Shown piece by piece: positions 1 through 64,000 of a stretch of DNA of 64,000 bases. Both the position numbers and the translations under genes were made by a program. Source of the DNA: Convolutriloba macropyga (lineage: Eukaryota); contig NC_134468.1 of the NCBI RefSeq assembly GCF_964194025.1, positions 6,200,001 to 6,264,000 of the forward strand, given 5' to 3'. The first letter of the stretch is position 1, and every line of letters begins with the position of its first letter. The notes under the pieces are model-generated. The model was not told the origin of the DNA. It searched no databases and was given only the letters and a program-made list of their open reading frames with translations.

Positions 1-3000
1 TAAAATAAAAAAGTTTTGAAGTACAAGGAATTGGATACTGCATTGAGTAACACCATTCATTCAATTCTCAATTAGAAGCTTATTAGACCTCAGCATTTTA
101 CGACTGCATAAAGAACAAAAAACGGGCAAAACCAGCATATCAAAAAAAGAGAAAAGTGTCGAAGTCATTAAAAAGAACTCTTCGTAAAAACTTTCCTACT
201 TTAAACTAAATTTTTAACAGCTATGGAATTCGTCTTTATTAACAAAATGACTTCAAAAAATCAACAAATATGAACAAATATATTAAAACCTCGAGATTTT
301 TGAGAAAACCCGTAGTATCAACGCCATTAAAATCAATAGCTTTCAAAAGAAGTCAATAAATACGCAAAACTATGCCTCGATGGGAGAAAAATCAAGTTTG
401 CCACTCAAAAGTCATCGATAGGACATAACAATAAGTCTTATGACTATGAAAACAACAACATTTATAGGCAAAAGCAAAAAAATTCAAAACAGTGCGAAAG
501 AAAATGTCGATGCCATTTAAACCAAAAGATATTCTCGAAAACATTTATCAATGATCCATTGAACGTGTTCTCTAAGCCGATGAGAACTATCATTGTTCCA
601 CATTCGAAAGATTTCAGAAGGAACCAAAATTATGAAAAAATATCCAAAATTTAAAAAAATATATGAAGACTCGTGGCGTCGAAGTAAAAAAAAACCAATA
701 GTTGGTAAATAAAACCGCTAACCAAATAAATTTTGGTTGTAGCAGAAAGAAAGGGGGTCCTGTCATTGCAGAGACTGACTTAAAGTGTATAAAAAATAAG
801 TTTAAGATCGGTTAATGTTCAAAAACAACTTTGAAGAATTATTTTTTAACATCTTAACAGCCATTAACTGACTCCGCTCCTCAAATCACTAGGTAGGTTC
901 ACTTAAGGCTCATCAGGAAGCCTATTGTGCTTTAAGACAACGAAACATAATTTTGATTTAACGTTTTTATTGAAATACTTTAAACCACGATAACTCTTCG
1001 AGAAAAAACGAAATTCAAAAAACATCTTTAATTTCGAATTCCACGCTGGATGACCTTTTTAATGATACCACTCACATTTCTCTACGATGGATATCTCGAT
1101 CGGCCAAAATTGACAGAACAAAAAAAATTGAGTATATAGTTCCGCCCACAAGTGGGGTTGGCCCAATCAAGTGGGGGAAACAAAAACTAAAAACAGTTAA
1201 CTGTTGCCAATAAAACGAAGGCAACTTGGAAATCGTTGCCTTATAAGCCATAAATAAGGCAATCGACTTTGATCGTCACTTTTGATGTACTGATTTAATT
1301 AGGTCCACTAACTATGCAATTTTACTTGATTCAAAACCCAACTCTTCTGGCTGTATCTTAGATACAAATAAAAATAAAGAGTATTGCAACCTATCAAATA
1401 TAACAGATACTCAAACATGCAAACACATGGGCCGATTCATTTTTAACCCTTCTTCTTCAATGCTTTGATGAGGCCTTCCATACAAATTTTGGGAAGCTAT
1501 TGCCGGAAAAAAAATGAGCTAAAACCTGAGCAGAAGATATCGTCAAAGAGGCTTGGTAGTAACATCAGCAGCTATGTTGGGAAACGTTCACTGTTGATTG
1601 TGGAACACTAAAATCTCATTACTTCATTATGAAGATTTCTGGAGGTCTTGACAGTCAAACATTGCTTAACTTTTCAGTCTCTCGGCTCGTTATTGTCTAT
1701 AACAGCAATATTGCGAAAACGTCAATCAGCAACCGTTATAAAATATTCACCAAGAACTTCAGCTATATCGGTATTTGAGGCGAATCACAGTTATTGTCCA
1801 ACATAATACGAAGAATCGCATTCACTTTTATACTCCTGAGTACAAAATAGTTTGTCAACTGTGGAGGTACACGCCCCGTACACGAAGTATACTATGTCAC
1901 GTTAAGTAGATTCAGAAAAACTAGTCTGCACGGAATAGGACAATTACTGATTTTTTGTCGATTTGAGTAAAACGTCTTCCTGTTACATTTCTAGTTGAGA
2001 ATGCACTGTATATAGCGGGTTTGAAATAGAAGAAAAAAGCTGCTCTTCTATATATAAAACAGAACTCGATATGAATAATTGACAAATTGGCAAAACTGAA
2101 AACTAAAAAGATTAGCTTATATTGACAATTTGAGTTGGCTAAGGCGACCAATAATAAATTAAAAATCGGTTTATTTAGTCGATCTGACTCAGTCAACAAT
2201 ACAATACAATTGTTTATCAGCAGCATCTGTTGAATCAATTTGTAGTCTGTCATAGATCACGTTGAGATTGCAAATCCGGAAGGTTTTTCAGGCCTTTTTG
2301 CTTTAAGTCGAATCGGCGATAAAGCAGATTTTCCCCCTTCAAACGCTAGTAATACATCATTTTGGCTTTACAAAGGTATTAGTTCCTTTTAACCTAAAAG
2401 CATTCAACATGAGAAGACGTATACCGGATTCATTATTAAGAAGAACTTCAAGTGGTTGATAGACGGCACTAGGAACACGCTTTTTAGGGCCCCGTTATAT
2501 CGATCTTCTACCAAATGTTGCAGCTACGCTCCTTTTGTGAAATAACATTTTTTAAATGCCATAACACTAAATAGTACATCTGGACAGACCAGTTAGTTTA
2601 GGAAAACAATTGCTTCATGAGAAAACAAATAATTAAAGTCGAGATCTGTCCCTAAAGAACAAAATATTGCAATCCATAATACTTTGTAAAAAAAAACTGG
2701 GTTCTTTATACAAACTAAAAAATGACGGTGAGCAAAAAATGATGGCATAATTTAAAAAAAAAACGAGACAAAATAACCGTTAAACCGTTTTGTGCAAGTA
2801 GAAAAATAAGCAGCTTGAACTTTCAATTGTTTCTCAGAACTAGGACTTATATTACACCAGAAACTAAGAAAAAACAACAAATTAACAAAAACAAATTCTG
2901 ATATCAAACACGAAACAAACATAATAAAAGGCTGTTCGCGGCTTTGAAACTGCTTTGGTTATTAAATTACGTTTTAAACAATGAAGTCGTTTAACACAAT

Positions 3001-3475
3001 TTTTAATCGGTGAATTATTACAACAAGTTAAATAAATGTTGCTGAGAGTAACCAGTGAAATTGGTTATTATTTGTTACCAACCAAATTTTGATGGAAAAA
3101 TTGAATTTACGTCTCAAAAAATGTTTAACCGGAAAGAGGTGTATAGTTAACAAAAAATTAAAACAATATTCATGAAAAAGGCAACTTTACGGAACTTGTA
3201 TGGCGGCAAACATAAAAAACATATTCAGAAATTGTTGCTATTCCGGCCGATATTTTCCCTCAAACTTAGAATATAGTGATGTGATTGATCATTTAACTAC
3301 GACGATCAATAGGCTACTGTGAAATGCAGTATTCACTGTCACAAAACAGGCCAATCAATACTAGAAAACTATATGAAACAAATTTCAAATAATAACAAAA
3401 GTTTAACAAATTCAGATAATCAGAAAACATCAGTTACTGACTTGATCAAGAATTAACAAAAAGTTATTATCAATA

Positions 3476-5794
3476 TTATTTGTGATTTGCTAATGGCCTG
3501 CGCCGTTTGGCCCTACCATTGTTACCAACTCCTATGTTATCATTCAGGCAATCTTTAATTTCATCAGGTTGCTTCGCTGTTGTTGACACAGTGTCTTTCA
3601 CATACTGAATATCCCGTCTCGCATCTTTTCTATTAGGTTCAGCTTCAACGGGTGTGGGCGGAAAATCCAGGGACCAAAAATGTTTGGGTGTTTTTGGTGG
3701 AGTATAATGAACTCTGTGTCGTGAACAACCGTCAATTCGTTTTGCAATTTCATCTTCACCCAAACCCGCAGATCGATAATACTCTTCGCAGTCTTTGCAC
3801 GATTTTCCCGTCATTTGCTGTCGCGCAGCTTGATCTCGGACGACCTTATTAAACTTGAACTTCGGCTTTTCGACATCCTCGGATGGTATGACGTCATAAC
3901 TGTCCTGGAGAACAACAACACTTTGGTCCAGTACCTCACGAGCCGATTTTGCTTTATTTTCTTGCTTTTCAACAAATTTGGACTCCACTTTTTTGCCTTT
4001 TGAAGCAGTTTTCTTCGGGACCAGTTTCAACTTGCTCTGCCCATCGGGGTAAAAACTTTTGGTGTATGTTATCTTAGCAGCACGAGGTCGTATACCATGC
4101 ACTTTATTGGACTGCTTGGGTTTAGATTTCTCCCCGCTGGTCTTTAAAACTTCACATGGCTGGCTAAACAATGTTTGCTCTTCTACAATGATAGGAGAAT
4201 TATCTGGGCTTCTATTTGCGTTTTTTATTGCTACAATTTCTTTAGAATTTGCTTCAACGGGCGAAACTTGAAGCGACACACTTTCGCCAATTTTTGTACG
4301 ATCAATAATTTGAGTTGAGCAGACTTTTTTACCTGAATTTAGAATACTCGAATTTACAACCTCTGGTCCAAAAAACATACTGTCCAATTCAGTTTCATTG
4401 CCATGGTGACAAAAATCAGGAACATCAAGCGGATCCATTGCAAACGTGTCTGGTATAATATTAGTTTTCTCAGTCGCTGACGTCAGAACCAGCCTTCGCT
4501 TGCTTCGAGGTGACGGCGTATCAGAAACTATAACTTGCGCCTTACTCGCTGAAAGCGTTTTTCTAGAGGAGTTACAGAGAAGTTCTTTTGTGCTTTTATC
4601 ATGAGACAGGGATTCCTGTTGAGATTGAAACGTTTGAAGTGAATTCAAAGCAGGCGATTTGTTTGAAACATTCGGAGCTCCACGTGATCGACTTATAATC
4701 GGACTTGGAACACCATCACCCTCGTCTGAACTCGTTTCATCATCTATTTTATCATCATTATGTTTTACTTGAGAAATTTTAATTTTTTCTATGGTATCAA
4801 TTTTATTCGATTTGAAATTATTGTCATTCTTTATGGAATCAATTTCATTCTCTTTAAAATTATTGTCATCATCTTCAACTTTTTGATACTTTGAATTAAG
4901 TGCAGAGGCTCTGAGTTCATCGCTAGAGCGTTTTTGCGATCGTTTGAACTCAAATTTTCTCTCAACAGGGGTTTCAGTTTTTGTTCCTTGAATATCTCCT
5001 GAACAGGGTTTATTAGCACTTTCTGTCACGTTTACGGAACTCTCTATAACATTCAAGGAGCCAGTGAGAACAGTTTCATTCTCGACAGACTTGCCTAGTT
5101 TATTCAAGCTTTTAGTCGAGTCCAATATTGATTTGCTTATTCGTCCAGCACCTGATTTGAAATCCGTTTTTGTAGCGCTGCTTCCTATAGGCGTCGAATG
5201 ATTTTCCTTTCTCACGTGAAAACTCAATTTTGATTTGTCAAAACTAGATCTTCTTTTATCGTTTAAACCTAAGTCTTCTTCAGTATGGCAAGTTTCGGGT
5301 ATTGAAATCTGATTTTTGTCATCTTGTGGGCTTGTTTGACCAATCACAGTGCGAGATTTCTCAGGGCCATGACTTAAAAATTTCAAGTCTTTGAACAAAA
5401 TTTTCTTTCCGTTCAAAGCTAAGCTGCTCAACTTTTTAGGAGTTCGTTTGGCGGGTGACTTTTCAGCAATCGAACATTCAGTAATTGACGTTTCGATTCG
5501 CTTAGTGTCACTAGTTTGAAGTTCTTTAACAGAATTCGAACTTGACTTACATTGACATTCTGAACGTCTGCGGGTCGTCTCTTTCGTCAGCCGTTCGAGT
5601 TCGTTTTTACATTTGACATATTTAATACTGAGTGAATCTTTATCTGATTGTGTTTTCTCCAACCTTTCAGCCAATTGCGATATTTGCTTTTCGTACTGTG
5701 ACTTCAAATTCGTAATTGACTCACCCAACCCTCTGAGATACAGGGAGATTTGAACGTGAACATCTGTTGGATCGTGATTACTCTCGGCTGCCAT
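3476..5794 (-). CDS. RBBP8: CtIP/RBBP8 (Sae2/Ctp1-family DNA end-resection factor), 772 aa, uninterrupted ORF
   Basis: N-terminal coiled coil, long low-complexity S/T/K-rich middle, C-terminal SAE2 domain: KFNKVVR...GKSCKDCEEYY (CxxC)...CSRHR...PPKTPKHFWSLDFP, matching human [23 protein letters not shown]. Confidence 0.92.
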   Translation of the reverse strand: MAAESNHDPTDVHVQISLYLRGLGESITNLKSQYEKQISQLAERLEKTQSDKDSLSIKYVKCKNELERLTKETTRRRSECQCKSSSNSVKELQTSDTKRIETSITECSIAEKSPAKRTPKKLSSLALNGKKILFKDLKFLSHGPEKSRTVIGQTSPQDDKNQISIPETCHTEEDLGLNDKRRSSFDKSKLSFHVRKENHSTPIGSSATKTDFKSGAGRISKSILDSTKSLNKLGKSVENETVLTGSLNVIESSVNVTESANKPCSGDIQGTKTETPVERKFEFKRSQKRSSDELRASALNSKYQKVEDDDNNFKENEIDSIKNDNNFKSNKIDTIEKIKISQVKHNDDKIDDETSSDEGDGVPSPIISRSRGAPNVSNKSPALNSLQTFQSQQESLSHDKSTKELLCNSSRKTLSASKAQVIVSDTPSPRSKRRLVLTSATEKTNIIPDTFAMDPLDVPDFCHHGNETELDSMFFGPEVVNSSILNSGKKVCSTQIIDRTKIGESVSLQVSPVEANSKEIVAIKNANRSPDNSPIIVEEQTLFSQPCEVLKTSGEKSKPKQSNKVHGIRPRAAKITYTKSFYPDGQSKLKLVPKKTASKGKKVESKFVEKQENKAKSAREVLDQSVVVLQDSYDVIPSEDVEKPKFKFNKVVRDQAARQQMTGKSCKDCEEYYRSAGLGEDEIAKRIDGCSRHRVHYTPPKTPKHFWSLDFPPTPVEAEPNRKDARRDIQYVKDTVSTTAKQPDEIKDCLNDNIGVGNNGRAKRRRPLANHK

Positions 5795-8700
5795 AATTAC
5801 AATTTCACAAATAGTTAACCATAGGTGAAAACCTGAAAGACACTTTCTCCCTTAGTAATAACAAATTTTATTAAAATGCAACCCTAAAAAATGATGTAAT
5901 TAACAACCATTAAACCAATTTTCTTAAAATCTTGTAAAAAGCCAAAAACAATACATTGAAATGAGTACTTTGGTATGAGTACTTCAGCCTCATTAGTGTT
6001 GGGGGAGTACTTTGGTATGAAACGCTGATATATTTTACTGGTTCATAACTGTTTCAATATAGTGAACCACTTTTAGCTCCAACAAATTTGGATTGGAATG
6101 TGATCCTCCTGGAAAAAATACAAGTTTGAAAAAGTCTCGTTTTCTAAAATCTTTGGAGAAAATGGAATTAATTGAGTTAGCGAGTAAGGCAGCGACTCGT
6201 GAGAAAATTAGTGTCCACCTCCCCGAGTACGTTATGCACTCCACAGTTACAGAACACATGCTATTGCATAGTAAATCATCACGTAAAAATCGTCAGACGA
6301 GTCATAGTAAAAAAATGAATGAACAAGTCGAACCACCGGCCAACCCAGCGAAATAATGATCGAGGAAAAAAGCGAAAAGATCAAACAAAAAATTTGCACT
6401 AAAAAGATACGCATGTCTGCAATAATTTCATTAAACTCGGGTCCCGAACAAATATAATCTTCTGATAAAAATGTCCAATTGATGTTACTTTATTTAAAAA
6501 TATAGCTGAACCACTCTGTTTAATTTTAAAACAAATTTCAGAAAACTGATCAAATGTTCTAGAAATAAATATTGAAACAAAAATTCAATCGGATAAACTG
6601 ACTGAGTAGAATTGGCAGTGAAGCAGCTTGAACGAACAATTCTAGACAGTTGCAAAAAATTTAAGAAAAATGTGCTGCAGACATCATGAAAGCGTTTTAA
6701 AAAAAAATAGAAAAAAAAGTTACGGACATTCATTTTTTCACTCTTCGATTATGATGGAAACACAGTCTTGGAGTAACAAAATATCTTCCTCCGAAAACAA
6801 TTGTTGCGAGGCAAAGATTTCAGAAGGGGGCAGAGGCTAGAAAAAACTTTCATGGTGCAAAAATTTCTGACTGTGGAGGGGTAGGAGTCCTTGAACTCTG
6901 GGATGAGTCTGGGATATGAAACTCTACACTACACGATATATGTGTGACATCGCTTACAATCGGTTTTATTTTAGCAACAGGAGTAAAAACAGAATTAAAA
7001 AGAGTCAAGCATGAAAAAAGTTTCCCAAAAAGTGAAATCGAAAGCCAAGTGAAAATCTTGCATCAAATTTGACATCAAAAGTGCTTCGAATTTGTTCCAG
7101 AAAAATTTAATAAAACTACAATGAGCTACCTGAGTCACAACTTGAAATTGCGTCATTGCACCAAAAAGACTTTAATTTCTTAATTGCAAAAAAAAGATTA
7201 GATTCAATCTGTTAAATATTGGAAAAATATGGCAGACTGTAATAAAATAGTTGCAATGACTTCAAAGACCTGTAGTCTCAAAATTCTGAAATCTTAAATT
7301 AACTTGACATGAGTACTGAAAAATTGCCTTCCAGTAACTTCGAATTAGAGAACATTTAAATCATCCTATCCTAGGAGGCAAAAAATCAATGAAAGAGGGC
7401 GAAAGCAGAACAAAAAACAACAGGACAAGTCCTCAACTACAATCCGAAGGATTGAACTACTAAAAACCAGGCTGTCAGCCTCTGTAGAGGAACAACTTTC
7501 AATAATAATCATAATGAAAAAAAAACAAACACAAACAGAAAAATTATTAATTCACTTATTTTTTGAAAAGTTTTCTCTGAGAAAAAAATTGCTGATTCAT
7601 TCATTAAAACGATTAAGAAGATATTACACATCGTTTACGCAACACAAACATAGACGGTCAAACCCTACTCTTGTAGGAAACAAATTAAAGACAACGGAGA
7701 CATTCGATTTGCACCAACCTCTTGCGCCAAACAAGTAGTTAGAAATAAGAAAACTGTTGAAAACTGTTGAAATACGTAACTTCCAATCTTCAGACCATTA
7801 AAAACTCCTAATTAGAAAGCGACCGAAAAAATTACAGGTACTAAAAAATGGATGATGACAAAAAAATAAATGAAGGCAGCGAGACAAGCTCTCTGAAATC
7901 TGAATATCATTTTGAATGAACACTTCAAAAAAATGAGCTGCAAACTGGAAACATGAAAAATATTCAATTGAACGAATTTAAATATATTCATTGATTTATA
8001 TTCATAGAGTTGAAAATTAACTAAAAATATTCAGTAAATATAATTAAGCCTCAGTGGAGAACCAATAAATTGTCATTGACGAGGCTATGTGAGGGGACAA
8101 CAAAAAAATCTACAAATCTGTAAAACTCACTGGTACATTGAATTAGCGAACAGCTTCAATTATTCCACATTCGAGGACCATTGCAAACTGACATTAATTA
8201 AGCTAAGAAACAAGATAAAAAATTGAATAAGACTTAAAAAATCATTTTTTTCCGAAAGTAAGTTCAGACATAGTTAGAATATTTACATATTAATTGAGAT
8301 TATCAAACAACGTATTTTACGCCTCTTTCAAGAGCCAATGCGAAAAGCCATTCACGAGACTGAGAAACGCGACAACAGAATAAGAACTGCAAAGCTAGAG
8401 ACACTGTTTCTCTATTAGAAAACAAGGTCTAGGACATATAAACAGTTAACTGCTCTTCGATGAATTAAAAAAAAACCTCTCAACATTATTAAAACACTTG
8501 AACGAACCGTTGAAATCTTTAGGGAAAAAATCAATAGAAAAAATTGCAAACAGCAGTCAATATGCCGCAAGAGAAAAAATTTTATGGAAAATCTTTTCTA
8601 ATTTCTCAATTCACTTTAAAAGGAGTTCGACAAAATATTACGTCTTTCAAACCTCGTTTTTGCACTCCCTTTACCAATCTTAGATCACAACTCTGATCTG

Positions 8701-11700
8701 ACTTCTCAGAGACAACAAAGGGTCGAAAAAAGTGATAAATGATCTTAAAGTATGACTTTGACCGCCGATAATTATAAAATTCATAGAAGAATTCTACTAA
8801 ATCAAACACTCTGATTCTGTCCAATCAATGCGCTGTTGCACAAAATACACAGCGAAAAAAGAATAAATACGAAATCTGATCACCTTTCGTTTTTTACAAA
8901 ACTTTTTAGAGTGGTTTCTAAGCTGTGAAAATTGAACATCCCCCAAAAAACTTCTAACTTCTGATTTGATGTTTTTTCATTAAACAACTACAAACGTGTT
9001 CGAATAAACAATAAATAATAAAGCAAAAAAATGTGTTTCAGAACACTTAAGTACTAGATTTCATTGAAAAAAATTCATTGGCATGCCAAACATACTAGTC
9101 AAAAGTCTCCTGTTTAGTGAAACAACTCCAGACAATTTCACAAAAACAATGAGCAAAAACTTTTGAAACAGCTGCCACATTGCCCAAAAAAGCCACAACA
9201 GCTTCGTAGATCTGCTGTCTGAAAAAGATAGTAAAATAAACAGACCAAAAGTGAGACGGTATATTTTGATTAAGAATCTGCATAACATTGTTTATTCTCA
9301 TACGAATGAACAAAAAATCTCCCTCCAATCAGAACAAAAAAAAGACGTCACAAACACAATTCAGTTGAACTTGCATGATCAAACAACAAAAAGCAGAATT
9401 GAAACGATTGTGACTAGCACTCACTTGACCTTATGTCATTGAATTAAAGCAAAGAGAAGTCAGTTTCAGATTGAGGAAGACATTTTTGAAAGTGAGGTAA
9501 GTCACGTGTGATCGAAAATTAAATCACGTGAATGGACAAAAATTAGCTCACCTAAGAGTGGAAAATGACGTCACGCTTGCAATTCACTTAAAATTGCAAG
9601 AGCAGACAACAAAAACAGATTGGAAGCGATTGTGACGTCATATGGCTTTAACAAAAAACTGGACGACGAAATAAAAAACAAGAAGGCCAATAATAATTAA
9701 AAATACGAAATATTAAAAATAATAATTAAAAATACGCGGCAATTAAAAATACGAAACCAGAAAAAACAGGGAGAACAGATAAAAACTACCAAAATCAATC
9801 CCAAATTGGAATTTATTCTATCATTTTTCTGTAACAAAAACATAGCTTACAGATTGCCAGAAAATAGCCGCGGAAGCTTTGTAGATCTACAGTCTCGAAT
9901 AGATAAAAAAAAGGACCAAAAAGAAATTTCTTCTGTTCATTAAAGACAGAGATGTTATATTTTTGATTGAGAAAGTTCAACAAATTGCTGCTTCTATCAG
10001 CCGCTCTCAAACAAACTTCAATTAGTGTGACACGCACTCAATTGACTATCTCCTCGAACTAAAGTGAAGAGAAGCCAGTTTCAGAGTGTGGAAGTCAATT
10101 TTGTGAGGAGGTCAAGTGAGGCAAGGCACGAGTGACCGAAAACTTAATCAGGCAAATGGACAAAAAATTCGCTCTATTGAGAGAAGAAAATGGCGTCACA
10201 CAAGCAATTCATTTAAAATTGCATGAACGAATGAACAAAAAACCTTGAAGAGATTGTGATATAAAATGGTCGTAACAGAAATGTTGACGATGAAATAAAA
10301 AAACGATAGAAGGCCGACAATAGCCCGTTATCGCTTTGCAGCTATTAAACAGCAAAAAATTGATTCCATTCAAAATAAAAGGACAACTTAACTACCAGAA
10401 AAACTACCTGCAGACACGAAACCCGATAATTTCCAGAAAAATAAAAAAACAGAAAAACAAAAGGCATGAAAAATGGCAAAATGCCAACAAATAGGCCACA
10501 ATTTTAAATAAGCACTCAAAAGGAAAAGAAATCTTCCCGAGCGTACAATCATTTGCCTAAATGTTTAAGAAAACTCATTTGGGATAAGAAGTGAAAATGA
10601 AAAACTGCTTTCAAAATAAGCAAAAAAATTCTCGTCCAGCTAAAACTTTGTGATCTCTTCTTGGTCTCTCTCAAAACATCAAAACATTGTAGGAACAAAT
10701 ACCACCCTAAAATTTTTCATTGCACTTCAGTTTTGTTCAGCAGATTGGTCCAAACAATTGAGGATTTTCAATTGGAGCATTTGACTTAACATCCTGTGAA
10801 AAGAAAAGACGGCGATTAAAAAAAAGCAGACAGACGACTTCCGGAAACGAATTGAAGTGGAAAACTGACCAACATCACGTGCATGATGAAGCTCCTAAAA
10901 TGAAACATTTTGAACGAGTAAAGGAGAAAAATTGACATAAGAAAAAAATCCAACAACAAAAACTGAGAAAGCATCTGATAAAAATTTTTTAAAGGTACGG
11001 AATCCAAACCAACTATGACCATGAACTTAAATATATATTTACTTTTCATTAATCAAACGTTCACTAGTTTACTTCTCAACAATCAATCTTTATAATTTCT
11101 TCTGTGGAATCATTCACCCATTATAATATCGGCCAGAGATACATAGAATAAATAAAAAAGCACAGAAAATAAAAAAAATAGATAGTTGCATCATTTTTTT
11201 TTTCAGTGAAGCATACCCAATTTTCTTCGGCGATTTTTGTTCAACTTCCTTTAACAAAAACAACTCTATTAAATCTATTAATAATATTAAATGGAAGGAC
11301 GACCATAACTAATAGAACAACCAATGTCAACCACCGAACTCCACAAATAGGATAAAAAAATTTGTAGAAGAACACTTTGAATTTACGGTTTAAAAAACAG
11401 CAAAAAAGCCGAAATTTAGCTTCAGATAGTCAACGACGGTTCCAAACTCACTATTATGATAATTGAGGCAAACATCTTTTAAGCAAACACAATTAAATTG
11501 AAAAAAACTCCAATAGGCTAAAATTTTTTTATGACAAAGAATTTTACACTAGATTTAAATAAAAGACTACAAAACGAAATTCACTGAAGAAAACTATAAG
11601 CCGATCTAAGTTTCAAAAGGACACCACACTGAGCTGAACAACACTAATTTTAAAACATCTTACATATGTACGACTCTAGATCTAGCTAAAATCTCTTCTT

Positions 11701-11771
11701 AATTGATAAAAAAACTACCAGCGACATTAACTTAGTCAAATCAATAAGTTTCTGAAATGTGATCGTGCATA

Positions 11772-12107
11772 TTAGTCTTGCAAAGTCCACCAAAGAGAAC
11801 CACCATTGGAAGCTGAAAAGCCACGAATTTGAAATCCGATCGCCAATAGACGGTCAATGACAACTTTTGGATTAAGACGCGACTGGTAGCAGTTTCCAAT
11901 TTTAAGTAACTCTGCTTGTAGGTATTGCATCAGATCAGGGTCATCCACCTGATTAGTGCCACAAGTAGTATTGCAATCATTTCTATATATTTCACGTGTA
12001 TTGCTCACAATGACTATCACTGTAGACTGCTTTCGTTTTGAAAACCACCTCTGCGCGAAGTCATCAGCTGACTTGTGCTTGATTTCAACATTGGTGTTAG
12101 TCGACAT
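11772..12107 (-). CDS. GCHFR: GTP cyclohydrolase I feedback regulatory protein (GFRP)-like, divergent
   Basis: DPDLMQYLQA / PKVVIDRLLAIGFQI / LWWTL align with GFRP DPELMQHLGA / PRIVLDKLERRGFRV / LVWCL. ATG at 12107. Orthology is uncertain. Confidence 0.7.
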   Translation of the reverse strand: MSTNTNVEIKHKSADDFAQRWFSKRKQSTVIVIVSNTREIYRNDCNTTCGTNQVDDPDLMQYLQAELLKIGNCYQSRLNPKVVIDRLLAIGFQIRGFSASNGGSLWWTLQD

Positions 12108-13986
12108 TTTCAACCAAAATGATACTCTGAAAACTCAATAACAACGCTCGAAAATGAGAACGAAATAACGACAAAGTCTAACCAACTTGGAACCTAAATT
12201 CGGCAATTGGGTGATCCATAACTCTTCAAAAAAGAATTGAGCGCCTTCAAAACTGACAAACTACGTCGTACACACAATGTATTCGGGGGAATCAATATAA
12301 TAATGTGCAATTAAAAAATTGCTTAAATCTTTAAACATTTATTAAGACTGTCCTTTTCTCCAGATTACATCGTTAAATTTTCTACGTATTCTGGAATGGT
12401 AAACATATCTTGATGAACCCAGATAGGGTCGCACTGCACTCAGCCACCACAATGCACTAAAAATTTTCCGCCACCTCAGTGCACTAGAAATTGGATATTT
12501 CGATAAATGTTAAGAAGCTTTCGGAAATTCTAACTGAGAGAACCGCTAACTATTTTTCATAACAAATAATATAAAATTTGTTCCGAAATTTACAAATATT
12601 GCATTTCCTGTCGTGGTGATAATTAATTTTCAAACAGTGAGAGTATCAAATCTCATAATTCAGAAATAACAGGAAAACGGTGGATTGAAAAATAATTTTA
12701 ATTTTTTTGGCTTCTTTTTAGAAAATGATGAGTCTTAATTTTTATTTCAAAATGCTTTGGATTCTTTGAAAAATATCTTGGCATAAAATACAGCAAAGAC
12801 ATACAATATAGCATATATGCGAAAATTTTTTTAAAAACCCAGTTTTCCTGATATCTTCTTAACCAACAAAGAGATCCTCTTTTTTGCTCAAAAAGTGTTC
12901 TTCTGAAATACGTTTTAAAAGTGAAAATTTTTACAATTAGAGATTTAAAACATTGGATTATATTACTGTCTTTTCTATTTTACAATTCACAGAAATCTGA
13001 TTGTATAGGGATCTTTGCATTTTTCATGGCTCTAAGAGCAATACGGGCGATGTATTATTCAAAACTAATTACTCTTTTGAGACGATACAATGTCTAATGT
13101 TACAAGGGAAAAAGAATCGATACTTATTCAGTGTTAGCTTATAATTTTATAGCCAAAATGGTGCTTCTTTACAAATATTAATAACAAATTGTCCGCATGG
13201 ATCAATTCTGACCACTTTAAGCAGTCATAAGACTTTTTTTACATGCAACTTTAGATATTTCTCTTGTCTTTTTACCGTTTTTTGAGGAGTATTTTGGTTT
13301 TCGGCTCCAATTAGCACTTCTGCGGTTTAATGGTATTTTGAATTTTCATGGCCAAAACAATACGTTATTCAATCTCCGCGAATTGTTGAGATCTCACAAC
13401 TTGCAGTAAAAATTGTAAAAAAAAATTGAATCTGCTAATTGTTTTCTTTTGCTGTTCCTCGGTTTTCTCCTACACGTGTTATTTTTCTTGTATTGAATAT
13501 CCTTTATTGAACTAAATATCAAACGGTCTGCTGAGAGTAAGGGCTCGGAGTCAAAACTAAAACTCCATTTTTTTCGAAACTGAATTTTAAAGTGGAATTG
13601 CTTGGGTCAGATAAATGGCCGGAGCCTAAATCAAGCCTTACCTCAAGTCGGTGACAGAGCCTTCATGCTTTTCTAAGATATATGATGCAATCATTTTTCA
13701 ATTTTCTGATGTCTAATTGTAGTAATTTTGATCACGTTTGGGGCGTGAAATTTATTGTGACTGCTTTTGAAGCAGAGTGAGAAAATGATGTCCAAAAAAA
13801 CCGTGCTAAAAATTTATCGTGATTAGTTACTTTTGCCATGCCAAAATGCAAAAATATTGTCATGCCTAACAAAATTTTGTCTACTTCTTTAATCTTGAGT
13901 TTTTTGCAATCGGTTTTTGAAGATCGTTCCTAGGTAATTCGAAGTATAAAGGTTGGTTTTCATTGTTAGCAATCGATTTCGAAAAC

Positions 13987-15921
13987 AAACATAACCGACT
14001 AACGTCGGGCAAATTGCTCTCAAACCACTGGCGAGCAGTTGGCTTCGTCAGTAGCTAGCCACGGTTTAGTGAGGCCACCTTTAGCTTGATTCGACTCTGC
14101 AAATTTTAGTTTTTAGCCTTGTTAGTGAATAAGTAAAAAAACTGATATTTTAAAAATTTGCAAAAAAATGCAAAATTTTAAAAACTTCCAGATTTCGCAT
14201 TAAAACATTTAAAATTATTTTTTGTCTTTGGATTATGTCAATTAACCCATCTGCAAGACTTGAAAAGATTCTTGGGCCAGTAATGATCGTTAAACTCAGA
14301 AAAGGACAAAAAAATCAAAAATTTTGAAAACAATCGCAAATTTTAACAAATCTTGCTCAAATTCAAGATATTAAAATCTTCAGAAAACCATTTCAATGTC
14401 TCAAGAGACTATCCAGTATCACTAATTCAAGCTTTAAATAGTTTCACTGGCTCATAAAGATCCGTAAACTTGAAACATGATAATAATTTTCCGAAAAAAT
14501 GGAAAAAAAATTATCAAAAAATTGCTAAAGCTGAATTCATTAAAATATTGATAACCAAATCATTAGCTCTACAAACTATGCAGCATTTTGTTATCAAACA
14601 TTGGAGGAGTTCTCTAGGACCATGGCGCCGGAAAAATGATAAAAAATTCAAAAAGATTCAAAAAAACTTAAAATTGCGAATATTTTTTAAAAATTTCTGA
14701 TAAAAAAATCTTGAGAAACATTCCATTACATCTAGAAGCTATGCAGTAAAATATAATAAAACGCTAGAGATGGTTATGTGGCTCTTGAGGCTGAGGAACC
14801 TAAAAAATGACAACTTCAGAAAACTTGAAAAAAAAACTGCAAGTTGCCTAAAGAAACTGCTAAAAATTGTGGTAGTAAAAGTTGAAAACTAATTCAAGGC
14901 CAAAAAACATTTTCCAGTAAATTATTATCAAATCCTAACGGAGATTTTTTGTTCGGCTAAAAAACCTGAATAATGACAAATGTAAAAAAATGCAAGTTTT
15001 GTAAAAAAAAAAATGCTAGAATTCGTGTTGTTGAAACCATGAAGAACATTTCATGACGTTCAGAAATTATACAGTAACCTATCGCCAAACCCTAGAGGCG
15101 GCTCCTTCTTGGCTCTTGAGGCTGGAAAACCTAAAAACCAACAAAAATTTTCCTAAATCTTGAAAAAAATGCAAGTTTTGTCAAAAAAATTGCTAAAATT
15201 TGTCATATTAAAAAATCGAAAGCTATTTCATGGCAAATAAAAACTTTTCAGTTACTTATTATCCTAACCTGAAAGACGTTTTCTGGCCCCTGCGTCTGAA
15301 AAGACGTAAAAACCAAAAAATAACAAATTGAAAAATTTGCACGTTTTGTCAAAAAAGTGTAAAATTCGTGATGTTAAAATGTTAAAACCATTCAACTACC
15401 AATAGAAACTATGCAGTTAGCTTTTTTAAAACACTAGAGGAGGCTCCTTGACTCCTAGGGCCGAAATTAGTATAAAATTGTATAAAATTGCGTGTTTTTA
15501 GTATAAAATTAGTATAAAATTGCGTGTTTTTAGCGATCGGTTGTTCGTCAGTAGCCACAGTGGGGTGGGGGGCTGATGGAGAGAAAGGGGGGTTGGTAGC
15601 AGTGGGGTGGGGGGGGGGGGCAACAGCGCGGTGAGGGGGTGGAGGCAATAGTGGGGGGGGGGTCAACAGTGGGGGAAGTCTTCAACCTCTAAGAACCGCC
15701 ATTCACACCATAAGTACCTAAGTATAAGTCTCCAAAACAGTTTGAGCTGAAACAGAACTGAAAGGCTCTAGGAGCACTTAATGCCGATGGGCGCTACCTG
15801 TTTATCCCGTTTTTGAGGACGAAAATCAAAAGCCTCAGACGAAAATTGGTCAAGCGAAAAATCGCATAAAAAAGACCGACAGGACTAATATAATTGCTAC
15901 TAACTTCGTTTGAGAGCAATT
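13987..15921 (-). mobile_element. Helentron/DINE-like family C, long copy with internal diverged ~120-130 bp tandem units and a G-rich tract; shorter copies ~51709-52034, ~53746-54082, partial ~16640-16805
   Basis: Hairpin CCGAC-taac-GTCGG + AATTGCTCTCAAAC at the left end; inverted GTTTGAGAGCAATT at the right end. Confidence 0.65.
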
Positions 15922-16939
15922 AATAAATTTAGATCATAAATCACTATTAGGTCATTCGGTTTTCTGATAGTGTTTCATTCAAATCGCTGTTTTATTTCTT
16001 CGATGCTAGTTACCAATTAAGTTTTGATGATAATCCCACCACAAAAAACTTCGAAAACAATACAATTTTCTAGAACATTCAGAAATTTTCCATTTTTCTG
16101 TTTCATAAGGCTTTTAGAGAGCAAGAAAATCTTTTCTCCGTGTTTATGTTGCTCACAAATTTCAAAAATTTTCCTGAGTCTTCAATTTTTGTGAAATATT
16201 TCTTTTCCATTCAAATTCGATTCCTGATGTGGTTACTGTTTGTTGCGCATTTAGGAAAAGAACAAGCTTCTTAATAACTTGGTTCCTTAGTGATTCAAGT
16301 CTCAAGCTTTGATTTTTCAGAAACTGAGCACGTTAACATTTTTATAAAGCCGCGACTTTACGAAAATATCTCAATTCTTGTATTCCATTTGTGTCTATGA
16401 TGCGGCCTATTTTAAAATCATAAGGAGTATTTTTGTTAGTATTTTTGGCTCCGTAAGAAGTCATCCCTAGTTGACTCCAGTAAGCAATAGTTTAATTTTT
16501 AGTTTGAACCAAACGAGAAGAAGCTGAGTATAACATTAAATATCTACAATCCAACTCCACATGCGCTTCAAGGTCTTCTTAGAGCTGACTGATATTGAAA
16601 ACAAAATCTGTGTACAAATTTTACTGAATCGCCCTTCACAGAGTGAAATTGTCTCCTTAAAACAGTTTCGGTGAATCGCATTCTTAGAGCCCCGTTTTTG
16701 AGGACAAAAAGCTAAAAGGTTCAGACGAAAAATCGGATTCAAAAGATACTAAAAAAGACCCAGGACTAATATATTTGCTACAAACTTTGTTTGAGAAGAA
16801 TTAATAACAACGTGAAGAGCCAATATCGATCGGGAAATTGTACAAAAAAGAAACTAGAGACTACAAAACTCAATTCTGCACAATAATCAAGGCTATTCAA
16901 ATAACTCAAACAGAAACAATAAATAAAAGCATTTTTGTT

Positions 16940-17663
16940 TTAGAAGGGGTTAAATTGATGCTGCTGAGTGTAAAACTGTTTAACTTTTTCCACCCAAACA
17001 GCCCAATAGGCATTACAATCTTTCCCTAAAACAACATGAGCGTCAGGTGGACTTTCGTCATGTTGATACAAATACACCAACGCAAATCCGTCCAATGGCT
17101 TATCGAACATTCTAGAATAATTGATAGCACCCAAATACGCAACTCCCTGCAATAGCTCAGATAAATGACAGTCATTTATTCCTAATCGTCTTCTATTCGG
17201 GTTGTCTGGAATTTTCCAATCGGCTACAAGTCGCAAGCCGGAAACCTCCATTACGCAATCGATTTTTTCCCCTATAGCCTAATAAGGAATGAGCTACCGG
17301 ATGTTCACAGTGGCTTATTTCAGTAATGTTTGTATTTATTTGCTTAAATTGACTCAGGACATTTTTCTGTCGCTGTTCCAAGCTGCCTACGTCACCGGTT
17401 TCAAATTCATTTTCAACACAAGCTTTGATCAGTGCATGACAAGTTGATGAAAAAGATTTCATATCTTCTGAGTAATCGTAGAATTCTTTTTCGCCTCCCA
17501 ACTCAATAATTTTTCTCTTCTTCCATTTTTCCAAACTTGCAACTTCCTGAGGGCTCCTCGTTTGACTCAGGATTGTAGTTACAGCCGAAGGTTTTCCGGG
17601 TGATACTTCAAAGGGGACTGTTTCATTTTCTTTTGATGAAAAGAGCCATATATAATTGATGTT
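16940..17663 (-). CDS. MGME1: Mitochondrial genome maintenance exonuclease 1 (PD-(D/E)XK nuclease), main coding exon, with a 1-nt frameshift at 17263-17272
   Basis: PSAVTTILSQT..LEKWKKRKIIELG; EHPVAHSLLGYRGK[fs]IDCVMEVSGLRLVADWK; LQGVAYLGAINY...CNAYWAVWVEKVKQFY. These parallel human PSVTRVLQQT..LERWKQRMILELG, ESAVQHETLNYIGLLDC..IDWK, LQVVAYMGAMN..CSQYWTKW. Candidate CAG acceptor at 17664-17666. Confidence 0.9.
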
Positions 17664-17797
17664 CTGACATTTTTATAATGATAAACATAAAGTAGACTTT
17701 ACAAAATATTCAAGGAAACAAAATTTTCAATTTTCATCCCTTCTGGGACAAAATACCTAGAATTGAAAATTCTCACGTTGAAATTATAACAACAGTC

Positions 17798-17982
17798 GGA
17801 TCTATTCTGTTTCGGCCTCCAGTGTTTTTTAGGCCCCCCCCCCCCCCCCCCCCCCAGTTACAAATTATATGTTGTTATATAGCACATTACTATGTAAAAA
17901 ATAGCATGTGCGCCTGTGGGGGCGTAAAAAATATAAGCCCACTAAACTGGGGGGGGGGGGGGGGGCAAAACAGAATAGATCC
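17798..17982. mobile_element. MITE with GGATCTATTCTGTTT terminal inverted repeats; partial inverted copy ~18110-18230
   Basis: TIRs GGATCTATTCTGTTT...AAACAGAATAGATCC with internal C- and G-runs. Confidence 0.75.
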
Positions 17983-18309
17983 CAACAATAGTTAGTCATT
18001 TTAATTGCAATGGTTACTTTAACCTGCCACTAGCACTAGGTAATGCCAAATATTACAATACAGATTCATAATGAGCATTACTTTAATTGGATTTTCACCG
18101 TATTATTTGCAACCCCTAAGCGCACGTGCTATTTTTTTTATTTTTTAACATAGTAACGTGCTATATAACAACATATAATTTGTAACTGGGGGGTCAAAAA
18201 AACACTGTGGGGGCGAAACAGAATAGATCCGATTTTCTGTAATAGCGCACGTATTCGGCAACTGGGGGATGAAAAACAGTTTCTTTTATGACAAAGAAGA
18301 AGCAGATAA

Positions 18310-18503
18310 CGGAAACAGGTCCCTTTAAATAATTCATTAGTGTTTTGTTTTGATCTCGATCTGATATTTGAAGTTTTGGGACTGGAATCTGGTTCCGGGG
18401 GTGACAAGGGGAACTGTTTGATGACTTTTGCAACTTCGGGTGCTTTTGGGAGTGTCCAGGCGCATCTTCGACAAAGAGTAGAGACAATCTCAACTGACAA
18501 CAT
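18310..18503 (-). CDS. MGME1: Probable MGME1 first coding exon (mitochondrial presequence-like N-terminus); donor position uncertain
   Basis: ATG at 18503, MLSVEIVSTLCRRCAWTLPK...NELFKG. Lies directly upstream of the MGME1 exon, which lacks an in-frame ATG ahead of its first conserved motif. Confidence 0.55.
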
Positions 18504-19614
18504 TCAAGCTGAATCTGAAATACACGAAAGACATTCTGAATTGAATGTTTTAGAATTTTTTGTGTCTATAATACGATCTACAAAAAGGTATAGCGCATAT
18601 TAAATAATCTCTGATTCAAGTCTTAAATTTAATTGTATCATGGCTATTAGTTGGGTATTAAACCATCTATTTGATTTGTTTCTTTAGCTCAAAAAGAGTT
18701 CGCATCATGACCGAATGAATCGCTGAGTATATTGGAGAAAATATTCTCCTCCTGTTCACACCATTTTTCACTACTAGTTGTCAAACTGCTAAAACCAACC
18801 CGTCTTCGATCAATCTTTGCGGTATGCACACGAATAGAGATAAAAATATCTAGGAACTAAAGAATTAAAAGCAAGTCAGAGAAAATTCAACACTGATTGT
18901 TCGAACTTGACATAATTTGATTGCACAAATCACGATTTGCTCAGCTACATTGTTTCATTGGATATATTAAATTAATGCTTTTCGGCTCTTTAAAGTTTCC
19001 AGCAATTTGGTAAGCAAAAATTGAACTACTCATTTTTCGCGGTGTCAATCATTTTTCATTAGTTGTTACCAAGGTCGTCGCTCATTCGTTCGAGAAATTT
19101 TGCCTAACAAAACATCAATGAACTATTCTCGAAAAATTAGTTATTTTGGCATTTTTCTCTTGTACGAGTACGGTGACTCTATTTTTGCTTCTTTATTTGC
19201 TCCGGCTTTCCACCTCAAAAAAAAACTAATTTCAAATCATTTTCCCGGAACTTGATACCTGGATGAGGTAATCTGAAACATTTGCAGAAAAGAAGTTGCT
19301 CCTTCTCGGGTAAATTAGGTGAAAAAAATGTGGGAAACACAGAGCTTACGAGTGTTCTTGAGAAGCTACAGGCTGCACGTGACTTGATGCAAATTTTGAT
19401 TGACTCTTCAAAAAAGAAAAAAACGCTGATCAATATTAATTTTCGAAGTAAAAAAAATACGGTTACCTTAAATTATCAGATTTCAACTAGCATACCCAAC
19501 TAATACTAGCTAAAAGTGTGAATTCAACAAAAATTTGATTAAAATAGAAAGTGACAATTTTTGCGGCAAAACTTTTCATGGGTTGAATCTTTCACTGTTT
19601 GATTTTACTCTGAG

Positions 19615-22086
19615 ACAATGCGGCTCGGTAATGAGCAATCGCACATAAAGTTCCGACCCCGCTCATCCACAATTTTGGCAGAATTGTCTACCAAATGAGG
19701 AACAGATAGAAAACCCCAAATTCAAGAATTTTTCAAAAAAAATGGTGTATGAACAAAAAGATAGCCTCCAAAGCAAATAACTCAGTGGAGTAAAAAATGA
19801 TGCACTAGATTCGTGAGATATTCCAATATTAAAAAAGCGAGTCAAGACGAACAGCAAAATCAAACAACAACAACAACAACAACAACAAACATTAATTACA
19901 TCAAAAAATTACATCCGTTTTAAAAAACAAAACTTAATAACAAAGTCAAAATAGCGTCCGATAAAACTGAAACTAAACGAAATAACTTATAATTCACCAG
20001 AAAAGATATGGGACCAGTCCATAATGAGGCTTGGTAACAATTAGACAATAAAGAACAAAAACACAAAACACAGAAATCTATTAAAATATCCCATAGGTTT
20101 ACAATTACCAGTGTTTCTTGATATGGGAGTTGAGAACTATCGGTATTCAATTTTAAAGTGGTTACAAAAAGAACAACAAATAGACAACAAACAAAAAATC
20201 AGTTAAACTTTGCCAGAAAACGCTTTTGACGCCGTAAAGCCATATTTGGCCGTCAAAATATGTTCAATTAGACCTTCCTTCTCAAACACCGATAATGTAT
20301 TATGTGGCATCTCATTAACAAAACCAGGTAACAAGCAGAGAAAAAAGAAAAAAGGCAAAATTAGTTAATACTTATTTCTTTTTCGAAAATAAATTATTTC
20401 CAGAGACATGAGAGCCATTAATTACAAAACCAAATAATAAGGTTCGTCTACTCTTCCAAAGGAAGTCAGTGAGACCTGCAATTACCCAAAATATATCTTA
20501 CGTCGACAAAAAGAACGTAAAATATTACAAAAATCAAAAATTAATTACCTTTTTTTATGAAAAACCCGTGTCGAAGCCAGTAGTCATAACAAATTCTTTA
20601 AAAACATTATGTTTTGTGACACCAATCCATTTGACACCTTCTCTTGATGAAAAAATTGTCACAATTGGACTGTAATTAACGAGACTCGGTAACAAACAGA
20701 CAATAAAAAAATGGCGAAGTTAAAAAGTGTTTTTTATTTTTGAAAACAATTGTTTTTAAGGTCATGAATGCCGTCAGCTATTTGCTTATATCAGAATATC
20801 GGCCCATCTTTTCTTCCAAGAAAAGCCAATGAAACAGGGTCATTGTACAGAAAATTTCATACGACTTAAAAGACAAAGTAAAAACGACAGTTAAGGACAA
20901 AATTTAAAAAACCCAATCAAATTCTTCGAGAAAGTATTGTTGAAGCCGTTAAAACCAGAGTCTATAGCCTTGAGGTTTTTGATAATATCGATTTTGCCTT
21001 ATATGTAACGCCATTAATGTGATTGATGAAGTGTCAATAACGTGAGAAATTGACAAAACTAGGAAACTTGAAAAATGGGCAAATAGCTGAAAACAGAAAA
21101 ATGTGAAATCTAGTAGTATCTCAGCTAGAAAAACATCATTAAGGTGTAAATTAAAATAAAGATTGAAATTGAGTTCAGTAGAAAGAAAAAACATCCGTTC
21201 ATTGCTGACACTAGGCTAAAAGTTGACCAAATTAATTGAAAAATGGAGGCAAATTTCAAAAAGCCATTATTTATTTAAAAATCAAATATTTTTAAAAGTC
21301 AAAACAACCGTAAGCTTTCAAGTAAAAAACTAGATACAATAATTTGGAGCTAATTAGGAAATGAATTGAACCTATCATTAGTGACATGTTCTGTTTTGAC
21401 ATGTTCTGTTTTTAATTAATATATAAAAAAGATAGAGTTTTTTTTATAAAAAAGACAGACTGATTCCAATCCGAATTATTTTTGAATTGTAACAGTCCAA
21501 GATTGGTCCAAAACTAGCTCTGCTGATTCTGTTCGTTCATTAAAAACACTTATCTTTTCGAATGTTACAGATATAGATATTTTGTTAGTGAAAAAATCAA
21601 AAATAAATGCAGCGTTTTTGATAATCAACGAGTAAAGTTAGCAAAAGACCGCAAAGTTTTAATTACGGAGCACCTGCAACGGCAATTGAAGTAGACTTAG
21701 CCTCCTTCTGAGTCTACAAAGACTGTGTTAAAAGTGTTTGGGTGTGTACTTCATGCAAATTGAATCAAAATGAACTAAAGAAACGTTCGTGCTCTGTTTG
21801 ATGAAAAAGTTTGAATTTTGAAATTTTTAGCCAGAATTTTTGACAAAAAACTTAAATAAAAATTGCCGACAATACCTTTTTGTCTTTAAAAATAAAATCA
21901 ACAACACTTTCTTTAAAACAATTCAAAAAATTTTAGCAATATTAACGAAATTTTTATGATACAAGCTTTTTAATGATACCAGTCTCAACTCTACGATGAA
22001 TATATCGATCGGCCAAAATTGTCTCAACAAAAAAAAACCCATTTGAGTATATAGTTCCTCCCCCCCTCAAGAGGGGTCGGAACAAT
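19615..22086 (-). mobile_element. ~2.5-kb non-coding interspersed element, family E, copy 1
   Basis: Colinear with 30953-33594; GTTCCGACCCC near the left end and GGGGTCGGAAC at the right end; no coding capacity. Confidence 0.75.
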
Positions 22087-24166
22087 CATTATTTGGGCTG
22101 GAAGATGGTTCTACCAATTTGAGGATCTGCCAAGGCCAAACAATGAAATTTACTTGTTCTTCTATGATTTTTCAAACTTAATTTGTTTCAACAAAAATAT
22201 GAACAGTTCCTTCTTTTTCAAATAATTTCAATGTGATAAAAACTTCCTCATCCAAATTATTGTCATCATTCTGTTTCAGGTTAACAACTAAGATGCTTTG
22301 TAGCTAAAATTTTGGGCATTTCCAACTGCCTTTTCAAAACTGTTCACGGTTTCGATCGTTTCGAGATTTTCCTCATTTTTTCCTCTATTGTTTTCATTCA
22401 ATTTAATGCGGTTATAAAAATCTGAGAAAATATTACAACGTAATTTGGGCTCATACGCTAAAATATGTTATCAAATACTTTCTGGCTCTTCAACTTCAAT
22501 ATGTTACCTTTGTCTTTTTCCTGACAAAATTAAATTTTGTGGGAATTGAACTGATTTCATCAACTAAAAACTCGAACTCTATGTTACCAAAATTGAAAAA
22601 TGGTCATAAAAACTTTGGCTAAATTTCAACGTTTCCTAATTGTATATTTCCTTTATTATAATACAATATCAGTGTTTGTCCTTTTAATTAATGGGGATCA
22701 AATTTTTCAAAAAAAAAAAGTACTGAATATTTTTCTGTTTTCAATCACGTCAATGCTGAAATTTTTTTTTACGTTATATTTCAACGTCTTCATCAAGTAT
22801 TGTAATTTACAATGGCAAGGCAATGAAAGGTTGTTAATTCTCCGTTCTTTTTTTCAATTCTGTTAATTTCAAATTATTCCCATTCGGTTCTCCTGAAATT
22901 CGTGTTTTCCTCGGTCCTCTCCTTTTTAAAATAAAATATGAAAAACAATATTGGAGACCAGTTTATTTAGAATTTCTACCACATGCTTTGATAGGCTACT
23001 AGGGAAATTGCGATGCTTCGAGTCTCTTCTGGAACACTGCCAGTTGCGTTTTCATTGCAAGTTGATTTTATCACCCTTAACTTACCACACTTAATAAGTT
23101 GACTTCTACCCACACAAAGTTTAATTGAAGACACAGGGTTAGTCTAACTGAAAGTCAGATGAGCAGAGCTTTATCATTTCAATAGAGATTTTGAATTTCA
23201 ATGTCCATTTTTTGTATTATGATTATTCTGTACAATGTTTTTGTTCTAAAGGATTGTTAGCTTTTTGCTGTACCTTTCGGTTATCACTTTGTCATACTGA
23301 TAAAACACGAGCTCGCAAAGTTGAGGGTGGTTTTTTTCTTTACATCAAAATTACTATTCACGGATCAAGTTGAACATCAATTCGAAGCAGATACGGCGGA
23401 CATATGATTTTGTAAAACCTCAAAACAATGCAAACCAAAAACTAAAATTTACATTGTAAGTAGACTGCGCTTCAGTTATTCTTTATTAACCAGCGATAGC
23501 TTAAACTGATCTAGTAATAGTTTACCTTTAATACAATACACGACCAGTTTGATGACGACGAATTTTGTTTGAAAATTACAGACTGCGCCTACCTTGATGC
23601 AAAATTCTCTTCGGAGTCTCTTCAGAAAAAATTGCTCACTCGTTGTTTTAGAAGCCAAAGGATCAACATAATTTTATAGATAGCTCGAGCATTCATACAA
23701 TCTATAGTTGATGAAGTATACAATATTATATGACAAAATGCTTAAACTAAGAAAATACAAAAAAAATCACTAACAGTTATTTTTATTAACTGTCAATGAT
23801 TATCGGCCTCCGTGTAGTTAGAGATCAAATGTTCAGTCGTCTGTGAAAAAAACTGGTATATATGTTCATTTGTAATTAGTTATTGAATCACTTAACTGCA
23901 CGCAAACTTTATTCGCTTCGTCGCTAGATAATCAGATACAGAAGAGCTAACGTATTAAATACAATTAGGGATCTATTCTCAATCTTTGCTGCATTTGAAC
24001 TCCAGAAGATCCGATTCCTGCCATAGTTAGTATAATACCCGACCAAACAACAGACAAATTCGTGAAAAAAACGGAAATTGAACAAACATAATACATCTAA
24101 TACAGGAAATTTAACGTCCCTAACTTTTGTCTCCCGAAAAGAGACAACGTTAGTTGAAGACAAAAA

Positions 24167-24353
24167 ATGGAGAAAGAGAATGGCACCGATTCAGACGCTT
24201 ATCGCTCTGTGTTCCCCAACAAACCTTATCCCCCCACACCCAGTACAATTCTGCCAAAACAAGTGGATGCTGGAAAGTTGGAGCAGTTCCAGAAAAAACA
24301 CTCAACTCACATCAAAGACAGCGATGACGAGGATAACGATGGCCCAAAACAAG
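24167..24353 (+). CDS. Channel A exon 1 (cytoplasmic N-terminus)
   Basis: ATG...KKHSTHIKD...KQ G|GTAAAG; homologous to gene B exon 1 (KKQPSHIKD...KQ G|GT). Confidence 0.75.
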
Positions 24354-27300
24354 GTAAAGTTGCAATCATATCAACTCAAATATTTTCTCGTGAGTGAAGC
24401 CGTTGGACAAAAGTTAGATCAGACTTCAATTTAAAAGCTGTGTAAATTACAAAATATATTAGTAGATAGAGCACTTAATAAATATTCAAAGAGGCAAGTG
24501 ATTTTGACAAGAATAAAGATATCTATTCTGTTTTTTGTTTTTGTCAGTTTTTTTTAATGAGCCAGTGTTAAAAATTATGTCCAGTCTTTTTTTATGACAC
24601 CTTTTAAAAATTATGTGTTGCTATATAGCACGTTACTATGTAAAAAAGCTGGATAAACCCAGAACAAGCCACAGAACAAGTTTATCCTCAATATTTTTTA
24701 GCATTTTGCGATATAACCAAAAAGCACTAGAAACAAAATATCAATTTGAAAGTTGCCAATTTACCAGCATGTCTTTAACTTATTACATGGACCAGCTAAT
24801 CATATTACTAAAATTACGTTTCACTTGATAACCAATTGTTGAACAGCGAGCTGAACAATACACACAGGTAGGTATACATATGCTTATTTGGTTAATTGGG
24901 GGGAAAACTATTAATTTAGTTTCTACATTATTCACTATGCATATGAAACTAATGCTAGCGTTTTGTTCAAAAAATGTTTCCCATTGATGAAAAATTTTGG
25001 TTCCCTGGCAGTTGGGTTTTGAGATATTTGTAAAAAGAGTTTTAAGCAGTTCGAAGGAAAATTACCAACAAGTGGTTATAATTGATGTACTACGATATCG
25101 CAATTCCTATCCACTACCCCATGACATGAATACCATAGATTTGTTCCTCCTAGCTCTGCGAAAAGTCAAATGTTGAAAAAAAAATAAAGCCAACATGTCA
25201 GCAATAAGGGCTTAGCCTTACTCCAATTACCGACCCTTAAAAATAGCACGTTTCCCCGGAAACGTAAAAAATAACATGCTCACTAAGCTCTGGGGACTGG
25301 CAAAGCAGAATAGACCCGAACATCGAGCAAAATCAAAAGTAATATTTGTCTAAGTGGACGTACAACAAACTGTTTACAAACTTAATTTACCACTTTCAAC
25401 CCAAATTCTTCTCTAGGTTCTGGGACGATGTCATCCATTAAAAAATCAGCGCTACGTCTCCAAGATGCCACGATGCCAGAGACGGCTACGGAGCACAGAA
25501 TTCTGCAGATCATTTGGATCCTGGCCTACATCGGCCTAACAGCTCTATTTCTCTATCAGTTCAGGTCACTCGAATTCTCATTCTTTCATATTTTTTCATT
25601 TGATTCCACAAAAATGACAAGAAAAACACAACTTTTCGAATTTTAAAAAGCAACCAATTATCATCACTGCACTGAAGCCAAACTTCAGCTTAAACCTAGA
25701 ATGTTTGGTTGGTTTACAAATATTCAAAAAAATATAAATGTTCCAGATTTCAAACAAGACGGCTCATGCAAGACTGTGCGTAGCACAAAAGTTCCAAGAT
25801 ACGGCTCAACTTTGTACAACTGTTTTTTTGTTCTGAGAGGAAAAGTTTGTTTTACAATCAGTCTAGCAAAACTCATATTGAAGAAATTCTTTGAAGGAAT
25901 CGTGATTAGAACGTTATTTAATATGAAAACTGAAAAGAAAATCACAACCCTCATTTCGATTTCATTTTAACAGATAATAAATCGGATGCATTTTAAAAAC
26001 TTGAAGTAACAATTCATAAACATGAATTTCACAAAGAGCAATCTTATCTTAAACAAACACAGACAGTAATTTCCAAGATATAAATGAAGCGATCAGTTTA
26101 CGAATAAATTATTGAATTTGTCCTCGTCCCAATAAAAATTTGCCCCATTGATGAGATACCTACCATAGTTAGACAAGATTCAGTTAAAAACTTCTCAAAA
26201 AAATCACCGAATATCAAGCAATCATCGCAAATGAGAGGTGTTTATGTCAAGTTCCGTTTTTTTCTGACAAGTTTGTTCCAAGTTATTCGTGATTCAGTAG
26301 ATCTATAATGGGGCAATTTCCAATTTCTCTCATTACAAAAACTGAAACCAACAAAAAATGTTTCTGCTCAATTATATTTGACAATTCGGTATTGGTATGA
26401 ATTGGTTTGATATTAAAGTTATTTGGTTTGATATTAAAATTTTTTATACTCAAACCGAGAAGTTTGTTATGTCAATGTCCTCGCGCAGTTGAATTCTTTA
26501 TTTTGATGAATCAACCCATTTTTGAGTCAACTGGACAAAAAACATTCAAAAGTCAACCAAGCATAAGTTGAGAAAAAGGTTGCAATATTGACGAACACAA
26601 TATTCGTCTTTTATTCAAACAAGTTTTTTATCCTTGTTACCAATTCCCTATATATGATCAATTGTGCCATTCATTTGTACACGGAAACTGTTAAGCCACT
26701 GAGCTTGATCTTGGCTAGTCTATTGCAGCAATTTAGAAGAAAAAACAGTTTCTACCTCAACAAACATGCCATAATCATTTAACGGAAAATAAATTAAGTC
26801 CTTCTGTAGAAAGCCAATTAAAACAAAATTCAAGTGGAAAAACCATAAGAGAAGCGCAAACATCAACGTCAATTCAAATCTGAGGCAAGGAAGTTGAAAA
26901 AAGAAAAACACTCTTTTCGATTTTTTTTCGCATTCTTACAGAGCTTTCCCTCCAGACAAACTAAGAAATCAAACTAAAAACATTAACCAATCAAACGTTC
27001 GAGGGTTTCAATGCAGAAAGTTAACAATACATAGCATCAATTTGCAAAAAAGATCATACCAAAAATTTGATTTTCTACTTTTCCTAAAAAATTCCGCATT
27101 TCAGTTTCCGAGTCTCTTTAGTTTGTGGTGACTGAAACGGTTGGGCAGCTATAGGCCAATGGATAACTTATTCTTAAGACACCTTAAGCATCAGGATCAA
27201 TCAACAGAAAAAATAAAAAAATCTTTCTCACCATTTTCCGTTTATCTCGTCTCAAATATCCCACTTATGGTCAATTCTGTGACAATTCAATCAAATCAAT

Positions 27301-30300
27301 TTCAGATAAAAAATGAGGTCTCAGATTGGGGTTTAGCCTATGCCCTGTCAGATCTATTGAAATAAGTTATTTTTGTTAAATAAAACTTTTGATCTTTCTC
27401 TTTATTAGTTCAATGAAGTTACAATATTGTCCCCATACTTTTGTCGTTGAATAAAAGTCTCTAAAGTGGTTTGGTCGGGGGCCCAGAAAAACCTCCACAG
27501 ATATAAATGAAAAATTTCAAATTACTGTTTTTTCCTTTCTCTAGTAATTTTGTTTTCTGTAGTTTTCCTGTACACAAGGAATATCACAGGTCTTCCTTCG
27601 GGAAGGTATTGTGTCAAATGAAGTAAGAGAAAATAAACATAGGAAAATCAGTATTTTAAAAGGTTTATTATGTTTCAAAGAAAACGGTAATTAATTTTTT
27701 ATAAAACTTATCGTCTGTTTAACTATCCGATTCACCTGTCTTACAAAAATTTTTGTGTTTCGGTTAAATCAAAATCATTCGAAACATTAAAAAAAGTTTA
27801 CAAAATGGGTACTAAGAGGAATTGAACAAAATTGCAGAACGCAAAAAAACGTGTTTTCTCTGTTTATTGTCTTTTGAATACTTAGATTTTATGAGGAAAT
27901 CTACAATTTCTTTTGTTTGCAAACAAAATTGTATCATAGAATATAATTATACATTATTATATAGTTCGATTATAATTTTTCTAGCAAATATATTTATATA
28001 GTTTAACATTTCGACATCCTCTGCAACGACGCAATGACCATACACAACCCCCCACCAAAAAAATAAGTAAATAAAAAACTTTCCTTTCCTTTTGTTCTCT
28101 GTTCATTTATAAACAGCTACTCTTCTTCAAAGTAATAAAATTAGAACTTTTTAAAATCAAATCTTGCCTCTAAGAAGGGCTACAAAAAGGTGTTTCAATG
28201 TTTGTTCTCTAAGATGCCAATACAAAGATTGGCAAAATTCAACGAGCAGCAAAACCAACTTAATTTTGAAACTGATCGAAGTTATTCGTAGTATGCGGGT
28301 CATATGAAAACAACAAAAACAAAAGATGTTATACAGTTTGACAATAAATTTTTCTCAATTCGAGAGAGTGATCGAGAGAAAGAGTAAATAAACACATTTA
28401 ATGGCTGCTACATTTTTTTCTGGTCAGCGAAAATATGAAGACATCAACAATAGTGAATTATTAACATGATTGATGTCCAATTCGGAAGTTCTAGTTACCA
28501 CCACTTGGATGCATAAAATGACATTAAAAAATGAAAGAGTAACAGAAATTGAAAAACTTAAAAAACTTGGAAAATGAAAGATTTTCCGACTTCAAAGAGG
28601 ATGACAAATTATTCTAAATACTTTTTGCCAGAATGATTTGAAAATGTGACACTTGTCAATTTTTACACGAAAAGTTAGTTTTCTAGCTCCGATTTTTTTA
28701 TTCCATTCCTCGCACATAAAAATAGGGTACATGGAATGAAAAACTTCTTATTATCAAGACAACACTTGACAAAGTAAGTGACCATAATTTTTCACTTAAT
28801 TTTATTAGTTCACTAAAAGTTTTCAACTGGTTCTTTTTTAAACTTTGAGTTTATGTTAAAATCTGATTTATATTATAAAATAATTGATAATGCATTTAGA
28901 TTTTCATACCCTTGATTCTGGCAAAACTATATCAACACAAGAGCTCCGAATAGTTTTTTTGTTTCGAAATAAAAAAAGTACTCAACATTGCTGCGGAAAT
29001 GATGCTTCAGCGGAGTTTGGAAGAATTGATAGTCAAGAGAACTTTTCGTCTCAGAACACCAAGATTTCGAAAATTTTTAGACTTGTGTTGGAAAATTTTG
29101 TGCTGCACAGTCTCGAGCGAACCGTCTTGTTTAATAGATGTTATATGCTGCAAAAAAAAGATGGCGTTCGACAATCCAACCTCACTGCTCATAGAAAACA
29201 CGGGGGAAAAATTGCAACACTAGCGTTTTGAGGACGATAGACATATGAACTTCACTTATATACATTAGATAAAATGGCCATTTTTAATGGGATTACGCGG
29301 TCAATGAGATAGGATTTCCAATGAGACGGGAAACAATACGGGGCTAATGTCGGATTTCTCGAAAATATATACTCGATTTTTTCAGTTAATTTGACGACCC
29401 CTGTTTTAAGATTAGTTGCGTGAGTCAAAACTGGTTTCACTCAGAAAATCTAGTTCGCTTAAAACTGGATATATGTGTAGTTATATTTTGTGATGCCTGT
29501 TTTTAGAGCTAGTGTGAAAACTTTGGAAAAAACTTCGCAAAATTAACACGCCGTTAAGTCACACTTTTCCACGCTATAAGTAACTCTTTCCAATTAACTT
29601 AGAAAGGTTAAATTGAGCCGAAATGAAAGAAAGCCCAATTGCTTATTAATATCAGTAATGCTCCTCTCGATGCTAAATGCGGATTAAGATGACGATTAGC
29701 AGCTTTGCAATTACCCATATTATTGTTCACAAGAACAAAGTCTTTGAATTGGGTCTGAAGTAATTACAAACAACATTTGGGCAGGACGGTTTTAGGCTGC
29801 TTACATGCTCAAAATTGTGGGAATGGGCTACGTTCATCCGTGAACACTAGTTACAAAATCAAAGCCTTTTCATACGATATAAGTAACTTATTTCCATGTT
29901 TTTTGTAACTATATTCCATCGTGGAAAATGGTAACTAAAAATGAAAAATAGGACAAGATTGTATCAAACGTTTCCACAAAATGCAACATTTATTGCAATT
30001 TGCCTTTTAGGACATTGGCCACGTTATGAAAAGTATGGCTCAGGTGAATCCTACATAGATCATAATACAATTTCAAATTAAAATCGAGGAAAACTGAATG
30101 TTACGTTGCTGTCTGTTTCAGCATTTTGGTGAAAAACTACCTGAAATATGATGTAGATATCAGTATTGAGATTCAAACGGCACAATCACTGAAATTCCCA
30201 GCTGTGACAGTTTGTAATGAGAACCCTTTGCGGAGATCTCTCGTTGAACGGGTCAATAAATTCGACGACTTGGTTCTCTTGGATGACTATGCAATGAGCT

Positions 30301-33300
30301 ATGTGTATTCAGTTGCAGAGAACACACATACCAACTTGAACTTCCCAGACTGTGCTGAAGGATTCGACGCATGTAGCAACACAAAAGTATGCAGAAAATT
30401 AAACAGTTACTGTCTAATTATGCCGTACATTATATTGCGAAATTGCTCGGATTGAGAAAAATTATGAGGCACAAAGCTTGTTCAGATCGCAGACCCCGTG
30501 GCTAAAATAGGCTATGTGCACAAAAACATTTTAAATTAAAATTAGGACACTCGTCATTTTAAACCCAGAACTTTGAGAATGAATTGCAACCAAAAAAGAA
30601 TTGCAACTTTGATGAAATGGAAAAAAAAGATGATGACGTAACACAAGATAAAATTTTGGAAAATGAATAAATGTGAACTATGAAAGCAGGAACGAAAAAT
30701 GCACTCAAATTATCCGAAGAATAATTAAATAACGCGAGCTGCGAGCACCTACACAATGATATGTTTCATTGGGAACTTCTGGTCAGAAATTGCTCAAATA
30801 ACTCTGGAATACCCAAAATTTATACAAATGTGAAAAAGAATTTAAAATCCATTTTCCCTTAAGCTTGTGTTTCGCTATTGAGCACCTCTTTCGTATAAGG
30901 AAACTGAGAATAATCCTAACGTTCTATGTAAGGGAAATCTGATTGATATAGCAACAAGGCGGCTCGGTAATGTGCGATGGCACATAAGGTTCCGACCCAG
31001 CCCATCCACAATTTTGGTATAATTGTCTACCAAATGAGGAACAGATGGAAAAAAACCCAAAAATTATTTTTTTGCGAATCCCAAAAAAGCCCAAGCCTTT
31101 TTCAAAAAACTCTGTATGAACGATAAGATAGCCTCCAAAGCAAATAACTCAGTGGAGAAAAAATTTATGCATTAGATTGCTGTAATATGTCATTATTAAG
31201 AAAGCGAGTCAAGAAGAACAGCAAAATCAAACAACAACAAACATTAATTACATCAAAAAATTTATGTCCCTCTTAAAAACTAAATTTAATAACAAAGTCA
31301 ACATACCGTCAGATAAACCTAAAACTAAACAAAAATAACTTATAAATCACCAGAAAACATATGCGACCAGTCCATAAAAAGGTTTGGTAACAATTATACG
31401 AAAAAGAACAAAAACAGTAAAGTAAAAAAATTAACTTATTTTTTTGAAACAGTTAACTTCAAAGTAATAAATACCATTAGGAATCAATTAATATTACTAC
31501 AAATTTACGATTACCGCTGCTTCTATAGAAGGGCATTAGGACCTGTCCTTATTCATTTTTGAAAGCGGCTAAAAAGAACAACAAAGACAACAAAATTTCA
31601 ATTGAAACTTGCCAGAAAACGCTGTCAAAACCGTCAAGCCAAATTTTGGCACTCAAAATATATTTGATAGCGCCTTCTTCAAACAGTTATAATGTAGTAC
31701 GTGGCCATTCATTAGAAGGACTAGGTAACAAAAAAGCGAAGTGCTAAAGTATGTAATACTTTTAATTTTTTTTTTGAAACAAAATTACATTCGATGTCAT
31801 GAAAGGCATTAATTACAAAAACAGCTATTTAATTAGGGTCGTTTATTCATGAAAAGGAAGCCCTCAAGACCTGTAATTATCCAGAATATTTCTTGCATCT
31901 ACAAAAAGAACGTCAAATATGACAAAAATCAAATTAATTGTGAAAAACCGTTGTCGAAGCCAGTAAGGTCATAACAAATTCTTTAAGAAAAAAAATTTTG
32001 GGACAACAATCTTTTTATTCCCTTGACACCCATAATGTCATATTTGACCTGTAATTAACTAACGAGATTAGGAAACAAAAAGAAACATAAAAAGAACAAA
32101 ATTGCGAAGTTAAAAAGTTTTTTTTTTAATTTTGGAAAACGATTGTTTTCAAAATCATGAAAGCCATCAGCTATCTACTAATATCAGAATATTGGTTCTT
32201 CTATTCTTCCATGAAAAGCCAATGAAAGCTATCACTATACAGGAAACTTCATACGACCGAAACGACAAAGTATAAATGACAGTTAGAGACAAAATTAAAA
32301 AAAATCAATTGATTTCTTCAAGAAAGAGGCGTCGAGGCCGTTAAAACGATGATGTATATCTTTCAGGATTTTAATATGTTCGATTGTGTCTCATTCTGAA
32401 TGCTAATAAGGTGACATGAGAACTGTCAATAATGTGACAAAATTAGAAAACGTGAAAAACTGGCAAATATCAAAACAAACAAAAATCTGAAATCTTGTAG
32501 TATCAAAGCCAGAAAACAATAACTTCAGGCTTAAAACTGCAACCGAGAATAAATGTTAAATCATTAGAAAGAAAAAGCAGTCTTTCTTTGCTGACACTAA
32601 GCTGGAAGTTGAACAAATTAAGAAAAAAAATAGAGGAAAAGTTAATAAAGCCATTATTTATTGAAAAGTCAATTAATTTTAAAAAAAAGAAACGCCCATG
32701 AACTTTCAATTAAAAAACTAAATGCATTAGCTTGGAGCCGCTGAGCAAGCGAATTGGTTGGACCTATCACTCCTGAGCTTTGATTTGATTTGTTCTGTTC
32801 TTTATTATTATAAAAAGGTCTTTTTTTAAAAAAAAAGACCGACTGATTACAACCCATTTTTTTTGGATTGCAACAGTCCAAGAATGGCCCAAAACTAGCC
32901 CTGCTAATAATTATTGTCCATAAGGAACAATTGACTTTTCGAATGTTGTAGATATAGATAATTTGTTAGTTGAAAACTCAAAATAAATTCTGCAATTTTG
33001 ATAATCAACGAGTAAAGTTAGCACAAAACGGCAAAGCTTTAACTACAGTGCACTCTCAGCGGACTCTGAAGTAGAAATAGCCCCCCTCTGAGTCTACAAA
33101 GATTGTATGGGTGTTTTTTGGGGGTGTACTGTCGGCAAATTTAATCAAAGTGGACTAAAGTAGCTTATTTCGTGCTGTTTTTGATGAAAAAGGCTAAATT
33201 TTGAAATGTTTATCCAGATTTTTTGACCAAAAAAATTAAATCAAAACAATCAACAATGCTTGTTCGTCTTCAAAAATAAAATCAACGACACTATTCTTAA

Positions 33301-36300
33301 AAATTATAACAAATTTTAGCAAAATTGACGAAAATTTAGGCAAAAATTCCGGAAAATGTGAATAAAACAATGTGAATTCACTCTTCTTTTCTCAGAAGTT
33401 TAAACCTCGATAACTCCCCGTAGAAAACGAAAATTAAAAAAATCTTTTTAATTCCATATTCTACGCTGGACGAGCTTTCTAATGATACCAATCTCAACTC
33501 TCTACGATGAATATATCGAGCGGCGAAAATTCACGGAACAAAAAAAACCCATTTGAGTATATAGTTCCTCCCCCCTCAAGAGGGTCGGAACAATAAGGTA
33601 ATTAAAATGTTGTTATTAACTCAGTGACCCTGACTTCGCCCTTAATTCAAGGTTCGCGTCACCAAATCAAGAACATATCTGTGACATGCCCACGGTCAGA
33701 TGTGTGTCGTCTAAATACAAAAGCTTAAGAAAGTTTAAAAGTTTTTGCACACTATCATTTAGACTTATTCCAGAGGGACCCATGGGCCCAAAATTAAAAT
33801 TCGCTTGGAGCAAATTTAAATTTTTGTAGTTTATATACTTCTGACTTGAGCATTTGTTTATGCTCTGCACTGCCTCCTTACTTCATATATGTACATGCAA
33901 AGTAGAGACTAATTCAGTGTTTTTTTAAAAATAGAACTGAAGGATGATTCTTTCAGGTTTGCATCTCTCATCAATGGATCTGCAATGGCATCGACAACTG
34001 CGGAGACAACAGTGATGAAGAGCTACCATACAACTGCACTGAAATACAAGAGGAAAGAAAAGCTAACAGAACTGAGGAGCAAGGTTAATAATTTCGCACG
34101 GCTTCATTCAGAAGTGACCGACCAATAACCCAAATTTTTGATCACGAGAGAGCTTTGCATTTACCCTGCTTTACCAGTTGAGAGACTGCTAGTTGATTAG
34201 TTGCACATCAAAAACATTTCGTTATCTCTTCGCAAAAGATATCTATCGGCCAACATTTGCTAAACAATAACTCGGCCTGGTATAAAATTCCTAAACTCAT
34301 ATAAATTTGGAGGACTGCGGAATAAAACTAGCCAAAGTTATTGCCCAATTTTAGGCATTTGCAACTGGCCCTATATTCAGTGTCCAGACGAAGAGCTCTG
34401 CGCAGTAAAATGTGACAACCGCTCTGAGTGTACAGAGACAAAGGGTTACGACGAGAGTCTAAAAGCTGGATGTACCGACAATTCATGCATTTTTATATTA
34501 GAGGTTACTTTGTTAAAATGCTCTTGACTAATCTTAAAAGTAAAAAAAGTTTTTTTGGCTATGACTCAGCTTTATTTTACATTGATTTTACAAATTTTAT
34601 GTCTCAAATTTGAAATTTTACGTCGTCCCGTTAGGAGGATATATTTGTTTTCATATTTTTCATCTTTCGAAACAATACTGAAGAATTGACTAAGCAAAAT
34701 ACAAGATTAAAAATGAAAAGATAGCCAAAGTCGTGGCAGAGAATTGCATTTTTGGGACAATAACCCGTTAATTTTAAATTCTGAGATGCATTCCTTGTAG
34801 CACTCTGCTTATACAATGAAATCAGCTCTCTAAATGCAGGAAATATACAAATTGAAGCATCAAAACTAAAATTACTAATGTGTCTTTCAAAATAATAATA
34901 ACATAGCTGGCAGATTGCCAGAAAATAGCCGCAATAGATTCGTAGATCGGCAGTCTAAAAAAAACAGTAAAAAAGACAGACCAAAAAAATTCGTCTTTTC
35001 ATTGAAGGCTGATCTGTTATATTTTGATTAAAAATCTGTATAAGTTTTTGCTGCCTCTATTAGTTGATCTCAAATAACCTTCATTTAGAGTGACACACGC
35101 CCATTTGACCTTATCTCTTTGAATTAAAGTAAATAAAAGTCAATTTCAAAGTGAGGAAGTCATTTTTGAGAGTGAGGTAAGTCAAGTGTGACCGAAAATT
35201 TAATCACGCGCATGAACAAAAAAAACTCGCTCCACTAAGAGCGAAAAATGACGTCACACCACCAATTCAGTTGAAATTGCATGAACGAATGAACAAAAAG
35301 TGGCTGTGACGTCATATGGTCGTAACAAAAATCATGACGACGAAATAAAAAAAAACCAAGAGAAGGCCAATAATAGCCCCAGCTATCGCTGTGCGGCTAT
35401 TAATAAGTTATACTAATGGAATTACGCTACAATGAACATCTATTGTCTGTCTTTGAGATTTATATAGCTCATTAGGCTGTCATTACACTGACTAAGGATA
35501 ACTAATTAATTAACGGACAACTGACTAAGCATTTTTTTCAGGCTAATCTTACCGAACAATACATCACTTCTGATAACTATCCCAACAACTATGATTCAAA
35601 CACTGACTGTTTGTGGTGGATTGATGCTACAGAATCTGATGACAAGATTGACATAACATTTGAAGATCTCTTCGCTGAAGGAGAGACAGCAGCTATTGAC
35701 ATACAAATCATATACTGAACCGTAATTTCTCCAGAAAAAAATTACTCCTGATAATTGCGTAAGCATCATAATTAAACTGGAAGGCTGCAGAAGAAATGAA
35801 TGCAACAGAAAAATTAGCCAGATACATTTAAAGAGTGAGATGCGCTAAATTGGAAAGTTTTCAGAGAACAAAAAACGAGATCACCGATTTTTATAGAACA
35901 TTCAGCGCTGCTAAAAACTTCCAAATTTATCAACTATCGCAGACTTAGAATAGTTCTGACAACTTTTACCTTTGCAGCGTTTAAAAAACGGTGCCAAAAT
36001 ACGGAGCGTGAATTCTTTTAGAAGTTTTTAACTTTTGTTTCTCGATTTTCCGAATGATTTTTGTCTTATTATGACTAGATTTTTTAGGAAGTTCCATATT
36101 AGAAAAAAAAATAGTTTATGTTGTGAGAAATTCAAATTAAATACTAAGCTTAATTGAGATTGGGTTTGATAGTTCTTTTGTCTACCCATCTAACAGGCTA
36201 GTGTGTGTGTGTGTGTGTGTCTGTGCGCGTCTGTGCAAGTGTGTCTGTGCGCGTGTTTCTGTGCGCGTGTGTCTGTGCGCGTGTGTCTNNNNNNNNNNNN

Positions 36301-39300
36301 NNNNNNNNNNNNNNNNNNNNNNNNNNNNNNNNNNNNNNNNNNNNNNNNNNNNNNNNNNNNNNNNNNNNNNNNNNNNNNNNNNNNNNNNNNNNNNNNNNNN
36401 NNNNNNNNNNNNNNNNNNNNNNNNNNNNNNNNNNNNNNNNNNNNNNNNNNNNNNNNNNNNNNNNNNNNNNNNNNNNNNNNNNNNNNNNNNNNNNNNNNNN
36501 NNNNNNNNNNNNNNNNNNNNNNNNNNNNNNNNNNNNNNNNNNNNNNNNNNNNNNNNNNNNNNNNNNNNNNNNNNNNNNNNNNNNNNNNNNNNNNNNNNNN
36601 NNNNNNNNNNNNNNNNNNNNNNNNNNNNNNNNNNNAAATATTTTTCAAACAGTAAAATATAATGGCTTTGCAGGTTAAATACAAGCTATTTTGACAACTA
36701 ACGTAGCTTAACTGTCAGGTTTAATGGTCAAAAACTCCACGGCAAAAACTCCACGAAAAAAACAACTAATTTTAGATAGGAAATAAATCCCACTTTTAAA
36801 TTTGAATTTTGGTCGTGCTAATTTGTTAATTTTGATAAAAGTCACAAACTGTTGCTACAATTTGAGTTTTGACTTCATTAGATTGGCTTCATTCTTCACT
36901 CGTCCTCCTCAAATTGCGCTCACAGAGCAGATGTTGAGCAAATATATCTATATCAAACAATCAGCACCTCAAAGTAGAACAGCCACAAAATTGCTCATTA
37001 AGTATTTTTGCGTGTCTTCACGTTTAATTGCTATCACGCAACCTGGCATTAGTACAAATATTTGTATTTTCCCCAGTGAATAGAAGGATTGGTCTTAGGG
37101 ACTACATTAAAACAATTTTTTTTTTGCATTAATTTACATGCTAAATGGTCCTAAATGGACTCTTTTGGTCCTAAAACGAGAAAAGGCGCATTGGATAGTC
37201 GCATCGCTAATACGAGGCCAATGCACGCCGAATTTTTCTTAACCGGGACAATTTTTAACTCCGAACTTTTCGTATTTGTCGATTTCAAAAACAGAAATAG
37301 ATGTTGAAATAAACATATTTCGTGGAGAAAAAATAGGACAATACCAAAACTAGAATGATCGTATACATGTCAATTTGTTGCTGATCAGGATCACCAGGCG
37401 ACTGTTTTGATTACGTTGAACTCTACGACGGACCAACAGTGAACGCATCAGCTATCAAAATCGACGGCCGACAGAAGGCTTGTGGCTATTCGAGCCCAAA
37501 GAAGAAAACATACAGCTCGACGGGGAGTTCACTTTTAGTTCGATTTGTATCAGATCAACTGAACAACTTTCGAGGATTTAGAATATCTTATCAGGCTAGC
37601 ATTGGTTTCCTCCCGTGAGAATTATTAAACATAGCCGGCAGATTGCCGGAATAGCTGCGAAAGAACAGACCTGCGTGCCATATAATAGATAGAAACAGAT
37701 ACAGATCTAAACTGAAAAAAAAATCGACGACGCTCAAAAAACTAGGTAAAAAACATTCAGCGATGAATTAATAAAGCTTGTTATAATTTATTCCACAGAA
37801 GCCTCTTATTAGGGACCTTTACTGCACATATGAGTTCCTTTGACCTTAACCAAATTCAAATAAAACTTGAGTTTTAAAGTGAAAAGTCATTTTATTGAGT
37901 GAGGTAAGTCACGTATGATCAAAATCTAATCACGCAAATAACCTAAAAACTTTTGCTAAAGCGAGTGAGAAATGACGTCACGCACGAAAATACCGTTAGT
38001 GAGAGGAAGAAGTCATTCGGAAAATTTGACTTTTTCAGCTTTGCTGTGTGAACAAATGTAAAACGAAAAAAGAGCGTCAGACGACGAAACAAAAAAACCA
38101 AGAGCACCGCAATATAGCTACGCTCAGCTTACAGCTTCGCAGCTATAATAAACATAGCCGGCAGATTGCCGGAATAGCTGCGAAAGAACAGACCTGCGTG
38201 CCATATAATAGATAGAAACAGATACAGATCTAAACTGAAAAAAAAATCGACGCCGCTCAAAAAACTAGGTAAAAAACATTCAGCGATGAATTAATAAAGC
38301 TTGTTATAATTTATTCCACAGAAGCCTCTTATTAGGGACCTTTACTGCACATATGAGTTCCTTTGACCTTAACCAAATTCAAATAAAACTTAAGTTTTAA
38401 AGTGAAAAGTAATTTTATTGAGTGAGGTAAGTCACGTATGATCAAAATCTAATCACGCAAATAACCTAAAAACTTTTGCTAAAGCGAGTGAGAAATGACG
38501 TCACGCGCGAAAATACCGTTAGTGAGAGGAAGAAGTCATTCGGAAAATTTGACTTTTTCAGCTTTGCTGTGTGAACAAATGTAAAACGAAAAAAGAGCGT
38601 CAGACGACGAAACAAAAAAAAACCAAGAGCACCGCAATATAGCTACGCTCAGCTTACAGCTTCGCAGCTATAAACAAACGTAGCCGACAGATTGGCCGGA
38701 ATAGCTGCGAAATAGAATTGCATGCTGTATAATACAGATAGAAACAAACATCTGTAAGTCCGCAGAAGCCTTTTTATTCGGAATTTTTATTTCACGTATC
38801 AGTTCCTTTGACCTTAAACTAATTCAAATTAAACATAAGTTTTAACCGTTTTTGAGAAATTTTCGATCACAGCCTGTTTTCTCGGTCTACTAAAAAATAA
38901 ATGTCAAAAATCATGGAAATATGTGAACAGATTTAAAAAAAAAACAGCTCCCCAATACATTTCAAATTCTTTGAATTGCAAGAAACAGCGAACAGATCAA
39001 TATAACTAGGCTCAACTTACAGCTTTGCAGCTATAAGAATTTTTTTCTCCCAGTAGAACTGTTTTCAGCAAAAAATCTGCATTTGGCAAAATATCTGCAT
39101 TTGCCAAATTTGCATCTTATAGAGAGTTCTAGCATTTCCTACACAATTAGTATTTTGTTTGATTTATAAGCACTACGGAATAACTTTTGACCTAATTTTG
39201 AATTTAAAAAGATTTAGCTACAAAACCAAAATTACACCTTTTGTTGACAAAATTTTCGTTGATAGTTTTCTATAAACTGCTGACAGATAATTGCAACACC

Positions 39301-42300
39301 TTTGTAAAATATAAGATTAAATCTAAAATTGAAACGCCAAATGGCACCTTTGTAAATAGGCAAGTAATTTAATACGTTCCTGTGAAAATTGAAATTTAAT
39401 CCATTATGAAAAGGACTTCGAATATGATGAAACCAATCACTAGGCATCCAGTAACGCCGAAGGCCGTAAAAAACGACAAATTGCAAACACAGATTCAAAA
39501 CTATCACAGTTCCAAAAGCGTCAAGTATATGAACATTTGAAGCAAAGATCTCAGACTTCGGCTACTTCCGGCTCCAATCGGATAAAGAAAGGGAAATTAA
39601 AAGGATTTTACTCGAGATATACAAGGCAAGCAGAAAATGACGACACTGACGACTCCGATTCCGATGAATACGATTCGGAAGAATACGAATATGAGTATGA
39701 AGGCGACACCGATTATGATTACGGAGATTACCAAAATTATGAAGATTATCAGAGGCAAAACGAGAATTTCAACCCATTTGATCAATTCGTCAACATATCT
39801 GAAAACGATTATTTCACTTTTTATGAGAAATCGAAACTACCCGATTTTTCGGACTTCAGATTAGCGACATTTTTTACGCAAAATGAAATGAAGTACAACG
39901 GGTACCAGAAAAACGATTTCATTGTTCAGTGCACATTTGACGGTAAAAAATGCGGAGCAACTTGGTTTAAAACATACCAAGACCCGTATTACGGAAACTG
40001 TTTCACTTTCAACTCAATCCGAGATAGAAATTTGTCAAATCCGGTTTTCATTCGGTCAAGTGCCAAAACAGGGCAAGAGTATGGGCTAAAACTCACTCTG
40101 TTCTTTGACGTGGAAGAGTATATTGGTCTTCTGGGACAGAATGCTGGCGGGAGGGTTCTGGTTTTTGACCCAGAAACAGAAGGACATGTCAGATCTCAAA
40201 GTTCTGCAGTGGGAGCAGGTACAATCACATTCATCTCAATCAGGTCAGCAAAACTAATCTTACAACATTATACTGTAATTAACAAATGCATTATAATTTG
40301 TGATAAAATCCATGACATTGACAAGAATATGTTCTGGGAGATTTTCTTCATGCAACCAAGAGTCACGCGAACATGCAGATAAAAACTGAAACATGACCGA
40401 CTCAGGTCGGAAGAACTGTTCCGAAACGACTGGCGAAGGGTTGGTTTTCGTAGTCGATAGCTCAAGCTAGGGAGCAGATCTTGACTGGGTGAAGAGGAAG
40501 TGTAAAGTGTAGAGGGGGCAAAATTAGGCCTACACAGCAGATGTTGTCGGATTGAGCGAGGGAGGGCTGCCATGCGGGGTTGTTGCAAGAGGGGTCCAAA
40601 GCTCCCGAGAATAGCCCTCTCGCCATACATAAATTGGTCTGATTGGCAGTTTCGGTTATTAGCAAACTTGTAAGCCACTGAGAGGACTCCTCAGCGACTT
40701 ACTGCCCTTGTGCTTTAATAGCCAGCAGATTGCCGGAAAATAGCCGCCGTTGACGCACTAAACGCACATCGGGATTGAAACAGAAAAAAAAGAAGAGATA
40801 GAAATTGACAAAAAAATTTTCCTAAGTTTCAGAAATTGTTCTAATTCAGTGCGCAGTTTGTTAGATTCTAAATCTATACTTACTTCAGCTTCTAAAATGA
40901 AAGGTATTAAACTTAATATTAATATCAGCAAGCAATCGCTCTAAGGAACTTTGATAACCTAACGCACTATGACATAATGACCGGGCTTTATCGGTTTATC
41001 CATTTTCGTTTGATTTTAATTTTGCTCTTTTAACATTGACCGCATTCACTACATTCCGTGATTTAATGCGTTAAAGAATTTAGAATCCATTCAGTTGAAA
41101 TATATTTTATAGTTTCTAACAGACTATCTAGGAAGGCAAATTTAGTTACTGATTTCTCTAGTTCGGTTATAGAAAATTCTGCGGAATTAAAACGGATTTC
41201 TAAATTCAAATGAACTGTGAACCTCGTGAAAAATTTGTACCATACCAAGTACTAAATTGGTATTAAGTTAGAACAGAAAGTCACACTGAAACTAACAGCT
41301 TTGTTCAAGAGCAAATCAGGAAAAAAACTCGCCGAGAAAATTAATTCAAGGATCTGGTAATAATTTCCACTTGAACCGGAAAAAAATTCAAGAAACGTCA
41401 AATTGCCCGGATAAAAATGCATGGAAAAAATAAGTAAATTCAAAACAATAACAACGAAGGAGTTGACAAAATTATTTCATTAAATTCAATTTGCGAAAAC
41501 TCTAAAATCAACAACCTAAGACTCTTTAAAAGAAGTGAACGTTCACAGAAAGAATTGAAACCTTAAAAAGTTTGGGCTGCAAAAAAGTTAGCATTATCTA
41601 AGATTTCAGAATTTTGGTTCACCGTAGGTATCAAAGCAGTTCAAAGAACCATTCAGCACAATACAAACTGTTTATACATATACTGTAACAATTTATACAG
41701 GTAGTAATCAACTACAAAAAATCAATTTTAATCTACCCAGACACACACACAACCAATTCCTCAGTATACAAACAAATAGCTCCGGGAATTTACAACGGCC
41801 CTATGATATTTTTATCAATTTTCAATATGAGTATTAGGTTTTTGTATTGTTTTAAATATATTAAACTCTTAAATATAAAACCATCAATTAGGATAAAAAT
41901 TTCCTCATTATATCTCTGGTACCTACTGGAGAAAAAAGTAGTTGAATGTTCGGCTCAATTTTAAAGAAAAACTAGATAATGAGCCAACAGTTTTACTTTT
42001 TTGCAATTTTTAATCAGAGAACCAATTTCTGGAAAGTGAGCAAAACAGTTCCAATAGTTAAATATACATCTTGAAACGATGTTTTTTTTGCTTTTTACCA
42101 TCACAAACGGTGATAATAAGAGTTTGACCATTGAGCACACTTTTTTAGGTTACCGACTTCTATCTACCGTAGTATTTGATACTTTAGAAAAAAAACCATT
42201 AACTTTTCGAAGAAATTTTAAATTTCGATAGTTTTTTTTTCCAAAATGAACCACTTTGGCAAAAAAGGGTTGTTTTGAGCAGTGATTTAAGGTAATATTT

Positions 42301-44962
42301 AGGACCAATAGCCACCATTGGGGTAGAATTTTTAAACAAATTAGTTCTCGTTTATATCTCACATCAGTAAGACACCCCAATTTAAGACTTTTAAAAACCC
42401 TTCTAAATGAGGCAAAAAAATTGATCCCCAAGCTGCTTATTTTTGAGATATCTTCACTTGTCTATGGCTCGATAAAAATGTCATCCTGGTATGAAGCTAA
42501 TGGCATCTTTCAGCATACCCAAAAAAATTCTAGTTAAAGTTTGCTACTTTTAAGGCACAAAATAATTTTCTGCTATTATGATCAACTGTCTCCAATTCAA
42601 AAAGTTCGATTTAACTGGTCTTTAAGGACTCAACTAGTCAAAATTGTCACTTTTCGTAGATTTCTTATACAATGCTCCCTGATTTTGTGGCTCCAAAACT
42701 GCGCATTGAAATATTTTCCAAATTTGCGAAAAAACGTTTAATACAGTTCAACCAAACAGCATCTAACTTTTATCTCTTTGCCAGCATCACTAATCGATCG
42801 GATCGCACACTTCAGGACTTCGTTAATTTGATATAGTTATGTGCAACACGTTTGACGAAATTTATGAGTTCACAATTCCCGTGATTCTGCCCTCAGGTGG
42901 CATAAAGTTTTTTTTGCACAGGTTTACGCAAATAGAACGCGAAGGGGGTAAATACGGCAACTGCACTGAGGGCTGGCCTGACTTTTTGCAACTGAACACA
43001 GAATTTACGACAAAGTGGCCGAAATACGACAGAGAGACTTGTCTCTTCTACTGTCTGCAGAATGCGATGGCAGAGAGCTGTGGATGCACAGACAGTTACG
43101 AATTCAACTTCAGCACTAATTCAGTCATCAACAGGGCATCCCAGTTCTACTGTGACGTCACTAACAGAACAGAAAGCGAATGCAGACAAAGTAAGATAGC
43201 AAATAATACTATATTCCCCTCTCAACCACCGTGCATCTCAAAAAAGAGCTTGACCAATCTTCGCAGCAATAATGTTACCGCGTCAAAGTTTCAAACGCAG
43301 AAAAAGTTGCCATAAACACCAAAAAAGTATTCAGGCTCACAAAATGAAATTTAGGGAATAATAAATAGGAAGGAACAGCTGAGAACAGGCTACTGCTAAG
43401 GCGCTGCAGACTAAATAAATTATGCAGAAACAAATTTTTAGTATCAGAAAATAAAGGTTAACAGATCGAGTTCTGATACAACCGAGATCAAACTTAACAT
43501 CCCCATATCAGAAAGATTTTCGGAAAGCTTTTGGACTGAAGCGATTTTGAGAAAAATCAAATCAATGTAGTTTATCTGAAATCAGCCATGCCGTGTTGTT
43601 TAAAGAATTGAACTTAACAGATTTAAAAAATAATAGCATCTTATCCTTTTGACCCAAGCATGGTGTGTGAACATAATTTGCACCTCTAAACGCACAATGC
43701 CATTTTTACGTAACTATTCACTATGCTATAGCACGTGCTCTGTGAGATAATTTTGAAAATAAAAAAAAAATGAGAACTTTTCTTTGTCAAAACTTCATAA
43801 AGTCAAAGAAGAAATTACCTGTTAAATTCTTAAGTTGCGGTGAGAAGAAAAAGCAACAAAATTAAACTTGATTCAGACTATTATTTCGTCTGGGCGCTAT
43901 CAATATTGAACTATTAATCGAATGTCAAGGTAAACTCTCGTACCTATAGAAACCTGATTTAAACATCCACTGACCTCAAACTGCTTAACTCGATTGCATG
44001 AAAAGAAACATAATTAGAAATACATTTCACACGCCCAAAACAGAAAATGTTCTTATAAAATTCAAATTTTTTCTGTATATTTTTGCATAGATAAGTACGC
44101 GCTGAATTTTGCATATTTTCAGGAAACAATTTTAAATAAAATTTCAGTTCATTCAATTCTTTTTACCCGTGCTCGAGGCCACAACAGTGCAACTGGGGTG
44201 CATATCGTACTGTTGGGGGCAAGCCGAAAAGGTTCTATTCATCAATATTATAAACAATATAGGCAAAAAAAAAAGAAAATAGAAAATTTGGATCTTTTTC
44301 GTTTCGTGTTTTTAAGCCCCCGATTACAATCTATGAGCGGTTGTATAACACGTTACTCGCTAGAAAAAAGCACTTAAGCCTGGCCATGTAAAAGTTAAAT
44401 GCACACTAAGCTGTGGGGTGACAGCATAGATCCGAAAACTTTGACTAAGAAAATTTACTCAAAGATCCAATTACTTTACACACAGTGAGAAGTGAGAGTA
44501 ACACTGTTTTCCTGTTTAGATATTTACAACAAATTCAAGGACAGCACTCTTGACTGTGGAAGGTGTCCTCAAGGTTGCAAAACAACCCACTTCAGTCAGC
44601 GACAGTCGACATCTCCTTGGCCATCTGAGGCGTTCGCTGCATTTTTTGCTACAAACATGCTCAAATCCAAATCAGAGCGAGTCCTCAATTACATGTCAGA
44701 TATCATGAACAACGAAAACTTGACAGAAGCTACACTAAAGGACAGTTTCCGCAAAAACTTTGCTCGCGTTGAAGTCTTCTATGAATCCTTGAATTTTGAA
44801 AAGATGTCTGAAAGTCCAGCATATGAACTGGTTGACCTCATAAGCGACTTTGGAGGTAATATTGGACTTTGGCTAGGCTGGAGTGTACTGGCTGTTTTCC
44901 AAATTGTCCAATTTTTGTACGAAGTTGGGGAGATACTCATTTGTAAACGGAACAAAAAATGA
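24167..44962 (+). CDS. DEG/ENaC channel subunit A with LDLa-LDLa-like-CUB insertion in the finger domain (~910 aa, 10 exons)
   Basis: Exons 24167-24353, 25417-25564, 30122-30386, 33957-34083, 34355-34503, 35542-35680, 37389-37594, 39444-40243, 42922-43190, 44520-44962. Intron phases chain 1,2,0,1,0,1,0,2,1 into one frame of 2733 nt. Motifs: TM1, FPAVTVCNENP, CTFDGKKC, YGNCFTFN, GLKLTL, Cys-rich thumb, TM2 LISDFGGNIGLWLGWS. Confidence 0.9.
25417..25564 (+). CDS. Channel A exon 2 (pre-TM1 and TM1)
   Basis: ctctAG|...HRILQIIWILAYIGLTALFLYQF AG|GT; closely matches 52801-52954. Confidence 0.88.
30122..30386 (+). CDS. Channel A exon 3 (post-TM1 FPAVTVCN motif, start of LDLa1)
   Basis: tttcAG|..KNYLKYDVDISIEIQTAQSLKFPAVTVCNENPLRR...PDCAEGFDACSNTK|GT. 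Confidence 0.92.
30953..33594 (-). mobile_element. ~2.6-kb family E element, copy 2 (intron 3 of channel A); a related right end lies at ~985-1170
   Basis: Hairpin GTGC-gatg-GCAC + GTTCCGACCC ... GGGTCGGAAC; shared terminal TTGAGTATATAGTTCC block. Confidence 0.75.
33957..34083 (+). CDS. Channel A exon 4 (LDL-receptor class A repeat, C-terminal half)
   Basis: tttcAG|[27 protein letters not shown]...EEQ G|GT. Confidence 0.9.
34355..34503 (+). CDS. Channel A exon 5 (second, degenerate LDLa-like repeat)
   Basis: tttAG|GICNWPYIQCPDEELCAVKCDNRSECTETKGYDESLKAGCTDNSCIFILE|GT; paralogous exon at 59469-59617. Confidence 0.85.
34899..35401 (-). mobile_element. Helentron/DINE-like family B (~500 bp); other copies ~9838-10346, ~62415-62894, partial ~9170-9700; related termini at ~40716 and ~60500-61016
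   Basis: Hairpin CTGGCA-gat-TGCCAG + AATAGCCGC ... GCGGCTATT; shares an internal core (GAGGTAAGTCA..., AAATGACGTCAC) with family A. Confidence 0.7.
35542..35680 (+). CDS. Channel A exon 6 (CUB domain N-half)
   Basis: tttcAG|ANLTEQYITSDNYPNNYDSNTDCLWWIDATESDDKIDITFEDLFAE G|GAGAG (non-canonical donor). Confidence 0.85.
36200..36288. repeat. (GT)n/GTGCGC compound microsatellite running into an assembly gap (N 36289-36635)
   Basis: Directly visible. Confidence 0.95.
37389..37594 (+). CDS. Channel A exon 7 (CUB domain C-half)
   Basis: cAG|GSPGDCFDYVELYDGPTVNASAIKIDGRQKACGYSSPKKKTYSSTGSSLLVRFVSDQLNNFRGFRISYQ. Donor is either GC at 37595 or a weak GT at 37605. Confidence 0.85.
37627..39035 (-). 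mobile_element. Helentron/DINE-like non-autonomous element family A: two head-to-tail 523-bp copies plus a degenerate third
   Basis: Units start at 37627 and 38150. One end has hairpin CCGGCA-gat-TGCCGG followed by ATAGCTGCGAA; the other end has its inverted repeat TTCGCAGCTAT. No TSD visible, A/T-run junctions. Confidence 0.75.
39444..40243 (+). CDS. Channel A exon 8 (furin-flanked basic tract, acidic tract, finger/beta-ball/palm)
   Basis: TAG|ASSNAEGRKKR...RYTR...DSDSDEYDSEEYEYEYEG...FIVQCTFDGKKC...YYGNCFTFN...GLKLTL...TFISI AG|GT. Confidence 0.9.
42922..43190 (+). CDS. Channel A exon 9 (Cys-rich thumb)
   Basis: cacAG|..KYGNC...YDRETCLFYCLQNAMAESCGC...ECRQ A|GTAAG. Confidence 0.92.
44520..44962 (+). 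CDS. Channel A exon 10 (end of thumb, knuckle, TM2, short C-tail, stop)
   Basis: tttAG|..CGRCPQGC...SPWPS...NFARVEVFYESLNFEKMSESPAYELVDLISDFGGNIGLWLGWSVLAVFQIVQFLYEV..TGA. Confidence 0.93.
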
Positions 44963-47900
44963 CAATTTATACAGCTTGTTGAGAACAATTTGGACCGAAG
45001 GAGCGCAAAATTTCAATGAAAAGTTTAAAATTTCTCAAACATTGTTTTTAATATATACAGTTAAATATTTAACTTTATCATCTCCGCGGATGAACCAGAG
45101 AGGATGGGCAGTCATCATTAACTGACTAAAAGAAAATGCCATATACCGATTGCCTTTGTTCAAATAATGTTGTGCTATTTTATCGCTTCACATAAATGTC
45201 CCATTAATTAACCATAAAAACTTTTAGTGTGTGTATGTCATCACAAGCTTGCAAAGTATATTTTTGAAATTCTATATTTTTACTCCTTCAATTTTTACTC
45301 CTTACGATCTTATCTTGCTTACTTCAACAACATGCGGTTAAAAATGGGATATTGTAGTAATAACAAATTGGATTTGGCTGTCAAGTAAATAACTGGCTTC
45401 AGGCTGCCTTCTTAGTCTAACATTCATCCTATCCATTAAATCCTATAAAAAATGTTTGTTTCAAATTTGTGGAACCAACAAAACTGATGTGATTGACCGC
45501 TGTTTTTAATAGACTCTAATTCAAACAAAAACGGAACTAATTTAAACCATGGAGTGGATTCATTTCACTATTTGCATTGAATGCCCAAAAAAAATTGGCA
45601 TTGACGGTTTTTGAAGTTAACAACAAAAACTTTACTGCATCACAGAACAACTGACGTCATCTTTGAGAGCAAAAGAGCATAGGAACTTCAAGAATCAAAT
45701 CATCACTAATTTAAGCAACATTCAACTCAAGATTGTAAAGCAAAAGATTATTCCCTCATCCCATCCCAAATTACGTAAATAATTAATTAGGTTCCTACTT
45801 TCTTCTCAGTTTCTAAGGAGAACAGTTTCAGGGAGGTGACGCAATTAATCATTAATCAATTTATTTTGTAAGATAAATTAAGAATTCTTTTGTCGTGGCT
45901 TAAGCAACATAAAACCTATACGGATAAAGAGGTAGACAGCCGGACCCGCCGTTGATAAATAACGTTTTCAATCATATTCAAAGAGGTCTCTATTAATTTC
46001 ATTTGATAATTGATTCATCATTGTCTCTCCTTGAATTATTTCAAACAGGAGCAATCTACCGTCACTTTTGATCGCAAAAATTACAGGTTTTCTTCCAACT
46101 AAAAACAAGTCCAACTAAAACACTAAAAATTGGAAACAGATCTTTGAACTATGATACAATTTCAGATTCTGTCGCTAAATGTAGCCGCTATATTGTTTAC
46201 TTGTTTACATAATTCAAGGCTTATATTATCTTTGAACGTGATCTGCCCTCCCCCCCCCCCCCCCCAAGCAAAAAGAAAACCCTATCAACTCTTTTGTAGC
46301 AGATCAAGGTGCTTCAAGCAGCTGATTACTCCAATCATAAGATCATTTTTCATCAGATTTATTGATATAACGTGCAGTTTACAACAGTTTCATTATTAAA
46401 ACAATTTTAACTCTTTAAATCTATTACGACAGTTTAGACATTAACTTCTTATTTTTTTCATAAGGCTAAGTTCAGTTACAGAACATACTTTTTAGTGAAG
46501 ACAATTTTGACTCATTCAGATTTGAAAAGAGAACCCACTCCGCAACAACATTCCCTATTTTTGGAGAATTAGCCTGTTTTAAATACAAGTTCACTAGTTT
46601 AAATTTTTAGCGAACTAAGAAATTCTATCCTTAAAAAAAATATTTCGTTTTCTCTTCTATACAACTTTAAAATTGAAAAATTACATAGATATAAACATAT
46701 AAAAACATTTAAAACAACATTTATTATGCCAAACAAAAAAAGAGTCAGAACGTGTTTAAATTCACATTTTGCTGAGTAAAAACACGTAGCCACTAGAAAT
46801 GGTCATTATTTGAAAAAACTTCATATATGATATCAGGTACTGGGTAATTTTGGTAAACTCATAAAAACATTGCAAATTAAAAATAAATTACAAAATTTAA
46901 CCTGCAAAAACCAAAAATGCTGAATAACGGTGCGCAAAAAGTTTTAAAAAGCTGTTATCGAAAAATAGAAAAAAGGTAGCGACTTTGAATTACCTTTCAA
47001 TGTCTTTCCAAAAAAAAACGGTTAAATTTAATATCTCGATTGAAACTTCTACTTTTAACCGAGTTTTAAAAATATTGTGAATGCAGGGTGTATTACAATT
47101 GCCAAGTGCGTTAGTCCTATTCAACGGGTAAGAAGTTTTGACGTTGCCATGGCTAAGTGTTTACAAAAAGTGTTTGTTTCTGAAAAACAACTAAGTGGTA
47201 AATTAAGTATTTTAAAAAATTAAACGAAATATCCAGCAAAGTTTTGAGATCAATTACTGATTGACAATCTATCTGCACGAGCACACTAACGAGCCTCCCT
47301 TGATAGACAGTGAACTGAAGTGAGTGAATGAAAGACAACAAACAAAGATAAAACAGAAAAAAGCATAAACGAATTAGACAATAAAAAGCAAAAAGAAAGA
47401 GAAGCAGGACAATAGAAACAAATAAAATAAAGAATAAAATCAAATGAAAAGAAAGATAACAAAAGAAAAATACAAGAGGAACAACCTATAAAAACGTCAA
47501 AAAAGAAAATAAAGGCGTTAAAATGAATACAAACGACAGTAACAAAACGCTAAAGGTTTTCTCTTCTTTTAATTTTTTGCAGCAATGATTTTCTTTCATC
47601 ATCAACCCATTTTTTGCATGAACACCTTTTCATTACACTTTTACGAATAACCGCTTTTTGGTCCCTGGTCCCTCCTGCATTCTCCCGTTTTCAGTTATTG
47701 TCTCTGTTATCTGCACATTTTTGGTCATTACACTTGAAGAATCGTTTTGCGGCATTCGACATTTTTGTGTTCCCACATATTCAGCCATTGACCACTACTG
47801 ATGTGTCTATTTAACTATGGTTGTTCTATAGGTCATTTAAACACGCCACTCGAAGCGCTGCAACCTGTACTTATATACTGTCACTCTTAATATACAAGAT

Positions 47901-49082
47901 GAGACGATTATCAAATGATAAACACAATTTTGTCATGAAAAATCACCCAATTTAGAAAAAAATTCAATCAGCAGCTTTTTCTCAATCTGTTAATAGAACT
48001 GACTGTCTTATTAAACAATTAAATTTCCAAAATTGCAAAACAGCAGCTGCTCTACAGTCGAATAAATTCTACAATCGGAAACTGTATCAACCTGATCAAG
48101 AAATAGTGACAACCAAAGTCACCTGAAAGTTCAAAAAAAGCTCAAAATTTGCTTTGTCTCTTCTGGAAAGTACACAGGTAATAAATAACAAACAAAGCAA
48201 ATTTGCGAATGTAGTGCCAATTGAAGAGGGCTCAAGATTGGTTCAAACTCGGTATAGGAAAAACACAGCATAAGCTTTGTTTGAAAAAATGAAATCACAA
48301 CGCAAGCCATTGCCGCAAAGCTATCAAAAAAGATAATCAAAAATTGAGAAAACATTTCAATAATAGCAATAACATTGACTGTTGTATGATTAATTGAAAG
48401 GCCTCAATCAAATATGATTTTTCTAACACTACATCTAACAGTCGATTGATGAAAGTTGACAAAGAGACGCAGACTTAGAACAACAAATACAATTCCCTTT
48501 TGAGAGAAAAATAAATCTGCAGATCAATATCATTAATAAATACAAAGACTTTAAAATTAACATCTACTAAATCACACGTACTTTCCCCACACACACGATA
48601 AATTAAACAAAAATCAGGAAAGAGTCGAAAATTTGCTAAGAACTTCAAATCAATCCTGATTTCTTTATATTTTGAGGAAGTTGCTATTTTTTCTAAATCA
48701 TAGCTTTTTGGTTGTTCATTCTCATTTATTAGAATATTTTCCAAAATTTCCATGTTTTCCATGATTCTTGTTTTTTATCTTGTCAACGTAGATTGAAGGC
48801 TTTCATTGTCAATACGATAAGATTTAAAACGCAGTTAACTTATATATGCAGTTCAAATTTGCAAGGCAAATTCTTACAACTAAAGCAACTAAGGTTCCAA
48901 AAGAGCGTCGTGGTGCGCCTACATTTTCACAGAACGGTCTGCAATTAATTGCAAATTTTGTCAGTAAATTTTTTGCTGTCAGTTAGAATTTTATTGTTGT
49001 CAGTATTTTAGCTATGGAAACTTGACCTCAATCGAACTTCTTTTCAAATAAGATTAGACAGCTTACACGTTATGTAGCAGAT

Positions 49083-52000
49083 ATGGAGCACAACCAGATG
49101 GCGGATTACGACCCCCATAGGCCCAGACCCTTTGCATCTCCGAGTCATGAGAGCCCAATTTACTCGAAACAACTGTACCCACCCATGAACAATGTGATTT
49201 TAGTCAAACAGGTGAACCCAAAGACAATAGATGATATGAACAAAAAACAACCCAGTCATATCAAAGACAGATGCAAAGACGATATCGAAAAAGATGCAAA
49301 ACAAGGTATTACCATTTTAGGTAAAGTTTTAAAATAGGAAGCTAAAGAGTTTTAGCTCAAGAAAACCAATCGACACTATTAATTGCTCTCGAACGAATAT
49401 TGAAGCAATTATTGTAGTAGTGCCGACTTTCTATGCAAAATTTTTGTTTGAACATTTTGATTAATTTTCTCGCTCTTGACGTCTTATATTTCGCTAACCT
49501 TCTAAATCTGCGCAAATCGATCGTTCACAATTTTAAGCAGCTAAACTGGCGATAATTTAATACTAAAAGTCACAGTGCAACAATTTAGTTTAATTTTTTT
49601 CCATATAAATCTTTGCAGTGGTTAACAATAAGCTCTGCTGAGAAACAGACTGGCGAACGTCGGACGAATTGCTCTCGAACGATCGGAGCAAGGTTTCATC
49701 TATTGTGGCGACAAGTAAACGAAAAGTAAACGAACCAAAAATATAACAGTCCGGCAAAAATTTTGTTCAAAAACATGGCAGGAAAATTTTCGGGAACGAT
49801 GCAAAGCAAAAACTCACGAGGGCACATGACATCTGAAATAAATTAGTATATAAACAGCAGCCGCAAACTGTCATGGGTCAAATTAAGCAAGCAAATTGCA
49901 AGAAATAGCCATTGACCATAGCCATTAAACATATCTCAATTGGTATTGAAAAAAGTAAAACGAATAATCGACTATCGTTCTTAAGGAATAAAAAATGAAA
50001 AATAAGAAAACAACGTGAAGTCTTGATATGCAAACATAGCCGGCAGATTGCCGGAATAGCTGCGAAAGAATAGACCTGCGTGACATATAAAAGAGATAGA
50101 AACAGATACAGATCTAAATTGAAAAAAAATCGACGCCGCTCAAAAAACTAGGTAAAAAACTTCAGCGATAAATTAATAAAGCTTGTTAAAATTCATTCCA
50201 CAGAAGCCTCTTATTAGGGACCTTTACTGCACATATGAGTTCCTTTGACCTTAACCAAATTCAAATAAAACTTGAGTTTTAAAGTGAAAAGTCATTTTAT
50301 TGAGTGAGGTAAGTCACGTATGATCAAAATCTAATCACGCAAATAACCTAAAAACTTTTGCTAAAGCGAGTGAGAAATGACGTCACGCACGAAAATACCG
50401 TTAGTGAGAGGAAGAAGTCATTCGGAAAATTTGACTTTTTCAGCTTTGCTGTGTGAACAAATGTAAAACGAAAAAAGAGCGTCAGACGACGAAACAAAAA
50501 AACCAAGAGCACCGCAATATAGCTACGCTCAGCTTACAGCTTCGCAGCTATAATAAACATAGCCGGCAGATTGCCGGAATAGCTGCGAAAGAACAGACCT
50601 GCGTGCCATATAATAGATAGAAACATACAGATCTAAACTGAAAAAAAAATCGACGACGCTCAAAAAACTAGGTAAAAAACTTCAGCGATAAATTAATAAA
50701 GCTTGTTAAAATTCATTCCACAGAAGCCTCTTATTAGGGACTTTAACTGCACAAATGCGTTCCTTTGACCTTAAACAAATCCAAACTAAACTTTTAAAGT
50801 GCAAAAGTTTTAAAGTGCAAAAGTCATTTTATTGAGTGAGGTTAAGTCACGTATGATCAAAATCTAATCACGCAAGTAACCTAAAAACTTTTGCTAAAGC
50901 AAGTGAGAAATGACGTCACGCGCACAAATGCCGTTTTTGAGAGGAAGAAGTCATTCAGAAAATTTGACTTTTTCAGCTTTATTGTGTGAACAAATGTAAA
51001 ACGAAAAAAGAGCGTCAGACGACGAAACAAAAAACATAGCAGGACAAGTCTTGACGTACAATTCAAAGAACTTTCATTGACTAAACAAAAAACTAGACCT
51101 GGAATGAACTATGAATGGATTGGGAAAACCATTTAGAAAAAAATCCGAACCAAAAAATCGAAAAAAAAATAGTAAAAACCAAAGTGAAATTGTCGCATGT
51201 GAACAAAAAAACCACTAGCGAGAAAGCGAAATTTTGTTCAAACGCCGTTTTCTCACTCTACTTCAAAATTAGAGCGAAAAAAATTCACGCCACAAAACCA
51301 CTCGCTTTTTCGCTCAACTTCCTGTTTCGGCATGACCAAAATCACCAATCCAATTTGACTTCAAAAATCATGAAAATGTGTGAACAGATCTTTAAAAAAA
51401 GACAGCGCCCCAATACAATTCAAATTCTTTGAATTGTAAAAAAACCAAGAGCACCGCAATATAGCTTCGCTCAGCTTACCGCTTCGCAGCTATAATAGTA
51501 CTTTTCTTATTTTCATTTTATTTTGGAGGATAAAAGGTTCAGTAGAAAAATATTATTGGGACCTAGGACATTGGCATCTGAAAGTCCGCTTTTCTTGGTT
51601 TGCCCAGTTTCCCTTTTCATTACGCTTGAGGACCTTCGCCGTCTTGCCTTTAGAAAGCAAGGTTGCGCGCCTGTTTGAAAACTCCAGCGGATGTTACCAA
51701 ATGAAGATTACATAACCGACTAACGTTGGGCGAATTGCGCTCAAACGACCGGTGAGCGATTGGCTTCGGTAGTACCCAGATAAACTGAGATGCTAGTATC
51801 AGGGGGTCAAGAAATGTGGGGTGACTGAGGGGGATTTTAAGATTAAGAACCATTCATCAGAACATGAAATTGTCTCCTAAAAAGTTTTAGTGAGTCGCAT
51901 TCTTAGATACTGGTAAGTCGTAAGGCTATAAAAAAATTTAATGCATTCCGGGTGTTACCTGCGTATCCCGTTTTTGAGAAGGAAAAGACACCGGGCTAAT

Positions 52001-55000
52001 GTAATTGCTACAAACTTCGTTTGAGAGCAATTAATAAACTAACTGGAGGAAAAACAAAATTTTCCGTCAATATATTAGCAGAATGTGAAAACAAATATCG
52101 AAAGAAATTGCATCAGTCATCTGACGGGGCTATTGAAACATTACGCTCAAGCATTAGATCTCAAGGCTTAGAAATCAAATACAGCAAATTTGCCGAAAGT
52201 GATGACCGATAACCTATAGCTCCATATATGAATACATTTTGTAATCAGAAAACGAATTTCACAATAAGAGTTAAAAATTATTAAACGGTCAAGGAAATTG
52301 AAAATAAAAATAATTACACAATCACTGCAGTTTAGCAGCAAAATAGTTCTCAAAATATGAAGAAAACTCAACACCTGAAACAGATATCAATCATCATTTG
52401 GTGTTAACGGAACACGGAAACGCAATAATTTACAACACTAAAGGAAAAATGATAAAAGGCAGAAAAACAGATTGTAGTTAAGTAGATTTTTAATTTTCTG
52501 TCTGCAAAAAATGCTCCGAGAGTAACTAATCGTTCGAGAGTAACTAATAAAGCTTGTAAGAAAAATTACCTATAAAAGATACCAATCATCATTTGGTGTT
52601 AACGGAACACGGAAACGCAATAATTTACAACGCTAAAGGAAAAATGATAAAAGGCAGAAAAACAGATTCTAGTTAAGTAAGTTTTTAATTTTCTGTCTGC
52701 AAAAAATGCTTCGAGAGTAACTAATAAAGCTTGTAAGAAAAATTTTTTGTCGGTCATTATAGTGTCTTTGGCCATAGCAAAATCACCTTTAAAATTACAG
52801 GATCTGGGATGATGACACTCAGCTCTATAAAAGACTCAGCTCTACGGCTTCAAGAAGCTACAATGCCTCAAACAGGAATTGAACACCGAATACTGCAGAT
52901 CATTTGGACTCTGGCGTACCTTGGACTGGCTGCACTTTTCCTCTATCAGTTCAGGTAATATTCTTGCAGAACATCAGAGTTATCTCCTTATAAGTTATGG
53001 TCATTTGTATTATATTTGATGATATCGATAGAATTGATGTTAATAGTTCGTTTCAGAGGTCAAAAGGTCAAAGTCCAAATTTAGAAGATGCAGATGTCAC
53101 CGTATTAACGTTCATTTGCTTGACAGTAGTTTTTCAGACATTCAATTGAGGGTGTGAATTTAAATTGTGGTCTATATATGCAAAAAGTTTTGAGTTTTGT
53201 CGATGATTACAGTTCAATACTTTTTGCATTTTTCAAATTAAAGTATTTGCGTTGTCAATTCGGTATTCTTTTTCATTGTTACTGACCTCGAGATTTCCAT
53301 ATTGAAAACTACTGGCTTACGAACGTTAATGAAAACGCCCAATAAATTTTGATATACGATTCTAAACGCCCAATAAATTATGATATACGGTTCTAAACGC
53401 CCAATAAATTATGATATACGGTTCTAAACGCCCAATAAATTATGATATACGGTTCTAAACGCCCAATAAATTTTGATATACGGCTCTAAACATTGGAAAA
53501 AGTTCAAAACATTGTTTCAATAAATTTTATTTTTACATTTTGTTTTACTCAGCTGTCGAAGTCTTTTCAACAAAAAAACTCCTATCCGAGAAGTGGAATA
53601 TCAAAATTTTCACTGAGAAGTGGAATATCAATTAGAAAAAAACTTAAAAACTATGAAGTTTCAAAACAAGTTAAAAGATCGAAAAGAAAAAAACAACTAA
53701 CTATACTTTGAGTACTGAAATGTTTGGATACAAAACAAAAAATAGAAACATAACCAACTGACTTTGGGAGAATTGTTGTCAGACAGTTGGCTTCGTCGGT
53801 AGCTAGCTTTAGCTAGGTTTAGGGAGGGTAGCTTTAGCTTAAATGAATGGGCGTGGGTGAGGGAGGCGGGGATGGGTAAAATGGGGGATCGGGGGTTATG
53901 TGGGGCGGGGGGGGGGGGGTCAAACTCTAAGAAGTACCCTTTAGACATACATTTCTCTCTACAAAACAGTTTTGGTGAATCGCGTACTTACAGTCTAGTA
54001 AACCGAAAATGCGTCAGACGAAATATCGGTCAAGCAAAAATCGCATAAAAACCACAGGATTGATATATTTTCTAGCAATTAAACATGACAGTCAAGAGAA
54101 AAAGAAGCCATGGGTAGAATTTGGTAAAGGGGATGAACGATGGATAGTAATCGGGGATAGACCAGTTGATTTGGTACAGGAAAGACTTTTGGTCAGACAA
54201 AAGACAAATGGTCGGACAAAAAACAACGAAGAGTCGGTAGTACCACATATTGCCTTAAAGAGTTTCAATTTTCTCGAAGTAATTGTCGTAAGATTTCGTT
54301 TTGGACTGCCTATGAAAACTGGAAAAATTGATTTGTCCGTCTCTGTATTGTAGTGAACAAGAAATGATAATCAACTTGAACACGAAACCAGACGAAAAAC
54401 AATTTTTTAAAGTAAATATGAGTTCAAGATCAGATTTTCAATAAGCGGTTCATTGCAATCTGAAACACAAATTTGCATTTGGATGTCTTGTTCCTTAAAT
54501 AAACGTAACTATTATCATTTACTGGCCTTTTAATGGGTGCTTTCGGTAATTACCGTATCCTTGATTTTACAATCCTGGCAGATTTCTCTCGGTGTGAAAA
54601 AACTTAACCAACAAACATCGTGCGAACTGCTCTTAAAGGACCGGCGAGCTGTTAGTTTCGGTAGTGGCCAGCTTGGGCTTGAGCTTAGGAAGGCTAGCAT
54701 TCAGCAATAGGGCGGGGGGCAAAAGCGACAGAAACTGCCCTTTATAGTATTATTTTGTGTTCCCAGCAGCATAGACGAATTGTGCACTTAAAGACTATCT
54801 AAGCTGCAAGAAAGGTGCTCAGCAACTAGATGCCTTCCGGTATTTTACCTGTTTAGCCAGTTTTTGAAACAAACGTTCAAAACCTTCACATAAAAAATTG
54901 GTCAAGCTGATACTACCTAATAACTATTTGGTGACGCGAGAATATTTTTCGTAAATCTTTACGGAAAACCCAAGATTTTTTGAAACCTCATCTTCTCAGC

Positions 55001-58000
55001 AAAACCGAAATTCCAAAAACCCCATGCTGATATAATCCATTCTATGAAGGCTTTTCACTGATGCATCTCGTGTATTTCTCCTAAAAAATTTCCGGTCTCA
55101 AAAGTAACAAAAAAGCTAGGCATAGGGTTCCTTCCGTCATTATATGAGGTCCGAACAAATTGAATTGAGTTCTCGTTTTTCTATATCTCAAAATAAAGCA
55201 ACAAGTTTCAAAATCCACGAATAGCAGATAAGCAGAAAAGTTTACAAGAAAGTAGAAGTCAGCAAAGTCCTTGTCAGGTCAACGAATTCTGATTAGACTA
55301 CCAAGCTACAGTTTTTTCACAACTGTTTGTATATCATCATTGGTCAGAAAAGAGCGGCCAAATTTTAATCTCTAGTCTGAAGCGCGGTGTTACGCCATTG
55401 CGTGGGATTTTCAAAGATAGCCGCGGGTGTTAACCATCTACTTAAACACCATTCTTGGCCAGTAAATTAAAAGCAAAGCAGCTGTAAATTGAGGTAAATC
55501 AAGGGTATCAATCAATTTCCGGATCTATTCTGTTTCGCCCCCCCTCCCCCCCCCAGTGTTTTTTATGATCCCCAATTATAAAAAATATGTTGTTATATAG
55601 CGCGTTACTATGTAAGAAAATAGCACGTACGCCTGGGGCTCAAAAAAAATTTATGATCACTAAGCTGGGGGAGGGGGGGACAGAATAGATCACAACTTCC
55701 AAATTAGTCATGCATGTAATCATACATCTTTGTTTAAGCATTTTGGTGAAGAACTATTTGAAATACGACACAGACATCAACATCGCAATCCAAACCGCAC
55801 AATCACTCAAGTTCCCAGCTGTGACAGTTTGTAACGAAAACCCTTTGCGGAGATCTCTCGTCGAGCGAATAGAGAAATTCAACGACCTGGTTCTTTTGGA
55901 TGACTTTGCAATGAGTTATGTACAATCAGTGGCTGCGAACACACATGCAAATTTAGAGCTCCCCGACTGTGTCGAAGGATATATTGCATGCAACAACACT
56001 AAAGTAAGTTTAATTCAGTGAAAAACGAGCTATCTTAATACATTTATTAGGCATTACACAGCCAATGTCTGAAAAGGCTTACTTCAATAAATTTCGCGGT
56101 TTGTAGAAAGGAGTGACAAAATTCCGTCACCATTTTCAACTTTGCGTAACCCTTTTCCACAATGAAAAATAGTTGCTCCAAACGTAGAAATAAATTAATT
56201 ATGTCTTATAAAGGTGTAAGACATAAAGGTGTAGTCCTTTTTTTCACCCCTATTCATTTTATCCCCTCTCAATTCACCCCCTATCACTTAACCCTCTATC
56301 GTTTAACCCCAATTTTAATCATTTACATAAGGACTACTAAATTAGAAAAATAATCACTCGGACATGCCTAGCGGGCCCTGGCCATGCCTCAGCGGCCCGT
56401 GGGACTTGATATGAAACTATCACAACCAAACCTGGGAATAAGTTATACGCTTAAGTCTCACAAAACATGCATTTCATGTCGAATGCTAATTGGTGGGAAG
56501 AAATGATAGAGGGGTTAAATGATATGGCGTTGATATGCGGGGTTCAATGAATCGGGATGAAAAGAAGTAGAACCTTTATAAAAAAAGGCTTACATTTTGT
56601 ATCGAGTATTCACGAATAAACGCAATCCAACTCAACTATTTTGAGCATGTTGCAAGCCTAAAACGTTATTTCCCGAATTTTATTATTAATTACTTGAGTC
56701 AAAATTCAAAGAATAATTTCTCCTTGTGGACCAGGCTATGGATAATCGCAAAACTCGTGATTGTCTTCTTAATACATAATTAGTATCGCGAGGGAAATTT
56801 CTGAAACTATTCACCAATTGCGCTTTTGTTCATTTCAGTCTGATTGACACTATCTTAGTTATTTGGAAAGAGTTAATTATAGTCTGGAAACTTGTGACCC
56901 ATGGCGTGGAAACTAGTAACAAACTAGATTTTTCACGCAATCCCAAAAACACTCATCGTACAATCTAGCTTCCCATATATCGACAAGCTTATAACCCTAC
57001 TACGGGTCTTACAAAATATTTTCAAAATCGAGTAACTCGAGAAATACGTTTTACGGACGGAGAAGGCCAAGATTTAATTTTTAAACCAATACAGGGAGTC
57101 AGAGGGAAACAAAAACTTTGTTTTGAGTTTCACTGAATAAGTAGACAAAATATATTGTTCAAGCTTTATGGTAAGGCAATTAATATCTGTTGAACCATAA
57201 TTTATCCGCAAAATCTAACCTGTATTCTGCACCCCTGTCCCACGAACCCGATGCCCAGCACATGCTATTTTAACCCATCAATGCGCCATATAACGGTTCA
57301 AAAATAAGCAACTGGGTGAACTTAGCTGCAGGAAGGGGTAAATCATTCTGTTTTATTGCCATTGTGTTTTACAAAATAAAGTTCAAAGAGAGAGTGCAAA
57401 TTAGGGTAATTTTCAGGTGTGCATTCCCATTGAGTGGATCTGCAATGATGTTGACAATTGTGGTGATAACAGTGACGAAGAACTTCCCTTCAATTGTACT
57501 GAAATAGAAGCGGAGAGAGAGGCGAACAGTACAGAGGAGATAGGTGCATAACTTTAAGTTTTTTTGAACCCCTCGTAGGAATATAACTATCTGTAGTTCT
57601 AATTTTACATGCTTATAATGGTATGGACTCTTTTTAATGAATAGTTCCACCTCCTATTAGACCATGCAAAAAACGAGATTGATTCGAAGATGTGCAGTAC
57701 TTTGTTTGAACATGGTTATGAAATGAAAATATATCAATAGCAAGGAAGAAGGCTAAGATTCCTCTTTTCAATTAGGAATCAATGATTTATCAAGACTATG
57801 ACCCAAAAAGGAGAACTTCAATCGAGTTATCACTAATATGACTAACTTATTTTTATAATTACCAAATACAGACACGATTAGTGAGTGAACAAAATCCTTG
57901 GCTAAGACTCAAAACTAGACACACAAACGGAATTGAGATTGGCATCTTTAAAAGTACTCTAGCTAAAATCAGAACAGCCTATCAGAACGTATGCGTTTAA

Positions 58001-61000
58001 CTTAACCGAGAGCTAACTTCGGTATTTCACTTTGCGAAAGAACTTCGACAAAACAAAAAAGCTTTCAAAAACAGTTCTTAGTAGCAGCAAAAAATTTCTG
58101 TTTTGAGTAAGTACAGAAACGGTTTTTTTTTAAAAAAAAAAACACGTTAAAATGTATCTGCTGCATCATTTGCTTCGAATTTATCAGTCACCAAAAAATT
58201 GTAACATAAGGGAAAAATCATAAGCAAATTTTGTGTACAGCAGATTGTACAATGAAAATTTTGCGTTAATTTTTGCATGATTTGTTAATTCTCTTAGTTT
58301 GTATTTAGCATTTCTATAGCCTGACGATGATCTTAAGTTCGAGATTTTAATATTGACAATTCCTTTTGAGACCTATAACAAAAGTGATCGACTATTATGC
58401 ACAAAATGCAGACAGGATAAAAACGAATGTCATACAACCTCTATCAACTCAGTGTCAAATACTTGCCCATGAAGTTTTCGCGATAAGAAAACAAACTTTC
58501 GTAGTTTTAGTGTTTGATTCGAGTTCTTGTACTGAGATATAAATTCAGCATACATCGTGTAAAAAGAAGCACTTAAATAGCACGAAGGGGAAAATATGTT
58601 CAAAGAAGAACTTTAGTTGGATATTTGAGCGAAACAGATTCTATGCTCGCTCAAAACACTTAATGGTTAAACCGAAACTAAAAGAGGACAAAAATTCAAA
58701 AACTTGTCTTTAAATGGTCTTTTGTTTTTGATTACAGCTACAAACAGCAAGCCCACATTGAAACTATCATGCAACTACGACACAAAAAGCAATGTGTCTT
58801 GCAATGTGTCCAATAATTTTAAAAATTTTGTTCAAATCGATGGAAGTTTAAGCAAAGCAACATATCGATATTTGCTCAAAGCCAAATCCATAATTTCACA
58901 TAACAGATTTTTCACAATGCAATCAATTTCATTCAACATGAACACTAATGAACAAAAGAGAACGAACATCAGTTTTGCAATATTAGCTGGCAACAAATAG
59001 TCACGCTGCTGATAAACGTGCATTTTTATAAAGATTAATAAGTTTGTCTGAAAAGAGAGATGAGAAAACTCCATTCAGTACATTCACGCCCGAAAACCCG
59101 CAGACTATATTTTTACCATACAAATTTTCCAGCTACTTTTATTTATGTCCATATCCTATCTTGCAGCAGAGAAAATGCGTGTTTGTGAATTAGTGTGCAA
59201 CCAGATCAAATAACCAGAGCAGCCAATCAGAAAACAGAATGACTTTACGCCAAAATTTTAGTCAATTCTCATTGGTCAATCAGTAGATTTTCATGTTTTG
59301 TTACGAATGCCATTTTTATTAGGTCCTTCCTTATTGTCAATGTTACAGACAACCTTTTCAACAAAATAGGTTTGCGCTCTTCGAATTGAATGACTGCAAT
59401 CAATTTGGCAAAATGCGATTTCAATGGTAGTTGCAATTGAAAATTTCAGAAACAATAGAAAATTTCAGGTATCTGCAATTGGCCTTACATTCAGTGCCCG
59501 GATGAGGACTTCTGTGCAATGAAATGTGACGAGCAATACGAATGCACTGAAAAGTGGGGCTACGACGAAAGCCTGCAAGTTGGATGTACCGAAGTATCAT
59601 GTCTTACGACAATAGAGGTTACACACATTACAATCATGACAATGCAATCACTACAAGTGATAGGCTGAATTTGCCGTGTTTTCACAATTATTTGTCGTAT
59701 CTTTGTTCACTATGATTCTAAATATTTACGCATATTGCAGAATCTAGTTATGCGCGAATTCAAAGAGTAAACTTTTTCAAGAATCCACTTGGAAGACAGT
59801 ACAACTTCGATAAAGTACAGGCTTGCAAAGATTACACTATTATGTAAACGTTGTGTAAAATTTTAAAATCTAATCTATTCCGGAAACAATTAAAAAGAGA
59901 TCACTAAAAATTATCATAGATGTTTCATAACAAATGTGGCATCTTCTCCCAAACAGATTCAAAAGTTTCAGGAATCTTAAAATTCTGTTTAGGATTCTTA
60001 CAACAACGGGAACTAATTCTGGAAACTATACTTTCTTTGAGATTAAACAGCCTTATACTTTTAAATTGGTGAGAAAACAAATGAGAAAAACGAAAATTGG
60101 TTAAATATTTGAAAAATTGTAGCTTAATTTTTTTTTTACATCGGGAACGATCAAAATATGTGAAAATGATAGAACTTATTGTATTTAGAACTTATTGTTT
60201 TTGAAAATGATAGAACTTATTGTTTTTGAAATACAACAAAAGTTTCAAATTTCTCTTTAAAATTGTTTTCGTATGCTTAACAGCATTAACAAGTGACTCG
60301 GTGCAAAATTTAAGGCATGAAAATATGAAGCAGGGAACAATTTTTTAAAGTTGATTTTCTGCTCGTACATTATATAGATATCCGATTGAGGGATTTTGAG
60401 TTAATTGAGAAAAAATTATAGACGTTTTTGGGAAAAGTAAGATGTTCTTAAAAGTTTTGGGGCGACAAATAATTAGAATGAGTCCCTAGTGTAGTTAGAT
60501 GGCAAATTGTCGCCCTGCATATTGCCGGAAAAAAGCCGTCGTTGATCCCCATAACCAAGGCTGGGATTGAAAGAGAAAAAAAAAAACTAATGAAAAATTG
60601 ATTTTTGTACACAAACAATTTTAAAGTGCAAATTATTTTCAAGTTATTTTGGAGCTGAACACTCTCCTGTTTCGTAGTGAGACGACATATGGGCTAGTAT
60701 CAATACCAATAAACATTAGAGATGGTAACTAAGAACAAAGTTTGAGTAACGTGCATCTAAAATTGGGCTTTATGGGTTTATCCCTTCTTTTTCTGATTTC
60801 GTTTCTTGATACTGACACTTTTAACAGAATGAGAGAAGAGTGAAACTAGCCCCGAGAAGTCAAATGATTTCACGCAAAATGTTGAACAAGCTGCGAACTA
60901 AGGTAGAGCCTAAAAATTTTAGTACGAATTAAAAAACAAAAATTTTAGTACTACGAATTAAAAAACAAAAAAATAGGAGCACTATAATAGCCGGCTGAGA

Positions 61001-61617
61001 AGTTGAGGCGGCTATTAATACATCAAAATAGACTTTGGGGGGAAAATCAAACAAAATAATGGTCTTCTCTGTTCATTTAGACTATTACGGTCGTCTAAAT
61101 TTTTTTGAAAGAACGCTTTTTTAATCAAAATAGTTGATCCGGCGACCGTCGGGTTTCGCGATTTTTTTAAAAAAAAAAACACTTTGAAGCGATTTGACGA
61201 GAAATTATGATGAGGCGGGAAAAGTTGGGAATAATTTGGTTTTTATCCACTGCCCTATGACATTACCACAAAAAACTTCATGTTCCTCCTAGCGCAGAAA
61301 AAAATGTGATGAAAGAAGGCCACTCGTTATGCAGCAAATAAGGTCTGCGCAACATTTCGTTTCACGGCCGTTAAAAACTATAGTTTTGTGGTCAGCATCG
61401 AGTTTCCATGGTGAAATTTCTGGCGTTAGTGTGTTGTTCTCAGGAGCATCAAATTGGGTAATAACTTGAAATTTTCAGGCTACTCCAACAAAGCAAAATC
61501 TTACCTCTGATAATTATCCCGACAACTACGAATCAAATACTGACTGTATGTGGATAATTGACGCCTCAGCTCATGAGGAGAAAATAAGCTTGACATTCGA
61601 GGACCTTTACACCGAAG
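49083..61617 (+). CDS. DEG/ENaC channel subunit B, tandem paralog of A (exons 1-6; gene continues past the window end)
   Basis: Exons 49083-49305, 52801-52954, 55739-56003, 57417-57543, 59469-59617, 61479-61617. Same phases as A; exons 3-6 have identical lengths (265, 127, 149, 139 nt). Encodes TM1, FPAVTVCNENP, LDLa (VCIPIEWICNDVDNCGDNSDEELPFNC), LDLa-like repeat and CUB N-half (LTSDNYPDNYESNTDCMWII). Confidence 0.88.
50032..51494 (-). mobile_element. Family A tandem pair; second copy interrupted by a nested family-D element (51032-51437)
   Basis: Near-identical to 37627-38672; units start at 50032 and 50555. The family-A terminus resumes at ~51438. Confidence 0.75.
52383..52742. repeat. 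Tandem duplication, ~195-bp period
   Basis: AATCATCATTTGGTGTTAACGGAACACGG... occurs twice. Confidence 0.85.
53333..53491. repeat. 31-bp minisatellite, 5 copies
   Basis: AAACGCCCAATAAATTWTGATATACGGTTCT head-to-tail. Confidence 0.9.
55521..55691. mobile_element. MITE, same family (also a split copy ~24519-24650 + ~25240-25317 and a degenerate copy ending ~44433)
   Basis: GGATCTATTCTG...CAGAATAGATC; shared core TGTTGTTATATAGCRCRTTACTATGTAA. Confidence 0.75.
56226..56575. repeat. Imperfect foldback/MITE-like element with ~15-bp CCCC/GGGG subrepeats
   Basis: TTCACCCC-type repeats on the left are mirrored by GGGGTT/GGGATGAAAA on the right. Confidence 0.45.
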
Positions 61618-62105
61618 GCAAGCCGAACAAATTGACAAGAGAAACCTGAAAGTATGCTCCAAAACAGTATGTCTAAGTTTCATTAAAAGACGTCCAATTT
61701 TTCGAAAGATGAGTTTGGCTTATATGAGTTCTGCTCACTGCAATGGAGAAGCAAAGATGGCTAAGACGCACAGAGACCAAATGAAGTGTAACAAGGCAAT
61801 TTTGAATGCAGACTTGAGCTGGTTAAAAATGATCGCTAATTGTGAGAAAAAATTACAGCAGAAAATAATGCCAGCGATTAGATGCGATAGCTTTAGACAT
61901 TTAGTCTCAAAATACCAGTGAAAAGAACGAGATCTATAAAACATTGAACAAAAAATTTATTGAAACTGGAACAATATATGTACTTTAACGTTGCCTTCTA
62001 ACCTTCAATTAGATTATTCTTATTTAAATCATTTTTATCAAAATAGGTAAAAGTTAAATTGTGAGAGATAAATCACAATTAACCAAGAGATAATTCACGT
62101 GAATA

Positions 62106-62385
62106 AAACATAGCAGGACAAGTCCTGACACAATTCAAAGAGTTTTCATTGACTGAACAAAGACTACACCTAGAAAGAATTTTTGTTCAAACATCATTTT
62201 CTCACTTTACTTTGAAAGTGCAGTGAAAAATTCAAGTCGCAAAACTACTCGCTTTTTTCGCTAGACTACCTGTTTCGGTGTGACCAAAATCCCCTCTCCA
62301 ATTTGACTTCAAAAATCATGAAAATGTGCGATCAGATCTTAAAAACAAGACAGGGTCCTAAGACAATTCAAAAGCTTTGAATTGT
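62106..62385 (-). mobile_element. Helentron/DINE-like family D (also 51032-51437)
   Basis: Hairpin CAGGAC-aa-GTCCTG + CAATTCAAAG ... CTTTGAATTG. Confidence 0.65.
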
Positions 62386-64000
62386 ATAAATCATTACAAA
62401 AGGTGTGAAAAAAGTTGCCAGAAAAAAGCTGCAATAGCTTCGTAGATCTGCAGTCTCAAAAAAAAAACAGTAAAAAGGACAGACCAAAAAAATTCGTCTT
62501 TTCATTGAAGGCTGATATGTTATATTTTGATTAAAAATCTGTAAAAGTTTTTGCCTCTATTAACTGCTCTGAAATAACTTCATTTAGAGTGACAAGCACC
62601 GATTTGACCTTATCTCTTTGAATTAAAGTAAATAAAAGTCAATTTCAAAGTGAGGAAGTCATTTTTGAGAATGAGGTAAGTCAAGTGTGACCAAAAATTT
62701 AATCACGCGAATGAACAAAAAACTCAGAGCGAAAAATGACGTAACGCACGCACTTCAGTTGAAATTGCATGAACGAATGAACAAAAAGCAGATTTGAAGT
62801 GGTTGTGACGTCATATGGTCATAACAAAAATCGCCACGACGAAATAAAAAAAAAGAGAAGGCCAATAATAGCCCCAGCTATCGCTGTGCGGCTATCAAAC
62901 ACAATTACGAAAATTAGGCCAGAAGTCTCCATAAAATTAATGTCCTGAGAAAACTGACAGAAGTTCACAGTCCAATAATAGTAATATTCACTAATCCGAA
63001 GAAGAAAAATGAAACGTTAAGTGGATGCCTCTATAAGAGACATCGGAAATGCTCACATTCTCGTTCTTAAAACGCTAAAAAGCGTACGTCTGCGATATAG
63101 AAGTGGAAATCATCATTACCAAGCCCAAAACATGGGGAAGAACGACCTGCAAAACCAGGCTTATGATTTTGACAAATTTGAAAAGCAGTAAAAAGCCAGA
63201 AAAACTTTGAACCCAAATAATGTAGAGCTTTTACACCTATTACAATCCAAGCCCTTTCATTGCAAAAAAAAGAAATTCAGAAATAACAAATAAAAAACAG
63301 TCAGGAGAGGGAAAAGAAATATAGTTGAAACAGATTTGAACATGAGTTGCAAAACTTATGGCTGAGAATAAAGATAAAAGTGTTCCACGCAAAAACCTCT
63401 GATTATTAATTATATCCATATTTTAGAATAAATATCAAACAATTGTTCTGTGTTTAGAGCCCTATTACTTGTCTTTCATTGGCAGAGCTCTATAAAATTG
63501 TCCTTTCGATTAACTTTCAATATCAATTGAGGTTTATATCACTAATGTAAATTTTAAAGTTGAGTGCAAGAATTCCTTACAATTCGAGTGAGGCCGCAAA
63601 AACAATTGATTGCGAAGAACAACAACGTAGTCGCAAGAAATCTGACAGAATGAACGCTTAACTTCACAAAGTCCACAGCGTGTAGTTCGACAATGATTCA
63701 CTCCGTCAAATTTATATCTAAAAGAGAAGGACAAACAGACTTTCCGCTGCAAATTATCTACAAAAACCAAACGAAAAGATAAAATTAAGAAACCGAACGG
63801 TTAATAAGTCTCATTCATTCACTCATTGATGCGAGTTTTCTGTTTTCGAACAATCGTGTTTTCTGTTTAAGAATTAAATAAGAATAACAGTTGCTACAAA
63901 AAATAACTATAGAAACAGAGCCCTATTACAAAACTTTCAAGAAACAGTACAAATGCGGTTACGTATAGCGTAATCAATGTCATATACATGTTAAATAAAC

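What the first reader, a model, noticed from the sequence alone, without database searches (positions are those of the whole stretch)
35670..35730. Apparent GA-AG intron in gene A at the site where gene B has a GC-AG intron
Seen: CUB exon 6 ends GAAG|GAGAGA in A (35681) and GAAG|GCAAGC in B (61618). Both exons are 139 nt, and in both genes read-through hits an in-frame stop before any GT. Positions -3..-1 and +3..+5 match the donor consensus (AAG|G.RAG), and phase 1 joins exon 7 to give a seamless CUB (FAE-G-SPGDCFDY). Known: GC donors are rare but normal; GA donors are very rare, reported for example in Oikopleura and dinoflagellates. Inference: tolerance at donor +2 in this lineage, or a deliberately weak, regulated donor.
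Basis: partly seen in the sequence, partly recalled or inferred. Interest (0 to 1): 0.7.

Follow-up and report, generated by a model that had tools for sequence, protein, structure and literature searches.

The report
Hairpin-ended GA-AG intron in worm channel gene
An intron that starts with GA instead of the near-universal GT sits in a gene that is clearly still in use, and its two ends pair with each other, which probably lets the cell cut it out without the usual GT signal, although no RNA data were available to show the cut.

Summary
Gene A's CUB exon (35542-35680) ends GAAG|GAGAGA. Gene B's ends GAAG|GCAAGC. Only a junction at 35680/37389 rebuilds the CUB domain and a 910-aa open frame.

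The A at 35682 is not an error. Three DNA runs from two studies and a second, roughly 2% divergent assembly all carry it.

Gene A is not a pseudogene. Against its counterpart in that assembly pN/pS is 0.08, with no stops or indels.

A third tandem paralog (C, outside the window) also has GA at this intron.

In all three paralogs, intron 6 (GA/GC/GA) and intron 7 (GC in all three) have first and last ~30 nt that pair, with duplex energies of -14 to -23 kcal/mol. These are the six strongest of the 27 introns; none of the 20 clear GT introns pairs like this. The arms survived paralog divergence with saturated synonymous sites, with one compensatory pair change per intron.

None of 27 U1 snRNA copies compensates for a non-U at +2.

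Best reading: a real spliceosomal G*-AG intron helped by a terminal helix, possibly left by a transposon. This scan has already noted the same class several times elsewhere in this genome. Splicing itself could not be shown, because no RNA run was available.

The parts
35542..35680 (+). Gene A exon 6, the N-terminal half of the CUB domain (139 nt, ends GAAG, phase 1).
   Evidence: Pfam CUB profile positions 9-46 of 110, E = 1.9e-8.
35681..35682 (+). The GA donor dinucleotide of intron 6 (context AAG|GAGAGA).
   Evidence: no variant in three DNA runs; identical in the second assembly.
35681..37388 (+). Gene A intron 6, GA-AG, 1708 nt. This length includes a 347-N run at 36289-36635, which was not read or filled.
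   Evidence: Length mod 3 = 1 and there is an in-frame stop at 35716, so retention cannot be translated through.
35684..35712 (+). 5' arm of the terminal helix of intron 6 (intron positions +4 to +32, core CAGCAGC.ATTGACAT).
   Evidence: RNAduplex gives -22.7 kcal/mol, 24 pairs, z = -5.2 against shuffles, empirical p = 0.003.
37354..37387 (+). 3' arm of the terminal helix of intron 6 (positions -35 to -2, core ATGTCAAT..GTTGCTG), directly before the AG acceptor at 37387-37388.
   Evidence: Invariant in all DNA runs and in the second assembly.
37389..37594 (+). Gene A exon 7, the C-terminal half of the CUB domain (206 nt).
   Evidence: Pfam CUB positions 56-110 of 110. 67% amino-acid identity to paralogs B and C.
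37595..39443 (+). Gene A intron 7, GC-AG (CAG|GCTAGC...CACTAG|GC), also hairpin-ended. Arms lie at 37595-37622 and 39416-39443, core ATTGGTTTC/GAAACCAAT.
   Evidence: -16.5 kcal/mol. A GT 10 nt downstream would give a stop after 3 codons with the only frame-compatible acceptor.
39444..40243 (+). Gene A exon 8 (linker plus ASC channel domain).
24167..44962 (+). Gene A as a whole: 10 exons, 910 aa, a DEG/ENaC (ASC) channel with an LDLa-LDLa-CUB insert.
   Evidence: pN/pS 0.08 against its counterpart in the second assembly.
61479..61617 (+). Gene B exon 6 (139 nt), followed by the donor AAG|GCAAGC.
61618..64000 (+). In-window part of gene B intron 6. It is GC-AG, 11251 nt, and ends 8868 nt beyond the window. 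Its 5' arm is 61618-61651, core AATTGACAAG.
   Evidence: -17.6 kcal/mol, with a perfect 10-bp core.

Best explanation
Intron 6 of gene A is a genuine intron with a GA-AG boundary that is removed precisely. It belongs to a class of hairpin-ended introns that begin with G followed by a base other than T.

Shown here:
- The gene is intact and under strong purifying selection.
- The GA is fixed in every DNA source examined.
- The same intron is GA in paralog C and GC in paralog B.
- In all three paralogs, the first and last ~30 nt of intron 6 and of the neighbouring GC-AG intron 7 form a 20-24 bp helix. It starts 0-4 nt from the donor and ends 0-3 nt from the acceptor.
- The 20 clear GT introns of the same genes have no such helix.

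Inferred:
- The helix places the two splice sites side by side. The spliceosome can then use a donor that mismatches U1 at +2, so +2 is free to drift between A and C.
- The conserved AG|G at both junctions and the invariant 3' AG suggest the ordinary U2-type spliceosome does the cutting.
- The paired arms may be the remains of the terminal inverted repeats of a DNA transposon that inserted at an AG|G site before the gene triplicated. This is the weakest inference.
For: Sequence and frame:
- The junction 35680/37389 is the only one that joins CUB profile positions 9-46 to 56-110 and keeps a 910-aa ORF. The same holds for B (988 aa) and C (886 aa).

Reality of the GA:
- Three DNA runs from two studies show no variant.
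- The second assembly (ENA ERZ25071359) has the same donor and identical arms.
- The counterpart of gene C in that assembly keeps its GA as well.

Gene function:
- Between paralogs dN/dS is 0.09-0.12 with dS above 1.5.
- A against its counterpart shows 35.5 synonymous and 11.5 non-synonymous changes, pN/pS 0.08, with no indels or stops.

Helix:
- RNAduplex of the first against the last 35 nt gives -14.0 to -22.7 kcal/mol for the six non-GT introns.
- The other 21 introns (20 clear GT plus the ambiguous intron 5 of C) give -2.6 to -11.9. Separation is complete, Mann-Whitney p = 1.3e-4.
- Empirical p against unrelated pairs of intron ends is 0.003-0.04.

Conservation:
- The arms are still recognisable between paralogs whose synonymous sites are saturated.
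- There is one compensatory double change in each intron. In intron 6, U-A in A corresponds to A-U in B. In intron 7, U-A in A corresponds to C-G in B and C.
- In the counterpart of C, both changes inside the 3' stem fit the structure: one creates a C-G pair, the other turns G-C into G-U. A third change in the last 35 nt falls in an unpaired stretch.

U1:
- All 27 scored U1 copies keep the A that pairs with a +2 U, so none compensates for GA or GC.

Precedent:
- Inverted-repeat, non-canonical introns are described in Amoebophrya, Fritillaria and Euglena (PMC7789003, PMC11282704).
- RNA-supported GA-AG introns with an upstream AG are described in Oikopleura and Eurytemora (PMC7072748).
Against: - No RNA evidence. 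No RNA run holds the locus. No spliced product is in the protein libraries. No retrocopy or metagenome contig carries the spliced junction.
- The six hairpin introns are only two independent intron positions, each in three homologous copies.
- Covariation rests on two column pairs. Most of the arm conservation is conservation of sequence, which a protein-binding motif would also explain.
- The helix covers the region where the branch point and pyrimidine tract normally lie, so it would have to open during splicing.
- In a whole-intron fold of C's 356-nt intron, the terminal helix is not part of the minimum-energy structure.
- Transposon origin is weak. C's intron is single-copy in the genome. 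The AGGA/AGGC direct repeats at the junctions cannot be told apart from the ordinary AG|G splice consensus.
Confidence: 0.6

Rival explanations
1. The intron is a real GA-AG spliceosomal intron, but the terminal pairing plays no part in splicing. It is either a slowly decaying inverted-repeat relic or a conserved protein-binding motif. In this reading the spliceosome of this lineage simply tolerates A or C at +2 when the rest of the donor (AAG|G.RAG) is good. That is the first reader's 'tolerance', possibly with weak or regulated use.
For: - The donor contexts AAG|GAGAG and AAG|GCAAG match the consensus at -3 to -1 and +3 to +5.
- Arm conservation is mainly sequence conservation, with few covarying pairs.
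- The helix is absent from the whole-intron minimum-energy fold of C.
- GA-AG introns without reported hairpins exist in Oikopleura and Eurytemora (PMC7072748).
- U1 genes here have varied 5' ends, which hints at relaxed donor recognition.
Against: - Separation between non-GT introns with a helix and GT introns without one is complete across 27 introns.
- The arms persisted through dS above 1.5, where neutral relics should have vanished.
- Two compensatory changes and two structure-compatible changes were found.
- C's donor, AAG|GAATG, is poor at +4.
- Earlier notes of this scan report the same association in other genes. I did not check those.
Confidence: 0.2
2. The intron is removed by a route that is not the standard U1/U2 pathway. 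Candidates are a U1-independent or otherwise modified spliceosome, or a machinery like the one proposed for euglenid non-conventional introns, which recognises the helix rather than the dinucleotides.
For: - The helix begins 0-4 nt from the donor and ends 0-3 nt from the acceptor, as in euglenid introns, where +4 to +6 pairs with -8 to -6 (PMC11282704).
- Intron 6 of A even has CAG at +7 to +9 and CTG at -8 to -6.
- The 3' arm occupies the usual site of the branch point and pyrimidine tract.
- No U1 copy compensates at +2.
Against: - All six introns keep AG|G at the donor junction, G at +1 and a 3' AG. These are hallmarks of spliceosomal introns that euglenid non-conventional introns lack.
- Canonical U1 is present in at least 12 copies.
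- Most introns of the same genes are ordinary GT-AG.
Confidence: 0.08
3. Gene A is never spliced correctly at this intron. It would be a splice-dead or decaying copy whose function is covered by paralogs B and C.
For: No transcript evidence of any kind was found.
Against: - The 910-aa ORF across 10 exons is intact.
- pN/pS is 0.08 over the most recent 7% of synonymous divergence, with no indels.
- The GA and both arms are identical in the divergent assembly.
- Paralog C has the same GA and is equally constrained, pN/pS 0.10.
Confidence: 0.04
4. The A at 35682 is an assembly or sequencing error, or a rare allele of a GT or GC donor.
For: None was found. One of the DNA runs may be the data the window was assembled from.
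Against: - Contigs of three runs from three samples and two studies agree, including a 2016 run that differs at other intron positions.
- An independent assembly agrees.
- Heterozygous variants are visible elsewhere in the same runs but not at this site.
Confidence: 0.01

Closest known systems
GA-AG introns of Oikopleura dioica and Eurytemora affinis (Frey and Pucker 2020, PMC7072748)
   Same: Both are animal nuclear introns with a GA donor, preceded by a conserved exonic AG and ending in AG. GC-AG introns are used in the same genome.
   Different: Those introns are supported by RNA-seq; this one is not. The paper reports no terminal pairing. It found a conserved A at +3, whereas A here has G and C has A. 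One Eurytemora U1 copy carries a change in the region that binds the donor, which the authors suggest could allow GA recognition. None of 27 U1 copies here is changed at the position that pairs with +2.
Introner-like non-canonical introns with inverted and direct repeats: Amoebophrya IEs (PMC7789003) and Fritillaria borealis non-canonical introns (Henriet 2019, as reviewed in PMC11282704)
   Same: An inverted repeat of 8-20 nt or more links the 5' and 3' ends of the intron and forms a hairpin that joins the exon borders. Short direct repeats overlap the junctions. The donor is non-GT.
   Different: Those introns are young, multi-copy and lineage-specific, with highly variable boundaries (AG-AC or AG-AT in Fritillaria). 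Here the introns are single-copy. They are older than a gene triplication whose synonymous sites are saturated. They keep G at +1 and a 3' AG, and their arms appear to be maintained by selection.
Euglenid non-conventional introns (reviewed in PMC11282704)
   Same: A helix close to both ends brings the intron termini together. Intron length varies widely (356 to 11251 nt here) while the ends are conserved.
   Different: Euglenid introns lack conserved GT/AG-type borders and a pyrimidine tract, and they are excised as circles by an unknown machinery. Here AG|G at the donor junction and the 3' AG are invariant.
[quoted passage not shown]
   Same: A GA donor that the major spliceosome uses efficiently.
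   Different: According to that citation, its use depends on a canonical splice site 6 nt upstream. No GT lies within 60 nt upstream of 35681 outside the conserved CUB core.

Membership tests
Spliceosomal GA-AG intron (Oikopleura/Eurytemora type) | The intron is removed from the mRNA exactly at GA...AG, shown by spliced reads or cDNA. | not testable with these tools
   No RNA run holds the locus, and the runs laid on it are DNA. No spliced protein, retrocopy or contig was found.
Spliceosomal GA-AG intron (Oikopleura/Eurytemora type) | The junction preserves the frame and restores a conserved protein domain, and no alternative canonical site can do so. | tested here: met
   CUB positions 9-46 plus 56-110. 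Full ORFs in A, B and C. An in-frame stop lies before the first GT.
Spliceosomal GA-AG intron (Oikopleura/Eurytemora type) | The exon ends in AG before the GA, and +3 is A. | tested here: inconclusive
   AAG|GA is present in both A and C. At +3, A has G and C has A.
Transposon-derived hairpin introns (introner-like, with inverted and direct repeats) | An inverted repeat of at least 8 nt links the 5' and 3' ends of the intron. | tested here: met
   20-24 pairs and -14 to -22.7 kcal/mol in all six non-GT introns. These are the top six of 27.
Transposon-derived hairpin introns (introner-like, with inverted and direct repeats) | Direct repeats of 3-5 nt (target-site duplication) overlap both junctions. 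| tested here: inconclusive
   The repeats are AGGA (A intron 6), AGGC (B intron 6 and all intron 7 copies) and AAGG (C intron 6). AG|G is also the ordinary splice consensus, and 3 of 7 GT introns of gene A show AG|GT...AG|GT.
Transposon-derived hairpin introns (introner-like, with inverted and direct repeats) | The intron sequence belongs to a repeated family in the genome. | tested here: not met
   C's complete 356-nt intron 6 matches only itself in the 1.18-Gb assembly.
Transposon-derived hairpin introns (introner-like, with inverted and direct repeats) | The intron position is lineage-specific, that is absent from homologs in other species. | tested here: inconclusive
   Three distant homologs (L039, L042, L043) encode the region from the first transmembrane segment through the LDLa and CUB modules and past the CUB end in one uninterrupted ORF, so positions 6 and 7 are empty. 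They also lack the GT introns 2-5, so gain cannot be told from loss.
Euglenid-type non-conventional intron | Borders lack conserved GT/AG-type dinucleotides. | tested here: not met
   G at +1 and AG at the 3' end in 6 of 6 introns, and AG|G at every donor junction.
U12-type (minor spliceosome) intron | A 5' splice site of the form RTATCCTT and a TCCTTAAC branch site near the 3' end. | tested here: not met
   The donors are GAGAGA, GCAAGC and GAATGC. Only C has a TCCTTAAT-like string, and it is not shared by A or B.
CUB domain (PF00431) inside a DEG/ENaC channel (PF00858) | Pfam matches above the gathering score. | tested here: met
   CUB scores 35.1 and 30.0 bits for the two half-exons. ASC scores 29-92 bits on exons 3, 8, 9 and 10. 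LDLa scores 30.1 bits on exon 4.

The most novel reading that the evidence does not exclude
This acoel would have a structure-guided mode of splicing. A conserved helix between the two ends of an intron defines the cut sites, so the second base of the intron no longer matters (GA, GC and, per other notes of this scan, GG). Recognition of the donor by U1 would be partly or wholly dispensable. Selection would have kept this arrangement for a very long time rather than it being a short-lived transposon scar.
Probability: 0.35. Interest if true: 0.75.

Novelty: new variant of a known kind. Interest (0 to 1): 0.58.

Why it matters
The GT at the start of introns is among the most fixed signals in eukaryotic genes. 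Here an animal gene under strong selection carries GA at that place, in two old gene copies and in two assemblies. The only obvious feature that sets these introns apart is a conserved helix joining their ends.

If the helix does replace part of donor recognition, acoels would be a tractable animal case of RNA structure defining splice sites. They could also show how transposon-like insertions become permanent introns.

There is a practical consequence too. Gene predictors that allow only GT or GC donors will break such genes, so annotation of this genome needs a rule for hairpin-ended introns that begin with G and end with AG.

Tried and rejected
- RNA evidence. The look-up of sequencing runs listed no RNA run. 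The four runs laid on the locus were DNA contigs, and one of them (organism B) matched only a high-copy repeat at 34900-35406.
- Protein libraries. The search with exon 7 found no spliced A, B or C product. Its only close hit, P0015, is an unspliced genomic ORF.
- Spliced junction in DNA. Searches for processed retrocopies carrying the spliced junction of A or C in the own genome (3 mismatches allowed) found nothing. The A junction in JGI metagenome contigs found nothing either.
- Compensating U1. None of 27 copies is changed at the position that pairs with +2.
- Repeat family. C's intron 6 is single-copy in the genome.
- Known RNA families. An Rfam scan of 33500-40500 gave nothing below E = 0.4.
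- Cofolding. Cofolding 95-nt intron ends did not discriminate between intron classes, because long AT-rich ends pair anyway. I therefore relied on the 35-nt duplex test.
- Whole-intron fold. The fold of C's intron 6 did not contain the terminal helix. I kept this as a caveat.
- Readings rejected. U12-type: no RTATCCTT. A-to-I editing of +2: it would give GG, not GT. Shifted boundaries inside the AGGA/AGGC repeat: they give inconsistent 3' ends (TC, GC, CA), whereas the G*-AG placement gives AG every time.
- Literature. Searches for acoel with GA-AG or with 'non-canonical splice' returned no relevant paper.
Full report
**The observation**

Reading the window confirms every point of the finding.
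- Exon 6 of gene A is 35542-35680 (139 nt, frame 0). It ends ...TTCGCTGAAG and is followed by GAGAGA, so the intron begins with G at 35681 and A at 35682.
- Exon 6 of gene B is 61479-61617 (139 nt) and is followed by GCAAGC.
- Read-through meets TGA at 35716-35718 in A, before the first GT at 35722. In B it meets TGA at 61647-61649, before the first GT at 61652.
- Exon 7 of A begins at 37389 after CAG. The phase-1 junction reads FAE-G-SPGDCFDY.
- Pfam places exon 6 on CUB profile positions 9-46 and exon 7 on positions 56-110 of 110. The two exons are therefore the two halves of one domain and must be joined.

**The genes**

The genes are DEG/ENaC (ASC) channels with an LDLa-LDLa-CUB insert. 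Earlier notes of this scan name the organism as the acoel Convolutriloba macropyga. I could not check that name, because organisms are coded in the run tables.

The window is G000:C1:6200001-6264000. I fetched 60 kb downstream and found three tandem paralogs:
- A at 24167-44962;
- B at 49084-85281;
- C at 96020-114252 (window numbering continued past the window's end).

Each has ten exons, with identical sizes for exons 3-7, 9 and 10. They give uninterrupted ORFs of 910, 988 and 886 aa, but only if two conditions hold. Intron 6 must be GA-AG in A, GC-AG in B and GA-AG in C. Intron 7 must be GC-AG in all three.

The lengths of intron 6 (1708, 11251 and 356 nt) are not multiples of three, and each read-through has a stop.

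**Is the A at 35682 real?**

No RNA run was listed for this locus. I laid contigs of four runs on 33900-37650.
- X1 and X3 (one study, two samples) cover the exon 6/intron 6 boundary as unspliced genomic sequence with no difference.
- X5 (a 2016 study, with its own SNPs at 35991-36029, 37318 and 37342) does the same.
- X6, from another organism, matched only a very high-copy repeat at 34900-35406.

A protein search with exon 8 then led to an independent ENA assembly (ERZ25071359, a 541-kb contig) that carries counterparts of A (L041) and C (L040). Its exons are 95-100% identical to the window's, and several introns differ by large indels.
- The donor in the A counterpart is the same, gaag|GAGAGACAGC. 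The first 51 and last 46 nt of intron 6 are identical.
- The C counterpart keeps gaag|GAATGCAG.

An error or a rare allele is excluded.

**Is gene A alive?**

- Between paralogs, dN/dS is 0.09-0.12 with pS 0.66-0.72 (dS above 1.5). The CUB exons alone give about 0.1.
- More telling is A against its counterpart in the second assembly. There are 47 differences in 2397 coding nt, 35.5 synonymous and 11.5 non-synonymous. That gives pS 0.073, pN 0.006 and pN/pS 0.08, with no indel or stop.
- C gives pN/pS 0.10.

A gene that could not remove intron 6 would not show this pattern. This is strong indirect evidence that the GA-AG intron is removed precisely. It is not direct evidence.

**What sets these introns apart**

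I used RNAduplex on the first 35 nt against the last 35 nt for all 27 introns of A, B and C.

| Intron | A | B | C |
|---|---|---|---|
| 6 | -22.7 | -17.6 | -14.0 |
| 7 | -16.5 | -22.5 | -21.4 |

Values are in kcal/mol.
- The other 21 introns (20 clear GT plus the ambiguous intron 5 of C) give -2.6 to -11.9.
- The six non-GT introns are the six most stable of the 27. Mann-Whitney p is 1.3e-4, with the caveat that they represent only two independent positions.
- Against 648 pairings of unrelated intron ends, the empirical p is 0.003-0.04.

The helices have 20-24 pairs. They start 0-4 nt from the donor and end 0-3 nt from the acceptor.
- In A's intron 6, CAGCAGC.ATTGACAT (from 35687) pairs with ATGTCAAT..GTTGCTG (ending at 37383).
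- C's intron 5 (GTG|GCACGT) has no helix. It can equally be read as a GT donor 3 nt upstream.

**Conservation of the arms**

The paralogs have saturated synonymous sites, yet both arms remain recognisable. Each intron shows one compensatory double change.
- Intron 6: U-A in A (GACAU/AUGUC) corresponds to A-U in B (GACAAG/CUUGUC).
- Intron 7: U-A in A (AUUGG/CCAAU) corresponds to C-G in B and C (AUCGG/CCG).

In the second assembly's copy of C, both changes inside the 3' stem fit the structure: one creates a C-G pair, the other turns G-C into G-U. A third change in the last 35 nt falls in an unpaired stretch.

This supports selection on pairing, but the sample is small. Most of the conservation is of sequence, which a protein-binding site would also explain.

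In a whole-intron fold of C's 356-nt intron, the terminal helix is not in the minimum-energy structure. Cofolding of longer ends does not discriminate between intron classes.

**Spliceosome side**

The genome has at least 27 U1 genes. Twelve have the canonical 5' end AUACUUACCUG. The others have varied 5' ends: UUGAUUACCUG...AAAACCUG, AUUUAUACCUG, AUACUAACCUG, AUACUUACUUG and ...CAGAACCUG.

All of them keep the A that pairs with a +2 U. No U1 copy is adapted to GA or GC donors, which fits a role for something else, such as the helix. The donors do not match the U12 type.

**Origin**

The paired arms lie directly inside AG|GN...AG|GN junctions: AGGA in A's intron 6, AGGC in B's intron 6 and in all copies of intron 7. 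This resembles a transposon with terminal inverted repeats flanked by a target-site duplication. Such an origin is described for the non-canonical introns of Amoebophrya and Fritillaria (PMC7789003, PMC11282704) and was proposed by earlier agents of this scan for other genes of this genome.

I count this as compatible, not shown, for three reasons.
- AG|G is also the ordinary splice consensus.
- C's intron is single-copy in the genome.
- Three distant homologs (L039, L042, L043) have the whole LDLa-CUB region in one uninterrupted ORF. That empties positions 6 and 7, but it also empties the GT intron positions 2-5.

If a transposon was the origin, it inserted before the gene triplicated. The arms have been kept far longer than a neutral scar would last.

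**What could not be done**

No RNA evidence could be obtained.
- No RNA run was listed.
- No spliced product is in the 1.8-billion-protein representative library or the 5.8-billion-sequence protein database.
- No retrocopy or metagenome contig carries the spliced junction.

The 347-N stretch at 36289-36635 inside A's intron 6 was left as it is. I aligned the whole intron only to obtain identity figures, and I neither printed nor used the letters opposite the Ns.

**Verdict**

- The GA-AG intron is almost certainly real and functional. I put that at about 0.85 on indirect evidence.
- The best mechanism is helix-assisted splicing that leaves +2 free, at about 0.55-0.6.
- Transposon origin is possible, at about 0.4.
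- A regulated weak donor has no support.

In the literature I searched, hairpin-ended non-canonical introns are known from a dinoflagellate, a tunicate and euglenids, and GA-AG introns from Oikopleura and Eurytemora. I found nothing for acoels.

Within this scan, the same class has already been noted several times on other DNA of this genome, always without RNA proof. This case adds several things:
- the GA/GC/GA series at one old intron;
- a second assembly;
- evidence of recent purifying selection;
- a within-gene contrast against 20 clear GT introns;
- the U1 survey.

Noticed in passing
Own genome, loci L012-L038 (for example G000:C15:12297861-12298022 and G000:C10:13481482-13481642): At least 27 U1 snRNA genes are present. 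Twelve have the canonical 5' end ATACTTACCTG. About 15 have altered 5' ends: TTGATTACCTG (4 copies), ..TTTAAAACCTG (3), AAAACCTG (2), ATTTATACCTG (2), ATACTAACCTG, ATACTTACTTG and ..CAGAACCTG. ATACTAACCTG would match the GTTA-type donors that are common in these genes. This may be a family of U1 variants for diverse donors.
   Followed up: partly
Window 37595-39443: Intron 7 of gene A is GC-AG (CAG|GCTAGC...CACTAG|GC), and its ends pair (ATTGGTTTC/GAAACCAAT). The same holds in B and C. Exon 7 is thus flanked by two hairpin-ended non-GT introns.
   Followed up: yes
Window 34900-35406, also about 9400-10300 and 62450-62900: A dispersed repeat of about 500 bp lies inside intron 5 of gene A. Summed contig depth on it is about 2 million in run X1, against about 50 for flanking sequence. 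It is also the only part matched by a run from another organism (X6).
   Followed up: no
Window 37615-38680, similar to 50020-51060 and to 120631-121734 in extended numbering: A tandem duplication with a unit of about 523 bp lies inside intron 7 of A. Related copies lie in the long first intron of B and downstream of C.
   Followed up: no
L010:190-210 (extended coordinate 104199/104200): Intron 5 of paralog C reads CTAGTG|GCACGT, where A and B have GAG|GTTAC. It is either a GC donor without any terminal helix or a GT donor 3 nt upstream that drops one codon. The second assembly has the same sequence.
   Followed up: partly
L039:3001-5578, L042:1463-11317, L043:876-7785: Homologs in two other ENA assemblies (ERZ25074608 and ERZ26859043) encode the region from the first transmembrane segment through the LDLa and CUB modules and past the CUB end in one uninterrupted ORF. 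In L042 and L043 a single long gap lies in the acidic, Tyr-rich linker. The intron-exon structure of this channel therefore differs greatly between species.
   Followed up: partly
Window 34092-34151 against extended 103667-103726: About 60 nt at the start of the short intron 4 are conserved between paralogs A and C. The alignment score of the first 30 nt is 12, against 1-6 for most GT introns. Their exons have saturated synonymous sites, and this conservation is unexplained.
   Followed up: no
L007:about 600-760 (gene B exon 8): Gene B's linker carries about seven tandem copies of the hexapeptide YQPNYD, which A and C lack. This accounts for most of B's longer exon 8 (992 nt against 800 and 704).
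   Followed up: no
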